A DNA stretch of 64,000 nt, taken from assembly GCA_963833575.1 (NCBI GenBank), contig CAWHXY010000007.1:224001-288000 (forward strand), written 5' to 3'. The notes beneath the pieces were generated by a model. It ran no database searches. It was not told the DNA's origin and saw nothing but the letters and a program-made list of their open reading frames with translations. Numbering within the stretch: position 1 is the stretch's first letter; every line of letters starts with the position of its first letter. Below, piece by piece: positions 1 through 64,000 of this stretch. The position numbers and the translations under genes are program-made. The DNA is from Candidatus Bathyarchaeota archaeon (lineage in GTDB: Archaea > Thermoproteota > Bathyarchaeia > Bathyarchaeales > Bathycorpusculaceae).

Positions 1-405
1 GTTTTTTCGCCAATTACGGGTTCAGCAAGCACGCCATCGCAAGTGGCGGCTTTAACGCAAACATCAATGTTTAAGCAATTAATCAGTGATACTACGGCTG
101 AAGAAAGCGAGAACCTACTTGAAGCTCTCGAAAAAAGGCTAAATGCAACTGACAATCTCGTGCTTTTTTCTTTGCAAGAGGCAGAACATTTTATTTTTGA
201 CACGCAAGCTGAGGGGAAACCTAAGCCGGAATATCTAATGCTTTCAGATGAGTATCTTTCAACAAGCCGACAAAAATACAGAGTTCAAAGACTCATGCAA
301 ATTGCAGCCAACAAAGGCGTTAAAACACGCGTTATAAGTGCTGATTCAACCGCGGGCAAACGCGTCACTCAACTAGGAGGACTTGTATGTTTGGCGAAAA
401 AATAA
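1..405 (+). CDS. C-terminal part of aRF1/pelota-family (eRF1 domain 3-like) protein, 5'-truncated by window
   Basis: Frame is open from base 1; C-terminus VISADSTAGKRVTQLGGLVCL resembles the eRF1_3 S..s..G.ql..lGGi motif. Confidence 0.55.
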   Translation, partial: VFSPITGSASTPSQVAALTQTSMFKQLISDTTAEESENLLEALEKRLNATDNLVLFSLQEAEHFIFDTQAEGKPKPEYLMLSDEYLSTSRQKYRVQRLMQIAANKGVKTRVISADSTAGKRVTQLGGLVCLAKK

Positions 406-619
406 GTAACCTTCCCTAAAGGAAGTTATTAGTAGGACAAGAGGTTGCTTTCGAAAGACCAGATCTTTAATAGCAAACAGTAGCAGTTTCAGCCGCTTTC
501 ATAGCTGAAACCAATAATATTATAGTTATCCTAGCCTCAGCTGGCTCAACTATATTCACAATCGCTTTAATCGTAATTTTTATTATTCAACGAAATATGA
601 AAACGGTAAAATAGAAAAT

Positions 620-1348
620 CTAAATCAACTCATTTTGCTTTAATTCTTCTATAGAAATTTTGCCCGAATGCAACGCGGTAGCCACTAATACGCCGCTTAT
701 GCCCAAATCCTTTAACTGAACTAAATCGTTAATATCTCGAACTCCACCACCAACATAAACATCTAGCCCCTCCTCAAACGTCTTTGTTACCAAATCAACA
801 TTAACTCCTTCTCCGCTACCCACACGGTCCAAATCTAAAATAATTACGCTTGAAACTCCCATATCCTTGAATTCATGCAGGAGACACAAAGGATTAACAC
901 AACCAGCAAACCCTAATTTAACAAGCACTTTATCACCCTTCAAATCCAAACTCACGATAGCAAGATCGCTTCCTAAGACTTTAACTACTTCGCTTACGAG
1001 GTTTTTTGTTCGCAGTGTTTCTGTTCCTATAACAACTTTCGAAACACCAATTTCAATTAGTTTCTTTGCTGTTTCGAGGTCAGTAACTCCAGCGTCAACC
1101 ATCAATTTGAGTCCAGTTTCATCACTGATGCCTTTCAGTACTTGATAATTAATCTGGCTTTTTGTGATTGCATCTAAATCTGCAATGTAAAGTTCCTGAA
1201 AACCTAGTATTTTGAAGACCTGGGCAACTTCTAAAGGGTTAACTGATCGGCTTAGGATGCTTTGGAGTGGTTGATATTCGCGTCTTTTTCCTTTTACAGC
1301 GTGAACAACTATTCCATCCAAAATATCGATTACAGGAATAACTTTCAA
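620..1348 (-). CDS. HisA/HisF-related TIM-barrel protein of the C1-cofactor-linked type
   Basis: VIPVIDILDGIVVHAVKG, LYIADLDAI, LDLDRVGSGEG, GGGVR motifs; divergent from mfn operon. Confidence 0.85.
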   Translation of the reverse strand: MKVIPVIDILDGIVVHAVKGKRREYQPLQSILSRSVNPLEVAQVFKILGFQELYIADLDAITKSQINYQVLKGISDETGLKLMVDAGVTDLETAKKLIEIGVSKVVIGTETLRTKNLVSEVVKVLGSDLAIVSLDLKGDKVLVKLGFAGCVNPLCLLHEFKDMGVSSVIILDLDRVGSGEGVNVDLVTKTFEEGLDVYVGGGVRDINDLVQLKDLGISGVLVATALHSGKISIEELKQNELI

Positions 1349-1455
1349 ACTCTATACCTTACCCGTGAATTGACTCTCAACGAATAGAAAAACCTAACCA
1401 TCGACATAGCAAAAGTTTTAAAGGCGTCGTCAATGCGCATGTTTATGATGCTACA

Positions 1456-2193
1456 TTGAAGCTACTCATAAGTCCCATGAATGAGCAAGAAGCCTCAGCA
1501 GCTATTGCAGGGGGCGCTGACATAATTGATGTTAAGAATCCGAAGGAGGGAGCATTAGGCGCCAATTTTCCATGGGTTATCAAGCGAATAAGGGAAATGA
1601 CGCCGAAAAACATCCAAGTAAGCTGCACATTAGGGGAAGTTCCTAATCTTCCAGGATCTATATCTTTAGCAGCATTGGGAGCAGCATCATTAGGTGTCGA
1701 TTACATTAAAGTGGGGCTTTATGGGTTTAAAACCTCTCAAGAAGCAATTTGCCTGTTGCAAAACGTTAGCAAGGCAGCTAAAGAATGCAATCCTAAGATC
1801 AAAATAGTTGCAGCTGGCTACGCAGACGCAGAAAGAGTCAGCTCAATTGAACCGTTGCTTATTCCTGAAATTGCCAGTAAGGCTCAAGTTGACGTTGCCA
1901 TGCTTGACACAGCAATTAAGGATGGTCAAAACCTCTTTAGCTTCTTAACAGCTAAGAAATTGCAGAAATTCATTGATTCATCTCATAAATTTGGGTTGGA
2001 AGCAGCTTTGGCAGGATCGTTAAGAAAAGAGGATTTGCAAGTTGTCTATCATTTAGGTGCCGATATTGCAGGATCTCGAGGGGCAGCATGTACAAATAAT
2101 GATAGAGTGAAAGGTCAAATAACAGAAAAACGAGTGCGCGAATTAGTTGAAGCTTTAGAAAAAGCGGAAATGCAAGCTGATAAGAGGGCTTAG
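1456..2193 (+). CDS. mfnB: (5-formylfuran-3-yl)methyl phosphate synthase
   Basis: MKLLISP, GGADIIDVKNPKEGALGANFPWVI, MLDTAIKDG, LAGSL, RGAAC. Confidence 0.93.
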   Translation: MKLLISPMNEQEASAAIAGGADIIDVKNPKEGALGANFPWVIKRIREMTPKNIQVSCTLGEVPNLPGSISLAALGAASLGVDYIKVGLYGFKTSQEAICLLQNVSKAAKECNPKIKIVAAGYADAERVSSIEPLLIPEIASKAQVDVAMLDTAIKDGQNLFSFLTAKKLQKFIDSSHKFGLEAALAGSLRKEDLQVVYHLGADIAGSRGAACTNNDRVKGQITEKRVRELVEALEKAEMQADKRA

Positions 2194-2196
2194 CCT

Positions 2197-3357
2197 TTGC
2201 AGCCTAAAGGGTCAACCCGAAAAAAAGTGCTATTTGATCTCAAAAAAATTCATCAACAAGACAAAGTATATGATGATGGAAAAATCTTATGTTCTATGTG
2301 CACCAAAGTCCATCCTATTGCAGAGAAAGCCCATCGACTTTGCTTAAGCTCCAATCTTGGTGATCCGGGCCTTTTTCCAGGAAGCGCTCAACTTGAAAAA
2401 GAAGTCATAAATGAACTAGCCACGCTTCTACATGGTAAAAATTCTGTTGGGTTTCTTGTTTCAGGCGGAACCGAAGCAAATTTGATGGGGCTTTTAGCTG
2501 CAAGGAATATGGTGGGTGTAAGACAACCTGAAGTTGTTTTGCCGCAATCTGCTCATTTCTCTTTTACAAAAATTTGTAATCTGTTGAATCTTAAACCAGT
2601 TTATGCAGATTTGGATCGCTCTTTCATGGTTAATTTATCCTCTGTTGAAAAATGCATAAGCGAGAATACAATTGCAATAATAGGGACTGCGGGAACTGCT
2701 GAGCTGGGAACTATAGACCCTATTGAGCAACTAGCCCAAATTGCCTCTGTGCATAATGTTTGGTTGCATATTGATGCAGCATTAGGCGGTTTAGTTATTC
2801 CCTTTCTAAAAGAAAAACACAAGTTTGATTTCAATCTGGAAGCAGTAAAATCCATGACAGTAGACCCACACAAAATGGGTATGGCTACAATTCCAGCTGG
2901 CGGGATCTTGTTCAGAGACGATAAATCCTTGAATCTTATCAAAACCGAAACACCATACTTAACAGATAATTTTCAGTATACATTTGCTGGAACAAGATCA
3001 GGAGCTTCCGCTGCCTCAGCCTGGGCAGTTTTTAAACTTCTAGGAATGGAAGGATTCAAGAAAATAGTAAATAAGTGCCTGAAAATGACGCAGCTGTTTC
3101 GCGATGGACTCAAAGATACCGGTTTTGAACTTGTTGTTGAGCCAACGCTGAATATTGTAGCTTTCCGCAGTCAACAGAACACCAAGCATTTGGCAGAAAA
3201 ACTTTGGAAAAAAGGTTGGTTTGTCTCTTATGTTCCCCGCTACGATTGTATTAGACTTGTCATAATGCCCCACGTCAAGAAGCGACATACCTTGGCTTTT
3301 TTGAAAGATCTAAGAGAAATAGAGAAACTTCCCGACAAAGACTCTTTCCTGTGTTAA
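2197..3357 (+). CDS. mfnA: L-tyrosine/L-aspartate decarboxylase (PLP)
   Basis: ILCSMCT, NLGDPGLFPG, SGGTEAN, HIDAA, DPHKMG, GTRSG. Confidence 0.93.
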   Translation: MQPKGSTRKKVLFDLKKIHQQDKVYDDGKILCSMCTKVHPIAEKAHRLCLSSNLGDPGLFPGSAQLEKEVINELATLLHGKNSVGFLVSGGTEANLMGLLAARNMVGVRQPEVVLPQSAHFSFTKICNLLNLKPVYADLDRSFMVNLSSVEKCISENTIAIIGTAGTAELGTIDPIEQLAQIASVHNVWLHIDAALGGLVIPFLKEKHKFDFNLEAVKSMTVDPHKMGMATIPAGGILFRDDKSLNLIKTETPYLTDNFQYTFAGTRSGASAASAWAVFKLLGMEGFKKIVNKCLKMTQLFRDGLKDTGFELVVEPTLNIVAFRSQQNTKHLAEKLWKKGWFVSYVPRYDCIRLVIMPHVKKRHTLAFLKDLREIEKLPDKDSFLC

Positions 3358-4601
3358 GGGGTTTAATTTTGAAGATTATAGTTTACGAGCATGTTTCAGG
3401 GGGCGGATATGCAGACAAACAAATTTCACCAAGCATTTTATCCGAGGGGTTTGGAATGCTGCGTAAGGTTGTTTCCGACTTCAAACTTGAAGGGCACGAA
3501 GTAACCGTTTTACTTGATAACAGACTTTCAAACCTGAACCAGCCACTAAATGCTAACTGCATAGTACCTGTTTTTAATTCTGAAGAACCAAAAAAATTCT
3601 TGGTAAGCCTTGCTAAAATTAACGATGCCATTTACGTTATTGCTCCTGAAACAGGAAAAACTCTCCAATCATTAGTGGAAATTGTTGAGCAAACGAACAA
3701 GATTTCACTCAATTGTGAATCCAGCACTATCAAAAAAGTTGCAGACAAAACCCTTCTCTGCGAAGTTCTGGAAAAAAATGATTTGCCAACACCTAAAACA
3801 ATGGTTTTTGATTTTAGCGATAATCTAGAAGAAGTTAAGTCTTCTATCAAACGCCAATTAACTTATCCTTTAATTTTCAAGCCAGTGGACGGCACAAGCT
3901 GCTGCAATTTAAGTATCGTTAAAGAAGAGGGCCAAGTGAAGGATGCAATTTCCAAGTTGAAAGCAGAATCGGCAGACCAGCATTTTATTGTTCAAGAGTT
4001 CATTGGAGGTGAAGCGGCAAGCGTCAGTTTACTTTGCACAAAAGATAAAGCAAGATCAATCAGTTTGAACCAGCAAATTGTTGAGCTCTGCACACCAGAT
4101 GGGATTTCTAGTTACAAAGGCGGCGTTGTACCGTTTGACCATCAGCTTAAGACGGAAGCATTTAGGGCAGCAGAGAAAGTTGCGGAGTGCTTTCCAGGTT
4201 TAAAGGGATACGTAGGGGTTGATTTGATTTTATCCAGGTACAAGCCTTTTGTAATAGACGTGAATCCACGGTTGACAACGTCATTTGTAGGTCTATCACA
4301 AACCGCAAAGTTTAACGTGGCAGAAAAAATCGTTAAAGCTGTTTTAGAAGGTACACTTCCCGCAGCACCTGAATGTGACGGCTATGTTTACTTTTCAAAA
4401 TACGAAACCACCAAGCCAACAAATAATTCATTCAAAAAAATTGCTCAATTAAGCGAAGTTGTTTCACCGCCTTTTCCTTTAAGTGACAGGCAAAAAGCTT
4501 GTGCGTTGATTTCTGGTCAGGGGGATTCCTTGGAAAATGCAAAAGTGGAGTTAGAAGAAGCTAAAAAGCACATTCTTCGCATTATTAAAGGAGGAAACTA
4601 G
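3351..4601 (+). CDS. mfnD: ATP-grasp tyramine--L-glutamate ligase; true start may be slightly downstream (KIIVYE)
   Basis: YEHVSGGG, EGFGML, IAPET, KPVDG, QEFIGG, GYVGVD, DVNPRLTTS; operon context. Confidence 0.8.
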   Translation: MLRGLILKIIVYEHVSGGGYADKQISPSILSEGFGMLRKVVSDFKLEGHEVTVLLDNRLSNLNQPLNANCIVPVFNSEEPKKFLVSLAKINDAIYVIAPETGKTLQSLVEIVEQTNKISLNCESSTIKKVADKTLLCEVLEKNDLPTPKTMVFDFSDNLEEVKSSIKRQLTYPLIFKPVDGTSCCNLSIVKEEGQVKDAISKLKAESADQHFIVQEFIGGEAASVSLLCTKDKARSISLNQQIVELCTPDGISSYKGGVVPFDHQLKTEAFRAAEKVAECFPGLKGYVGVDLILSRYKPFVIDVNPRLTTSFVGLSQTAKFNVAEKIVKAVLEGTLPAAPECDGYVYFSKYETTKPTNNSFKKIAQLSEVVSPPFPLSDRQKACALISGQGDSLENAKVELEEAKKHILRIIKGGN

Positions 4602-4602
4602 C

Positions 4603-5676
4603 TTGGCGAAAGTGTTAAGCTATGATGTTGGAGGCGCGAACACTAAAGCTGCCTTCCTAACTACAAAAAACGGGAAGTTACAGGACGCCAAAGTGGCTGT
4701 CGAGTATTTCCCAATATGGAAGGAACCAGAAAAACTTGCCAATGTCCTCCTTGAACTTAAAAAACGATTAGGCGCAAGCAGACTTGATGCTCTAGGCGTA
4801 ACCATGACTGCAGAATTATCAGATGTTTACGCTACCAAGAGTGAAGGCGTTCACGAGATTTTCTCATGCATAAAGAGTGTTTTTCCTAATTTGCCTATTT
4901 ACGTTCTAAACAGTGATACGAAACTAGATTCCATTAGTGTTGCTGAAGAAACGCCGCTTAGGGTGGCTGCGGCAAATTGGGCTGCAACAGGCTGGTTAGT
5001 TGCCAAGCGATTGAAGGATTGTGTTATTGTTGATGTTGGAAGTACAAGTGCGAGCATTATTCCTATAGTTAATTCTTTGGTAGTTGCCAATGGTAAAACG
5101 GATTTGGATAAACTAATTTGTGGAGAACTTGTTTATTCAGGGAGTCTGCGGACTAATGTGGCTTCGATTGTGCACTCTGTTCCCATAAAGAATGGAGTTT
5201 CAGGCGTCGCTTCTGAACTTTTTGCATTATCTGCAGATGTTCATTTGGCCTTAGGCAACATAACTGAGAAAGAATATACTTGTGAAACTGCTGACGGTCG
5301 AGGAAAAACGGTACCTGAAGCTTTTGCTCGGTTAGCAAGGGTAGTCTGTGCAGACACCCAAATGTTAACTCAGAAGGAAATCATCGACATGGCAAAGTAC
5401 GTTTATGATAAACAAGTTCTTCAGGTCTCCGAAGGCATGAGCAAAGTCTACTCGTACGCACAAAAGCTAACTACCAATATAGTTCCAATAGTAATTACAG
5501 GTCAGGGCAAAGATTTTATTGCAAGAAAAGCAGCCGAAAAAATCGGTGTTAAATCAATTATTGATTTGGGAACGCTAATACAAAAATGCGCGGTTATGGC
5601 TACTCCAGCTTTTGGACTGGCATTGATGGTTGCCACCGATCTTGAAGGAGAAATTGTCGATTGGACGCTACAGTAG
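4603..5676 (+). CDS. mfnF: Hydantoinase/oxoprolinase-like methanofuran coupling enzyme
   Basis: DVGGANTK, GVTMTAELSD, AAANWAATG, DVGSTS, GSLRTNV, ETADGRGK. Confidence 0.88.
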   Translation: MAKVLSYDVGGANTKAAFLTTKNGKLQDAKVAVEYFPIWKEPEKLANVLLELKKRLGASRLDALGVTMTAELSDVYATKSEGVHEIFSCIKSVFPNLPIYVLNSDTKLDSISVAEETPLRVAAANWAATGWLVAKRLKDCVIVDVGSTSASIIPIVNSLVVANGKTDLDKLICGELVYSGSLRTNVASIVHSVPIKNGVSGVASELFALSADVHLALGNITEKEYTCETADGRGKTVPEAFARLARVVCADTQMLTQKEIIDMAKYVYDKQVLQVSEGMSKVYSYAQKLTTNIVPIVITGQGKDFIARKAAEKIGVKSIIDLGTLIQKCAVMATPAFGLALMVATDLEGEIVDWTLQ

Positions 5677-6329
5677 TTAAGGTAGGAGGTTCTTTGGCAT
5701 TGTGCCCTATGAAGCTTAAGCGTTTGTGTACAAAGTTAAGCGAAGCGTCTAAGGAACATAAGCTGATATTGGTGCCGGGAGGAGGGGAATTTGCTGATGT
5801 CGTGAGGAAAGTTGACAAGCGATTTAAGTTGTCAGCTGAAGCTTCTCACCGGATGGCCGTTTTAGGTATGGATCAATATGGTTTTTTACTTTCAGATTTA
5901 ACAAAGGATGCTTGCATTGTGAGTCAGCTTGCAAATGTGCAGAAAATTTTAAATATGAACAAGTTGCCTATTTTTTTGCCATCAAATCATATGATTAACA
6001 ATGATCCTTTGGAGAATTCTTGGGATGTCACTTCAGATTCTATCGCTGCCTACATCGCAAGCCAACTATGCATCAGAAAAGTTATTTTAGTGACTGACGT
6101 CGACGGAGTTTACTTATGTGATCCAAAAAAGTATTTGGATGCAAAATTGATAGAACAGATATCCATTAAACAGCTTGAAACAATGCATGAACGAACATGT
6201 GTCGACAAGTTTTTGCTTTCACTGCTTTCCCAATCAGAGATTCAATGCATTGTCGTGAACGGATGTTATCCCGCGCGAATTGAAGCTATTCTAGAAGGAA
6301 AGAAAACTATTTGCACATTAATCAATTAG
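5661..6329 (+). CDS. mfnE: Amino-acid-kinase family [5-(aminomethyl)furan-3-yl]methyl phosphate kinase
   Basis: VVKVGGSL, VPGGGEFADVVR, HRMAVLGMDQYG, SWDVTSDSIA, TDVDG. Confidence 0.85.
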   Translation: MDATVVKVGGSLALCPMKLKRLCTKLSEASKEHKLILVPGGGEFADVVRKVDKRFKLSAEASHRMAVLGMDQYGFLLSDLTKDACIVSQLANVQKILNMNKLPIFLPSNHMINNDPLENSWDVTSDSIAAYIASQLCIRKVILVTDVDGVYLCDPKKYLDAKLIEQISIKQLETMHERTCVDKFLLSLLSQSEIQCIVVNGCYPARIEAILEGKKTICTLIN

Positions 6330-6487
6330 CAAAATAACTTATTTTAACGAATGAAATCTAAAACAATCTTTTCTTTCGTAAATTGATTGGCAGTTAATCA
6401 AACAATTAAGCGTCAGGTGTTAATTTAGCACACTTACAATCTTCTTAAAAGAAAAAATAGAAAAAGGAAAATGGAAGTTTTTAAGTT

Positions 6488-6652
6488 TTAGATTTTTTTC
6501 TTATCTAAGACTTCGCGGAAACTCTTGTCACAGCACTTATAGAGCGCTATGGTGAGTTGTGTTCTTTTTCCTTTCTTGTCTGGTTTGCCAGCCATCTTCC
6601 AAGTCTTTGTAGCGTTTTTAACTTCTTTTCCACAAGTTGGGCATTTTGCCAT
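6488..6652 (-). CDS. Small basic Cren7-like chromatin protein with Cys pairs (54 aa; below ORF-track cutoff)
   Basis: Hand translation MAKCPTCGKEVKNATKTWKMAGKPDKKGKRTQLTIALYKCCDKSFREVLDKKKI; K.W.....K.G.....I.L.K......FR pattern like Cren7; purine-rich AGGGA upstream. Confidence 0.75.
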   Translation of the reverse strand: MAKCPTCGKEVKNATKTWKMAGKPDKKGKRTQLTIALYKCCDKSFREVLDKKKI

Positions 6653-6881
6653 GATTAATCCCTATGGTGCATGTTATCATATTGATGTACATAAAACACT
6701 TTCTATCCATCCTCTATCCATGGTCTTTGAAATGGCTAAATTAAGGTTCTTTTTGGAGGATATACATATAAAAACGCCTTTTTTTAGTTACATATGCGCC
6801 ATAAAAACCTTAATTGCGGGGGAGGACCTGCCTATTTTCATTCTTTTGTGGAATAATTATTATCGCGGAAGAGTATGATAC

Positions 6882-7478
6882 ATGAGTATTATGTCAATTG
6901 TTGGTTTAGATTTGGCTGGTGTAGAAACCCGACCTACTGGTTACTGTGTACTTGTAGGGATGGAAGCGGAGACATCTCTCGTTTATACAGATACAGAAAT
7001 ACTATCCGAGATCCGAAAAGCCCTTCCAAAAGTTGTAGCTATTGATGCACCCTTAACCTTACCTCCCGGAAGAGCATCGCTGGAGGAACGCAATAAGGCT
7101 CATTTAAGAGAATGCGACAGAGAACTTTTGAAAAGGCACATAAAATTTTTTCCTCTTACATTGGGGCCCATGAGAAAATTAACGGAACGAGGCATACATT
7201 TGAAAAAAATCCTTGAAGCTGAAAATTTCGTCACGATAGAGGCTTATCCTGGAGGCGCCCAAGATGTGCTCGATATTCCTAGAAAACAGAAAGGGCTGGA
7301 AAAACTGAAGGCTGGGCTTGATAATTTGGGCTTGAAGCAGTTGAGCAACTTGATGAGTGATCATGAACTTGATGCTGTCACATGCGCATACGAGGGAAAG
7401 CTATTCTTGGAGGGAAATGCTCTTGTTTATGGAAGCCCTGAAGATGGAATCATTATGCCAAAAGGCGAGAAAAAATAA
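6882..7478 (+). CDS. DUF429 family RNase H-like nuclease
   Basis: VGLDLAG, AIDAPL, RECDREL, IEAYP, HELDAV. Confidence 0.85.
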   Translation: MSIMSIVGLDLAGVETRPTGYCVLVGMEAETSLVYTDTEILSEIRKALPKVVAIDAPLTLPPGRASLEERNKAHLRECDRELLKRHIKFFPLTLGPMRKLTERGIHLKKILEAENFVTIEAYPGGAQDVLDIPRKQKGLEKLKAGLDNLGLKQLSNLMSDHELDAVTCAYEGKLFLEGNALVYGSPEDGIIMPKGEKK

Positions 7479-7484
7479 AGGTAT

Positions 7485-10400
7485 CTAGTCGCTTCTTTCT
7501 TCGCTTTTTTCGGTTTTGTTATTTCGAGAGATCTTGTAGGGCCACCAGTTGGCTCTTTGTGCTAAACCCATTAATGAAGGTACGAAGAAAAGAATGACAA
7601 CGCTGACATCTATTATGATGGCCGCGGCGACTGCAAGGGCGATTTCTTGAAGTATAGCTATGTTTGTAATAAGTAATGAGGCAAACACTGTAGCAAGAAC
7701 GAGCCCCAAACCGAGTATAGTTACCCAAACTTTTTCGATGGCAGTTACTATCGCTTCATTGTCGGTTTTGCCGTTGAGAACTTCTTCCCGAATACGAGTA
7801 AGGAAGAAAATGTCATAGTCGATTCCGACCCCAAGCATAGTTACTACAACGAAAAGAGGCGCAAAACTAAGAATAGGTAGGTTAAAAGCATCGTAGAAAA
7901 TGAGTGAAATGATGGCTAAAGCGAACACAACACTGCAAAGGATTGTGAATATTAGGCGGATTGGTGTAAAGGCTGACCGTAACTGGATAAACAAAATCAC
8001 GTAGACCGCTGCTGCCAAGATTGCCACAACTTCGGGAATTAGGTTTGCCATGAATGTTTGGCTGTCTATGGTTGATTGAGTTGCCCCGCCATAATAGATG
8101 GTAACTCCTTTTATGATCGATTGTTTGCTGATGTTCTTTTCCATTCCGTTCAATGACTTCATTGCGTTTGCACTCATTGCTGAATCTGAGAGGCTTACCG
8201 TAATTATGGCTGTTTTGTTATCTTGTCCTATAGTTGAAAATATTTGGCTCTCGTATTGAGTGCGGAGGGGCTCAGACATGTTTTCTACTGATGAGTAGTT
8301 AAATGTATTTTTGAAGGGTCTGGTAGCACTTTCGACTGCTAGAACGCCTTTAGAGCTTGCTGCAGTTGCAGTGATTTGCTCGATCTGGTTAAGTAAGGTC
8401 TGATTAAAGTGATTATTTCCGTACGTTATCTGTGTAGAAGTTGTAATTATAATGGAACTTGGCTGTGTTGTTCCGCTGCCAAAGCTGTCAGATATCGCTG
8501 TGAGACCCTGATTGCTTTGAAAATTTGGAATTAGCTTCAGAAATTCTTCGCCCGTAGGCGTCGTGTATACTACTGCAAAAGCACTTAAAGCTATGATACT
8601 GATGATGATTATGATGGGGATTTTTCGTCTTAATGTGCTATGTGCAACGCGAGTTAATATGTTCTTTTTTGGAGCAGATTTGACCTTGCTCAACCTACGG
8701 AGTCCTGGCCAAAATATTTTGTCCCCTAACGCAATTTCAAGAGCTGGCAATAATGTAAGCGATGCCGCAAGCAAAATTGAAACACCTAGAGCGATAGCGG
8801 TTCCGACGTCGCTAAAAATTGGTACGTTAGCAACTGCCATAACTATGTAAGCAACGATAACGGTGATGCCAGCGGTTAAAACTGCTTGTCCTGCCCACTT
8901 AAGCGAAATGCCTACGCTTTCTTCGATTGATTTGCCTTTTAGTCGTTCCTCTCTTGTGCGTCTAAGCTGAAGTACCGAGTAATCTACGGCCAATCCCAAC
9001 ATCAATAGTATCGTTAATGTTGGCGTGAGGAACGTCAAGTTTCCATGACCAACCTTTACGATTGCAGCGTAAATTGCGGCAAGTGCAACAGAAACTGAAA
9101 TTCCCCCAAGCAGAACTGGAATCAAAGCCGCTAAGGGCGCCAAAAACAAGAGCCCAACGATCAAAAGCGAAATTCCAATGCCTGGCCCCACAGTTAGGGC
9201 TAATGCCGGCACAAATGCTTTTTCAACATCCTTACTCAAGACTGACCCGCCGGTCACGAAAACCATTCCAAAGTTTGATAGCCCAGAGTTATGTACGTCT
9301 GACTCGACTTGAGTGATTGTGTTAGTATCCGGATTGGATGAGAAACCGAAAATTATGAGCATTGTATCATTTTGTGAATTAACAAAGTTGCCTGATAAAG
9401 CGGTTGAAGGAATATATGGGTAACCCGAATAGGGTTGAGTTGTGATTATGTTGTTGATCTCAACGTTTACGTCGTCTGCTGTTGCGTTTGGTGAAAGCGC
9501 TGTGAGAAGATTGCTAAGGGATGGGGCGTTTATTGTAAATAATGGGGAATTTGAAAAGGTGTTTTGGGTAGCGTTTGAAATAAAATCACATGCCAAATTC
9601 CACGTTTGAGTGTTATTAGGTAATACACCAAGTTGGTAGGTGGACTGCATCAGATCTGAAACTGAAAAACCTGCGTCAGCAGTGGTTAGATTAGTGTAAC
9701 TATTTTCTAAAAGTGTGATAGCGTAGTTGCCAATTGTTGCATTTGAAGGTGAAGATCCGAAGTTGTACAGATTGGTAACTAAGTTGGAAGGTGAAGCGCC
9801 CAACGATGATGATAAATCCGCAGGAATGCTTGATGCCAAAGTTGAAATTGTCAAGTTTGCTATTGCCTGAGGCTGGTTCCAATTTGTGACTGTCAAGTTG
9901 GATGCTACTGAACTCACCATTGAGCTTGTCTGACTATCTATTTGTCCGCTGTTTAACATCGCTGCGACAGCTTGATTTATTGCGAAGGCTTCACGGGTAG
10001 CCACCGACGTGTCGTTAGAGAGAGCTTGGAAACTTGCTGTCCAAGCACCATAGAAAGCGGTGTAGTATCCGATGGATTGAGCATTACCTCCAAAATTAGA
10101 TGTTAATAAGTAAACGGTGATGTTTGCTTGCGTATTAGCTAAAGAGAGATCTGTTACGCCTTGGGCAATAAGTCCTTGCCAAGCACCCTCGAATGCCGTT
10201 GGTATTCCGTAGATGAGCTGCGCTGTCTGGTTAATCCCTGTTTGAAGCTGAAACAGATTCGTACTCAAAACAGACAGATTATCCTGCAGAGCAAATAGTC
10301 CCGAATTAATCGTGGCTATATTTGATTGAAGACTAGCTGTTTGATTAAGTATAGCCGGTACTGACGAGTTAAGCAAACTATCCTCTAACGAATAAAGACT

Positions 10401-10754
10401 TGATTCACCAGTATAATTTCCCACATTTCTGTCTTTGTAAAGGGTAGCATTTAACACCAACACCTTCTGTTTCAACAAATCAGAATACACTTGAGCATTT
10501 TGGACTACAACTAAGATACTGCCTCCACTACTAGTATTTGAAGTCGGAAATTGAGCATGTACAATGTTTGCAGCTTTATCCGACTCAGTGTTCGAGGGAC
10601 CTCCAAATCCACCTGTCAAGTCATACGAAACAGATGAGAAGAAGCTTGGAATAAGAACAAGCGAAAGCAGAACGACCACTACCCAAGCAATGATAATCAA
10701 TCTGTGTCGCTTGCGAATAAAATTGTTCAATGAATCAAAAAATGATTTCGACAT
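7485..10754 (-). CDS. MMPL/RND family transporter with large extracellular insertion
   Basis: Two TM bundles; GLAVDYS and GVGIDYDIFFLTRIREE motifs. Confidence 0.9.
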   Translation of the reverse strand: MSKSFFDSLNNFIRKRHRLIIIAWVVVVLLSLVLIPSFFSSVSYDLTGGFGGPSNTESDKAANIVHAQFPTSNTSSGGSILVVVQNAQVYSDLLKQKVLVLNATLYKDRNVGNYTGESSLYSLEDSLLNSSVPAILNQTASLQSNIATINSGLFALQDNLSVLSTNLFQLQTGINQTAQLIYGIPTAFEGAWQGLIAQGVTDLSLANTQANITVYLLTSNFGGNAQSIGYYTAFYGAWTASFQALSNDTSVATREAFAINQAVAAMLNSGQIDSQTSSMVSSVASNLTVTNWNQPQAIANLTISTLASSIPADLSSSLGASPSNLVTNLYNFGSSPSNATIGNYAITLLENSYTNLTTADAGFSVSDLMQSTYQLGVLPNNTQTWNLACDFISNATQNTFSNSPLFTINAPSLSNLLTALSPNATADDVNVEINNIITTQPYSGYPYIPSTALSGNFVNSQNDTMLIIFGFSSNPDTNTITQVESDVHNSGLSNFGMVFVTGGSVLSKDVEKAFVPALALTVGPGIGISLLIVGLLFLAPLAALIPVLLGGISVSVALAAIYAAIVKVGHGNLTFLTPTLTILLMLGLAVDYSVLQLRRTREERLKGKSIEESVGISLKWAGQAVLTAGITVIVAYIVMAVANVPIFSDVGTAIALGVSILLAASLTLLPALEIALGDKIFWPGLRRLSKVKSAPKKNILTRVAHSTLRRKIPIIIIISIIALSAFAVVYTTPTGEEFLKLIPNFQSNQGLTAISDSFGSGTTQPSSIIITTSTQITYGNNHFNQTLLNQIEQITATAASSKGVLAVESATRPFKNTFNYSSVENMSEPLRTQYESQIFSTIGQDNKTAIITVSLSDSAMSANAMKSLNGMEKNISKQSIIKGVTIYYGGATQSTIDSQTFMANLIPEVVAILAAAVYVILFIQLRSAFTPIRLIFTILCSVVFALAIISLIFYDAFNLPILSFAPLFVVVTMLGVGIDYDIFFLTRIREEVLNGKTDNEAIVTAIEKVWVTILGLGLVLATVFASLLITNIAILQEIALAVAAAIIIDVSVVILFFVPSLMGLAQRANWWPYKISRNNKTEKSEERSD

Positions 10755-10950
10755 TTAAATCAAATCTCTATTAAACAACCTTCTTGGATTTTACCAGTCA
10801 ATGCAAATGCGTTTTGCTTCGCCTTTCTTAAGGATTTCCCAGAATAATGCCATAGATCAACAAATGACTTACAATCCCTAAGTATATCCCTTTGATTATT
10901 TAGGGCAAAAATAAAATTACATGAATGTTATACTTACTTAGTGTTGTTTT

Positions 10951-11313
10951 ATGACAATTTTGTCTATTAATGCTGAGTTTGGTTGGGTAAAGATTGATGG
11001 AGTTCTTTACAAAAAAGATGTTATAATTCATTCAAATAGGAAAATAACAAAAAGGGAAAAAAAGAAATCAAAAGACTTAAGATCAATTTATGTACACACA
11101 CCCCTTTCTGAACGTGAACTTGAATTTCTATCAAAAGAAAAGTTTGAAGTTATTTTTGTTGGAACAGGCCATGAAGCTGCTTTGCCAATAACGCCTGAGG
11201 CTAACAAAATATTGCGTGAACACAACGCAGTAATTCTATCCACCCCAGAAGTGATTAAACAAATTGAGCAAGAAACGAGAAAATTTATCGCAATTATTCA
11301 CGTGACTTGTTGA
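10951..11313 (+). CDS. Mth938-like domain protein
   Basis: FGWVKIDG...DVII, VGTG, C-terminal IIHVTC. Confidence 0.8.
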   Translation: MTILSINAEFGWVKIDGVLYKKDVIIHSNRKITKREKKKSKDLRSIYVHTPLSERELEFLSKEKFEVIFVGTGHEAALPITPEANKILREHNAVILSTPEVIKQIEQETRKFIAIIHVTC

Positions 11314-11404
11314 CCATATCATAGACTTGGAAAGATTAAAATAAAAAATGATGGACAAGAGCGAGTCGAACTTGCATTTATGTCGATTGCAGTTGTTTGA
11401 CGGA

Positions 11405-11959
11405 TTACTTAATCCATTTCAGGATATTCGGTTTCTTTCTTTTCGATGTGCCTGGTTTTGTTTCAGGGTGGCCAAGGATGAATGGCACCATTAACTCGTA
11501 GTTTTCAGGGACTCCGATTTTCTTCAATACGTCGGGTTTGCTGTTTAGTAAACTTACGAATCCCATGTAGCATGTTCCAAGCCCAAGTTCATATGCTTTT
11601 AAAAACATGTTTTGAACTGCAAGAGCGCTATCTACCAGGTTTTGGGTGTTCCATTGTGGATCTTTTTCTGCACAGACCAATATTAGAACTGGGGCATTAT
11701 AGCAAATTATGTCCTCTTTTGTCTTGTATCGCTCAGCTAACGGCGGCCTCAACTGTTGAACTACAACCTTGGTTTCCTCAGAGACATAATTAATTAATTT
11801 CTCATCCTCAACAATTATGAATCTCCATGGTTCCCTTGCCATCGCTGTTGGAGCCCAAACTCCAGCTTCAAGAATTGTTTCTATATGTTCTTTCGAAACA
11901 GGTTCTTTTGTGTAACATCTTACGCTTCTTCTACCTTTAATACAAACATCAAGTTCCAT
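11405..11959 (-). CDS. Nitroreductase family protein
   Basis: RRSVR, APTA..EPWRF, QNMFLKAYELGLGTC. Confidence 0.9.
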   Translation of the reverse strand: MELDVCIKGRRSVRCYTKEPVSKEHIETILEAGVWAPTAMAREPWRFIIVEDEKLINYVSEETKVVVQQLRPPLAERYKTKEDIICYNAPVLILVCAEKDPQWNTQNLVDSALAVQNMFLKAYELGLGTCYMGFVSLLNSKPDVLKKIGVPENYELMVPFILGHPETKPGTSKRKKPNILKWIK

Positions 11960-12097
11960 GTAAATTCCTCACTATTTCATTGTATAATCAAGTAATAAAA
12001 TATAGGTCATTAGAAAATGAAGAGAACCTCAAAACTGATGATTGGGAGATGTCGGACCAAAGAGTTACTTGTTTTCTGAACAGGCTCTCTGAATCTG

Positions 12098-12505
12098 TTA
12101 TTTGTTTGCAGTGCTTGTTACAAAGTGAACCGCGAACATATGGCCTTGGAAAAACATCGGAACCAAAACCATTGTTGAGTCTATTTCGCCTCCGTCTTTT
12201 TTCAGCCAAGTCACCTGAATAGTTGAAGCAGCCATCTTCTTTATGGAAGCCCAATACGCATTAGAGAGTGTTTCCCGACTCTTCTCAGCAACGTAAGCTT
12301 CTAGAAATCCTTGCTTCTCAGCCCATTCTTGCGGCGAGTTAAAACCCAACATAGAGGCAAGCTTGTTGTTGCAAGCTTTATGATTATCATCTAAGTAGAT
12401 GAATATTGGTTGCTCTGATCCTTCTAAAATCGGTTTCATCTGTTCATAAAGGCCTTTAACAATCTCTTCGTGATGTTCCTCAGATGTTTGTAACTTTTTC
12501 GACAT
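12098..12505 (-). CDS. Stand-alone PAS-like domain protein (start MSKKLQ)
   Basis: ACNNKLASMLGF, terminal WLKKDG...V...P pattern of PAS/PAC; GGAA upstream of the internal ATG. Confidence 0.55.
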   Translation of the reverse strand: MSKKLQTSEEHHEEIVKGLYEQMKPILEGSEQPIFIYLDDNHKACNNKLASMLGFNSPQEWAEKQGFLEAYVAEKSRETLSNAYWASIKKMAASTIQVTWLKKDGGEIDSTMVLVPMFFQGHMFAVHFVTSTANK

Positions 12506-12545
12506 ATGGATTCCACTTCCCAACTGCTTATCTCGCGGATTTAGG

Positions 12546-12848
12546 TTATTCCTGTATGCCCATTTTTTTGGCCCAATCACTGCCTTCTTTGAAAAACTTC
12601 ATTACTGGAGTTATCGTGACTTCTCCTATTGTTCTTAACGGTTCAACAGCAATGTTGAGAGTAGTGTTATCATTTGTTTCAAGGACAAAATAGAAAACAT
12701 GACCGGGTGCATCCATGTATCCCTCTATTAGTTTTGCTCCAGACTTCATCATGCTCTCTTCAGTTTTCTTAATGAATTCTTTATCTGGCCTTACAACGCC
12801 GCCTGGACAAAAGTCAACTGTGTGCCTTGCAACTATCATAAAAAGCAA
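12546..12848 (-). CDS. Small ferredoxin-like fold hypothetical protein (DUF3303/GYD-like)
   Basis: MLFMIVARHT..CP, ITPVM pattern; GGAG RBS upstream. Confidence 0.55.
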   Translation of the reverse strand: MLFMIVARHTVDFCPGGVVRPDKEFIKKTEESMMKSGAKLIEGYMDAPGHVFYFVLETNDNTTLNIAVEPLRTIGEVTITPVMKFFKEGSDWAKKMGIQE

Positions 12849-12984
12849 TTCAAACCAACTCCTTTATAATTTGATAATAACGAGTAAAGTACTGTTGTTT
12901 CTTAAGTGTATGTGATTGTAGAATAACTATTACAAAATCAATGTTGAACTTTTGTACAAATTGTAATGGGCATTTAGGAATTAT

Positions 12985-13061
12985 TGGTGCCGAGGGCAGG
13001 GTTTGAACATGCGACGACTCGGTCTTCAGCCGAGCGCTCTCCCAGGCTGAGCTACCTCGGC
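12985..13061 (-). tRNA. tRNA-Phe(GAA), CCA encoded, with atypical T-arm
   Basis: GCCGAGG/CCTCGGC acceptor stem, CTCGG-CTGAAGA-CCGAG anticodon arm, GTTCAAAC T-loop. Confidence 0.9.
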
Positions 13062-13244
13062 ACACTTTTGAAATGATTTGACATTTTTTGAGAGCGCTAT
13101 TAAGTCAATGCGCCCCATATTTATTTACGTTTTTGTTGCACCTTAATGCCACAGGAATAGAAAATCCAGCTTTTAGAATATCGTAATCAATATGGCGCTA
13201 AAAATAGGTTTTAAAGTAAATGGCACAAAAAATTAGAAAAATGT

Positions 13245-13445
13245 TTAAGGAATAAAATTTACGAAATGCATTATAATGTACCCTACAAGACCACTTGATA
13301 AGAAACAGGCAAAAATTAATGCCCCTTCATGTTCGTCTATGAAATCATTTAGTTTTATTTTCAATTTTTTTGTCACCGCTGTACTGTTTGCTTTTTGGAG
13401 GGGAAAGGTTTTATGAAGGGAGAATACGTATTTTGAATTCAGCAA
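13245..13445 (-). CDS. Possible small membrane protein; start uncertain
   Basis: C-terminal hydrophobic segment ALIFACFLSSGLVGYIIMHFV. Confidence 0.3.
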   Translation of the reverse strand: MLNSKYVFSLHKTFPLQKANSTAVTKKLKIKLNDFIDEHEGALIFACFLSSGLVGYIIMHFVNFIP

Positions 13446-13452
13446 GCAGTTT

Positions 13453-13529
13453 GGGCCGTTAGTCTAGCTGGCTAGGACGTCGCCCTCACGCGGCGAAGAT
13501 CACCGGTTCAAATCCGGTACGGCCCACCA
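13453..13529 (+). tRNA. tRNA-Val(CAC), CCA encoded
   Basis: GGGCCGT/ACGGCCC acceptor stem, TCGCC-CTCACGC-GGCGA anticodon arm, ACCGG-TTCAAAT-CCGGT T-arm. Confidence 0.97.
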
Positions 13530-13712
13530 GCATCAATCCTTCATAAGCTTTTTTTAAGTCTAATTAGCTTAATCTTAATGCTTATAACTTTGAAAAATAA
13601 CTTTATTTTGGTAATTATGCATAGAAAAGCTGTTTTTGCTCTTGCAGGAATTTTTTTGGCTGTAGCTTTGATTGTGCCTCCGCCTATTTTTATTCTTTAG
13701 GCGGATCACGAC

Positions 13713-13898
13713 TTGGATAACATGATTGTTATTAGAGATAATCCGGGGCTTGCAACAAGCAGCAACGCTACAATAACTGATGAAACAACCGAGAATCACA
13801 ACGCAAATATTATTTATGCAGCGATAATCGCATTAGTTTTTGTAATCTTATTTGTAGTGGCTCTATTTTACGACATAAACCATCCTCATCCACACTGA
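13713..13898 (+). CDS. Possible small single-TM protein
   Basis: Hydrophobic IIYAAIIALVFVILFVVALFY, ends HPHPH. Confidence 0.4.
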   Translation: MDNMIVIRDNPGLATSSNATITDETTENHNANIIYAAIIALVFVILFVVALFYDINHPHPH

Positions 13899-14067
13899 AA
13901 AAGCAAGCCAGACAATCTAACCTAAAAAAATTATCATGTTAGCTCTAAGTTACTGTACAAGCTACCGATTGTATCTTGCTGTTGTAGTTACACAATCACA
14001 AATTGTTAAAAGTGGTTAACTCCAGATGTTTTTAGCATAGTGTTGCTTGCTTTAGGAGGTGTAATTT

Positions 14068-14268
14068 ATGCCTGAAACATCGATTAATATAACTGAGAAA
14101 TTGCAGAAAATCGGTCAAACTGCTCAAGAATACAAAGATGCAATCGTTAATCAATTCAAGGATATGGAAGTAGACGTAAAAGATTGGAACTTCTCTGTAG
14201 GAAAAGCTGACAATGAATATAATGTGGAAGTAAATCTTAAGCTCAGCATCCACCCCAAAAAAGCTTAA
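14068..14268 (+). CDS. Small hypothetical protein
   Basis: Strong AGGAGGTG RBS before ATG; plausible composition. Confidence 0.75.
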   Translation: MPETSINITEKLQKIGQTAQEYKDAIVNQFKDMEVDVKDWNFSVGKADNEYNVEVNLKLSIHPKKA

Positions 14269-14415
14269 GCAGAAGCTTTCATAGCAGATTTGAACCCCTT
14301 TTCTTTAAGTTTAATTTAATCGGTTTGTAAAAAAAACGAGTTCACAGTTTTGTCACCAAAACAGATAAAAACTCGGTTTTGCATCCATGAAAGCTACTTA
14401 CAAGAGGAAATACAA

Positions 14416-14619
14416 ATGCCGTCTGAAATTACCGATGTTGATAAGTTCGTGGCTATGAGCGCCAAAGCAAAATATTGCTCTGTAAAACGGCTCAAAGACA
14501 CAGTTAAATTGAAACTTCGCACTCCAGGTCAACTTTTCACCTTGAAAATTGAGCCCATACGAGCAGATGAAGTAATAAAGAAGTTGCAGTGCGAAATTCA
14601 AGAGAAAGAAAAAAAATAA
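14416..14619 (+). CDS. rpl38e: 50S ribosomal protein L38e
   Basis: MPSEITDVDKF...VKR....KLKLRT...LFTLK matches eL38; GAGG RBS before ATG 14416. Confidence 0.8.
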   Translation: MPSEITDVDKFVAMSAKAKYCSVKRLKDTVKLKLRTPGQLFTLKIEPIRADEVIKKLQCEIQEKEKK

Positions 14620-14701
14620 CCTTTCTTAATTGTCTTCCTTTCTGTTTTTATCCACCCCATTTAAAGCTTAATTTTAATTCTTAACGTTAAATTTCCCGTT
14701 T

Positions 14702-14729
14702 GTATACGAAAGCATCAACAAAACATAGT
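14702..14729 (-). repeat. 28-bp dispersed repeat copy 1: ACTATGTTTTGTTGATGCTTTCGTATAC
   Basis: Read directly; matches five other intergenic copies. Confidence 0.9.
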
Positions 14730-15302
14730 AAACCTACCTCTATCTGCAATCCGAAGAATTCAAAAGATACTCAAAGTTCTCGAAAGTCAACGAACTATAA
14801 ATATACATGCACAATCAAAAACAAAAAATTAGGCAAAAAGCTCTAAAGGGGTCAAACAATAGGCATCTGAAGAATAAAAAAGTCCGAATTTTAAGAATAA
14901 CAGGGTAGCAAACCCAAACTCACTCGCTACGACAGCTAATTTAGGGAACAAATAATCCCCTGTAACCTTGTTGACAGGCACTTTAAGCCAGTCAAACAGC
15001 TATTAAATCGCCAAGTTTTCCCTTAGGCTTATTTAACTGCACGAAAAATAGCCGAACGGTCATTTTTTACATGTAAAAGTTAAAATAGCTATTAATACAA
15101 AGGCAAAAAAAGCGCTATTTTGATAATGCGTCCATGCCATTTTCTTGTACCGGTGGCTACGATATACGAAGAAAATTGTTTTGCAGGAAAGAAAGGGTTT
15201 TTCAGCAAGCCAGAGCATAAACGTTGCATTGGGTTGAAAAAACGTGTGCGAACGAGAAGCTGCAGGCCTTGGAATTGCTGGATTTGCTTATGGGATTTTG
15301 AA

Positions 15303-15330
15303 AGTGTGTTTGGTTGATGCTTTTGTATAC
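15303..15330 (+). repeat. 28-bp dispersed repeat copy 2: AGTGTGTTTGGTTGATGCTTTTGTATAC
   Basis: Read directly. Confidence 0.9.
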
Positions 15331-15410
15331 GGGTTCTAAAGTTAACGTGCAGTTTATTTCAGCATTTCCATTTTTTCAAGTTTTTTTGTCAATTACCAAG
15401 GGTTTAATCC

Positions 15411-16118
15411 ATGAGTGTTGAACGTAATCTGATAATTTCATTATTAAAATTAACTAAGAAAGGGGCAATTTTAATTGAAAATGTCAAAGAAGACGCCAGA
15501 ACACCATTAGCAATGACGAAAAAGTTGTTATCAAATCTGCAAAATGAAGGGCTCGTTTATTTGAAATCAGACAGTGTTGAAGCCAGCACCAGTATGAGAC
15601 TTAAACTGATGATTAAGGCAGCGTCATTAGGGGCCGATGTTGAGCACATCAGCAACTTTCTTTGTTGGCAGGAATTTGAGGAAATCGCCGCTTTCGCATT
15701 AAAAAATTTCGGTTACACTGTGACCAATAACATGCGCTTTAAACATGCAGGTCACAGATGGGAAATAGATGTTGTTGCATGTAAGAAACCTCTAGTTGTT
15801 TGCATTGATTGTAAACATTGGCAACATGCAATTACGCCCTCAGCCTTGCGAAAAATCGTTGATGCACAGGTACAGCGGACAAAAGCTTTAGCCGAATCCT
15901 TGCCCAACCTTTCACTTACATTAGAATGCACAAAATGGGAAAACGCAAAGTTTACTCCAGTCATACTATCTCTCATACCCAGTGCTTACAAATTTGTCGA
16001 CGACGTTCCTATTGTGCCTATCCTAAAATTACAAGACTTCATCAACCAAATGCCCGTTTACATGGGCTCTATAAAGTTTTTTTCCAGATCTTTCAATTCG
16101 TTAAGTCATAATTTTTAG
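15411..16118 (+). CDS. PD-(D/E)XK restriction-endonuclease-like (Mrr_cat/NERD-like) protein with probable N-terminal winged helix
   Basis: WQEFEE...GY, EIDVVA, IDCKHW motifs; N-terminal L..LQNEGLV pattern. Confidence 0.75.
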   Translation: MSVERNLIISLLKLTKKGAILIENVKEDARTPLAMTKKLLSNLQNEGLVYLKSDSVEASTSMRLKLMIKAASLGADVEHISNFLCWQEFEEIAAFALKNFGYTVTNNMRFKHAGHRWEIDVVACKKPLVVCIDCKHWQHAITPSALRKIVDAQVQRTKALAESLPNLSLTLECTKWENAKFTPVILSLIPSAYKFVDDVPIVPILKLQDFINQMPVYMGSIKFFSRSFNSLSHNF

Positions 16119-17972
16119 AAGGGCTGTTTTTGCGAGCCTATAAGCGGGGTAGAGGCTCAAGATGAACATTACGGATAGAGCTGACGCGAGCCAGAGGGTA
16201 ATTTGTAACATGGTGAAGCCGGTTATGATGGGTTGCTGCATTAGGATGAGAACTGTAATGATAGTGCCGAACAATATTCCTATTCCGAAGCTTGAGAGAA
16301 GCAGAATTAAGCTTTGAATTGCGAAAGAAAGCACAACAAATCTGGGTTTAGCCCCTACAGCTCTTAGAATAGCGTATTCTTGGTGCTGCTCATCCACCGT
16401 AAGCATCATGTAACCAACCAGGCAAAAGGCGGCAGATGCCAAGGTGAAGATTGGCAGAAGCATGATGGTTTGCCATGTTGAGGATAAGAAATTTGTGTTC
16501 TTTTGAATGATTTTATCTAAGGAGACCACGGTTAGGTTTGGATCAATTGATTGAACCATTGTTTTGATTTGTGCAATCGTGGTTGAACTGGAATCTTTCA
16601 GCTGCACTAACAACAGGTTGGGGCTGGAAATGCCAGTTACATTCATTAACGTATCAATTGATACGTAAGTAACTAAGCCGTTATTGAGAGGGTCAACGCA
16701 GACTCCAACAATGTTAAAAGTATTGTTCCCAAACTCTATACCTTGGACAAGTGGATTTGACTGGTTTATATTCAAACTTTTATCGGGTGAATACATTGAT
16801 TGAGCAATTGAATCGCCAACAACGGCATTCAAACTGCCATTGATCGTCAAAAAGTGCCCTGCAACACTCCATGTGCCATCAAGTTTGTCAACATTAACAC
16901 CTATTACTATCGAATCACCCTGCCTATGGTCGCCCACAGAAGAAGTCCCTGAAGTAGAAAGATTGTTAGGATCAACAGTAAAGTTGTCAATTTCTGAAAC
17001 ATGCTCATCTAAAACCAACCGGGAATCAACCAAAATCACACTTGATAACGTACCTAACTGGACAATTACCGGTTGCGGAATGGCAAGATTTGGGTCAGAA
17101 TAGTTAAAATCACCGTTTGCTGAGCCGCCCGAAAACTTGGCGATCAACTGTTCATATTGGTTGCCCATGCTGTTTGTGGCTATTGCAATTGTTTTTGGGT
17201 TAACAGTGTTTTGTACCCATGAAGTTGTTGTATCCCGGGCGATTATTCCTCCTGCAATTGAGACAGTGAGCAACACGAAAACGAGTGAAAGCAAAAATAC
17301 GAGGCGGATGCTTGCTTTTTGGCGGCGGTACATGCTTCTTGACGCAATCTGCCAAGTTAAACCCCATTTTGACACGGGTTTAAGTTTACTGCCTATGGTT
17401 AAACCGTTGTATTCTATAGGTGAGAGCGCTTTTACAGGGGTCATTTTGGATGCTTTAAGCATAGGCCAGAGCCCAAAAAGCAACGAAAAAACAAAAAAAG
17501 CGGCAAAAACTCCAGGTCCAAACCACAAGTTTGGCAGCTTGTAAGCAGAAAAGACCCAGTTACTAACGCCAAAATCCGTTAAAAAACCAAAAACAACGCC
17601 TAAACCACATCCTGTAAGGGTTACTGTTAAGAGTTCAGTTATAAAATATCCGGCAACAAGACTATTTGGACAGCCTGCAGCCTTAATTAAACCGAAATCC
17701 CGAGTTCTCTGAGCCATCATCAAAAAAGCGATAAAGCTTGACAAAACTGCTCCAACCGCAAAAACTAAAACGCCCACAAAAAAAGTGACCGTCGATAAAG
17801 CACCGTTTATACCCATGGTTAATGTTCCCGCGGTGGATGTTGTATAGAAGCCTAAACGGCTGCTAAAAAGCAAAAGAAACAGTGTTGAAGAAACGCTTAA
17901 CGTTAAAGTGGCGATTGTTAGGCTTGTTTGAAGCTTGCGTCGGAGCAAATCATTGGTTGGAAAATTACTCAT
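16101..17972 (-). CDS. FtsX/MacB-type ABC permease (two FtsX domains)
   Basis: QRTRDFGLIKAAG and EYAILRAVGA motifs; multiple TM helices. Confidence 0.88.
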   Translation of the reverse strand: MSNFPTNDLLRRKLQTSLTIATLTLSVSSTLFLLLFSSRLGFYTTSTAGTLTMGINGALSTVTFFVGVLVFAVGAVLSSFIAFLMMAQRTRDFGLIKAAGCPNSLVAGYFITELLTVTLTGCGLGVVFGFLTDFGVSNWVFSAYKLPNLWFGPGVFAAFFVFSLLFGLWPMLKASKMTPVKALSPIEYNGLTIGSKLKPVSKWGLTWQIASRSMYRRQKASIRLVFLLSLVFVLLTVSIAGGIIARDTTTSWVQNTVNPKTIAIATNSMGNQYEQLIAKFSGGSANGDFNYSDPNLAIPQPVIVQLGTLSSVILVDSRLVLDEHVSEIDNFTVDPNNLSTSGTSSVGDHRQGDSIVIGVNVDKLDGTWSVAGHFLTINGSLNAVVGDSIAQSMYSPDKSLNINQSNPLVQGIEFGNNTFNIVGVCVDPLNNGLVTYVSIDTLMNVTGISSPNLLLVQLKDSSSTTIAQIKTMVQSIDPNLTVVSLDKIIQKNTNFLSSTWQTIMLLPIFTLASAAFCLVGYMMLTVDEQHQEYAILRAVGAKPRFVVLSFAIQSLILLLSSFGIGILFGTIITVLILMQQPIITGFTMLQITLWLASALSVMFILSLYPAYRLAKTALLKIMT

Positions 17973-18657
17973 TTTCACTCGCCAATTTGCCGTCTTCAAG
18001 CAGTAAAATTTGGTCAGCCAACGCTTTTATTTGCTCGTCATGGGTTGAAACAATAACTGTTTTTCCTTGGTTCTTGAGCAGTTGGAGGACTTGGATGATT
18101 TTGTTGCCGTTTTTTGCATCTAAGTTACCTGTTGGTTCATCTGCCAAGATTAGCTGCGGATCATTCGCTAATGCCCTAGCAAAAGCTACCCGCTGCTGTT
18201 CGCCACCGCTTAGTTGAGACGCAAAATGATTAGCTCTATGCTGTAAGCCCACAGTTTCTAACAGTTCGTCTACTCTTTTGGCTATCTCTTCAAAAGGCTT
18301 TCGCGTCCACTCCATGGGAAAAGCAATGTTTTCCGCCACTGTCAATGTTGAAACTAAATTGTAAGATTGAAAAACAAAACCCAAGTTATTGCATCGAAAA
18401 TCTGACAGAGTATCCTCGTTTTGAGAGGTTAAATTTTGGTCTGCAACAAAAATTTTGCCGATTGAGGGTCTGTCGATGCCGCCGATAATATTTAGCAGGG
18501 TGGTTTTTCCTGAGCCAGACGCGCCGGTTAATGCTATGAATTTTGCTTTCGGGATAGACAAAGAAACATTTTTTAATACTTCAATTTTTTCGTCGCCTAA
18601 TTGGTAAACTTTTCCTAACGCTTCTGTGTACACCATAAAATCGGGGTGGTTTGACAA
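17965..18657 (-). CDS. LolD/MacB-type ABC ATP-binding protein
   Basis: [32 protein letters not shown]. Confidence 0.95.
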   Translation of the reverse strand: MSNHPDFMVYTEALGKVYQLGDEKIEVLKNVSLSIPKAKFIALTGASGSGKTTLLNIIGGIDRPSIGKIFVADQNLTSQNEDTLSDFRCNNLGFVFQSYNLVSTLTVAENIAFPMEWTRKPFEEIAKRVDELLETVGLQHRANHFASQLSGGEQQRVAFARALANDPQLILADEPTGNLDAKNGNKIIQVLQLLKNQGKTVIVSTHDEQIKALADQILLLEDGKLASENE

Positions 18658-18732
18658 TTGCCTCCCTCACTTTTAAGAAAAAAGGTTAATCGTGCCCGAA
18701 TAATATAGGTTGAGGTACATTCCCTTACGAAG

Positions 18733-19167
18733 CTAAGCATAGGTGGTGTCGATGTTCAAGTTTCCTCTGTCCCGTTTAAGAATGCGGACTTTGTCGGGAA
18801 GCTTGTTTTTTTCCCAATCAGCCCAGCTAATTTCTTTAAAAAGCCATCGTTTACCCAAATGCGCAGCCACTACCGCATGTTTGTAAGCATGTTCGCTGGG
18901 GATGAATAAGTCAAGAAACTTGAATAATTTGTCGATTTGTTGCCTGGGAAAGTAGGCGTAGTATGAGGCATTTTTTACTTCAAAAGCGTAACTGTGTAGG
19001 CCTTTCCGCGCCATAATGTCAGGTAGGGGATTGAGGCTTGGATTGCTTACAGGGACCCGGACGGCATTGTAACCTTTTTTCTGCAGTAACTTGACAAGTA
19101 CTGTTTCACTATAAAAGCCCCTTTTTCGCCAACGCCGAAGCCTTATCCTATCAATTTCTGTAGTCAC
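18733..19167 (-). CDS. Hjc/Hje-like Holliday junction resolvase
   Basis: RKRG..SE..L..L...GY..VR.P.S, PDI.A, FEVK. Confidence 0.75.
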   Translation of the reverse strand: MTTEIDRIRLRRWRKRGFYSETVLVKLLQKKGYNAVRVPVSNPSLNPLPDIMARKGLHSYAFEVKNASYYAYFPRQQIDKLFKFLDLFIPSEHAYKHAVVAAHLGKRWLFKEISWADWEKNKLPDKVRILKRDRGNLNIDTTYA

Positions 19168-19241
19168 GGTTTTTCCCTGAGTATTTACTGTTTTATTCTA
19201 TGCGTTAGAGATAAAAATTGTTGCTCTGGAGCGCTATAAAA

Positions 19242-19269
19242 ACTGTGTTTTGTTGATGCTTCTGTATAC
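19242..19269 (+). repeat. 28-bp dispersed repeat copy 3: ACTGTGTTTTGTTGATGCTTCTGTATAC
   Basis: Read directly. Confidence 0.9.
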
Positions 19270-20998
19270 GCTGCTGCAGACTGGTGTGCCTGGGAAGGCA
19301 TAGTGATGGAAAATATTCTAAATAATACTTACATCACCAAATCAACTGAAATCGTAAACCCCACCATTAACGCATTAAAAATATTGCCATATTAGGCTAC
19401 ATTAAACATTAGAAAAGTTAACGCTGAACCCAACAAACCTCAAAATAAAGCCTATTAGAAACAAAATTCCACCAACAAACAGTGGTGCAAGAGCAAAAAA
19501 CCCTTAAAAAGTTATCAAAGAATTATCATCAAAACACATAATGCAACGTGGGCTCAAAAGTAAGCGACCTCAAAGTTTCTGCGAGGAAGTTGGTTAATGG
19601 CAACTCACTAAACAAATTGTACAGAATTCTAAGTTAGATAGCTTACAATAAGCAGGTAGGTCTTTTTAAACTTGTTACAAAAGCCGGCAAACGAGCTGAT
19701 TGTTGATTTATCTGAAATAAAAAATATTTGTCTAAGCAGAATTTATTTAGACTTTAGGCTCGATTACAAAATTTTCCTTTTTTGAGTTTGTGCGCTAAAT
19801 CCGCAAAGTTTTCGGAATTAAGGAAAAAACTGTAAAAGTGGTCGAAGGTGATACGAAAAAATTGGCTTTTGCTTCGCATGGAGATTTTCGAGGGTACTTA
19901 TATGAGGCCCCGATATTCTCCATGCCACTCTCCCAAGGCACCTAGCTAAAGGGCTGAATTAACCCTATTTTGAGGTTTCAAGCTTAAATTGACAGTTTAA
20001 ATTATCGTTTCCATAGAAAAAAACGACGAACTTTTTTGTCTCTTGGAATTCGTGAAAAAACAAACATCAAAATTAAAATTTATGCCAATGTGAGCTCTAT
20101 TTCACCTTATTTTATTAAAATAAAGCTAACGGTGTTCCGTAATTTTTATTATTCCAATTTAAGAAAAAAATTTGTAAACTTGCGAGAACAACAACAACTG
20201 CGCACAGCACCGTATCCTACTTCTTGTCTGGGTCTGCGAGAGAAAGAAAAAACTTGAAAAAGCATCATTATTTGTTTGGGTTGTCTGGCGAACTTCTGAA
20301 TTGTGAAAAAACTGAATTGTACTGAATGCATTCTTTTCTGTAACCAGTCCGCAATAGAGTTATCAGATCAAAGTCAGCCAACTTATCAAAACAAAGGCTA
20401 TCCTCCTAAAATTTTATAAACTCCACAAATATCTCAAAAAGTTAATTATGCTAACTTCACAAAACAATTGTCTCGTTACTTGCTAAATTCTTTTCTGAAA
20501 TCATACAAAAAAATAAACAGCATGTCCCTCTGTGAGACGAGGTCAAGTCTTGAACTATGTTACTACAAAAAATAGTAGCGAATGCGGTTCAATAGTTATT
20601 ACCTGTTGTCTAATTGATCTTAACCTGTCGTTAAGCCAACGGTTTGGAGAAATTTTGAAAATCTTTTTTACTCTTATTGTAAGAGCAAGTATACTATTGA
20701 AGGTTCCAAGCCTGCCTAAAAGGTGCTAAGTTTGAGTCGCCACTTGATCTAAAAAAAGTGCTGAGTGACTATCGTGCTACGGGTATTACCAAATTCTTGA
20801 TCATCACAGACAACAACTAACAAAAAGATAAGGCCATTTCAACATGTCAATTAGGCAAAAGGCATTCCGCCAAAACATTTCTATTTCTTGACAGGGTAAT
20901 CAACTATTAGTTCTAAGAATTAAACAGTCCATAATAACGGCACCGCTTAAATGCAATCAACAGCAACTTCCACCTGATCTTTAAGAAAATAGTTTCTT

Positions 20999-21026
20999 GT
21001 ATACAAAAGCATCACCCAAACCCAGT
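20999..21026 (-). repeat. 28-bp dispersed repeat copy 4: ACTGGGTTTGGGTGATGCTTTTGTATAC
   Basis: Read directly. Confidence 0.88.
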
Positions 21027-21036
21027 CGGCAGGGAG

Positions 21037-22317
21037 TTAAGTTGACCGTTTTCTTTTATAAACTAAGACCGCTATGACGATTGCCATTAGTACTATAGCA
21101 CTCGCGATTGCTGGAAACTCTGGGACTGACGGTGATGGAGATGCTGATATGTTAGGTGCAGTTAGAAATGGCACAAAGTTTACCGTACCCAAACTGGAAT
21201 CATGTTTATTGTCATAGATTGTTTTGCTGATTGCTGTTTGGTTGGTTGTTCCCCAATAATTGTAAGTTGCATTTACGTTGCTTGTAACTAAATGAGATAG
21301 GAAGAGGTTGTAAGAATTATTTTGGAAATTATTATAGATGACAGTTGGAAAATCAAAATTGTTGACTTGTTGAATCCCTATGTAGTTGTTTTCTATCGTG
21401 TTATTTATCACTCTATTAGGTCCTTCAATATTGATGCCATCATGATTGTTCGTAATCAAATTATTTTCGATGACTCCGAAACCTTCTGCTGCAATGCCTT
21501 GCACGCCGCAACCACTTATTGTATTTCCAGAAATGGTAATATTATTTGCAGGAAGTGTCAAAAAACTGATTCCTACTCCGTTTATGCCGCCACCTGTAAT
21601 TTTGTTATTTGAAATCACTGGTGTTCCTTGCAGATCGCTGCTATCTTCTATGTTGCCGCCGATAACATTGGTTTGTACCTGAACTGAACCGTTAATTTGG
21701 TTGTTTAAAACTGTGGAAGGTCCAGTTAGATCGATTTCGCCCGCAACAATATTATTTGAAATTACTGAAGTTCCGTTGGAAGTAATGTAGCCCGTGATTT
21801 CATTGTTATCTATTTTTGGCGAACTTTCAAGAGCTAATGTAGTTGAGTTGATGATTGCGTTTTCAATTATGCTTCCAGACCTAGTTTGAGCGTCATATCC
21901 AACGCTTAGTTTTGTAAAGTTGATTCCATAAGTAAAAGGAGGGTTAGGCGCTGGTGGAGGCATAAAGGGGCCTGTACCGCTTACGCCATTTATTTGTATC
22001 TTGTCAGTGCTTGTGCCTTTTGCAACCAAAGCACCATTAACAGTTATGTAATAGTTGTTGAGGTTCACCGTTGCTCCTGCTTCTAATGTTAACGTAACCC
22101 TCTGGCTTACTGAAACATTTCCAATCAAATTGTATGAGCTCCCAGCTATAGTCCAAGTTGTATTGGCGTTGATTACGCCTTTTTCGTTCGTACCAATTTG
22201 CGCCAACCCGAAATGTACTGAACCCGTGAAAGCAAACCCGCCAATCACAATCGCAATAAGTGCTAATTCAAAATAGTGATGTCTCAAAGCTAGACCAAAA
22301 GTTAAGGGACTATTCAA
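21037..22317 (-). CDS. Secreted right-handed beta-helix (NosD-like) protein with PEF-CTERM-like sorting signal
   Basis: Asn/Ile-rich repeats (NNxI), NYWG motif, C-terminal VPEF + TM + KRKR. Confidence 0.85.
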   Translation of the reverse strand: MNSPLTFGLALRHHYFELALIAIVIGGFAFTGSVHFGLAQIGTNEKGVINANTTWTIAGSSYNLIGNVSVSQRVTLTLEAGATVNLNNYYITVNGALVAKGTSTDKIQINGVSGTGPFMPPPAPNPPFTYGINFTKLSVGYDAQTRSGSIIENAIINSTTLALESSPKIDNNEITGYITSNGTSVISNNIVAGEIDLTGPSTVLNNQINGSVQVQTNVIGGNIEDSSDLQGTPVISNNKITGGGINGVGISFLTLPANNITISGNTISGCGVQGIAAEGFGVIENNLITNNHDGINIEGPNRVINNTIENNYIGIQQVNNFDFPTVIYNNFQNNSYNLFLSHLVTSNVNATYNYWGTTNQTAISKTIYDNKHDSSLGTVNFVPFLTAPNISASPSPSVPEFPAIASAIVLMAIVIAVLVYKRKRST

Positions 22318-22937
22318 GGAATTTATTGTTTATCCTTTTGGGTTGGAATACAAACAGATTAACAGAACGCACTTTTACACCCTGCTGGCTTTGTATTTAC
22401 CTAATTAACGCCCGAGAAGAATCGAACATTGACGAAGGTTAAATATACGTGCGCCCAAAAGATGATCATGAAGAAAAATACAGCAAATAAATCATAAAAC
22501 AAGTCGTTAATAGCGGGCGTAAGAGTTCTTTTGATTAAAATGGCTGCTTAACACGTAAAGCAAAGTTGGCTTGGTCTAAAAAAAGCAATTTTTGATTGAT
22601 TTCTAATATTTTTTGGGCTATGAAAATGTATCTTTTTACCTTTTGGGCAGACAAGTTCTGAAAATCCTGTGATTCAATGGTTTTTGCTATTCGAAAGTTA
22701 TCTGGATTGGGAATTTTATACACCTAAAAGTTAAAATGACTTCTAAGTCATAGTTGACAATAACACGTTGCTTGCTAATTATTCATGGCTTGCATGTTTT
22801 TAGCACTTCGGTTGCCGAAGAGATAAGTTACAAAAACATACAAAACCAGAGAGACAAACGACCAGCTATACATCAAAAAATAGATTTAGAAACATTTTTC
22901 AATTATCTGCATCTATCAATCAGCTAAGGAAGCGCAC

Positions 22938-23354
22938 ATGTCAAGCTTTAAAGTCGTGAACAAGAGCTTTAGCTTCACCACTAAAGGCGAAATAGATTTT
23001 GTTGATTTGAGCGACAAAGTCCAAGATGAGGTTTCACTTTCAGGCATCAAAAACGGGATTGCACACGTCTTTGCCCCTCATGCAACAGGCATCCTAATTC
23101 TAACAGAAAACGATGAGGCTCTTCTTGAAGACATCAAGATTCTGTTTGAAGAGCTTGCGCCAAAACAAAAAAGATACCTTCACCCTTCTAACGCCCACTC
23201 CCACCTGCGGTCTATGCTTCTGCCGCCAGATAAAACCCTGCCCGTAATTGACGGCAAGGTAACTTTTGGCACCTGGCAGTCATTGCTATTTGTAGAAACC
23301 GATGTTTACCCAAGAAAACGAACAATGATAATCCAAGTTATAGGTGAGCAATAA
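22938..23354 (+). CDS. YjbQ/UPF0047 family protein
   Basis: PHAT..I...EN, NAHSHLRS, GTWQS. Confidence 0.92.
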   Translation: MSSFKVVNKSFSFTTKGEIDFVDLSDKVQDEVSLSGIKNGIAHVFAPHATGILILTENDEALLEDIKILFEELAPKQKRYLHPSNAHSHLRSMLLPPDKTLPVIDGKVTFGTWQSLLFVETDVYPRKRTMIIQVIGEQ

Positions 23355-23949
23355 AAATCCAAAAGAGTCAAATGGCAGCTCACTTTTTACAAGCGTTCTA
23401 TTTTTTTCAAAGTTTCTTTTTTTCGATTTTTTGTCATGACGAATATGTTGGTTAACATATAGTTTTAACTGTTTAATGATAATCAAACAAACTTGCATGT
23501 TATTTTTTAACTATTTATTGTTAAAAGTGATCATTCGCAGGGATTTCGATAACAAACCAATCTGATTGTATTTCGCCTCATTAGTAAATAGATTTGTGAC
23601 CGCTGAAAATCCTGAAATCAATTGCTAATAAGACTTGGGTAAACACATTCAGACAAACCCGGACCCCTCGTAAAGACTACTTTCAACCAAAAACGCATCA
23701 CGTCTTGATTAACTGAACGAAAATACCGAAATGACTAAGAAAAAATTCAAAATTTTAGCTCAAAGCAAACGAATTGTCGGGTATTGTTACGAAAAAAGTA
23801 AAGCGCAATCAATTCTCTGCAAATACAATCAGATAGAGACCAAATCTGGCACTCAGTGAAGTAGTAGGGTTACAGTTTGGTTTTCTAAAAACAAAATTTC
23901 TAAAAAAAGAATTCATGATTATATAAGGTTCGGTGTACTTCGAGAAAAA

Positions 23950-24690
23950 TCAGCTTTTCTTCTCTGTACGAACCTGTCTCGCTGGCCCTCGAGAACGCAT
24001 TCGAGCTTTTTTCTTTACATCGGCCCGCTCTGAAGACTTTTCCGCCAAAGAGTCAGGTTCCGTTTCCTCTAAAGGTAAGCTGTCAACTGCATCAGGAAAA
24101 TCATCGTTTGTGGCCTGTTGCGCTCCAGCATTAACCATCGCTTCGACGGCCCGGTCCACGTCGCCTGATTCCGCGTTAATGCCTCGTGTTGCATCCATAA
24201 GCACCACTGTCTCAAAACCAAGTTTGCGTGCATCAAGAACTGTGTTCACAACGCAATAATCCGTTGCCAACCCACCAACAAAAAGCCGTCTAGCTTCGCA
24301 CATTTTCAGTTCATGGGCGAAGCTTGTTCCATCAAAAACCGAGTAGCTTTCATGTTCAGGATTGGTTGCCTTGGAAATAACCGCGGCTACAGACGGTAGT
24401 TTGAGGTCAGGGCTAAACTTGGCGCCGTCTGTATCTTGTATGCAATGAGGCGGCCATGGACCGCCCTGCGCTTTAAACGAGATATGATTGGATGGATGCC
24501 AATCTCTAGATTCAAAAATATGCACTTTTGCATCTGCAAAACGTTTTGCGTACGCATTAAGAACAGGAATTATTTCGTCCACACCTTCAACGGGAAGCGC
24601 TCCGCCTGGCAAGAAATCTTTTTGCATATCCGTAATCAAAAGGGCATCAAAACTTGATAGATTATACGTTTTCTTCTTCAAATAACACAC
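23950..24690 (-). CDS. pncA: Nicotinamidase/pyrazinamidase
   Basis: DMQKDFLPGGAL, RDWHP, WPPHCIQ, GLATDYCV. Confidence 0.92.
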   Translation of the reverse strand: MCYLKKKTYNLSSFDALLITDMQKDFLPGGALPVEGVDEIIPVLNAYAKRFADAKVHIFESRDWHPSNHISFKAQGGPWPPHCIQDTDGAKFSPDLKLPSVAAVISKATNPEHESYSVFDGTSFAHELKMCEARRLFVGGLATDYCVVNTVLDARKLGFETVVLMDATRGINAESGDVDRAVEAMVNAGAQQATNDDFPDAVDSLPLEETEPDSLAEKSSERADVKKKARMRSRGPARQVRTEKKS

Positions 24691-24827
24691 CTTATTTCCA
24701 TTTTTCTTTAATGAATACTTAGAAATTCAAGTTAGAATAAGCAGGTACTATCGAATAAACTTTTTGAAACCATTTGGTCGACGGAAAAGTAATTAAGGAT
24801 TTGTTACTTTAATGAAATGGTGAAGTT

Positions 24828-25094
24828 ATGTCTGTTTTATCTTATGTTCTTTTTAAAGTTGCTTCAGGCACAGAAAGGGAAGTTGCTCAAAAAATGACTG
24901 AATTCGAAGAGGTTATGGAAGCAGATGTAGTTTTCGGCGAGTACGATGTCATTGCAAGAATGGCAACAGTTGATCTGGAAAAGTTACAGGATTTTGTTTC
25001 AGATAAAGTGAGAACTGTCCCGAACGTTCTTGTGACATCAACTATGATAATTTCAAGAGAATACAAGGGAAAAACCCATCGACCAAAAAAATAA
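24828..25094 (+). CDS. Stand-alone Lrp/AsnC ligand-binding domain
   Basis: VFGEYDVIA, VTSTMI; no HTH. Confidence 0.88.
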   Translation: MSVLSYVLFKVASGTEREVAQKMTEFEEVMEADVVFGEYDVIARMATVDLEKLQDFVSDKVRTVPNVLVTSTMIISREYKGKTHRPKK

Positions 25095-25103
25095 GCACTC
25101 TTT

Positions 25104-25131
25104 TAGTTGTTCGGTTGATGCTTTTGTATAC
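25104..25131 (+). repeat. 28-bp dispersed repeat copy 5: TAGTTGTTCGGTTGATGCTTTTGTATAC
   Basis: Read directly; 18-bp core is perfect. Confidence 0.88.
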
Positions 25132-25187
25132 CAACATGGATAGCCTTATCTTTTTAACCTGAGCAATAAAATACGAAGGCATCAAAC

Positions 25188-26729
25188 ATGCAAACAAAAA
25201 CCAATGACGACTCTATCTCAAGCAAAGAAATGCAAGCCTTAGAAGTCAACGCTGAATATTATGGCATAAGCTTGCTTCAACTAATGGAAAACGCTGGCTG
25301 TAAAATTGCTCACGAAACAATTTCACGTTTCCCCAAAGAAAAGAAAATTGCTATTTTCTGCGGTTTAGGCGGAAACGGAGGCGATGGCTTTGTAGCTGCA
25401 AGGCATCTTTTAGACGCTGGATACCACGTGACAGTTATTCTTGTGGGTAAGGCTCGAGACATCAATCATGAAGCTGCATTGAAAAACTGGGTGATTCTTG
25501 AGTCTTTGCAAGATAAAGTTTCATTAATTGAAATAATAGATAGTTCCACTATACCTCAAACATCGGCTGATATTGTGGTAGATGCTTTGTTGGGAACTGG
25601 AACCAAGGGGAAACTTAAGCCGCCAATATCCCAAACAGTTGAATACATTAATTCCTTAAATGCTTTTAAAATAGCAATCGATGTCCCAACAGGCATCGAC
25701 TCGGACACAGGAGAAGTTTTAGGTACAGCACTAAAAGCCAATCTCACAGTAACTTTCCATAAAGAGAAAACGGGACTAAAAAAAGCAAAAAAATATGTCG
25801 GCGAATTGACTTTGGCAAAGATAGGTTTGCCAAAGGAAATAGAGCATTACACTGGTCCAGGTGACGTTTATCTTGCAAAAAAGCCACGTAACCCAACATC
25901 TCATAAAGGCGATTTCGGGCGACTTCTTGTCATCGGCGGAAGCGAAGTTTATTATGGAGCGCCTACGCTGGTTTCGCTTGGAGCCATGCGGACAGGTGTG
26001 GACCTTGTTTATCTTGCGGCTCCTGCTAAGGCTGCTTGCGCTATTTCGTCCATGTCTCCTGACCTAATAACTGTGAAGCTTGATGGCGCCAATTTGAATC
26101 CAGGTAACATAGAGACGCTCATTCCTTATTTGAGCTTGGTTGACACTGTTGCCTTAGGTCCTGGTTTAGGCTTGAGCCCTGAAACATTAGAATTCGTTAA
26201 ATTATGTATTAAAGAAGTGGAGAAGGCGGGTAAATCCTTGCTTCTGGACGCGGATGGGATTAAAGCGTTTGCAAAGTTTAAAAGACCTCTAAAGGTACCA
26301 TTGGTTTTGACGCCTCATGCAGGTGAATACGCCACACTTTCAGGTAGAACTTTGCCTGAAAATCTAGACGAACGTGCTTTGGCAGTGCAGAAGACCGCAG
26401 GAAAACTCAATGCTGTTGTCTTAGTGAAGGGCAAAGTTGACGTAATATGTGATGCCTTCCGATTTAAATTCAATTTCACGGGAAACGTGGGTATGACTGT
26501 GGGCGGAACAGGTGATGTTCTAAGTGGTATTGTTGGCGGTTTGATGGCTCAACATATCGACCCGTTTGAAGCAGCAGTTGCCGGCGCGTTTGTTAATGGA
26601 GCTGCAGGCGATTTTGTCGCAGAAGAAATTGGTTTTCACATGGTAGCTACAGACATTATTGATTGGATTCCACAAGTTTTAGATGACCCGATGAGTCATT
26701 TGAAGGTGCGCAAACCAAGTGGAAGATAA
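25188..26729 (+). CDS. nnr: Bifunctional NAD(P)H-hydrate epimerase/dehydratase
   Basis: LMENAG, GNGGDG, DALLGTG, HKGDFG, TPHAGE, GGTGDVL. Confidence 0.95.
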   Translation: MQTKTNDDSISSKEMQALEVNAEYYGISLLQLMENAGCKIAHETISRFPKEKKIAIFCGLGGNGGDGFVAARHLLDAGYHVTVILVGKARDINHEAALKNWVILESLQDKVSLIEIIDSSTIPQTSADIVVDALLGTGTKGKLKPPISQTVEYINSLNAFKIAIDVPTGIDSDTGEVLGTALKANLTVTFHKEKTGLKKAKKYVGELTLAKIGLPKEIEHYTGPGDVYLAKKPRNPTSHKGDFGRLLVIGGSEVYYGAPTLVSLGAMRTGVDLVYLAAPAKAACAISSMSPDLITVKLDGANLNPGNIETLIPYLSLVDTVALGPGLGLSPETLEFVKLCIKEVEKAGKSLLLDADGIKAFAKFKRPLKVPLVLTPHAGEYATLSGRTLPENLDERALAVQKTAGKLNAVVLVKGKVDVICDAFRFKFNFTGNVGMTVGGTGDVLSGIVGGLMAQHIDPFEAAVAGAFVNGAAGDFVAEEIGFHMVATDIIDWIPQVLDDPMSHLKVRKPSGR

Positions 26730-27276
26730 CGCCGAAACTTCGGCTCCAAAGTTTCCTTTGCGAATTACCATCTATCATGCCGCTCAAGATGATCCTAAAA
26801 AAAACACTGCCTTAAGATTAAAACGTCGTGGATTTGCACGGATAGTTACTAAGACACGGTTTCTACCAAAACGAGCTATAGTGCTAAATCCGTTCGGTGA
26901 AATTGCTTTTTCACCTGCAGACAGAGAGCGAATTGAGCAGTTTGGGTTGGCTGCGCTGGATTGCAGTTGGGAACATGCAGAAAAAGTCATGGGTGATCAC
27001 GTTAAAGGAACAAGTCGTTGCTTGCCCATTCTAATTGCGGGAAACGCTGTCAATTTTGGGAAACTTACCAAGTTAACTACTGCCGAAGCCATAGCCGCTG
27101 CATTATATATTGCTGGATTCCAAAAGGAATCACATGAGCTTTTATCAATTTTCACTTGGGGACACACGTTTTTCGATTTAAACGCCATGCTGCTTGGCAA
27201 TTATGTTGCAGCCAAAGATAGTACTGAAATCGTGGAAATGCAAAATAGGCTTTTGAAGGGCAAGAAATGTGAATAA
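26719..27276 (+). CDS. tsr3: 16S rRNA aminocarboxypropyltransferase (DUF367)
   Basis: DDPKKNT, SPADR, LDCSW, R.LP.LIAGN.VNFG, AEA, F.WGHTF. Confidence 0.9.
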   Translation: MEDNAETSAPKFPLRITIYHAAQDDPKKNTALRLKRRGFARIVTKTRFLPKRAIVLNPFGEIAFSPADRERIEQFGLAALDCSWEHAEKVMGDHVKGTSRCLPILIAGNAVNFGKLTKLTTAEAIAAALYIAGFQKESHELLSIFTWGHTFFDLNAMLLGNYVAAKDSTEIVEMQNRLLKGKKCE

Positions 27277-27278
27277 CA

Positions 27279-27306
27279 CTGGGGTTTTGTTGATGCTTTT
27301 GTATAC
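27279..27306 (+). repeat. 28-bp dispersed repeat copy 6: CTGGGGTTTTGTTGATGCTTTTGTATAC
   Basis: Read directly. Confidence 0.9.
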
Positions 27307-27375
27307 AGAATCATGAAAGACTTATAGCAAACCATTGCAAAACTCATTAAAAGGCGCCATGGGTTATGGTGAAGC

Positions 27376-28017
27376 TTGCAATACATAACTGATTTCTATT
27401 TATTCTTAGCTTCAGTCATGCTGATTTCACTCTCAGGCGTCCTAATGCCAGGACCATTATTCGCCGTTACATTAAAGAAAGCAACAAAAAGCAAGGTTGC
27501 AGGAGCATTAATTGCCCTGGGACACGGATTAGTGGAGTTTCCGCTGATGTTTCTAATTTTCTTCTTGCTCAGCCAATTTAACATTCCAAGCATTGTGCAA
27601 GTAGTAGTTGGAGTGGTTGGAGGACTCTTGATGATTCTTATGGGCATACAAACATTCAGAAACAGAAGCAAAAGGGAGGAATCAAAGGTAAGTCTTAAGC
27701 TGGATTCCGTATTTGCGGGAGTTTATACAACAGCAGTTAATGCAGGCTTCATTTTGTGGTGGTTAACCATTGGCACAACACTCATACTAAATGCTCGACT
27801 GTTTGGGTTTGTTGGATTTTCAATATTTGCTGGTGTTCATTGGTTAATTGATTTCTCATGGTACACTATAACGGCATTGGTGATTTTTAAGTCGCAGCGA
27901 TTTTGGAACGAGCGCATAAGAATGGGAATTACAATTTTTTGTGTTGCAGTCTTCATCGGTTTTGGAGCTTACTTTATGGGTTCAACATTATGGGTTTCTA
28001 TTAGTACAGTTATATAG
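27376..28017 (+). CDS. LysE family translocator
   Basis: SGVLMPGP, GHGLVE, WWLTIG, HW..DF.W. Confidence 0.88.
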   Translation: MQYITDFYLFLASVMLISLSGVLMPGPLFAVTLKKATKSKVAGALIALGHGLVEFPLMFLIFFLLSQFNIPSIVQVVVGVVGGLLMILMGIQTFRNRSKREESKVSLKLDSVFAGVYTTAVNAGFILWWLTIGTTLILNARLFGFVGFSIFAGVHWLIDFSWYTITALVIFKSQRFWNERIRMGITIFCVAVFIGFGAYFMGSTLWVSISTVI

Positions 28018-28037
28018 AAAGCGGAGAGAATACTGTC

Positions 28038-28592
28038 ATGAAATTTCACGTAGGAAACACAGTTTTCGAGTTAATCAAAGGCGACATCACCGAGATTGAA
28101 ACTTATGCTATTGTTAACGCGGCAAATTCGTCGCTGAAGGGTGGAGGGGGAGTGGATGGAGCGATACATAGTAAAGGGGGACCTAAAATTCTTGAAGAAT
28201 GTAAACGTATAAGAGACACTGAGTGGCCTGATGGTTTGCCAACTGGAAAATCAGTGATTACTTCAGGCGGCAACCTGAAAGCTAAATATGTTATTCATAC
28301 AGTTGGGCCTGTCTGGATGGGAGGATTCCACGTCGAATCTGAACTTTTGAAACAGGCATACAGGAACTCGCTGAAACTAGCAGTTGCTAAAGGACTTAAG
28401 ACAATTGCGTTTCCATCAATTAGCACTGGAGCTTATGGCTATCCTATTGAAGAAGCCAGCCTGATAGCAGTCAAAACGATAAAGGATTTTCTGGAAAAGG
28501 AAGATAAAATTGTAAAAGTTGTTTTTGTATTGTTTTCTGGTAATGCATTTGAAGTCTATTTGAAAACTGCGAAAGCCCTTTTGAAGCCTTAG
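28038..28592 (+). CDS. Macro-domain O-acetyl-ADP-ribose deacetylase (YmdB-like)
   Basis: GDIT, AIVNAANSSL.GGGGVDGAIH, HTVGPVW, AFPSISTGAYGYP. Confidence 0.95.
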   Translation: MKFHVGNTVFELIKGDITEIETYAIVNAANSSLKGGGGVDGAIHSKGGPKILEECKRIRDTEWPDGLPTGKSVITSGGNLKAKYVIHTVGPVWMGGFHVESELLKQAYRNSLKLAVAKGLKTIAFPSISTGAYGYPIEEASLIAVKTIKDFLEKEDKIVKVVFVLFSGNAFEVYLKTAKALLKP

Positions 28593-28782
28593 CCTCAAAA
28601 GAAATCATTACCAAATGCTAAGTTTATCGACATTGTTTTTATTGGTTAAACTAACTATGTCTTTTTTAGACGCATCAATTTTCAGAATATATCAAATATT
28701 AAAACAAGCCATATATTAATATTTGAGATACAAATGTATTCACGAACAACAAATCAACAATACGGACAAAGAGAGTTAGAAA

Positions 28783-29157
28783 ATGAAACAAGGATTAACT
28801 GAGTTGGGTTTTGAAATTCTTTTTTCAACCGATGACTCGCCAGGTAAAATTGCCTTTGATCAGGCAATCGAAGAATCAATTGAGGCCGCGCTTTCGCTTT
28901 TGGGAAATATAAGTAAAGAAAGGGTTTATCACCATTTGGAAAACAGGTATGGCTTAAAGAAAGAGGATATTCCTCGGCGTATTGGAGAGTTCACGCATGC
29001 TTTTGAAGAAACATTTGGCTCAGTTGCTAAGCTCCTTGAAATAAAAATAATTGAGCGGCTTCATTCTAAATTCGGGAATTTCTCTTATAGTCCGATGCAT
29101 GAAGACATAGATTTCATAGAATTTATTAATAATCTTCAGCAGTATTTGGAGACTTAA
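28783..29157 (+). CDS. NitrOD5/DUF3227-like small output-domain protein
   Basis: EAALSLLG...VYHHLE..YGLKKEDIP....F..AFEETFG..AKLLE. Confidence 0.65.
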   Translation: MKQGLTELGFEILFSTDDSPGKIAFDQAIEESIEAALSLLGNISKERVYHHLENRYGLKKEDIPRRIGEFTHAFEETFGSVAKLLEIKIIERLHSKFGNFSYSPMHEDIDFIEFINNLQQYLET

Positions 29158-29453
29158 ACAACCGTTAAAGTCAAAGTCGACTTAATGCTATCAAGATTTT
29201 TTATATTTTTAAACACTACTTCACGAAGTTGCTCCAAAGATTCACCACTTACTTTGGCAATAATATCGTAAGCTCCACGAGAATTATAAAGCTCAACAAC
29301 ACCTTCAACATTTTTCAAATCTTCAAGTGCGCCTTTGGTTGAATCAGGTTTGGCGGTTATGAAAACAAAAGCAAACCTTTTAGAAGTCTGGGTCGTTTCC
29401 ATTAAAGAATTAATGTCGATTCCGGCACCTATGTTTGCGAAGACATTTTCCAA
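29154..29453 (-). CDS. Stand-alone Lrp/AsnC ligand-binding domain
   Basis: AFVFI, GAYDIIAKV, STLTL. Confidence 0.85.
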   Translation of the reverse strand: MENVFANIGAGIDINSLMETTQTSKRFAFVFITAKPDSTKGALEDLKNVEGVVELYNSRGAYDIIAKVSGESLEQLREVVFKNIKNLDSIKSTLTLTVV

Positions 29454-29716
29454 AATCTCAACCCTCGTTACATATACAATTGCCGAAACATCGCTATTAA
29501 ATCTGTGTTACAGTCTAATCACAACAACAAGTTAGCCTGACAAGCGCGTCCATGTCAAACATGTGCCAACTGGACGAAGCTGACGCCTTGTATGACGGGC
29601 TTTTTCACAGAACCCAGAGAGAGCAAATGGCACGCATTTATTTTTTGTCTCTTTCTTGATTTCATTACTGAAGGCTAAACTTGGTCTCTTTAATGCTAAA
29701 GATCATTTACGCAATT

Positions 29717-30262
29717 CTAGCCGTTTGTTGTGCTTAATTGAATCAGGGAATACACATCATATTTGTTACCAATTGCTTTTCTTCCTTCCAAATAGCCAAG
29801 CTCAATTAGAAAGCCTAAGCCAACGACTCTGCCACCTAATTTCTCGACTAGTTCGATGTTTGCTTTTACGGTTCCACCGGTTGCAAGCAAATCATCAACA
29901 ATCAAAACATTCTCACCCTTTTTTATGGCGTCTTCATGCATCTCGATGGTATCACATTCATATTCTTTTTTGTATGTAAGGTTCACGCACTTAAAGGGCA
30001 ACTTGCCTTTTTTCCTCACTGGAACAAAACCGATTCCTAACTCGTAAGCCAAAGCTGCACCGATAATGAATCCTCGGGCTTCGTTTGAAACAATAGCATC
30101 AATTGTTTTGCCTCTATAATGATCAGCTAACTGTTTGATTGATTCATGGAAGAAAATCTTGTCTTTCAAAAGCGGAGTAATATCCCAAAATACCACGCCT
30201 TTAAACTCGGGAATTCTTCGAACCTTGGATTTGAGATCAACCTGTTTGTCCGTTTTTTTCAT
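29717..30262 (-). CDS. apt: Adenine phosphoribosyltransferase
   Basis: F.DITPLL, EARGF, VRKKGKLP, IVDDLLATGGT. Confidence 0.95.
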   Translation of the reverse strand: MKKTDKQVDLKSKVRRIPEFKGVVFWDITPLLKDKIFFHESIKQLADHYRGKTIDAIVSNEARGFIIGAALAYELGIGFVPVRKKGKLPFKCVNLTYKKEYECDTIEMHEDAIKKGENVLIVDDLLATGGTVKANIELVEKLGGRVVGLGFLIELGYLEGRKAIGNKYDVYSLIQLSTTNG

Positions 30263-30276
30263 ATTTTTTTTCTCCT

Positions 30277-31062
30277 TTACACAAATGCGCCTTTTAGAGC
30301 TTGATTACATTCGCAACTGCATTCACAGGGCAGATTAGCGATGGTTTGAGCGATTATACGTTTAACGTTTTCAATATTTGCCTTCATGGTTGCCAAAATA
30401 TCATCTACAGATACCACGTGATCTTTCCAAACGTCGTAGTCTGTTACAGTTGAAATTGAAGCGTAACAGATTTCTGCTTCTCTTGCTAAGACGCATTCGG
30501 GAACAAGTGTCATACCAACCACATCAGCGCCCCATTGACGATACATTTTGGATTCCGCTTTGCTGGAAAAGCGTGGTCCTTCGATACAAACATATGTTCC
30601 TGTCTCATGCGTTTTAATACCCATGTCTTTTGCCACAGATATGATAGTTTTTCTAAGCTCAGGGCACATTGGTTCTGCCACCGAGATGTGGCATACCTTA
30701 TTTTCTGTGTAAAATGATTGTTCTCTCCGTGTAGTTCGGTCGATGAATTGATCAACAAAAACGATTTCGCCTGGATGGAACTCCTCCTTAAGCGATCCCA
30801 CAGTTGAAGGCGCAAGAATACGTTTCACTCCAAGTCGCTTTAACGCAAAAATATTTGCCCTAACATTAATGTCAGTTGGCCTAATAGTGTGCTTTTTTCC
30901 GTGTCTCGGCAAGAAAGCAACGCATTTGCCGCCAAGCTCACCGACGGTTATGGTGTCGGAGGGCTTACCATACGGGGTTTCCATCGCGACTTCTTGAACG
31001 TTCTTTAACAGTTTAGGGTCATAAAGACCTGTTCCACCGATTACTCCAAATTCTGCTTGCAT
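30277..31062 (-). CDS. mtnP: S-methyl-5'-thioadenosine phosphorylase
   Basis: GVIGGTG, TPYG.PS, PRHG..H, EGPRFS, VGMT, TDYD. Confidence 0.95.
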   Translation of the reverse strand: MQAEFGVIGGTGLYDPKLLKNVQEVAMETPYGKPSDTITVGELGGKCVAFLPRHGKKHTIRPTDINVRANIFALKRLGVKRILAPSTVGSLKEEFHPGEIVFVDQFIDRTTRREQSFYTENKVCHISVAEPMCPELRKTIISVAKDMGIKTHETGTYVCIEGPRFSSKAESKMYRQWGADVVGMTLVPECVLAREAEICYASISTVTDYDVWKDHVVSVDDILATMKANIENVKRIIAQTIANLPCECSCECNQALKGAFV

Positions 31063-31335
31063 GCCAACTACTTCAAGCGCACACCTTATAAAAATAGCGA
31101 CGAACAATTGGGAACAATTGGTAATACCAGATTTAGGGCTTCATCCCTCGCTTGTCTACTCTCACAACTTACTATACCTCATACGTTGGAAATCAAGGCA
31201 TTTTCAGATATTTGTCTCGGCAATGGTCAGCTGATTGCTTAATTGAGAGACATATGGGCAGAAAGTAGACAACAGTTTGTTTTCTGTAAAGGAAAAACAA
31301 AAAAAATGAAAGAACATGACTCAATCATTGACGCT

Positions 31336-32739
31336 TCAAGAACCAAAACTAATGTTTTGAGGATGCACCACGAAAACATCGTCAGAGGGACTTACCGGAT
31401 AACTAACTCCCATCCCAGTATCAACAATCACAAACACTGCATTGTTATTCGTATTTATCAAGGCCTGATGAATAGGTGCATTCATTATCATCAGTGGACC
31501 AGTCAAATTCTCCGACGCCACACCTGAAAAAGCAAAATAACCTGAACTAGCAACGCTGTAACCTGTCGTTTTGAAATCAGTAGAAGGCGACTTGACCTGC
31601 TGTGAAGCCGTGTAGCTGGTTTGAAGGTTAACCGTAGCGAAGCCTACCGCAATTGCTGAACAAACCAGAATCAAAGTTAAAGCAAATACCAAAAAGAAAT
31701 TCCGATGATTTAACTGAACACTTGGTTTTTGCTCAGAGATATTTCTTAACCTTGTATCCAATCTTGGGTGGGTAGAGAGAATCCCAAGTCTGTGCAGCAC
31801 CGAGGAAGTAACCAAGAGATTGGAAGAAAAACTGACTAACACGCTTTCTCTTGGTAAACTCTCAATTGATTTGCAGATTTTAGATAGAGCATTAGCCAAG
31901 GCTGCAGGTTTTTCGGAAAGCCCGATGGCGCATTCATCAGCATACATTTCCCTTTCCCTTTGACCCATTGAAGAAACTACGTAGGCAAGTGGGTTGAAAA
32001 ACGAAACAACCGTTAGAGCAGAGGTCAAGGTTTTGTAGAAGAAATCGTAGTGTTTGACATGCCCTAATTCGTGGGCTGCCACTGCCGCTATTTCATCATT
32101 GTCAAGTATGTTCAGTAGCCCAATTGAAAAAACAACAGTTGAATTTTCGCCATACCCAATGGTAAAAGCATTTGGTCGTAGGTCCTCGACAACCCCAATT
32201 TTTGGGGTTACAATAGATAATTTACTAGATAATTCCACAACTTTGGCTTGAAGCCATTGATGCTCATCTGGAGAAAGAGAAATTACATGCAGGATCTTTC
32301 TTGCTACACGATCATCTGCCGCAAGCATACACAAGGCAAAGAAGCCACCCGCTACTAACCCGATTAAGCACAATATTCCTGTCACTGAAATGACAGAAAC
32401 TGTCGGGACGGTCGCGACTGAAACAAAAAAACTTGGCGGTGGTATGGGAGGCATTGGGGAATTAATAAAAAACCCACTAATCGCTCCCGAAGTAATTGAT
32501 CCTGTTGCGGTCCTCAAAAGCGAACCGTCTGTTTGAATGGATGCTGAAGGGACAAAAACAAGCATAACTATGAAGGAAACAGCCAATGGGACAAGGTACA
32601 TCAGACTTCTTGTTCTCTGCCCCAGAAAATTGGTGAACCGTAAAAGGATTTTGATGCAGACAAAAGAAATAACCAGAGATAGTACTGAATAGTAGAAATA
32701 AGGCTGAAAAATCTGGTTGAGTATTGTTTCAAAACTCAT
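31336..32739 (-). CDS. Membrane zinc metallopeptidase M56/M48 (BlaR1/HtpX-like)
   Basis: PNAF, HELGH, EMYADE, STHP; N-terminal TMs; coupled to BlaI gene. Confidence 0.88.
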   Translation of the reverse strand: MSFETILNQIFQPYFYYSVLSLVISFVCIKILLRFTNFLGQRTRSLMYLVPLAVSFIVMLVFVPSASIQTDGSLLRTATGSITSGAISGFFINSPMPPIPPPSFFVSVATVPTVSVISVTGILCLIGLVAGGFFALCMLAADDRVARKILHVISLSPDEHQWLQAKVVELSSKLSIVTPKIGVVEDLRPNAFTIGYGENSTVVFSIGLLNILDNDEIAAVAAHELGHVKHYDFFYKTLTSALTVVSFFNPLAYVVSSMGQREREMYADECAIGLSEKPAALANALSKICKSIESLPRESVLVSFSSNLLVTSSVLHRLGILSTHPRLDTRLRNISEQKPSVQLNHRNFFLVFALTLILVCSAIAVGFATVNLQTSYTASQQVKSPSTDFKTTGYSVASSGYFAFSGVASENLTGPLMIMNAPIHQALINTNNNAVFVIVDTGMGVSYPVSPSDDVFVVHPQNISFGS

Positions 32740-33217
32740 TCAGGCACTTTCCCAGAATCACTGGTTTTTTCTTTTTTGCCATGCTCTCGTTTAGCTGAAG
32801 TTTTATGGCTTTGCGTTCTTCCTCGTTTAAGCAAGTTTCATCTACGAGGCAGTTAGCAACTACTTCGCCAAAATTGTCAATAAGACTGGAAAGAACTTCT
32901 CGAACCGCTGATTTCTGGAAACTGTGTTTTTCGAGGGCTGGCCAATAAACGTAGTAGAGTCCGCCTCTTCCCTTCTCTATTTTGCGATCCAGCAGGTGCT
33001 TCTCAAAAAGTCTGTCCATAGTGGACATGACGGTTGTATAAGCTATACTTTTTGTTTTTTTGAGAGCTTCATAGATTTCTCTTACGGTGGTAGGTGTTTT
33101 TTTTGAAGCCCAGATTGCTTCCATGATGTTTGATTCTAGTGGACCTAGGAAGGCTTCCAATGCTTTGCCTTCTATATTGTATTGTGAAACATCTGGTTTC
33201 TTTTTGTCTTCTGCCAT
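32729..33217 (-). CDS. BlaI/MecI/CopY family repressor
   Basis: LGPLE..IM..IW, AYTTVMSTMDRL..K.LL.R. Confidence 0.92.
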   Translation of the reverse strand: MAEDKKKPDVSQYNIEGKALEAFLGPLESNIMEAIWASKKTPTTVREIYEALKKTKSIAYTTVMSTMDRLFEKHLLDRKIEKGRGGLYYVYWPALEKHSFQKSAVREVLSSLIDNFGEVVANCLVDETCLNEEERKAIKLQLNESMAKKKKPVILGKCLNEF

Positions 33218-33286
33218 CGCTTGACAACCGCACTACTATCACCTATAGTAGCTCTTTAACGTTTCGAAACTTCTGGGCACTCAATG

Positions 33287-34522
33287 CTACGATATTTTTT
33301 CAATGGCCACCGAAACGGTTTGCGTTTGTCCACTTCTTACAACCGTGAAACTAGCAGCTTGCCCAGGCAACGTATGTTGCTCCAGATAAGACAGCAAGTC
33401 ATCAGTATTTGTTATTCTAACTCCATTGATTGCAATCACAATATCGCCTCCGATCATAACGTTTGATCCCAGAATCGTGGCTTGTGTTGTACCACCTTTA
33501 AGCCCATTCTGTGCCGATACGCTTTCGACAAGCCAACCATAAGTAACACTGGTCCCCATAGCTTGAGCAATCTGATAATTCATATCTCTTCCCTGCGCAT
33601 TAATTGTTGGATGTTGAGTATACGAGCCCGATGTAGCTAATGAGTTGAGTTCACGCGTTATTGTGTCAGAAGGAATTGCAAAACCTAAACCTTGAGAGTT
33701 GCTAATATCGGCTGTGGTAATACCGACAACTTCGCCCGAGTAATCTAGAAGAGGACCTCCTGAGTTTCCAGGATTGATGGCTGTGCTTGTTTGAATAATA
33801 TCCGGAATTGTTTGGCCAGCATTGCTTGAACTTGATTGTTCAGTTATTGTTCGCCCTAGTGAGCTTATTACTCCAGTTGTTAATGTTCCAGATAAGCCGT
33901 ACGGTGAACCTACGGCAACCACGGGATCACCTACTTGCAGAGTGTCAGAGCTAACAAGTGTCAAAGAAGCTATGCCGCTAGGCATTGGAGTTATGGATAA
34001 GACCGCAAGATCTGCAAGAGGGTCTGAACCTAGCACGTTTGCCGGATATGCGTTGCCGTCAGCAAAAGTAACTGTTTCATTTGTTGCGCCCTGTATCACG
34101 TGGTTATTGGTGACAATTACTTGCTGGCCATTTACGGTTGTAATGAAACCTGACCCTTGTTGTAGAGAGTAACCCGCGATTTGCCCAAAGAAACTGTAAG
34201 CAGGCACAAGGTCTTGGATAATGACCACAGAAGATTTTACGCCTTGATACAATTCAGAAAGCGAAACATTAGAGCCCACCAGAAAAGTTGCGCTCGAGTT
34301 TGAGAAGTTGGTTGGATTTTGAGTGTAACTTTGTAGTTGGTTTTGTAAATTATTGATTTTTCCATCTAAATTTGAGTAAGTCGCCGCGAACCCCACTAAA
34401 CTTCCGGCAATCAAACCCACGAAAACAAGAACGATTAATACAGTTGCTGAAAAACGTTTAGTTTTTTGTGGTGGGGGAAGAGAAGGAAAAATTGGCGGGG
34501 CTGGTGTGGGTGGAGTTTCCAT
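33287..34522 (-). CDS. HtrA/DegP-like serine protease with PDZ
   Basis: GSGF, TNNHV, DLAVL, AINPGNSGGPL, GDIVIAING. Confidence 0.93.
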   Translation of the reverse strand: METPPTPAPPIFPSLPPPQKTKRFSATVLIVLVFVGLIAGSLVGFAATYSNLDGKINNLQNQLQSYTQNPTNFSNSSATFLVGSNVSLSELYQGVKSSVVIIQDLVPAYSFFGQIAGYSLQQGSGFITTVNGQQVIVTNNHVIQGATNETVTFADGNAYPANVLGSDPLADLAVLSITPMPSGIASLTLVSSDTLQVGDPVVAVGSPYGLSGTLTTGVISSLGRTITEQSSSSNAGQTIPDIIQTSTAINPGNSGGPLLDYSGEVVGITTADISNSQGLGFAIPSDTITRELNSLATSGSYTQHPTINAQGRDMNYQIAQAMGTSVTYGWLVESVSAQNGLKGGTTQATILGSNVMIGGDIVIAINGVRITNTDDLLSYLEQHTLPGQAASFTVVRSGQTQTVSVAIEKIS

Positions 34523-34542
34523 AAAAATGGCCTCAATTATTA

Positions 34543-35346
34543 TTAGAAAAGTTCATCAGTCGCATAAATAGCTTTTTTGCAACTGGGACACTTTTCGTCA
34601 TTTGCTTGAATTCTACTTCCGCAATGTGGGCAGGTCTGGCTCTTCTTACTTAAATGGAGACCTGGCATTTCTTTAACTATTTTTCCATCTTTAAGAAGCA
34701 ACATGCGCTCAGTATTTCGTGCGGCTTGACTATCATGTGTGACCATGATTATGGTTGTGCCTTGGGTGAGGTTTAGGTTTGCAAGCAACTTAATGATCCC
34801 TTGCTTATTTTGACTATCCAAGTTTCCCGTAGGTTCATCAGCGAGAATAAAAGCAGGATTGTTCGCCAAAGCGCGAGCTATTGCCACTCTTTGTTGTTCT
34901 CCGGCGCTGAGGCGTTGTGGCCTGTGATTTTCTCGTCCAGAAAGACCAACCATAGCTAAGAGTTCACTTGCTTTTTTCTTTCGTTCACTTTTAGATTTTA
35001 CTCGCCCTTCCATGGGTAACTCGATATTTTCTCTAGCATTTAGGTAGGGTAATAGGTTGAAGGTTTGGAATACGAAACCCATCTTGTCTCGTCTAATTTT
35101 ATAGAGCTGATTTTCAGGTAAGTTAGTAACGTCAACGCCGTCTAGTAGAACTTGACCACTTGTTGGCTTGTCAATGCACCCAATTACATTTAGCAGCGTG
35201 GTTTTGCCTGAGCCTGAAGGACCCATAATTGCCACAAACTCGCCAGCATTAATTGTAAGATTCAGATTTGACAAAGCTGGGACGGCGCTTTTGCCAAGAC
35301 TGTAGGATTTGCTTAGTTTTTCAATCTGTAGGACTGGTTTACTCAT
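34543..35346 (-). CDS. ABC ATP-binding protein with C-terminal zinc ribbon
   Basis: [23 protein letters not shown]; CPHCG...CPSC. Confidence 0.93.
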
Positions 35347-36838
35347 ATTTCATCGCCTCTGCGGGTCTTATTTTTGCTGCTCTCCATGCAGGATATAGAC
35401 TGCCTAATGTTCCAAGTAAAACGGCTGCACCGAACAATATCAGAACAAGTTCAGGATTCAATGTCGCTACTGATAAGCCGCTTACTCTCGTAGTGCCTGA
35501 AATAAACCCAGCCGTTCTGCTTCCTATGCCCACGCTTGGAAGTAACAATGATGAAAGAGTAGGAGCTGCCACACTGCCAATTGCAATACCAACTACACCG
35601 GCAATTATACTTAATAAAATGCCTTCAAGCATAAATTGCCCCATTACCGTAGAGTTACTAAAACCGATAGCTTTGAGCGTGCCAATTTCTTTAGTTCGTT
35701 CCTTAACCGTGTAAAGCATTACAAACAACACTATCAAACTTGTTGCTGCGACAACCACAATAATTTCTTCTACAGCCGTTGAATACGTTTGACTATTAGT
35801 TGTTTGAGCAGTAGCAAGTTCAGTATTATAGGTGGTTTGCAGTGTTTGAAGCTGAGTTAAACGTGTTTGATCTGTGGTGACAGTAAGTTCAGGATGCATT
35901 GTACTTAGAGTTGTAGCAACTTGGGAAACGTCACCGCTGTTTTGGGCAAAGACTGCAAGACTAGTTATATACCCAGTATTGTTGGTGATTGCCTGGGCGT
36001 CGGATAGGTTCATGAATAGTGTTTGGGTCTGCGAAACCGATGATGGACTATAGATGCCTACAACAGTAAAGGGTTGATTCAAAATAGTAATAGTGTCACC
36101 TACTCCCGCATTGAAGTATGCTGAGTTATTTTCGCTAAGTAATACTTCCCCACTAGCGCCTGCCTGTAAATTGGTTCCAGAAGTAATGTTTGTCGGCAAG
36201 ACGGGATAATTATCTATAAGGTCAGAAGTCAATGGAATGCCCTCAATAGTGTAATTAACAGCTAGTCGCGTGATGTCTCGAGAATATCCGTTGAAAGATA
36301 CTGTTGTTGTTACATTTTGTCCTTCAGAGGCTTGGAGTATAGGCTCAACAGCTGCAACTCCAGAGATCGTACTGTTGATGTCAGAATATAGACTTTCATT
36401 CATAGGATTAGATTGGCCACCACTAAATGCGCCGCCGCCAAACTGACCACCTACCGTGCCGCCGCCAAACTGACCTGGTTGGAAGCCACCGGTATTGCCA
36501 GATGCGCCGCCGCCAAACTGACCGGCAATATAACCGCTACCACCTGATGTAGTGGAGCCGCCAAAGTTTCGAAAACCGAAACCTGAAAAACTTGGCGCAA
36601 GGCTGCAGTCTATTTGAGTTGCAGTTTGGTTAATTGTAGCGCTAGTTTGATTAATAACATTGCCTAGGTTTGTCGCTGCGGTGCTGGCTGTCTTCTGATT
36701 AGCCAAAACACCTGCTGGAATTGAAACCATAATTGCCATGGAAAAACCTAACGCTATGATTACGAGTAAAGCTCGAATTTTACGACGTGAAATATTTCTT
36801 ATTGCTCTGTTTATTATTCCCATATTTTCTCTTCTCAC
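35339..36838 (-). CDS. MacB/FtsX-type ABC permease with Gly/Phe-rich insert
   Basis: RNISRRKIRA, ERTKEIGTLKAIG, YPAWRAAKIRPAEAM. Confidence 0.92.
   Translation of the reverse strand: MRRENMGIINRAIRNISRRKIRALLVIIALGFSMAIMVSIPAGVLANQKTASTAATNLGNVINQTSATINQTATQIDCSLAPSFSGFGFRNFGGSTTSGGSGYIAGQFGGGASGNTGGFQPGQFGGGTVGGQFGGGAFSGGQSNPMNESLYSDINSTISGVAAVEPILQASEGQNVTTTVSFNGYSRDITRLAVNYTIEGIPLTSDLIDNYPVLPTNITSGTNLQAGASGEVLLSENNSAYFNAGVGDTITILNQPFTVVGIYSPSSVSQTQTLFMNLSDAQAITNNTGYITSLAVFAQNSGDVSQVATTLSTMHPELTVTTDQTRLTQLQTLQTTYNTELATAQTTNSQTYSTAVEEIIVVVAATSLIVLFVMLYTVKERTKEIGTLKAIGFSNSTVMGQFMLEGILLSIIAGVVGIAIGSVAAPTLSSLLLPSVGIGSRTAGFISGTTRVSGLSVATLNPELVLILFGAAVLLGTLGSLYPAWRAAKIRPAEAMKYE
36431..36523 (-). 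repeat. Three identical 18-bp intragenic repeats encoding GQFGGG
   Basis: + strand GCCGCCGCCAAACTGACC at 36431, 36458, 36506. Confidence 0.9.
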
Positions 36839-37164
36839 TCATTATTTTGAAAAAGGCAACCAAAAAGAGAATCGACGGGGTTTTTTATTTGGGCAGTTAT
36901 AGGGCTTTGGACTTGTTTTCTAATTCGAATCCTCTTCTTGATTGCCTTTCCCTGAATATCTGCGAAGAGTTATTAAACAATTTTTCAAAATCTCACCCAA
37001 ATCTGACCCCAATCCAAAGTTATCAATAATTTGATAATAATATTAAGGAAATAGAAAATAATCGAAATAGCAAATTATTTTGCGATCGTTAAAAAAAGAG
37101 GTATAGAAAATTTGAATTAATATTTCAATTATTAAAAAACTAATAATTTATTTCTACCAAAAAA

Positions 37165-38145
37165 TTATGGTGGTGGAGGAGGAGGCGGGGGAGGTGGCGG
37201 AGGTTCAAACTGAGAAGTTTTGCGTCGCATCCTAAATAGAACTAGCGCAACAAGTACTACTAAAATGATTACAACTACAATTACAATAGCGTATATCGTC
37301 CCTAAAGACAGTGAACCAGTAGATCCTGTAGGTTGCGTTGATGCTGTTTGGGTATAAGTTGGCGTAGGTGTTACTGTAGGAGTAGGAGTTACTTGAACAG
37401 TTAGCGGCAGATACTGAATCAACAAAGAATAATTTGTTATTGAGCTAGACAATTGCGCTGTGTTATCTATAGGTGTTGCAGTAAACCTAGCAACATTGCC
37501 TGGTGAGAGTGAACTTGATAAATAATCTGTGTAATTTAATCCTACAACTGTATCAGAAGCGTTATAAAATGTCGAAACAACCCAAACTTGCCCGGTAGTC
37601 TGAGTGCCAGTGTTCTGAACTGAGCCCGTCACTGCGTAAGTACCTGTGGTATTATCCAATGCGGCAGAGATTGATCCAGCGGGTATTTGCAAACCTGTAT
37701 ACTGAGTTTGATTTGAATCCGCAACGAAGGCAACTGCAACGCTAACGTTGGTAACTAAGGGTTCCCAGCTATTGTCTTGGGTCACGCTATTTTGAGGAGT
37801 GAAGTCCAAGTAGAAAGGAGCTTTCTGGCCAGGAAGGAGAATAGTTGCGTATGCAGGAGCTTCTGCCGAAGCCAAAGCACCCCCTGTAGCATTATAAGCA
37901 ACGCCTGTAACAATTACCTCACTCAGTGCATTAGAACCTACATCTGTTACTTCACCGACGGCAATCAAGTCGCCAATGTAAGTAGCTGTAGTAGTAGTTG
38001 CAGGAGCAACATACCAGCTGTAAGTAAGAACTTTAGCTTCTGATGTATCCGCTTTCACTTGTGGCGTTGACAACAACGTACATGAAGCTAATATTAAAGT
38101 GAAAAGAACTATCGCAATTAATGCCTTTTTCAAATTATTCCCCAC
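37165..38145 (-). CDS. Membrane-anchored surface protein (FxLYD-like Ig domains) with PT linker and poly-Pro tail
   Basis: Signal peptide, G.V.N.G and FYNAS motifs, TPTPT linker, C-terminal TM then 11 Pro. Confidence 0.75.
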   Translation of the reverse strand: MGNNLKKALIAIVLFTLILASCTLLSTPQVKADTSEAKVLTYSWYVAPATTTTATYIGDLIAVGEVTDVGSNALSEVIVTGVAYNATGGALASAEAPAYATILLPGQKAPFYLDFTPQNSVTQDNSWEPLVTNVSVAVAFVADSNQTQYTGLQIPAGSISAALDNTTGTYAVTGSVQNTGTQTTGQVWVVSTFYNASDTVVGLNYTDYLSSSLSPGNVARFTATPIDNTAQLSSSITNYSLLIQYLPLTVQVTPTPTVTPTPTYTQTASTQPTGSTGSLSLGTIYAIVIVVVIILVVLVALVLFRMRRKTSQFEPPPPPPPPPPPP

Positions 38146-38328
38146 CTGCAGTCCTATAGAAGAACTACTTCTTCAGTGAAGAGTTATTAAACTTTTTTCA
38201 AAATTAAGCCCAAATAATCGTGTTAAACTTTGAATCAATATGATAAGGCAAATTCGTTTTTTATAATGAATGCAAACATTAAAGAAGACTTTAAGTGTAG
38301 AGTCTGGCAAAGTTGGAGTTGCAAAACA

Positions 38329-39012
38329 ATGGAAAGGTCAGCTATTATTTTAGCTAATGAGTCCTCAAACAAGTTCGGGGAAGACAAAGGTTTATTGAAA
38401 CTGGTTAACAAACCCTTAATAGACTATGTCCTAAAGGCGGTCAAAGATGTCGTTCAAGAAGTGATCATTGTCACAAACTCAAAGGAACAGGCAAAGCTAT
38501 ATGCCAAATTGGTCTCGCCTAACGTCAGGTTTGTCACGGATGCGGATGAATCCAAAGGGTTCTTAGGCGCAGCTTTAGCTGGTTTTGAGGCGGCTGAAGG
38601 GAAATATTCGTTGATTTTGCCGTTTGATTCTCCGTTTGTTTCCCCTGATGTTTTGACACTGCTTCTTGACTGTGCTGTAGGTAAGTCAGCGGTTGTTGTT
38701 AGGTCGCCTGATTGTGAGGTTGAAACTTTACATGCTGTTTACAATACTAAGGTGGCTCTGGAAGCCACCAAAGAAACGTTAGCATGCGGTGAGTTTGACT
38801 TGGAAGCAATGGCGGAAAGATTGCGTGGAGTACGATATATGTCAACAATGGTTATTGAGCAGCTGGACCCCGATTTCAAAACGTTCTTCAGGATAATTAC
38901 TCCGTTGGACCTAAAGAAAGCGGTTATTATGTTAAAGCCTAGAACATCAAAGTCAAAAAAAGGTGCTGCGAAAGCTGCCCAGATGCCCATTCGAAGATCT
39001 AAAAAACATTAG
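38329..39012 (+). CDS. MobA-like nucleotidyltransferase with degenerate N-terminal motif
   Basis: AIILA...FGEDKG, KPLIDYV, D.PF, ETLHAVY, F.I.TP.DL. Confidence 0.78.
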   Translation: MERSAIILANESSNKFGEDKGLLKLVNKPLIDYVLKAVKDVVQEVIIVTNSKEQAKLYAKLVSPNVRFVTDADESKGFLGAALAGFEAAEGKYSLILPFDSPFVSPDVLTLLLDCAVGKSAVVVRSPDCEVETLHAVYNTKVALEATKETLACGEFDLEAMAERLRGVRYMSTMVIEQLDPDFKTFFRIITPLDLKKAVIMLKPRTSKSKKGAAKAAQMPIRRSKKH

Positions 39013-39439
39013 TTAGAACCTGTTGTAGTATTAATGCAATCACATCATTATTTATGGTTAAACACTCAGTAAGTTGCATAAAGCGCATAGGATCCTAAGA
39101 AATCCAAAAGCGTTTGGCAAATCAACGGTTAACTGAAACGCAAACACATAAATCAGGTTCCCCCTCTCTTCCGAAAAACTTTTAGTTTGCGTCAAGTTAA
39201 ATACGAATTTGCCAATTAAAATTTTTGAAAACATCAGTTTTTTAAATTCCTCCATTGAGATTTGCAGCAGAAACGCAACACGTGACTAACGTGACACAAT
39301 CAAATATCGTAACAGAAAATAAGTTCATTTCTTCTTTCAAATTCTATAATAATAAGAATAATTGGCTGAAGGAAGAAGTGTGTATTTTTCCAATTTCTTC
39401 TTCTACTTGTTTATCAGAATGATGCAACTAATCAGCAAT

Positions 39440-40453
39440 TTAAAGTGGAGGTTTAGAGGTTTTCTTATCGTTTAACGTTTTTATCCATAGTTTAAACTCA
39501 GGGGATGGCGGAAAGTCATGATAGAGCTGTTTTCGTTTGGATTCAAGAAACAAGTTCTCATTGCCTATGTATTCTGCAGATGTCAGTAAACTGTGACTAA
39601 CTTTTGATGCTCTCTCAAAGACTGAATTCATTTTTTGCTTCCAAGATTCGTCACGCAATGCGTGATGTTCTAAAATGACCAAGGGCACTGCCTCGACAAT
39701 GCGCTCCAAGTTTCTCAAACCCTGATCCAACTGAGCCATTTCAACTCTGAATCCACCAAGGTAAAATGGCGGTCCTCCTAACATAATTGTGGTCGGCGCT
39801 TCCTTCAAAATTAATTCGAGCGTATGATTTGAAATTGGCCCTTGAACATCAGGCGCAAACATGAAATGTTCATCGTTACAAATTACGTTTGCGATTATCA
39901 CCCATCCAAACATCGAATCATCCGAGCCGTGTGCGACAGCTTCAGAAAAGCGCAAAGTAGTTCCACCGAGAATGAATGTTTTTCCGTCTGCAGCTTCCAA
40001 ACTTTTAGCATGTTTGCCGCCTGTTTTTTGGAAAAGCCAAGCACGTTGTCTTTGACTAGCATTTATTTTTTCTTTAGGATTTTTCATTAAAACTGTTTTA
40101 TCCTGATAGATTTGCCGAGCAGTTTCGTTTGCCTCGGTCCAGTTCACCACCCAATCCTCATATGACGGGGTATGATGATCAAAGTGGTAATGGCTAATCG
40201 TTACAATCGATGCCTTGTCCGCAGCTTCCGCTATTTTTTTGCGCAGCTTACTGATGGTTTGAAACTCAATGGGGTGAGGCGGCAAACTGAAACGATACGG
40301 ACAGAGCGATATTCCAGCATCCAGAAGCACCGAAACATCAGGTGTTTCCACTAAAGTGCACATAGAGCGAACACCAAAGCTTTCTGCCGCCAATGGCGTA
40401 ACCTTGATTTTGCTTAATGGGTTATTGATTTTTTCTTTCTCCATATTTAGCAT
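39440..40453 (-). CDS. UPF0282 metallo-beta-lactamase-fold hydrolase
   Basis: AAESFGVRSM, ISHYHFDH, DVQGP, EHHALRD. Confidence 0.85.
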   Translation of the reverse strand: MLNMEKEKINNPLSKIKVTPLAAESFGVRSMCTLVETPDVSVLLDAGISLCPYRFSLPPHPIEFQTISKLRKKIAEAADKASIVTISHYHFDHHTPSYEDWVVNWTEANETARQIYQDKTVLMKNPKEKINASQRQRAWLFQKTGGKHAKSLEAADGKTFILGGTTLRFSEAVAHGSDDSMFGWVIIANVICNDEHFMFAPDVQGPISNHTLELILKEAPTTIMLGGPPFYLGGFRVEMAQLDQGLRNLERIVEAVPLVILEHHALRDESWKQKMNSVFERASKVSHSLLTSAEYIGNENLFLESKRKQLYHDFPPSPEFKLWIKTLNDKKTSKPPL

Positions 40454-40654
40454 TCACGTTAAGTAATCCTTTCTAATTCCTAACTTGATTGAGTGTAAAA
40501 TGGATTCCGCCAATAGATACTCCCTTTTTTCTCTAGGTTCAGTCGTAATTAAGATGACCCAAATAGATCCTGTTAGTTCTCATTTAGACTTCAACATTCA
40601 ACAAAGAGATTAGTAACTTAGGAGAGTAAAAATCGCTTACCAACACATTTTAAT

Positions 40655-41131
40655 ATGTTTACTTGCTCAATTTTTTTAGGTGAAAAAATGGAGAGCATAA
40701 CTCTTTTTATGATACCTGATAATGATGTAAATAAGACTCATAAGAAAATAGCAGTTGAGTTTCTCAGTTTAATTGGTTCGGGAAAACCAAAAGATGGCTT
40801 GCGTTTCTTTGCGCCGGACTGCAAGACTCACAATCCATATGTTCTTGGAGGTATGAACGAATTAGTTGATGCAATGATAGCAGTACAGAAACAAGGCTCA
40901 CAAGGAATCTTAAAAGGGTCTACGGCTGACTTTAAACTCAGTATTAAGCAGGTTCTTGCCGAAGGTAACCTAGTTGCAGTGCATACACAAATCTCCAGTT
41001 CAAAACCTAGCGAAGGAGGACTAAGGCAAGTTCATCTTTTCCGTTTTATGGGAGACAAGATAGTTGAGTATTGGGATATCAGCCAAATGGTATCTGAGAA
41101 CGCGCCTAATGGAGCTGGAGCATTTTCGTAA
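40655..41131 (+). CDS. SnoaL/NTF2-like protein; start uncertain
   Basis: HNP, AEGNLVAVH, FRF..DKIVEYWD. Confidence 0.8.
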   Translation: MFTCSIFLGEKMESITLFMIPDNDVNKTHKKIAVEFLSLIGSGKPKDGLRFFAPDCKTHNPYVLGGMNELVDAMIAVQKQGSQGILKGSTADFKLSIKQVLAEGNLVAVHTQISSSKPSEGGLRQVHLFRFMGDKIVEYWDISQMVSENAPNGAGAFS

Positions 41132-41237
41132 AAAGATCTTTGGCTAAAGTTGCTGTGCCATCACAATCACAAACTGTTAAGTTCAAAGCTTCCCAGCACT
41201 AGAACAAGGATTAACCTATTTTTAGGAAAGATAAGAA

Positions 41238-41804
41238 ATGAGCCAAAAACCTAGTGATACCAAAAACTTGGAAGTTGCAACGCTTGCCGCAGGCTGCTTC
41301 TGGTGCACGGAAGCCGCGTTTAGCATAATCAAAGGAGTTGAAAGAATTGAGCCTGGTTACACGGGCGGCAATGTACCTAATCCCTCTTACGAACAGGTTT
41401 CAACGGGCAAAACGGGACATGCTGAAGCAGCACAGATATTTTTTGACCCCAAACTGATAAGTTACAAAGAAATTTTGGAAATTTACTTTACGATGCATGA
41501 TCCGACTTCATTGAATCGGCAAGGAGCAGACGTTGGAACTCAGTATCGATCGGCGATTTTCTATAATAATCAAGAGCAGAAAACTACCGCTGAAGCTTTG
41601 ATTGAAGAAATTACCAAAGAAGCCATTTTTGACAAACCGATCGTTACCCGCATTGAGCCATTGAAAGTGTTTTATGATGCTGAAACCTACCACAAAGACT
41701 ACTACAAAAAACATCCAAAAGAGCCATATTGCCAGGTTGTAATTGCACCTAAAATTGCTAAATTACAACAAAGGTTTTTTGACAAAATCAAGGTACCTTT
41801 GTGA
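41238..41804 (+). CDS. msrA: Peptide-methionine (S)-S-oxide reductase
   Basis: GCFWC, GYTGG, TGHAE, HDPT, GTQYRS. Confidence 0.96.
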   Translation: MSQKPSDTKNLEVATLAAGCFWCTEAAFSIIKGVERIEPGYTGGNVPNPSYEQVSTGKTGHAEAAQIFFDPKLISYKEILEIYFTMHDPTSLNRQGADVGTQYRSAIFYNNQEQKTTAEALIEEITKEAIFDKPIVTRIEPLKVFYDAETYHKDYYKKHPKEPYCQVVIAPKIAKLQQRFFDKIKVPL

Positions 41805-42210
41805 TAACACAAAAAACCTATTTCGACCAACGTCAATGACGTTTTAAAGGAGATTGAAGGGGCGTAGGAAAAAGATTTCCTGCCAATTATCGCGCCAAAC
41901 AAAAGGCAAGTTTTTGACAAATGAAATTAGCCTTCATAACTAAAGAATGCAGTTAGTCAAACGAGACTGCAACGGGAACCGTTATCAAAGTAAGTAATAT
42001 TGGTGTTACTCCTCAAGAAAGAGTCGCTGCGACTGTGAGAATGGACAATGCAATTATGGTTTGTCTCATTAGTGCCCTTTTTTGAATTTCGGTGACATTC
42101 GGTGATGACAAATTCAAAGAAACCACAAAGTCTATTCGACTCATTAATATTCTAAATTAATCTAAGTTTTACACCAATGTTTTAATGAAAGCATAAGTTT
42201 GTTCTTGCTG

Positions 42211-42312
42211 GGTGGGCGATGACGACTCTGGCCCCGAAGACTATCATGGATGATGAGGATCTTGAGTGCGTATCTTGCATTTGATTTTCGAATGCACGCA
42301 TAAGAGCCCACC
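42211..42312 (+). ncRNA. Candidate structured sRNA with box C/D-like / kink-turn motifs
   Basis: Terminal stem GGTGGGC/GCCCACC, ATGACGA and ATGATGA boxes, internal TGCATT/AATGCA stem, TTTTAATG about 25-30 nt upstream. Confidence 0.5.
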
Positions 42313-42329
42313 TAACGTTTCATGCAAAA

Positions 42330-42722
42330 CTATTTAACTGCGGATTCTGCAATCTCCACTATGCCTGAGATGTTTTTGAGCAACATGTCTGGAATATTGT
42401 GGCGTTCTTTTTGATACAATGGCGAGTTGTAGGATACCCAGACTTTTCCATTTGTATCGTCAGAAACAAGTACTTTCAGCGGAAAATCGATGGCAAGAGT
42501 TGGTGCAGCAATCATCAAAGGCGTACCAGCTTTTGGGTTACCGAAGATAACTAATTGTGCAGGATTCATTTTTAGTCCTGCCTTTTCGGCTTCTGCACTA
42601 AAACTTATGTTAGCGAAAATTGTGAGCCCTCGAGATAGGACAGTTGATTTTAACCGTTCAAATGTTTCCCCAAAAGAATGTTCACTTTGCACCTGCACGA
42701 TGCCGTTCTTAAGAGTTGACAA
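42330..42722 (-). CDS. DUF302 domain protein
   Basis: IFGNPKAGTPLM, AIDFPLKVLV, SYNSP. Confidence 0.9.
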   Translation of the reverse strand: MSTLKNGIVQVQSEHSFGETFERLKSTVLSRGLTIFANISFSAEAEKAGLKMNPAQLVIFGNPKAGTPLMIAAPTLAIDFPLKVLVSDDTNGKVWVSYNSPLYQKERHNIPDMLLKNISGIVEIAESAVK

Positions 42723-42864
42723 TCGTGAGTCACATTAAGTGGTTTACGTTTGCTTCTAATTATTGGTTTCGTTAAACTCAGATCGCTTCCGAAAGCCTCG
42801 TTGAAATTAATCTTACGTTCTGCAAAATTTCAAACGCAACGTTAAAGAGTTACTTTCTCGTTGA

Positions 42865-43800
42865 CTAAGTTTTAGCTTCTGAGGGTCTAAGAGAACCTTC
42901 TGCTGTCTGTCTCCGGAAATGGATGAGACCATTTTTGAACGCTTCAACCATTTTCCTACCGTTTATCAAAATTAACGAAACCAGCATTATCGTCGGAATC
43001 CAGGCCGGCGTATAAAGAGGCGTTGCTGTGCCTGAGCCTAAAACCATGTTAACAAACCCCTGCCCTACTCCAGGGTAGAAAACCACCAGATTGGTCACAA
43101 ACAACGTCAATGTCAAAGAAATTACAGATAATCTTAGCTTGTTCTTATTGTAGAAAAGAAAAAGCGGCAATGCCAAGAGAGCAAATCTAGGATCAAACGC
43201 TCCCAATGCAAAGACGAGACCTGAGAGGACAGGTTTACTTTTATAGCCTAGATAAAACGATACAAGCAAAAGAAACGAGAGTAAGATTTTTGCTTGACCT
43301 TCTGCCCAACTCATAAAGTAACTAACGGATAATCCCCTACCGGGCATTGGGTAAGGCAACAGTAAGACAAGAATTAAAATCACAAAAACGGCGACTGGGT
43401 TTTTCTTTTCCAATAGCTTGTAGAGTAGCAATGCCATCAGCGGAAGCAGGGCAAACTGGACTGCATCGAAAACCCAGAATGCTTGATAATAGCTCAGGTT
43501 GGTTAGTGGCAAAATTAAGACGAGAAAAGAGGGGAGGTACTTGTAGGGAGTTAGGGAAGGGTAGATTGTTGGTTCGCCGTCAGGCAGGGATTCTGCGGTG
43601 AATATTTGGGATGGGTTATGTAGCATTCGCCAAGCTGCTATATAATATACTGAAAAATCCCGCGGCAAGTTTGCTCCGCCTAAGTTAAGCGGATGATTCA
43701 TGGTTGGATAAGCTGTAGAGAGTGTGTAAAAGTTTAATCCTATAATGATAATGATAGTTAAAGCGAGAAGGAGTTTTTTCGATTTTAGTTGATTTAACAC
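42865..43800 (-). CDS. GT87-like membrane glycosyltransferase
   Basis: DFSVYY.AA, YKYLPSF, EGQ; multi-TM. Confidence 0.7.
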   Translation of the reverse strand: MLNQLKSKKLLLALTIIIIIGLNFYTLSTAYPTMNHPLNLGGANLPRDFSVYYIAAWRMLHNPSQIFTAESLPDGEPTIYPSLTPYKYLPSFLVLILPLTNLSYYQAFWVFDAVQFALLPLMALLLYKLLEKKNPVAVFVILILVLLLPYPMPGRGLSVSYFMSWAEGQAKILLSFLLLVSFYLGYKSKPVLSGLVFALGAFDPRFALLALPLFLFYNKNKLRLSVISLTLTLFVTNLVVFYPGVGQGFVNMVLGSGTATPLYTPAWIPTIMLVSLILINGRKMVEAFKNGLIHFRRQTAEGSLRPSEAKT

Positions 43801-44117
43801 GCTCAGGTATTAGCACTCTCGATTGTCATTTTATCTTGTGGCTCAATTAAAAACTATTTTGCTTTGGCAAGCGCTTGTTATTATTTTCTTCCGCCAACAC
43901 ATAATTTCCTATTTTGTAAATCCAGTCTTGTTGTGAATAATGAAAAAATGTCTTAAAAAATAAACGTTGAATAGACTTTTTTGAAATGCTTTTTACCATG
44001 TTTCTTCTAAAAAGTCAAATCGGAAAATCTAATCTTGCCTGCGCTTGGACGAGACAAATTTAAAGAAAACATGAGACTTAAGTGAGAACAAGGTCAACGG
44101 AAACTGTAGTCGATAAT

Positions 44118-44696
44118 TTATTTTTCGCCCGGTGGCTTTTCCCATAATTGAAGTTTCTGTTTCTTAAGTTCAGTTCGTTTCTTCTGCAAGTAATTGTACA
44201 TTGTATGGTGCTCGCAACCATCAATTATCATTTGTACTGCATTTCGTGCAGCATCGGACTCTTCAAAACTGCCAATTATGCCTACAGTATGACCGTAAAC
44301 TACCACATCAGCCTCAGTTAACTCTTCGATCAATTTTCTTGTTTTGCCTTCTGCGCCTATTACTCTGCCTTTGATGCGTTTAATATCTGATTCTGATCGC
44401 CCAAAAATAATGCGTAAATCTATCAGGTCGAAAATGTCATCTTCGTTGCGTATTAGTCGGAAAGCTGTTTCTGGTGGAAAGCCTCTGCCGATTGCTGTTA
44501 CAACATCTTTGGCTTTTAATAGTAAAGAGGGGTCCTTTGCGTTTTCTGAAAGTATGAGGGTTACGCTTCCTTCAGTGTCAATTTCAAGTTTAACTTCAAG
44601 TTTCTCTTCGATAAACTTCTTAACTTTGCCTTCAGGACCAATCAGTATGCCAACGCGCTCTTTAGGAATTTTAACAAACATGTCTGGACGGGACAT
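44118..44696 (-). CDS. KH-domain pre-rRNA processing protein Dim2/Pno1
   Basis: RVGILIGPEG, AIGRGF, GRVIGAEGKTR, VYGHTV. Confidence 0.93.
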   Translation of the reverse strand: MSRPDMFVKIPKERVGILIGPEGKVKKFIEEKLEVKLEIDTEGSVTLILSENAKDPSLLLKAKDVVTAIGRGFPPETAFRLIRNEDDIFDLIDLRIIFGRSESDIKRIKGRVIGAEGKTRKLIEELTEADVVVYGHTVGIIGSFEESDAARNAVQMIIDGCEHHTMYNYLQKKRTELKKQKLQLWEKPPGEK

Positions 44697-45481
44697 TACG
44701 TACCAACAACCATTTTATGAAACTCTTCAACTGGAATTACTTTAACATTTAACCGACTAAAGAACCTATTCACATTCTCCAAATCTCTACGCAGCATAAA
44801 ATCGGCCATGGGATGCTGAATTGAAACCGACTGCGAAACATCAAAAACAATGGGTCTGCCTTTCCACATCATAATGTTGTATTCGCTCAGGTCACCGTGG
44901 ACAATTTTGGCTTTTTGGTAGAGACGTTTGATATAAGTAACAAGGATTTTGTATACTTTTTCCGGGTTAACTGGTGCCCGCTCCTTCAGTGAGGGCGCAC
45001 TAACCCCTTCCTTCCCAATAAACTCCATAACCACAACATTGCTTTTGACAGCTATTGGCTTTGGAACACGCACCTTTGCATCTGTCGCTTCTTGTAAATT
45101 CCGAAACTCCTTTTGTGCCCAAACAGCCATCAGCGACCGAGTATCATGTTTAACGTCTTTGAAGCGGGGATCACCTTCAATGTATTTGTGCATGCCTCTT
45201 TTGAATTCGGCTGAAGAAGTTAAGTAAATTTTTACTGCTAAATCTACGCCTTCTTTGGTTGTGCCCCAATAAACGCGCGCTTCTTTACCTGAACTGACAA
45301 CACCGTTAAGCTCATAGAACACGCCGCTATTGAGCATGTCAAAGACAACCATGCGGGTGGTTTGGTCAAAAACTTCCTCTACAGTGGCGCGTTCCTTGGA
45401 CTTATCATGTGTTAACATTTTATCTCTGCGTTCTATTCTTCTTTCGGTATGAGCTATACGTTCTTGTGCTTTTCTAGACAT
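44696..45481 (-). CDS. rio1: RIO1 serine/threonine kinase
   Basis: SSGKEARVY, AVKIY, KEFRNL, VHGDLSEYNI, DVSQSV. Confidence 0.93.
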   Translation of the reverse strand: MSRKAQERIAHTERRIERRDKMLTHDKSKERATVEEVFDQTTRMVVFDMLNSGVFYELNGVVSSGKEARVYWGTTKEGVDLAVKIYLTSSAEFKRGMHKYIEGDPRFKDVKHDTRSLMAVWAQKEFRNLQEATDAKVRVPKPIAVKSNVVVMEFIGKEGVSAPSLKERAPVNPEKVYKILVTYIKRLYQKAKIVHGDLSEYNIMMWKGRPIVFDVSQSVSIQHPMADFMLRRDLENVNRFFSRLNVKVIPVEEFHKMVVGT

Positions 45482-45580
45482 AATATCCAAACATCTTAAT
45501 CGTGATTGGGTATTTAAAAACAATCAAACATGAAAAACCAGTTGCACGCGAAATAAACGGAAACATTAAAATTTTGAAAA

Positions 45581-45886
45581 TTAAAGGGTTAAAATCCCCT
45601 TGCGTCTTAGAGTATCGGCTTGCCCATGTGTATAGCGCCAAACAACATCGCCACGTTTGTCAGTCTGGAAATCCCATGGCGAAACAATAACTATATCTCC
45701 CTCGCGAATCCAGACACGCCTCTTCATTTTTCCGCGGATACGACACAAGCGTTCGGCACCATCTTGACATTTAACTAGGATACGGTCAAAACCAAGCAGT
45801 TTTATAACCACACCTAATACCTCGCCTTGTCCAGGATAAACTAATTCGCCGATTGCGCCTTCGCTTAATACTTTTTTCTTTCCCAA
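45581..45886 (-). CDS. eif1a: Translation initiation factor aIF-1A
   Basis: CRIRGKMKRRVWIREGD, PWDFQ. Confidence 0.96.
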   Translation of the reverse strand: MGKKKVLSEGAIGELVYPGQGEVLGVVIKLLGFDRILVKCQDGAERLCRIRGKMKRRVWIREGDIVIVSPWDFQTDKRGDVVWRYTHGQADTLRRKGILTL

Positions 45887-46273
45887 ACGCTAAACCTCGT
45901 TTGACTTGAAAAATTAATGTTTAGCTTGCTTAAAAGCATGTTCTCAAAATAAGCGATAGGTTTTGAATGAAGGCTCATTTTTGAAAACTGTGAGTTGCTC
46001 ACTAGTTTTGACGCTAAAGAGCAAATGTTGGCAATTTTGCTTACTCGTTTGGTGCTTTTAAACAAAAATTTTGAGAAGCATAGTTCACTAAGTTTTCAGT
46101 CGTTCAATTAGCTAGCGAAGCTGAATTAGCTGATTTAGGAAGCTAACTTCGTACGTAAATTGTTTAAATAGCGTGGGTAAGTAGGCTTTTTGGCGAATTG
46201 AACTTTTCAAAAACCAATAAAACCTTCAGGGGTCTACTCTGAAATCAAGAAACTTCGGGGAGAGCTTACTCAA

Positions 46274-47602
46274 ATGATTGTGGAAGAAAATGTGAATCGC
46301 ATTAGGTCTAAGGCTTTTCTTAAAATGAGAGTTGGCACAAAAACAATTCTTGATGACTGGAAAGATTACCGATGGCAACTGAAAAATTCAATAAAAACCA
46401 TTGAAGCATTTGAAGAAGCTACAGAAATTAGATTTTCTGATGAAGAATATGGGAAGCTTGAAAAAACAATTCAAAAATTCCCTCTCAGTATTACTCCTTA
46501 CTATGCATCTTTAATAGAAAAAGAGAATTATCGTAACGATCCTATCTTCAAGCAAGCATTTCCTGACCCGGCTGAGTTAATAATTTCAAAATGCGACATG
46601 AGAGATCCACTGCATGAAGACAAAGACAGGCCAACAAAAGGCATTACCCACAGATATCCCGATCGAGTACTCTTTTTAGTAAGCAACTGTTGTGCAATGT
46701 ATTGCAGGCATTGTACAAGAAAAAGAAAGGTAGGCGACCCAGACTACATTCCATCAAGAGAGCAAATATTAGCTGGGATTTGCTATATAAGAAAAAATCC
46801 GCAAATCCGTGATGTCTTGCTTTCCGGCGGCGACCCCCTTATGCTGCCTGATGAATATCTAGATTGGATTCTTACAGAACTAAATAGAATTAAACATGTC
46901 GAGGTCATACGTATTGGTTCAAGAATACCAGTCGTTCTCCCATTCAGGATAACCAAAGAACTTACTAACTTACTAAAAAAGCATCATCCACTTTGGCTAA
47001 ATACACAGTTTAACCATCCAAGAGAATTGACTCCAGATTCACAAGAAGCTCTAAAACGGTTAGCCGATGCAGGGATACCACTGGGAAATCAAACGGTCTT
47101 GTTGGCAGGTGTAAACGATTGTCCGCAAATCATGAAGAAACTGAATCAAAAACTCGTTAAGAACAGGGTCCGCCCTTATTACCTGTTCCAATGCGACCTC
47201 TCTGAAGGGCTTTCTCATTTTCGAACTTCGATTGGAAAGGGCGTTGAAATTATGGAAAGCCTTGTAGGGCATACTAGCGGTTTCGCAGTGCCAAGATATG
47301 TTGTAGATGCACCTGGAGGGGGAGGAAAAATTCCTGTTATGCCAAATTACATTATCTCTTGGTCAACAAATAAGGTGATTTTGCGAAACTATGAGGGCGT
47401 TATCACTACGTATGAGGAACCTGAAAATTACAAAGCCACTTCATGTAACAACAACTGTGATAAATGTACGCCCAAATCAAATTTCATGAATACCGATCCT
47501 CCGACTGGAGTTGAAAAATTACTATCCGATGAGGACAGAACAATCTCACTTGTACCAGATGGGAACCTCCGCCTGAAAAGAAGGGAAAAAAGCGAATCAT
47601 AA
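46274..47602 (+). CDS. kamA: Lysine 2,3-aminomutase (radical SAM, KamA/AblA)
   Basis: [45 protein letters not shown]. Confidence 0.93.
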
Positions 47603-47607
47603 GAGGT

Positions 47608-48294
47608 ATGCGAATGACTGAAACCAAAGAAAATCTCCCGTTTAAGATCCGAAACTTGGAACTACAAGACATTAAAGAAGTATACAAGTTGCTTACTGCA
47701 AATAGACCCTATGTAGGATTAAATTCCCGATACACATATTTTATTTTAGCTAAAGACTTCGCAGATACCTGCGTTGTCGCCGAACACGAAGGCAAAATTG
47801 TAGCGTTTTCTTCAGGATACATCTCACCCAATAAGAAAGACACTTTTTTCAGTTGGGAAGCAGTTGTTCACGAGGATTTTAGAGGAAATAATCTGCAAAA
47901 ACTAATGTTACTCCATCAAATTGCAGGTAAACGAGTTAAGTATTTTGAAGGAACAATTAACCCTTCAAATGAGGCATCGAAAAAAAGTTTTCGTGGGTTA
48001 GCGCAGTTACTGAAAACGAAATGTGAAGAAAACATGCTTTTTAACGGGGATGATTTTGAAAATGACGGCCATGAACCAGAGATTTTGTTTAGAATCGGTC
48101 CCTTTTCAAAAGAGCAGGTAAATAAGACTATGCGATTTTCTGAAAGGAATCATGAACCCATTGAAAAATCGATGTTCATGCAGTTGGATGACAATGCTTC
48201 CAATTTAGAATACACGAAATCAAATCAAACATATAACATAACATCGAAGCTAAAGATGAGTCATGTTTCGGGTAATATGGAACTGACTTGTTAG
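47608..48294 (+). CDS. EctA-like (diaminobutyrate acetyltransferase family) GNAT
   Basis: LNSRYTY, FADTCVVAE, SGYI.P, TINPSNEAS, GHEPE.LFRIGPF. Confidence 0.8.
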   Translation: MRMTETKENLPFKIRNLELQDIKEVYKLLTANRPYVGLNSRYTYFILAKDFADTCVVAEHEGKIVAFSSGYISPNKKDTFFSWEAVVHEDFRGNNLQKLMLLHQIAGKRVKYFEGTINPSNEASKKSFRGLAQLLKTKCEENMLFNGDDFENDGHEPEILFRIGPFSKEQVNKTMRFSERNHEPIEKSMFMQLDDNASNLEYTKSNQTYNITSKLKMSHVSGNMELTC

Positions 48295-48358
48295 ATTCTT
48301 AACCCTTATTGGTAAGAACCGATAAAGTTGAATTATTCAAAGAAGAACACACCTTGAA

Positions 48359-48404
48359 AGAAGAAGTAGGACACGGTGCACCCTGCGATTGTCCTACTTC
48401 TTCT
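48359..48404 (+). terminator. Perfect 15-bp inverted repeat downstream of ectA-like gene (terminator or binding site)
   Basis: AGAAGAAGTAGGACA-16 nt-TGTCCTACTTCTTCT. Confidence 0.55.
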
Positions 48405-48624
48405 AACTTGTAAAAGAAGAAGTGCGCACCTAGCAAGTTTCTCCTTCTTTCATTGGTTAGGAGTTCCTGGTGAGCTTTCGAGAGTTGAGGCGGGCTTAAG
48501 ATTTTGTCGACTAAATTGCTTTGGACACTGAGGGGATTTAAAGAAATGACCTTTTAGTCTTCTCTGGGACGATGTAAGTTTAAATTTCTCAACGCTTGAA
48601 TATGATAAATGGTGTATTTGCCAA

Positions 48625-49440
48625 GTGTCCTACGTCTTCAACATACCATACCGAAATAACGCTAAACTCAAACAAGTAATGGAACGAATCAAGGAAGACA
48701 AAAAATTGCAAACATACTGGAAATGCGCCAACGTCATGGCAATAGAGCGTATGGGCTACACCGACCATGGACCAACGCACGTAAAAATAGTATCCAACAT
48801 TGCTCTAAGACTTCTGCGCATTCTCATCGAAAAAAAACTCATAACACCCAGCATAGTGGAAAATTACAAAATGCAAAACGATGATGCTGAGGTAGTTGTC
48901 GTCTTAAGCTCAATCTTTCATGATTTAGGCATGATTGTGCAAAGGCACAGGCATGAACAATATAGTGTAATCCTAGCATTGGAATTTCTTGAAAAATGTT
49001 TGACACCAACCTACAATGAGGAGCAACAGGCAATAATAACTTCAGAGGTCTTGCATGCTATTGTGTCCCACGAAGAAACTCCCAGAAATGAGCCAACCCA
49101 TAAAATATTAACAAAAGAAGCAGGCATAGTGGGAATCGCCGATGCCTTGGACATGGAAGCTGGAAGAGCACGAATACCATTCCAAGCAGGCAAAATAGAC
49201 ATACACGCAGTATCAGCGCTCTCCATTGAAAAAGTTGAAGTGGAATGTGCTGAAAACACTAAAAATGGAGAAAAACCAATCAACATCAAAATTAAAATGT
49301 CTAACTCCGCAGGTGTATTCCAAATTGATGAGCTACTGAAACCAAGAATCGTCAACTCAGGGCTTGAACAATTCTTCCATGTAATCGCTGAAATCACAGG
49401 CGAAAAAGAAAACAGGATTATTGAAAAATTCGAGATTTAA
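48625..49440 (+). CDS. HD-domain phosphohydrolase
   Basis: DHGPTH, FHDLG, IADALDM, DIHAVSA. Confidence 0.9.
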   Translation: MSYVFNIPYRNNAKLKQVMERIKEDKKLQTYWKCANVMAIERMGYTDHGPTHVKIVSNIALRLLRILIEKKLITPSIVENYKMQNDDAEVVVVLSSIFHDLGMIVQRHRHEQYSVILALEFLEKCLTPTYNEEQQAIITSEVLHAIVSHEETPRNEPTHKILTKEAGIVGIADALDMEAGRARIPFQAGKIDIHAVSALSIEKVEVECAENTKNGEKPINIKIKMSNSAGVFQIDELLKPRIVNSGLEQFFHVIAEITGEKENRIIEKFEI

Positions 49441-49463
49441 GACATTTTTGAGGAAACCAACAC

Positions 49464-51188
49464 TTGATCCATGAATATGACGTTGTGGTTGTTGGCGGCG
49501 GAATCGCAGGATTATATACTGCATTAACTGCAGCTGAAAATTGTCGAGTTGCCGTGGTTAGTAAAGTGCATGTTACACGTTCCCATTCAGTTGCTGCGCA
49601 AGGAGGAATAGCAGCTAGCCTTGGAAACGAAGAAGAGGACCATTGGGAATGGCACATGTACGACACGGTTAAAGGCAGCGATTATCTGGCAGATCAAGAC
49701 GCAGTTGAAATTTTGGCTGAAGAAGCACCAAAAGCCATAATCTCCCTTGAAAACATGGGCGTGCCATTTACCCGTAACCTACAGGGCAAAATTGAGCAAC
49801 GCACATTTGGAGGACACACAAGAAATTACGGGCAGGCACCTGTTAAACGGGCATGTTACGTTTCTGATCGCACGGGCAGAGCAATAATGGATACGCTCTA
49901 TGATCGTTGCCAAACCGTAGGCGTAGACTTTTTCAATGAAGTATTTATTTTGAAGCTATTGTTTTCAGGCGAGCATTGTTGCGGCGTTGCGGGCTACGAT
50001 ATAGCCACAGGCAAACCCGAGGTTTTTCATGCAAAAGCAGTCGTGTTAGCTACTGGTGGAAGCGGCAAAATCTTCAAAACCACATCGAACGGGTTTGCGT
50101 CGACAGCCGATGGTTTCGCATTGGCAATGGATTCTCTTATTCCAATCGAAGACATGGAGTTTGTTCAGTTTCACCCCACAGGCATTTACGGTCTTGGAAT
50201 CCTCATAAGCGAGGCGGCTCGTGCTGAAGGGGGAGTGCTACGGAACGGCAATGGCGAGCGTTTTATGGAGCGTTATGCGCCGACCTTGAAGGATTTGGCT
50301 CCGAGAGACATTATTTCAAGAGCAATCTTAACTGAGATAATGGAAGGCAGAGGCGTGGAAGGTAAAGACTTTGTACATCTCGACCTGACACAAATTGGCA
50401 AAGAAAAATTAATGGAAAAGCTGCCTGAAATCTCATCTTTCGTTGAGACTTATTTAGGAATTGATCCAGGGGAAACGCATATTCCTGTTGCTCCAACTTG
50501 CCACTACATGATGGGTGGAATCCCCACTGATTATGAAGGACACGTTTTAAATGGCAAAGCGGAAACTGTCCTGCCTGGTCTTTTCGCTGTTGGTGAATGC
50601 GCATGTGTTAGCGTTCACGGAGCAAACCGTTTAGGATGTAACTCGCTAATTGACTTAGTCGTTTTTGGAAGCAGAACCGGCATGAGCGTCGCTAAGCACG
50701 CAGAAGAAAAAGATTTGCCGTCCCTTCCCCAGCAAGCTGAGAACATTGTGCTTGACAAAGTTAATCTTTTATTATCTTCTGATGGGAATGAGCGTGTACC
50801 CGTTTTGCGTGCGGCATTACAGTGTATAATGACTGAGAAATGTAGTGTTTTCAGAAATGGTGATAAACTTGAACAAGCGCTAGATCAAGTCTGTCAACTA
50901 GAAAAGAGGATGCTCAACATTGGCTTAGACAATAAAGGCAAGGTATTCAACTATGAGCTTCAAGAGGCGCTAGAGCTAGGTAATATGCTGAAAACCGCGA
51001 GAGCAATAGTTTTTTCCGCTCTTCAGCGAAAAGAAAGCCGTGGTTCCCATTACCGCAACGATTACCCAGAAAGAAACGACCAAGATAGACCAAGACATAC
51101 TTTAGTTAACATGACGCCAGACGGGCTTAAAGTCACTTATAAACCCGCATCTATCACGCGGTTTACGCCTGAAAAACGGAGATACTAA
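49464..51188 (+). CDS. sdhA: Succinate dehydrogenase/fumarate reductase flavoprotein
   Basis: GGGIAG, RSHSVAAQGG, QFHPTG, HY.MGG, HGANRLG, ESRGSH. Confidence 0.93.
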   Translation: MIHEYDVVVVGGGIAGLYTALTAAENCRVAVVSKVHVTRSHSVAAQGGIAASLGNEEEDHWEWHMYDTVKGSDYLADQDAVEILAEEAPKAIISLENMGVPFTRNLQGKIEQRTFGGHTRNYGQAPVKRACYVSDRTGRAIMDTLYDRCQTVGVDFFNEVFILKLLFSGEHCCGVAGYDIATGKPEVFHAKAVVLATGGSGKIFKTTSNGFASTADGFALAMDSLIPIEDMEFVQFHPTGIYGLGILISEAARAEGGVLRNGNGERFMERYAPTLKDLAPRDIISRAILTEIMEGRGVEGKDFVHLDLTQIGKEKLMEKLPEISSFVETYLGIDPGETHIPVAPTCHYMMGGIPTDYEGHVLNGKAETVLPGLFAVGECACVSVHGANRLGCNSLIDLVVFGSRTGMSVAKHAEEKDLPSLPQQAENIVLDKVNLLLSSDGNERVPVLRAALQCIMTEKCSVFRNGDKLEQALDQVCQLEKRMLNIGLDNKGKVFNYELQEALELGNMLKTARAIVFSALQRKESRGSHYRNDYPERNDQDRPRHTLVNMTPDGLKVTYKPASITRFTPEKRRY

Positions 51189-51189
51189 C

Positions 51190-51915
51190 ATGAAAGTTAC
51201 ATTGAAGGTTTATCGTTTTAACCCTGAAACCGACTTGGAACCACACTACGACATTTTCAAAGTTGAAGCCAACCTCAAAGATCGAATCCTTGATTGTCTA
51301 AACAAAATCAGGTGGGAACAGGACAGCAGTTTAGCTTATAGGCTGTCTTGCGCTCATGGAATTTGCGGTTCAGATGCAGTAAGTATCAATGGCATACCTG
51401 CTTTAGCCTGCCAAAAACTAATCAGAGACTATGATTATACGCAGGAGCTTGTGATTGAACCGCTAAAATTTTTCCCAGTAACTAAAGACCTAATTGTAGA
51501 CATGGCGCCTTTCTTTGAAAGGATAAAATCCATACACCCAAACCATCCGTCACAAACCCTTGATGCGCCACAAGAAAAAGAACGTCTTCAAAGTATTGAG
51601 GAACGCGGCAAAATCGACGGCGCCATCAAGTGTATACTGTGTGGCTGTTGCGTGGCTGCTTGCCCAGTTATCCTGGAGCAAGAGCAAAGATTCATCGGTC
51701 CCGCCGCCATCTTAAGATCGCAAAAATACATTTTTGACTCTCGATCAACCGGTGTAATTGAGCGGATGCAGGTTATGGAGAAGCCCTATGGAATTTGGGG
51801 CTGCAAAAGCTACTTCATGTGCACAATTGTATGTCCGAAGAAAATTAAAGTAACAGAACAGATACTAAAGACTAAGAAGAAAATAATTCAGGAACTTCAT
51901 CCTAAAAGCGAGTAA
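51190..51915 (+). CDS. sdhB: Succinate dehydrogenase/fumarate reductase Fe-S subunit
   Basis: CAHGICGSD...LAC, CILCGCC...CP, C.....C...CP. Confidence 0.93.
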   Translation: MKVTLKVYRFNPETDLEPHYDIFKVEANLKDRILDCLNKIRWEQDSSLAYRLSCAHGICGSDAVSINGIPALACQKLIRDYDYTQELVIEPLKFFPVTKDLIVDMAPFFERIKSIHPNHPSQTLDAPQEKERLQSIEERGKIDGAIKCILCGCCVAACPVILEQEQRFIGPAAILRSQKYIFDSRSTGVIERMQVMEKPYGIWGCKSYFMCTIVCPKKIKVTEQILKTKKKIIQELHPKSE

Positions 51916-51930
51916 AGAGATCTGAAGTAA

Positions 51931-53334
51931 ATGGATACAAGAAAAGAGATTGATCCTTTAGGTGAGAAAGCAATTCCTAAAGACGCTTATTATGGGATTC
52001 AAACGCTTCGGGCAACCGAAAATTTTCCTGTAAGCGGAATCAAAGCACCTCTGCCGTTCATTAAAGCATATGTCCTTGTGAAAAAGTCAGCGGCCATTGC
52101 AAACGCTCAATTGGGTTGCTTGGAAGAGAAGAAGGCAAAAGCAATCATTCAAGCATGTAACGAATTGTTGGCAGGCAAACTTGTCGACCAATTTGTCGTT
52201 GACATTTTTCAAGCAGGTGCTGGCACATCTTTTAACATGAATGTCAATGAGGTTTTGGCGAACCGAGCGCTGGAAATTTTGGGCAGAGCCAAAGGCGAAT
52301 ACAAAACTGTGAGCCCGAACGACCATGTAAATTTAGGGCAGTCTACTAATGACACGTTTCCTACAGCACTTCACGTTTCAGTTCTCATGTCTTTGCAACC
52401 GTTGCTTTCTACGCTCAATGAGTTAGCTGATGCGTTTTACGTTTTAGGTAAAAAATATGCTCATTTGTTAAAATCGGGAAGGACACATCTCCAAGATGCT
52501 GTGCCAGTGACGATAGGTCAAGAATTCAGTGCCTACGGTTCGGCAATTGCTAATGCTTGTGCAGAGCTGAGGAAAAGACAAGAAAACTTGTATTCTGTAG
52601 CTTTAGGCGGCACAGCAGTTGGAACTGGAGCTAATTCACACCCTAACTACAAACTCCTCGCAATAGCAGAATTAGGTAGAATGACTGGTTTCCCACTTAA
52701 GGCGGCATCAAACAATTTTGAAGCCCTCCAAAGTCAAAGGCCAGCACAGACGGTTTCAAGTAGTCTTAAAGAATTGGCTCTTGAGCTTACCAGAATTGCA
52801 AATGACCTGCGCCTTCTCGCTTCCGGCCCTACAACTGGCTTGAACGAGATTGTGCTTCCGCCTGTCCAACCTGGATCATCTATTATGCCGGGAAAAGTGA
52901 ACCCAGTAATGGCCGAATGCTTAGACATGGTGGCGTATCAAGTAGTTGGAAATGATTTGGCGACATCCTTAGCGGTTCAAGCTGGGCAATTGGAACTCAA
53001 CGTTATGACCCCAACGATCATGTATAACATACTGTTCTCAATTCAAATCCTAACCAACTACATTCCAGTTTTTACAGCAAAATGCGTCAGAGGCATAACC
53101 GTAAACGAGAAACAATGCAGTCAATTCTTGGAAAAGAACCCATCCTTAGCCACACTTCTATCACCCTACATCGGCTATTTGGAAGCAGCAAAGATCGCCA
53201 AACAAGCTCAAGCAGAAAACCGCTCAATCAAAGAAATAGCGTTAGAAAAGAAACTTCTTAAATCAGAAGATATCGAAAAAATATTTAACCATAAAAATCT
53301 GCTAAACGAACAATCAAATAAAATTAAAGACTAA
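51931..53334 (+). CDS. aspA: Aspartate ammonia-lyase / class II fumarase family (AspA-like)
   Basis: YYGIQT.RA.ENF, GAGTS.NMN, GRTHLQDA, GSSIMPGKVNP, GQLELNVM. Confidence 0.75.
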   Translation: MDTRKEIDPLGEKAIPKDAYYGIQTLRATENFPVSGIKAPLPFIKAYVLVKKSAAIANAQLGCLEEKKAKAIIQACNELLAGKLVDQFVVDIFQAGAGTSFNMNVNEVLANRALEILGRAKGEYKTVSPNDHVNLGQSTNDTFPTALHVSVLMSLQPLLSTLNELADAFYVLGKKYAHLLKSGRTHLQDAVPVTIGQEFSAYGSAIANACAELRKRQENLYSVALGGTAVGTGANSHPNYKLLAIAELGRMTGFPLKAASNNFEALQSQRPAQTVSSSLKELALELTRIANDLRLLASGPTTGLNEIVLPPVQPGSSIMPGKVNPVMAECLDMVAYQVVGNDLATSLAVQAGQLELNVMTPTIMYNILFSIQILTNYIPVFTAKCVRGITVNEKQCSQFLEKNPSLATLLSPYIGYLEAAKIAKQAQAENRSIKEIALEKKLLKSEDIEKIFNHKNLLNEQSNKIKD

Positions 53335-53436
53335 GTGACTAATAACTAAATTCTTTAGCCAAAAGACCGCAATTAAGATATGACTATCTTAGTTGTCAAA
53401 GACTTTGAACAAAAAGTTCTTTGATCATGTTGAAAG

Positions 53437-54831
53437 TTAACCTGACGTGCCGAAGCCGCTTACTGTGACTCCAACATTTGATGAGCTAGAGCTTGATTGT
53501 GCATCAACAACGATAGCCCAAATTATATCCTGCGAAGGATACAACTGCATTAAATCGTCATTACTCAACCATACGGAACTACTATTAGTAAATGTCTTAG
53601 CTACGCCGGCGGACATAACATTATCAACAAACTCCAACCGAATCCTAACAGTAACAACTTCATTTGTTTGGAAATTGCCAGTAACCTGAATTTTAGGTGT
53701 GAAACTAAAGATTTTAAGAGGAAGCATCTGAATAGTTGCGTTTGTCCCATACTGACCGCTTAAGCCTATGGGTACATTCACGTTTTGTCTTTCAAAAGCA
53801 GTCGAAGCTCCTGAAATCCATATTCCATAGGGGTTATGAATCATTGCAGTTAAATTACCCAAAAAACTCACGCCGCTATCTAGTATAGGCGGATATTTAG
53901 CGGTTTGTCCAATGTCAATTGCGTAGATGTCGTTGGGTTGGTCAGTGAAGGATTCGAAAACCACTCCGACTAGGAGGGATTGAGTCATTGTTCCGTCAAG
54001 CAAAAGTCCAGTTTGATTTGTTACCCCATCTTCACCCATCCACACTCTAACATCTTGCAATTGACTGTCCGAAAACTCAGCCAATGGCTCCACATTAATG
54101 GCTACACTGTTGTCTCTAAGGTTAAAAAAGCAACGATCAATTTGGGAACTTGCATACGAGCCAGTTGCGGAACCCGTTGCATTGTCGGGTGGAGTTCGAA
54201 AAGTTATGCCTTCGGTTGCGTTGAAGAAGTTGCAATCTTCAATTTTGGTGTTTTCACTCCAAGTGTTTGTGTTGGCAATTTCAATGCCAATTGAGGTATT
54301 CTCGAAAATCACATTGGAAATTGTTGTTCCAAATGAGTTTTCAATTCTTACGGTTCCATTTATGATAGTTAAGCCTGAGATTGTTGCATATTGTGAATAG
54401 GTGTAGTTATCTCCTCTGATGGTAATTTTGTGGCCGTTTCCAATTATGATTGCTTGATCGCCGATGATTTTTGCATTTATTTTGTTTGAGACATTAACGT
54501 CCGAGGTTAAGGTGTACGTTCCAGCGTTGAGATAAACGCTGTTTCCCGTGTCAAGTGCGCTGTCAAGAATTAAAGAAACGCTTCCGCTATTTGTTATGGA
54601 GCCAGTTAACATATTTTTTAATTGATAATCAGTACTCGCTTTTGAAATAACAAAATTATATGGAACAGCTCCAACGGGTCCGCTGGTTCGTTCAAAAATC
54701 AGGAAAGTGTTGAATGCGGAGAAGGCAAGTAAAGCTACGAGAAAAATAATGATAAGGCGTTTAGAGAGAGTTATGTTAGAGTTAGCTTTCATCTTAAAGG
54801 CTCGGACAATTTGGAATACTGTATGAACCAT
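53437..54831 (-). CDS. N-terminally anchored beta-helix (pectin-lyase-like) surface protein
   Basis: TM signal anchor; VYLNAGTY, TISGLTI, WSENTKI repeats. Confidence 0.7.
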   Translation of the reverse strand: MVHTVFQIVRAFKMKANSNITLSKRLIIIFLVALLAFSAFNTFLIFERTSGPVGAVPYNFVISKASTDYQLKNMLTGSITNSGSVSLILDSALDTGNSVYLNAGTYTLTSDVNVSNKINAKIIGDQAIIIGNGHKITIRGDNYTYSQYATISGLTIINGTVRIENSFGTTISNVIFENTSIGIEIANTNTWSENTKIEDCNFFNATEGITFRTPPDNATGSATGSYASSQIDRCFFNLRDNSVAINVEPLAEFSDSQLQDVRVWMGEDGVTNQTGLLLDGTMTQSLLVGVVFESFTDQPNDIYAIDIGQTAKYPPILDSGVSFLGNLTAMIHNPYGIWISGASTAFERQNVNVPIGLSGQYGTNATIQMLPLKIFSFTPKIQVTGNFQTNEVVTVRIRLEFVDNVMSAGVAKTFTNSSSVWLSNDDLMQLYPSQDIIWAIVVDAQSSSSSSNVGVTVSGFGTSG

Positions 54832-54999
54832 CGTTAATAAAATTTTATGGAATCACGCATGCGAAGATAAGGTATAGGATAGTTGACAATCGGTGGAAAT
54901 AATTTTTTCGAGAAAAAAATATTAATTCAACTTGGCGTTTTGATAAAAAAACTTCTTTTAAAAACATGTTAAGTCAATCTTAAGCGAGCAATAAGCAGA

Positions 55000-55296
55000 T
55001 TAGAGTTTCACTATTTGCGCATGAGGTATGCCCTCGATTTTTATCACTGCTTCAGGATGCACGTAACCTTTTGATATTGCTTTTTCAACGCATGCTTGCC
55101 CTACAAGGTTTACTATAGTAGAGTTATCAATCATGCTCATGGCTTCTTCAACTGTTGCTTTTCGACCATTATAAAACTCATCTTTAATATGGAAAACAAT
55201 TTTGCCTTCTCGAAGTGTCTTGCCAAGTAGGTCGCTGTCGCAAACAGCTAACAACACGTTTCTGCCGACTTGTTTTAGGTTTACGTAGACTTCCAT
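55000..55296 (-). CDS. DUF424 family protein
   Basis: LAVCD..LLGK, FY.G, NLVG. Confidence 0.9.
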   Translation of the reverse strand: MEVYVNLKQVGRNVLLAVCDSDLLGKTLREGKIVFHIKDEFYNGRKATVEEAMSMIDNSTIVNLVGQACVEKAISKGYVHPEAVIKIEGIPHAQIVKL

Positions 55297-55308
55297 TTTT
55301 TAGCTCTC

Positions 55309-55728
55309 TCAAAGCTGTTTAATTGATGATTTTGCGCCGCAAGCATTACATACCAAAAACGAAAGCCGTTTTTCCTTAACAATTCGAGTATCTGGCCGCT
55401 TGCAAACGGGACAAATTACATAACTCTCCAAATACCGTTGCAGTAAACGTTCAAAACTATCGCCGCGAAATTTTCCTTGGAAAATTGCTCTTGAATCTTG
55501 AAAAGTCGCTGCGGTAGCCATTTCTCTTGTTAAGAACTTTAATATGTGCTGAGGATCACGATCTAAAGCTTCAGCAACATCCTTAAAATTGGAAATAATC
55601 GTTCGCATTCCAACTGTGTTAACATATAATCTTGGTAATTCTAAACGTTCACGTTTCGCAGAGACTTCGGGCATTTGTGCGCACGCTTTCTTTAGCAGTT
55701 CGTCGTAATTGAAGGACATATTTCGCAT
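55309..55728 (-). CDS. eif2b: Translation initiation factor aIF-2 beta
   Basis: TIISNF, L.R...H..KFL, CPVCKRPDT, CNACGA. Confidence 0.96.
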   Translation of the reverse strand: MRNMSFNYDELLKKACAQMPEVSAKRERLELPRLYVNTVGMRTIISNFKDVAEALDRDPQHILKFLTREMATAATFQDSRAIFQGKFRGDSFERLLQRYLESYVICPVCKRPDTRIVKEKRLSFLVCNACGAKSSIKQL

Positions 55729-55876
55729 CTCACCAAATCATTATGCTATGATCTATTTAAAAATTCTAATGCGAAGAGCATTAATTGATATGGGATCTCA
55801 TATTTTCTATTGACAACTAATATAAATTCGAAGGTAACAATCATCATAAGCTTGAGCTTACATATGGGGCTATCTA

Positions 55877-56848
55877 ATGAGCAATGAACAAAAAACCATC
55901 AGGATAGAGGACATTAATCAGCAAATCGAAAAACTTAGGAAGCAAGCTGAAACAGCTGCGGTCCAAATCACGAAACACATTGAGCAACGAAATCAGTTGA
56001 ACGACTTAGTAAAGAAAAGCCATCAAGAAATCAATGACTTAAAAACTGAGCGGGATAGCATAAATGAAAAAGTTAAGCTGCTAAAGATGCAAAGAGACGA
56101 AATCAGAGCAAAGGCCACACCTATCATAGAACAAATCAATGTTAGAAAAGAAAAAATTGCAGAATACAAAAAGAAAGTACCACGCGAAAGACAACAGGAC
56201 TTACAGCAAGAACTTGAAGCAATAGAATGGAAGATTCAGACAACATCTCTTGATTTACAAGAAGAAAAACGGATGATTGAGAATGTTAAAGAGCTGGAAA
56301 CTCTTCTCAGTGCATACAAAAAAATCGATAAACAAAATTCGAAAATTAAGGACTTAATAATTCAAAAGAAAGCCATTGAAGATGAAGCGGACGTATTTCA
56401 CAATGAATTAACTGATCTAGCAAAAAAGAGTCAAGATTTACATACAAAAATGATCGAAAAAGTCAACGCTGTCAAAATAAGCAGGGCCCAAGCTGACGGT
56501 CTTCATCAAGCGTATGTTAAGACAAAAGAAGAAATTTTAGGCATGCAGGTGAAAATTGCAGAGCTAACTGGACAGTTACGCGGTTTGAAAACTGCATTGT
56601 ATGAGGAAGAAAAAATCCGAAGATTGGCGTCTCAGCAAGCTTATAGGGAAAGACAGAATGCATATAAAGAAAGAGAAAAAGCTGCGGAAGAACAACAACA
56701 GGTTGTCAAAGAAAAGCAACAGGCTATTAAAGAGAAACTTGGGGCTGAGGCTAAAGAAAAATTGAAAAAAGGCGAAAAATTAAGTTGGAATGAGTTTCAG
56801 CTTGCTTTAGGCGACGATCCTGAAGAAGACTCTGAGACCAAAAATTAA
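55877..56848 (+). CDS. Archaeal long coiled-coil protein
   Basis: Heptad K/E/Q-rich; IEWKIQTT.L...EE, LKKGEKLS.NEF. Confidence 0.8.
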   Translation: MSNEQKTIRIEDINQQIEKLRKQAETAAVQITKHIEQRNQLNDLVKKSHQEINDLKTERDSINEKVKLLKMQRDEIRAKATPIIEQINVRKEKIAEYKKKVPRERQQDLQQELEAIEWKIQTTSLDLQEEKRMIENVKELETLLSAYKKIDKQNSKIKDLIIQKKAIEDEADVFHNELTDLAKKSQDLHTKMIEKVNAVKISRAQADGLHQAYVKTKEEILGMQVKIAELTGQLRGLKTALYEEEKIRRLASQQAYRERQNAYKEREKAAEEQQQVVKEKQQAIKEKLGAEAKEKLKKGEKLSWNEFQLALGDDPEEDSETKN

Positions 56849-56878
56849 AGTTACCTTACACAGTATGATGGGAATAGA

Positions 56879-58132
56879 GTGAGGATGGCTAAAAAGGAAA
56901 CGCAAGAAGCAACGCAAAAACGTATCCTAATTTTATGTGTTGATAGAGATGGCGATTTAGAAGTTAAGGCAGGAGTAAAAACACCGCTTCTTGGAAGAAC
57001 CGCAAACTTAGACGGGGCAGTTTCCTTAGCTTTAAGAGACCCAGAAGAACCAGATGCGAACGCCATGTTTGAGGCGGTCCGACTATATGACAGATTGCAA
57101 AACGAAAAGCAACCTGAAGAAATTTTTGAAGTCGCCACAATATCTGGTTCTGATTTAGGCGGAGTTAGCGCGGACCGAAAATTAGTCTCTGAACTAAATA
57201 ATTTACTTGAGACTTTTAGTGCCAAGGAAGTAATTTTGGTTAGTGATGGTTATTCTGATGAAGCAATATTGCCTCTTGTTGAATCCAGAGTACCGGTTTC
57301 TTCAGTCCGTCGAATCGTAATCAAACATAGTGAATCAATTGAAGAGACAGCGGCACTTTTTACAAAATATATGAAGTTGCTAGTCGATAATCCAAGATAT
57401 GCCCGCCTAGCATTGGGTTTGCCGGGCTTATTGGTTTTTATTTTCGGTATCCTTTGGGCTATCAATAACTACGTTTATCCCGGCGCTATTTATTATTACG
57501 GCATAGCAATCGTAATTGTCATTGGCGGTTACTTACTCATCAAAGGCTTTGGCATTGACAGATCAGCTAAAGACGCCTATAAGTGGGTAAGAGAATATTC
57601 ACCACCATCAATACCGATTCAATTTTCAAATTACACAATTTTCGCTGGAATTTTATGCGTTGCAGTTAGTGTTTACCTTGGAATAGCATACGTTTCTCTT
57701 AATGCGGGACCATTTCCAAATAATTTAACCGGCTGGATTTCTACTACGCCTAAAATAGCAACTTTCTTTATAAAAGGTTTCCAAGACCTGTTAATCTCGG
57801 GTTTGATCATTGTTCTTTTTGGGCGAAGCGTGCGTCTATACATCGAAAGAGATTCAAGATTACTTCGCAATGTTGCTTTGATTGTTTTTGTTGCATGGTT
57901 TCGTTGGATTCTTGCAGCAACGGCAAACGTGATTTACAGCATATACTCCTCAAACGGACAGTCAATAATAGATTTCAATAACCAGAATTTTTCGATGTTT
58001 ATTTTTACAATAATAGTTGGCATTCTAATCGGCATTGCTTCTGTGCTTTTAATTTACATAGCTAGCAGATCCACTAAAAACTTCTTCCAACAGACTGAAA
58101 AGCAACCCGAAAAAAATCAAGCTTCAAAATAG
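56879..58132 (+). CDS. DUF373 family membrane protein
   Basis: LCVDRDGD, DPEE.DAN.MF, VSDG..DE. Confidence 0.9.
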   Translation: MRMAKKETQEATQKRILILCVDRDGDLEVKAGVKTPLLGRTANLDGAVSLALRDPEEPDANAMFEAVRLYDRLQNEKQPEEIFEVATISGSDLGGVSADRKLVSELNNLLETFSAKEVILVSDGYSDEAILPLVESRVPVSSVRRIVIKHSESIEETAALFTKYMKLLVDNPRYARLALGLPGLLVFIFGILWAINNYVYPGAIYYYGIAIVIVIGGYLLIKGFGIDRSAKDAYKWVREYSPPSIPIQFSNYTIFAGILCVAVSVYLGIAYVSLNAGPFPNNLTGWISTTPKIATFFIKGFQDLLISGLIIVLFGRSVRLYIERDSRLLRNVALIVFVAWFRWILAATANVIYSIYSSNGQSIIDFNNQNFSMFIFTIIVGILIGIASVLLIYIASRSTKNFFQQTEKQPEKNQASK

Positions 58133-58247
58133 TTTTGTCCAGAGTTTATTTTGAATTTTGGGGCAAGATTTAATTGAAACTATCAATGTTTAGACTATAA
58201 TGCATCTAGAAAATGCGTTGAACGTCTAAAATGCGAGGTCACGCTTA

Positions 58248-59045
58248 GTGCTAAAAAAAATGCTTTCTGTTATTGGCGCTTACAAAGTTTATGAGAAATG
58301 GCTTTGGCAACAAGTCAAAAGCGGAGTAAAGCCCGAACATATTGCTATAATTCTAGATGGCAATAGGCGTTGGGCAAACGAGCAGGAAGCTAAGCCTTTG
58401 TTGTTACAGGATAAATGGGGTCATGCTGAAGGTGCCGACACTGTTGAATTGCTTTTAGATTGGTGCCACCTTATTAACGTAAAATATGTTACACTCTATA
58501 CGTTTTCCACTGAGAATTTTGCGAGACACTCGGATGAAGTTGAAAAAATAATGCAGCTTGCTGATGAGAGATTCCGCAAGCTCCTAAAAGACGAGCGTTT
58601 ACATCGGGATAAGATTCATATTAAAGTTATGGGTAGAGTTAATTTGTTGCCTAAAAGTTTACAGGAAACCATCGCACTACTTGAAAAGGCGACTGCAGAT
58701 TATGATTCTTATTTCTGGAATTTCGCTTTCGCATATGGGGGCAGAGCTGAAATTGTTGATGCGACTAAACAGATTGCGATGAAAGTAAAAGACGGCGAAT
58801 TAGACGTGGATGATGTTACTGAAAGTACTTTCGAAAAGTACCTCTACACATCGCATATGGACAAGCAGGACCCTGACATGATAATTCGCACTTCAGGAGA
58901 GGAACGATTAAGCGGTTTCTTGCTTTGGCAAGCCGCCTACAGCGAACTTTTGTTTTTAGACGTATATTGGCCTGAATTCCGCCTGATCGACCTATTAAGA
59001 GCCATCAGGACTTTTCAGAACAGGAAACGTCGTTTCGGCTCTTAA
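58248..59045 (+). CDS. uppS: cis-prenyltransferase (polyprenyl diphosphate synthase)
   Basis: IILDGNRRW, FSTENF, YGGR.EI, RTSGEERLSGFLLWQ. Confidence 0.96.
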   Translation: MLKKMLSVIGAYKVYEKWLWQQVKSGVKPEHIAIILDGNRRWANEQEAKPLLLQDKWGHAEGADTVELLLDWCHLINVKYVTLYTFSTENFARHSDEVEKIMQLADERFRKLLKDERLHRDKIHIKVMGRVNLLPKSLQETIALLEKATADYDSYFWNFAFAYGGRAEIVDATKQIAMKVKDGELDVDDVTESTFEKYLYTSHMDKQDPDMIIRTSGEERLSGFLLWQAAYSELLFLDVYWPEFRLIDLLRAIRTFQNRKRRFGS

Positions 59046-59060
59046 ACAATAACTTCAAAA

Positions 59061-60284
59061 CTAAGTGCGCTTTTTGGCGCTAACTATTGAGATAACATCC
59101 CTGTCTTTCAAGATAGCATCTTCTCCAATTCTTCTTTTGTCACGCGCATCAACGGCGTAGATGAAGCTTTCGCCAAGCTCACTGTGAATTATGTAGGCGA
59201 ATTGTCTTGCCGTTGTTCCCTTTGGAATCAGGTAAGTGTCTGGCAGGACTCGGCCGTTATGATCTGAGAGATGTTCTAAATCTTCAACAGGATAGACTGT
59301 TATCATGTTGAGCAGTTTGAAGTAAGCCAAATTCATAGCGTTTTGGACGCCTGTAGACCCGTTTTTAACTAGCACTTTTTCTCGAATAGCTTCCAAAGCC
59401 TTAATTTGACCTGCGGACAATTTTTCTGACTGTGTTATCTTAAAGTCAGAGTCACCTGGTTTGTAATCGACTAATTGTTTCTCAGCTGCGCGTCTAAGCC
59501 CTAGTTCAGCTTCAGCCGAACATGGAATTACCATGTAATTAAGGTCTTTCATCCGTTTTAGATTCGCTTCGGCGGTTGGCAAATCAATCTTGTTTGCAAC
59601 TATGAGCATCGGTTTTGACATTTTTCTTAAAGTGTCAACAAATCTGTAAAAGTCTTCATCAGACCATGTGGTTGGTTTGTCTATGTTTAGGTTGGCGGTT
59701 CGGATTGCTTCAGCTACAAGTTGACGTCTTATGCCTAACCCTGTTAATCGGTCTTCAAGGGGCAGGGCAATGCCTTTTTTATCTGCTTCAGCTGTTCTAG
59801 CGATTTTTGACCAATCTTTTTTGAGGATGGTAACCATCCACATGGTTATTTCATGTTCAAGAAACTTAACATCTTCTAGCGGATCATGTTCACCTGGTTT
59901 GCATGAGCGTCCTTCGCAGTCGGTTCCCCCTGAAGCGTCAACTACGTGGACAAGTGCATCTGCTCTACGGATTTCGTCTAAGAATTGGTTGCCTAACCCG
60001 CGTCCTTCCCATGCACCGGGAACAATCCCTGCGATATCGATTAATTCGACTGGAACAAGCCTCACGCCATCAAGACAAAGTGAGTTTTTTGGGCTGTCTT
60101 TTACTTTGAATTCTTCATGAACACATTTTGTCCGTACGAAGCCGACGCCCCTGTTTGGTTTAATCGTAGTGAAAGGATAATTGGCTATTTCAGCAGCTAC
60201 TAGAGTAGCTGCGCTAAAGAATGTGGATTTGCCAGTGTTAGGCTTTCCAACTACACCAAGTAAACGCGAATAAGACCGTTGCAT
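59061..60284 (-). CDS. ychF: YchF/OLA1-family ATPase with TGS domain
   Basis: GKPNTGKST, ANYPFTTI.PN, DIAG, GLGNQFL, NKID. Confidence 0.92.
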   Translation of the reverse strand: MQRSYSRLLGVVGKPNTGKSTFFSAATLVAAEIANYPFTTIKPNRGVGFVRTKCVHEEFKVKDSPKNSLCLDGVRLVPVELIDIAGIVPGAWEGRGLGNQFLDEIRRADALVHVVDASGGTDCEGRSCKPGEHDPLEDVKFLEHEITMWMVTILKKDWSKIARTAEADKKGIALPLEDRLTGLGIRRQLVAEAIRTANLNIDKPTTWSDEDFYRFVDTLRKMSKPMLIVANKIDLPTAEANLKRMKDLNYMVIPCSAEAELGLRRAAEKQLVDYKPGDSDFKITQSEKLSAGQIKALEAIREKVLVKNGSTGVQNAMNLAYFKLLNMITVYPVEDLEHLSDHNGRVLPDTYLIPKGTTARQFAYIIHSELGESFIYAVDARDKRRIGEDAILKDRDVISIVSAKKRT

Positions 60285-60465
60285 TTGTCAAGTCACATAG
60301 TATAGTTGCTATTCATAATGCTATATTACTTACGCTTCCAAAGTCAAGTTAGTTGCTTGCGGGTTGTGTTCTACAAAAGACTGACATACCCAATTATCCG
60401 ACATAATAATAAACAACCGATGGATACCTATCAATATCCATATATCACGAAGCGATTGAAACAAA

Positions 60466-62919
60466 GTGAAACATACATCCGTAAACGAACTGTTCATAAT
60501 CATTGTTATTGCTTTGTTTGTTGCGAGTTACCCTCCACAAATTAAAACAACCTTAGCTGTGGCAGATGATAATTGGGTAGCGCATCCCATGCACATACTG
60601 CAATCTGCTGAACCCTCAAGTTACCCTCACGGCATTTCGCCAAGCCAAATGAAAACTGCATATAACCTTCCTTCAACTGGTGGCAACGGAAGCACAATTG
60701 CAATAGTTGACGTTAATGACACGCCGACAATAAGGACTGATTTATCAATTTTTTCAACCACATTCGGTTTAACAAGCCCGACAAATTACAGCTTCGAAAT
60801 CGTAGAAATGCCAGGAGTTGGCACAGCAAGCAATGATTGGATGACGGAAACTTGTCTCGATGTTGAATGGGCACATGCCATTGCGCCAGATGCTAAAATA
60901 TTGTTGGTTGAGGCCCAGTCTGCTAGTACTCATGATCTACTTTCAGCTATGGACTATGCAAGGAATCAGCCAAATGTGGTGGCAGTTTCTATGAGCTGGG
61001 GTGGCCAGGAGTTTTTTGGAGAAAATAACTTTGACTCACATTTTACAAGCGCTTATGGCGCAGTTTTCTTTGCATCTTCGGGTGACGAGGGTGCAGGTAC
61101 AGGAGTTAGCTGGCCTGCTAGTTCATCAAATGTTGTTGGTGTTGGAGGAACGACACTTAACATCACTGACAATGGTACAGTGAGTTCCGAGATTGCATGG
61201 AGCGGAAGCGGCGGCGGAATGAGCGCTTATGAATCATCACCAAAGTATCAAACCATTTTTGGGTTGACGTTTCCTCACCGCTCAGTACCTGACATTTCTT
61301 ATGATGCCGGATCGGGAGTTGCTATATATTGCAACGCTAGCGGCGGTTGGTTATCTGTAGGGGGTACAAGTGCGGGTGCACCTCAGTGGGCTGCAATTCA
61401 AGCTCTTGGAGTATCGGCAACAAACGCCAATTTGTATGGTAAAGCAAAATCAGCTTATTCTTCTTACTTTAGAGATATCACTAGTGGTACAAACGGAGGC
61501 TTCAATGCAACAACAGGGTACGATTGTGTGACAGGATTGGGAAGCCCCCTAACATTTGATTTTAGTTCACACCTTTCAGTTTCTCCAACCTCAGGTCCAG
61601 CAGGAGGCCTAATTACAATTAACGGAATAGGTTTTACACCCGGGAGTTCCGTTAACATTTCGTATTTAAGTCCTTTGAGTTCTTCTTGGGTTTCAATAGT
61701 AAGTAATTCGCCAATAACAGCTCAAAATTTTAGTTACAACTTCAATGCTCCAGACTTATTACAAAATAATCCTGCAAACGATAGCCAACCCCTATTTGAC
61801 AACCTCATTTTTCGGGCACAAGATAACAGCAACGGAAATTCCTATAATACAACCATTCCCTATACTGAATGGCGAAAGGGCTTAACACAAGTAGCTGAAG
61901 CAGTCGCAACTGGAGTATATGGAAACAATACAGATCTGTCGACAACAGCTTTTGTTCAAAACAACCAATCAATTAGTGTGGCAGGTAATTGGTTTAACCC
62001 AGGCAATGTAAGTTTGATAATAGATGGAACAACAAATTTAGGCATTGTAGCAACTGATTCAACTGGATTTTTTAATACAACCCTTCAAGTGCCAAACATT
62101 ATCGCAGGACAACACAGGTTAAACATAGAAGACAGCGCCTCCAGTTTCTGCGTAAACATAACTCGTTTGCCTGCAGTAACCAACGATTACGACGGAAAAT
62201 GGCACACTTCACCGTTCAACATCACTTTAACTCCAGACTACAACGTTGATGAAACATATTATTCTATAAGCAGTGGCCAAGTTTTCAGTGTTAGCACTAA
62301 TGGTCAACCGTCCATAACCACTGACGGCAGCAATAACACTCTTGAATATTGGAGCGCATGGAATGTTTATGGAACAGGAAACATGAATCTTACACACGTG
62401 ACCTTAACAGGAATTCAACTAGACACAATACCACCTCAAGGGTCAATTTCAATTAATAATGGTGAAATAACCACTTCCTCAAGCTCTGTGGCGTTAACCG
62501 TTACCGCAACGGATACTCTATCAGGAGTCAGCCAAATGCGATTTGCTAACAACAATGCCACATGGGACCAAAGCCAATGGGGACCATACGCAAATAGTCA
62601 AGAATGGCAGTTAACAAACGGAGACGGCTCCAAAACAGTTTATTGCCAAATAAAAGATAACGCTGGTTTAATAACAACCATTAGCAGCTCAATTACATTA
62701 AGTACTCCGCAAGCAACACAAACATCATCGCCCTCAATATCAACTCCAACCCCGACCCAGACACCATCACTTACTCCAACGCCTTCTCCCACCACTTCGC
62801 CAACAACCCAACCTTCACCTGGGGCAATAGTTCCCGAATTAAGCATCCCAATGTTACTCATCCTTACTATTTTGGCAACTCTTGTACTCTCAGTTACCTA
62901 CAAAAGAAAACAGCAATGA
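60466..62919 (+). CDS. Secreted sedolisin (S53) peptidase with Ig-like domains and PEF-like sorting signal
   Basis: E..LDVEWAHA, SSGD.G, GGTSAGAP, GYDCVTGLGSP; TP linker; VPEL + TM + KRK. Confidence 0.88.
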   Translation: MKHTSVNELFIIIVIALFVASYPPQIKTTLAVADDNWVAHPMHILQSAEPSSYPHGISPSQMKTAYNLPSTGGNGSTIAIVDVNDTPTIRTDLSIFSTTFGLTSPTNYSFEIVEMPGVGTASNDWMTETCLDVEWAHAIAPDAKILLVEAQSASTHDLLSAMDYARNQPNVVAVSMSWGGQEFFGENNFDSHFTSAYGAVFFASSGDEGAGTGVSWPASSSNVVGVGGTTLNITDNGTVSSEIAWSGSGGGMSAYESSPKYQTIFGLTFPHRSVPDISYDAGSGVAIYCNASGGWLSVGGTSAGAPQWAAIQALGVSATNANLYGKAKSAYSSYFRDITSGTNGGFNATTGYDCVTGLGSPLTFDFSSHLSVSPTSGPAGGLITINGIGFTPGSSVNISYLSPLSSSWVSIVSNSPITAQNFSYNFNAPDLLQNNPANDSQPLFDNLIFRAQDNSNGNSYNTTIPYTEWRKGLTQVAEAVATGVYGNNTDLSTTAFVQNNQSISVAGNWFNPGNVSLIIDGTTNLGIVATDSTGFFNTTLQVPNIIAGQHRLNIEDSASSFCVNITRLPAVTNDYDGKWHTSPFNITLTPDYNVDETYYSISSGQVFSVSTNGQPSITTDGSNNTLEYWSAWNVYGTGNMNLTHVTLTGIQLDTIPPQGSISINNGEITTSSSSVALTVTATDTLSGVSQMRFANNNATWDQSQWGPYANSQEWQLTNGDGSKTVYCQIKDNAGLITTISSSITLSTPQATQTSSPSISTPTPTQTPSLTPTPSPTTSPTTQPSPGAIVPELSIPMLLILTILATLVLSVTYKRKQQ

Positions 62920-63017
62920 AATGGCAATCGTAGACTTGGCTTATTAATGATTGAATTTTGAAATTCTGATACGTTTTTAAGTTCAGTTGGTTCAAGTTTT
63001 GTTTGAAGAGATAGAAT

Positions 63018-63686
63018 ATGAAAATTGCCGAAGGAATCGACCAAGTAGAAGGAACCAACTGCAATGTTTACTTCATTGAAGACCAGGATAAACTGATTCT
63101 AATTGACACAGGGTTGCCTCGAAGTGATAAAAAAATTGTGAAGTATATTGAGTCTATTCGTCGCAAGCCAACTGATGTCTCAACTATTGTGATCACTCAT
63201 TTTCATATTGACCACACTGGAAGTCTCAAGAAAATGAAAGAAATAACTAATGCAAAGGTTGCAGTTGGCGAATTTGATGCAGAAATTGTTGCTGGAAAAA
63301 AGGCACCGCCTAAGCCAAAGAACTTAATGTTCAGAGCGTTTAGCTCAATCGTTAAACCTGCTCCCGTCGAACCTGATTTGATTCTTAAAGAGAACGATAA
63401 AATTGGACCTTTAACAGTTATTCATGTTCCCGGCCATTCAGCTGGAAGCATTTCACTAATTGATGAACAAAGAAAAGTGTTGTTTGTTGGGGACGCCTTA
63501 AGGTTTGTAGATGGTAAAATTACGGAGTCACCTGGGCAATTCAATTTGAATACGGAAAAAGCAAAAGAGTCAATAGGAAAAATTTCAACGTTCGATTTTG
63601 ATCTAATGCTGGGCGGTCATGGCAAGCCATTGATAGGCAATGCATCGCAGAAAGTGAAAGAGTTCTATGCTACTTTGAAGAAGTAA
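63018..63686 (+). CDS. MBL-fold metallo-hydrolase
   Basis: IDTG, THFHIDHTG, PGHSAG, GDA, GHG. Confidence 0.92.
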   Translation: MKIAEGIDQVEGTNCNVYFIEDQDKLILIDTGLPRSDKKIVKYIESIRRKPTDVSTIVITHFHIDHTGSLKKMKEITNAKVAVGEFDAEIVAGKKAPPKPKNLMFRAFSSIVKPAPVEPDLILKENDKIGPLTVIHVPGHSAGSISLIDEQRKVLFVGDALRFVDGKITESPGQFNLNTEKAKESIGKISTFDFDLMLGGHGKPLIGNASQKVKEFYATLKK

Positions 63687-63806
63687 CCTTGGCTTCTGAC
63701 TTATCCTTTACATTTCCGGGTCCGTTGAAGCAGGTTTTTTTTATTATCGCCTAAGGGATACACGGATTTTAAAGATTGCTTGAAGGCTTTGGATATTTGA
63801 AAATAG

Positions 63807-63998
63807 CTAAATATTACTTTCCGATGAACCTTTTTGTATTTTTTTGGCGCTTGGGCCCTTCAACTCTAAAAGCGAATCTAATGTTTTATGGCACTTGCTG
63901 CACTGCAACATTGCATTGCCACAGGCAGGACAGAACAACTCATGTTTATGCAAACGATCTAATATCTCCATAAGATCCGCTTTATTCTGCAAAGCGCG
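63807..63998 (-). CDS. 3' end of a probable zinc-ribbon protein; frame open to window edge
   Basis: CPACG...CSKC. Confidence 0.45.
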   Translation of the reverse strand, partial: RALQNKADLMEILDRLHKHELFCPACGNAMLQCSKCHKTLDSLLELKGPSAKKIQKGSSESNI

Positions 63999-64000
63999 CG

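Follow-up and report, generated by a model that had tools for sequence, protein, structure and literature searches.

A candidate polar site system laid along the replication axis of Bathyarchaeia chromosomes, reminiscent of Ter sites

What kind of sequence recurs six times within 12.6 kb of an archaeal chromosome, beside genes that share no function? The original prediction, made on a 64-kb stretch of Candidatus Bathyarchaeota DNA (64,000 nucleotides, hereafter the window), took this repeat for a chromosome-level site system. When the whole window was searched with the 18-mer core GTTGATGCTTTTGTATAC at up to two mismatches, the six predicted copies were recovered, each with no or one mismatch as had been claimed; the remaining ~51 kb, judged empty by eye, contained none, and 100 dinucleotide shuffles of the window yielded no core match. 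The proposed 28-mer consensus held in part: four of the six copies matched it at three or fewer mismatches, but those at 25104 and 27279, which diverge more within the first ten bases, were missed. On the map of open reading frames and Pfam domains all six copies were intergenic, and the two said to be squeezed into gaps of less than 100 bp indeed lie in such gaps (25095-25187 and 27277-27375).

The site is an asymmetric element of approximately 28-32 bp without a dyad. In a logo of 81 copies, the core, a 3' half of 15-18 bp, was near-invariant and the flanks were free to diverge, the 5' half being weaker (aaaA-n-TGTGTTTkGkT). In the 2,750,337-bp assembly, the 18-mer at up to two mismatches occurred seven times, six of them in the window, which makes the clustering stronger than a reader of the window could see. 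A weight matrix built from relatives only found seven strong matches (31-47 bits) and two weak ones (22.3 and 13.1 bits) in the genome, and no further match above 12 bits over 5.3 million positions. Thus scored, the site is all-or-none rather than graded, and each genome carries only a handful of copies.

Table 1. Site copies and accompanying features, in window coordinates
Feature	Position	Strand	Remarks
Site copy 1	14702..14733	-	core 14702-14719, 1 mismatch; 38.0 bits
Site copy 2	15299..15330	+	core 15313-15330, 0 mismatches; 47.1 bits
Site copy 3	19238..19269	+	core 19252-19269, 1 mismatch; 46.8 bits
Site copy 4	20999..21030	-	core 20999-21016, 1 mismatch; 41.0 bits
Site copy 5	25100..25131	+	core 25114-25131, 0 mismatches; 31.4 bits
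Site copy 6	27275..27306	+	core 27289-27306, 0 mismatches; 38.6 bits
Module 1 (block A + block B)	14781..15085	+	within divergent-pair spacer; block A 14781-14808, block B 15066-15085
Winged-helix + PD-(D/E)XK nuclease protein	15411..16118	+	single-copy
hjc (Holliday junction resolvase)	18733..19167	-	linked to convergent pair in three families
Noncoding stretch between convergent arms	19270..20998	.	mostly without ORF of at least 50 aa
Module 2 (block A 22423-22450, block B 22717-22736)	22423..22736	+	upstream of UPF0047
Third block A	23915..23942	-	directly after isochorismatase-family gene

Copies 1 and 2 form a divergent pair with a conserved 570-bp noncoding spacer between them. The arrow of copy 1, the left outermost, faces outward from the cluster; the 3' end of rpl38e is 82 bp away and a divergent block A promoter-like element 52 bp away, and the orthologue of this copy is retained in relatives. 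Copy 2 is located 80 bp upstream of the co-oriented gene for the winged-helix/PD-(D/E)XK protein, which keeps synteny with the sites across the order but occurs class-wide, and which we regard as a candidate only by position. Copies 3 and 4 are the left and right arms of a convergent pair, at which polarity would switch; hjc, which runs divergently from copy 3, starts 75 bp from the beginning of that copy's 28-mer, and copy 4 lies 10 bp past the stop of a beta-helix gene. Copy 5 follows the stop of an Lrp-type ligand-domain gene by 9 bp and precedes nnr by 56 bp, and a conserved GATAGsCTTATC element begins 12-20 bp after the site. Copy 6, the right outermost and again pointing outward, lies between tsr3 and LysE, and its 32-bp span overlaps the tsr3 stop codon by 2 bases. 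Sites thus neighbour rpl38e, a nuclease gene, hjc, nnr, tsr3 and LysE, as well as gdh, MazG, LysRS and the end of an L4-L23-L2-S19 operon; no common theme emerged, as the original prediction had held.

The noncoding stretch between the convergent arms gave no Rfam match and no consensus RNA fold. In its first ~70 bases (19281-19340), three CTGGTG-like repeats spaced by roughly a helical turn are accompanied by a CACCAA in inverted orientation; relatives and a second family share these features. Block A of module 1 combines CGAA-n6-CGAA with a canonical BRE/TATA-like element (TATAAATATACAT), and the block A pattern occurs three times in the whole genome, each time within the cluster. Many site copies lie 12-50 bp from core-promoter-like elements, in either orientation, a proximity that would also be expected of a transcription factor.

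Had the element not been conserved, or had it been scattered evenly over the genome at fixed promoter distances, the original prediction would have fallen; instead, sites are all-or-none and positioned, and they were present in all 36 relatives from the genus and in the majority of the order's families. By family, the site occurred in 27/27 genomes of f1, 9/9 of f11 and 7/7 of f7, and in smaller samples in 3/4 of f6, 1/1 of f2 and 0/2 of f10. Outside the order, any match was seen in 16 of 100 genomes; the nine matches listed, from 7 of these 16, all carried two mismatches, and a reversed-pattern control gave 0-2 matches per genome. The site was not credibly found in other orders of class Bathyarchaeia. 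A single cluster at the syntenic locus, as anticipated, is kept across the order; in its dense form it comprises 5-8 copies in 9-13 kb. Convergent pairs were 241-306 bp apart at 7 of 12 genus loci (~250 bp, versus 1.73 kb between copies 3 and 4 here) and 269-774 bp apart in four of five two-copy genomes of other families; they are also present in genomes G042 and G148. The smallest form conserved across families is the convergent pair, often adjoining hjc.

Orientation relative to genes had rightly been called inconsistent; it is consistent with the replication axis instead. In three of four genomes, ORB-like TCCAGTAGAAGC..GGGG elements lie inverted around a stretch of 17-23% GC upstream of cdc6-1, which marks oriC. 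In genome G014 they also lie upstream of cdc6-1, but the AT-richest stretch of the region examined is elsewhere; in G000 they are confined to the cdc6-1 locus, and none was found at cdc6-2 in the genomes examined. This was the only canonical ORB-bearing oriC. In all three single-contig genomes, which were assumed to be closed circles and the third of which belongs to another family, the convergent pair lay near the antipode of oriC, at distances of 23 kb (0.98% of genome length), 43 kb (1.6%) and 15 kb (0.72%).

Polarity followed the same axis. Counting copies that share a contig with cdc6-1 or belong to a complete genome, all 27 out-of-cluster copies, from 11 genomes, pointed away from oriC, and the four copies situated 22-38 kb from a cluster all pointed towards it. 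Furthermore, the position of cdc6-1 predicted from the strand switch of the sites was correct in 3/3 further genomes. Most arm copies in the genus lie within ~80 kb of the origin. This polarity is not a by-product of gene direction, because the gdh and LysRS/AsnB copies have both neighbouring genes on the opposite strand. The extra copies of genome G052 adjoin different genes, yet 4/4 are polar. The outermost cluster copies pointed outward at 8 of 10 untruncated genus loci (one ambiguous, one not), despite gene rearrangements at these edges, and likewise in G003 and G014, and the right cluster edge of G052 breaks this rule. Since symmetric inversions about the origin keep both distance and polarity, the 27 polar copies may represent perhaps ten or so independent events, and the three antipodal placements perhaps one or two. 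GC skew, gene-strand bias and k-mer skew gave no usable signal (held-out t = -0.08 to -1.08); the comparison with GC-skew extrema suggested alongside the original prediction was thus uninformative in this genome, and we infer the terminus position from geometry alone.

Our best reading is that the site layout follows the replication axis and not gene function. The element would be the recognition site of a sequence-specific DNA-binding protein, with copies laid along this axis in a manner most like a Ter fork trap, a reading to which we give a probability of roughly 0.45. Among the options originally raised, a Ter-like system fits best, given the antipodal cluster and the origin-to-terminus polarity elsewhere, and by this analogy bacterial replication-terminus (Ter) sites would seem to have found a first counterpart in an archaeon. 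The protein-bound site would act as a polar barrier, letting a replisome that moves along the arrow pass and halting one that moves against it. The convergent pair would then be a minimal fork trap, comparable to TerI/TerII of B. subtilis or the inner Ter sites of E. coli; arm copies would stop wrong-way forks, and the cluster would sit in the region where forks are expected to meet. The extra outward copies in the cluster of this family, 12-50 bp from core promoters, may mean that the protein has a role in transcription as well, as is the case for Tus and RTP at their own genes.

Bacterial fork traps, as excerpted from PMC4999828 and PMC4287441, consist of low-copy polar sites flanking the terminus opposite the origin. 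In the present case, low-copy asymmetric sites in the 20-30 bp range are centred opposite the origin in 3/3 single-contig genomes, circular closure being assumed, and the 27 arm copies, the four near-cluster copies and the inner pair would fit the two opposed groups of a trap, each letting origin-to-terminus forks pass. The main misfit is the outward orientation of the outermost cluster copies; as their blocking face would meet incoming forks in a simple trap, they need a second explanation. Tus (PF05472) had no match, and RTP (PF02334)/PadR-like proteins had one, at 22.3 bits, below the 26.7-bit cut-off, located at C4:547 kb, far from the sites. For Sulfolobus, the excerpt of PMC3020120 describes termination by stochastic fork collision, without Ter sites.

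The outward copies are accounted for, unlike in the fork-trap reading, if the sites are architectural, an explanation that we consider unlikely. Some chromosome-organising machine, for instance an SMC-type loop extruder or a bridging protein, would then be anchored or blocked at the sites according to direction. Origin domain, terminus domain and the two arms would thereby be marked off from one another, much as animal chromosome loops are bracketed by convergent CTCF sites. The evidence of axis-aligned placement and polarity fits this equally; each arm in G003 and G014 is bracketed by sites that point into it, the origin-proximal copies away from oriC and the outermost cluster copies away from the cluster, and the outward rule persists at most cluster loci despite edge rearrangements. 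However, the exception in G052 counts against it, the window shows no linkage of the sites to an SMC, kleisin or partition gene, and the sites of two-copy families face each other a few hundred bp apart, bracketing nothing of chromosome scale. Also against it, we know of no oriented loop-extrusion barrier in any prokaryote.

The sites might instead be operators or upstream activating sites of a transcription factor at a small set of promoters, their chromosomal position being inherited history. Promoter closeness is real: a site lies 48-111 bp upstream of a co-oriented gene start in ~28 of 81 copies, and the 28-mer lies 52-86 bp from a divergent gene start in ~19 of 81. Core-promoter-like elements follow 12-27 bp beyond the site at nnr, LysE, hjc and gdh, and promoter-like elements lie at 37-52 bp for most block A copies (200 and 820 bp in two loci). 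In this genome the usual TATA-type words are most frequent ~36-46 nt ahead of start codons, which would place the site immediately upstream of the core promoter; moreover, symmetric inversions could keep an accidental ancestral layout. Nevertheless, graded sites upstream of functionally related genes were not what we found, as the putative targets lack a common function and site strength is all-or-none. The element is also long and asymmetric and lacks a dyad. For several conserved copies there is no promoter on which they could act: one follows S19, with 350-540 bp of noncoding, unconserved DNA separating it from a convergent gene, and others lie between two opposite-strand genes or after the beta-helix gene. 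Nor would a regulon predict that 27/27 copies are polar, that the cluster is antipodal and the remaining copies surround oriC, or that the G052 copies keep polarity beside different genes. We therefore regard this explanation as improbable.

A second replication origin, served by an initiator other than the origin-linked Orc1/Cdc6, with the divergent pair flanking an AT-rich unwinding region, is very unlikely. In its favour, the conserved noncoding spacer of 570-850 bp within the divergent pair contains AT-rich blocks as well as direct CGAA repeats spaced by roughly a helical turn, the convergent pair has iteron-like CTGGTG repeats next to it, and half-genome spacing of origins would be sensible for a two-origin chromosome. 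But the neighbouring copies, 22-38 kb off, point towards the cluster, whereas those flanking the canonical oriC point away from it, and the unit conserved across families is the convergent and not the divergent pair. Initiator genes are absent from the vicinity: the Cdc6_C matches, at C4:778 kb, C6:250 kb and C4:0.3 kb, all fall on contigs other than that of the window, and cdc6-2 is unlinked to the sites and was not found in f11 (0/9), in which sites occur in 9/9. The option of a non-Cdc6 origin in the original prediction is accordingly disfavoured, the canonical ORB origin lying elsewhere. It is hardly credible that the sites stem from a mobile or invertible element, as its relic ends or its recombination sites, although inverted ~30-bp arms around ~250 bp give the outline of a MITE or invertible switch, since there is one pair per genome, syntenic beside hjc across families, similarity between copies ends at the arms with nothing conserved beyond the motif, spacer orientation relative to hjc is constant in 12/12 aligned genus loci, and no transposase or invertase gene is linked in the genus.

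Known site classes were likewise set aside. In line with the original prediction, the motif has neither the TCCA..GGAAA-type dyad nor the G-string of the Orc1/Cdc6 ORB; ORB-like elements occur only upstream of cdc6-1. Xer/dif sites, for which the excerpt of PMC2958812 gives a single site with 11-bp inverted arms and a 6-bp spacer, had also been discounted, correctly for a multi-copy motif without a dyad; between 13000 and 30000, the only 11-6-11 repeats that paired at 8 or more of 11 positions and were conserved in relatives fell in coding sequence and in the motif itself. matS/MatP sites are short palindromes spread over a large terminus domain, unlike a 32-bp asymmetric site with most copies within 9-13 kb. 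A parS/ParB or SegB centromere, with palindromic sites near the origin beside a partition ATPase operon, finds no support: the site is asymmetric, the main cluster is antipodal to oriC, and no ParA/SegA-type partition ATPase gene was present among the 61 window ORFs scanned. The predicted chromosome-level site system, as against a regulon, a repeat family or a CRISPR array, is supported and sharpened, its centromere option excepted.

Taken as a Ter-like fork trap, the system resembles E. coli Tus-Ter in its asymmetric sites of 20-30 bp, about ten per genome, intergenic or at gene ends, centred opposite the origin, with arm sites, some far up the arms, uniformly oriented along origin-to-terminus movement. 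It differs in having no sequence likeness and no Tus homologue, in an archaeal host with a CMG-type helicase, in packing most copies into ~12 kb where Ter sites spread over a large zone, in the opposite orientation of two cluster copies, and in several copies near the origin in this genus. In B. subtilis RTP-Ter, the inverted pair TerI/TerII lies beside rtp. Both systems have as their core a close inverted pair at the terminus with a few more sites nearby, in a small conserved locus; here, however, the arms are 270-770 bp apart instead of tens of bp, the conserved neighbour is hjc and not a known DNA-binding terminator, and the RTP/PadR-like match is sub-threshold and elsewhere in the genome.

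Archaeal ORB elements are similarly asymmetric, ~25-35 bp long and of defined polarity, with inverted copies flanking a noncoding region and conservation across related species, but they differ in sequence, in their dyad and G-string, in their nearby initiator gene and in their locus upstream of cdc6-1. Animal CTCF sites are also long and asymmetric, conserve orientation rather than gene-relative position and bracket domains as convergent pairs; they number thousands and have no known prokaryotic example, and the likeness is one of site layout alone. Polar fork barriers at the ends of transcription units are formed by Fob1-RFB in yeast rDNA and by RTS1 in fission yeast. Those barriers are local to special loci, not chromosome-wide, and their proteins are unrelated, but several copies of the present site likewise lie directly after co-oriented 3' ends (S19, tsr3, the Lrp-type gene and the beta-helix gene), where a barrier to head-on forks would protect transcription.

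All six intergenic copies of the asymmetric element were recovered where the original prediction had placed them, the 18-mer core GTTGATGCTTTTGTATAC matching each with 0–1 mismatch, as against 0 matches in 100 shuffles. The 28-mer proposed as their consensus held only in part: at ≤3 mismatches it recovered four of the six copies and missed the remaining two. When the six copies were aligned with 100-base flanks, similarity ended at the motif, and a logo built from 81 copies (the window and 14 related loci) read aaaA-n-TGTGTTTkGkT-GATGCTTTTGTATAC, with nothing conserved at a set spacing to its left or right. Seven copies occurred at ≤2 mismatches in the whole assembly (G000; 8 contigs, 2.75 Mb), six of these inside the window, which spans C7:224001–288000. 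Publicly sourced protein names assign the organism to Bathyarchaeia. The full genome was then scanned with a weight matrix derived from the relatives' copies alone; seven copies scored 31–47 bits and two more places 22.3 and 13.1 bits, bearing out the predicted clustering, and no further position exceeded 12 bits. Site scores were all-or-none, not graded.

The motif was also kept in relatives, all 36 sampled genomes of the genus carrying 2–13 copies. In a class-wide draw, the site was found in 27/27, 9/9, 7/7, 3/4, 1/1, and 0/2 genomes of the same order's families f1, f11, f7, f6, f2, and f10, respectively, and families of the order other than the window genome's own carried 1–3 copies per genome. 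Among other orders, 16 of 100 genomes had any match, and the nine matches listed were every one at 2 mismatches; a reversed-pattern control gave 0–2 matches per genome.

The gene map obtained here concurs with the one drawn originally. From left to right it reads rpl38e, site(−), 570 bp of noncoding DNA, site(+), a winged-helix and PD-(D/E)XK nuclease gene, FtsX/ABC transporter genes, hjc, site(+), 1.73 kb of noncoding DNA, site(−), the genes of a beta-helix protein, UPF0047 (YjbQ), an isochorismatase-family protein, and a stand-alone Lrp ligand domain, site(+), nnr, tsr3, site(+), and LysE. By tblastn of the window proteins, gene set and site positions were alike in 11 other loci of the genus, with some rearrangement at the edges. 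The divergent pair, on the nuclease side, lies ~600–850 bp apart in the genus and its spacer holds conserved blocks, and the convergent pair, on the hjc side, lies 241–306 bp apart in 7 of the 12 genus loci; the other five, the window among them, have a spacing of 1.1–2.4 kb. In two-copy genomes of other families, the convergent pair was 269–774 bp apart in four of five examined; the copies of two related genomes, G042 and G148, likewise form a convergent pair, and hjc adjoins it in families f3 and f11 too. Because the convergent pair recurs across families, in few-copy genomes, it is the conserved core of the system. The noncoding stretch between the window's convergent sites has no ORF of ≥50 aa over most of its 1.7 kb, and its counterpart in relatives is ~250 bp in 7 of 12; the window's stretch probably represents inserted DNA, or cargo that has decayed, at the point where polarity switches. 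Toward the window's start lie genes with Pfam matches to 4-HFC-P synthase, a PLP-dependent decarboxylase, an ATP-grasp enzyme, a hydantoinase-like protein, and an amino-acid kinase, a set that we take to resemble methanofuran-type cofactor synthesis.

Several noncoding elements accompany the site copies (table). The block A pattern has three occurrences in the 2.75-Mb genome, all within the cluster, and 2–3 per cluster throughout the genus. Block B, strongly conserved genus-wide, usually follows 263–410 bp downstream, and the DNA from block A to block B is unconserved, even between the window's three copies. Block B might serve as a terminator, as a second promoter, or as a site for a protein; scored as a dif-like 11-6-11 repeat, it fitted at only ~7/11 positions. 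Three CTGGTG-like repeats directly follow the hjc-side site copy, are conserved in the genus, and are recognisable in families f3 and f7. Their arrangement is iteron-like, and RNAalifold gave no fold for the conserved stretch after this copy. An imperfect palindrome is kept 12–20 bp after the nnr-side copy in all genus loci, and on contig C4 a related AGATAAG element separates gdh from its site copy. The ribosomal operon L4-L23-L2-S19 (relatives' loci L055, 243–2538, L062, and L058; near 740.7 kb of contig C4 in G000) ends after S19, without an L22/S3 continuation, and is followed by a site copy, 350–540 bp of unconserved noncoding DNA, and a convergent gene. In family f7, fragments with weak phage-integrase matches adjoin site copies (locus L066, 2320–2709, which is G052:C1 near 1,903 kb; locus L044, 6127–6720).

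Features of the window, origins, convergent pairs, and copies outside the cluster. G000, genome of the window; other G numbers, related genomes; C numbers, contigs.
Feature	Genome	Position (strand)	Observation
Cofactor-type gene set	window	1456–6329(+)	
Block A	window	14781–14808(+), 22423–22450(+), 23915–23942(−)	CGAA-n6-CGAA, then canonical BRE/TATA-like box, then CAT
Block B	window	15042–15090(+), 22690–22740(+)	CGAAA-n6-CGAA, then ATTTTTTACA..AAAGTTAAAA
wHTH nuclease gene	window	15411–16118(+)	235 aa
Noncoding stretch	window	19270–20998	
CTGGTG-like repeats	window	19281–19340	three, 9–11 bp apart; inverted CACCAA ~35 bp on
Imperfect palindrome	window	25139–25152	GGATAGCCTTATCT
Canonical origin	G000	C4:779,600–780,070 (locus L092, 2110–2564)	upstream of cdc6-1; three ORB-like elements
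ORBs	G003 (2,354,843 bp)	2,167,805–2,168,266	
Convergent pair	G003	967,478(+)/967,745(−)	23 kb (0.98%) from antipode
ORBs	G014 (2,683,460 bp)	517,054–517,518	
Convergent pair	G014	1,900,892(+)/1,902,820(−)	43 kb (1.6%) from antipode
ORBs	G052 (another family; 2,152,572 bp)	115,111–115,339	
Convergent pair	G052	1,206,250(+)/1,207,722(−)	15 kb (0.72%) from antipode
Outside copies	G000	C4:740,730(−), 795,357(+), 842,564(+)	around 779.8 kb; first two weak matches; 3/3 fit
Outside copies	G003	2,137,131(−), 2,219,099(+)	2/2 fit
Outside copies	G014	445,857(−), 507,287(−), 526,523(+), 598,536(+)	4/4 fit
Outside copies	G030	C3:62,903(−), 109,664(−), 159,521(+)	around 120.8 kb; 3/3 fit
Outside copy	G035		1/1 fit
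Outside copies	G052	301,276(+), 393,705(+), 1,171,321(+); 1,903,229(−)	first three on one arm, last on the other; 4/4 fit
Strand switch	G169	C1:600,053–689,790	cdc6-1 at 610.6 kb
Strand switch	G163	C20:44,591–68,642	cdc6-1 at 57.1 kb
Strand switch	G191	C5:62,935–143,614	cdc6-1 at 132.1 kb
Copies 22–38 kb from cluster	G008	C15:13,408(+), 76,613(−)	towards cluster
Copy 22–38 kb from cluster	G191	C6:113,861(−)	towards cluster
Copy 22–38 kb from cluster	G030	C2:204,313(−)	towards cluster

The canonical origin of G000 has three ORB-like elements (TCCAGTAGAAGC..GGGG, with a diverged one among them), of which two share a strand and the third is inverted relative to them, around a 150-bp stretch of 21% GC. 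ORB-like elements were found at no other place in this genome, and their confinement to the cdc6-1 upstream locus argues against the motif itself being an ORB. The same layout lies upstream of cdc6-1 in the single-contig relatives G003, G014, and G052, where the AT-richest stretch adjoins it in two of the three (G014 is the exception), and no such layout was found around the second cdc6 gene in any of the four genomes. Assuming circular closure of the contigs, we examined the three relatives for the antipode of the origin, and in each the convergent pair lay close to it (table). Under the same assumption, the chance of such closeness in any one genome is 1.4–3.2%; because the genomes are related, the three placements count as only one or two independent trials. 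The GC-skew comparison originally suggested gave no guidance, as GC skew, gene-strand bias, and a k-mer skew trained on one contig were all without held-out predictive power. One RNA and one DNA sequencing run mapped to the region consisted of contigs, mostly derived from relatives at <95% identity, and therefore gave neither transcript ends nor depth that could be used.

Polarity was scored only for copies on contigs with an oriC or cluster landmark. Outside the cluster, copies with coordinates below cdc6-1/oriC are (−) and those above it are (+), and this held, with genomes G189 and G008 included, for 27/27 copies in 11 genomes. A 1-mismatch match in G014 (2,209,733) was left out because it scored <9 bits, although its orientation fits. 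Furthermore, when the location of cdc6-1 was predicted from the strand switch in three genomes, the gene was found there in all three, and four of four copies lying 22–38 kb from the cluster on the same contig point towards it. These counts are inflated by orthology and symmetric inversions, and we estimate the independent polarity events at ~10. The gdh copy, for instance, has changed sides, being to the left of oriC in G014 but to its right in G003. The copies of G052 adjoin genes other than those in the genus. The gdh copy and the LysRS/AsnB copy each have both neighbour genes on the opposite strand, indicating that polarity is not set by gene direction.

Other identities of the site were set aside. 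An RNA gene was rejected for want of any RNA family match: Rfam at gathering scores gave two tRNAs and nothing else in the window, the same two that ARAGORN found, with nothing credible in 13500–25200 at E ≤5, and the contig carries its RNase P and SRP RNAs elsewhere. In two orthologous groups, the gdh and the S19 copies, conservation does not extend into the DNA that follows the site. A usual promoter element was rejected since GTATAC/TGTATA words have no peak, unlike TTTATA-type words, which in G000 peak 36–46 nt before start codons, with the Shine-Dalgarno word at about −14. In agreement with the original prediction, the site is not dif, the motif having no dyad and the cluster no conserved 11-6-11 repeat, nor is it a mobile-element end, given one syntenic pair per genome and conservation that stops at the arms.

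As to the protein that reads the site, no match to Tus was found in the genome, and an RTP/PadR-like match was sub-threshold and lies elsewhere in the genome. The wHTH nuclease gene is single-copy, and in each in-order family for which coordinates were examined it sits no more than a few kb away from sites. Its product has an N-terminal winged helix and keeps the E..D..D-x-K motif intact; the structural model, predicted with confidence (pLDDT 83.6), only weakly resembles FokI-type and Can2/Card1-type nucleases, and no PDB sequence match was found. By position it is a candidate binder, but it is class-wide (136 of 151 Bathyarchaeia genomes), and the 17 loci fetched around its gene, 14 from other orders and three from family f6, held no comparable repeat; it was set aside. 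Cdc6-2 was rejected by its phyletic pattern, being class-wide but not found in f11, a family that has sites.

The sites are few, invariant, and asymmetric, their cluster lies across from the only recognisable origin, arm polarity is uniform, and a convergent pair lies at the switch; we therefore rank first a polar barrier to replisomes, the barrier action being what this layout would imply. What fits this ranking least is the orientation of the outermost cluster copies, which face outward in 8 of 10 untruncated genus loci (L040 is ambiguous and L046 is not so arranged), as also in G003 and G014. Either a strong promoter-like block is 37–52 bp away from these outward copies or the nnr promoter region is 12–20 bp away, and the protein might also act on transcription there, which would be one way round the misfit. 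Oriented boundary sites bracketing each chromosome arm, our second reading, would account for the outward copies directly, but we know of no prokaryotic precedent for them. The main conventional rival, an ordinary regulon, accounts for the promoter proximity of the sites but leaves their position, polarity, all-or-none scores, and unrelated neighbours unexplained. A second replication origin at the cluster is disfavoured, since the flanking copies point inward.

Polar barrier and arm boundaries may be joined in one reading, to which we assign a probability of roughly 0.15: chromosome-wide oriented sites of this order would be bound by a protein unrelated to Tus or RTP and would be read by moving machines, the hjc-side convergent pair would set where replisomes meet, and the outward and origin-flanking copies would be one-way boundaries of the arms. 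If true, this would be the first archaeal fork trap, with one site type setting both termination and large-scale folding, and polar terminus systems would have arisen independently in Archaea against a CMG-type helicase. A conserved set of oriented sites marking the origin antipode would open several questions to testing in Bathyarchaeia, a class of archaea that is abundant, uncultured, and has one origin per chromosome: how MCM/CMG replisomes terminate, whether chromosome layout constrains gene order, and which protein reads the site. The site is also of immediate use as a marker that locates the presumed terminus and, where assemblies of the order are fragmented, shows which way contigs run along the replication axis.

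Sites dedicated to replication termination have been described in a few groups of bacteria and, among eukaryotes, at special loci, and the fork trap of B. subtilis serves here as a comparison. Our literature search found no description of an archaeal fork trap or of a Bathyarchaeia origin or terminus element. For Sulfolobus, one study found stochastic fork collision and no Ter sites (PMC3020120). The site pattern found here has the layout of the bacterial fork trap, as set out in PMC4999828 and PMC4287441.
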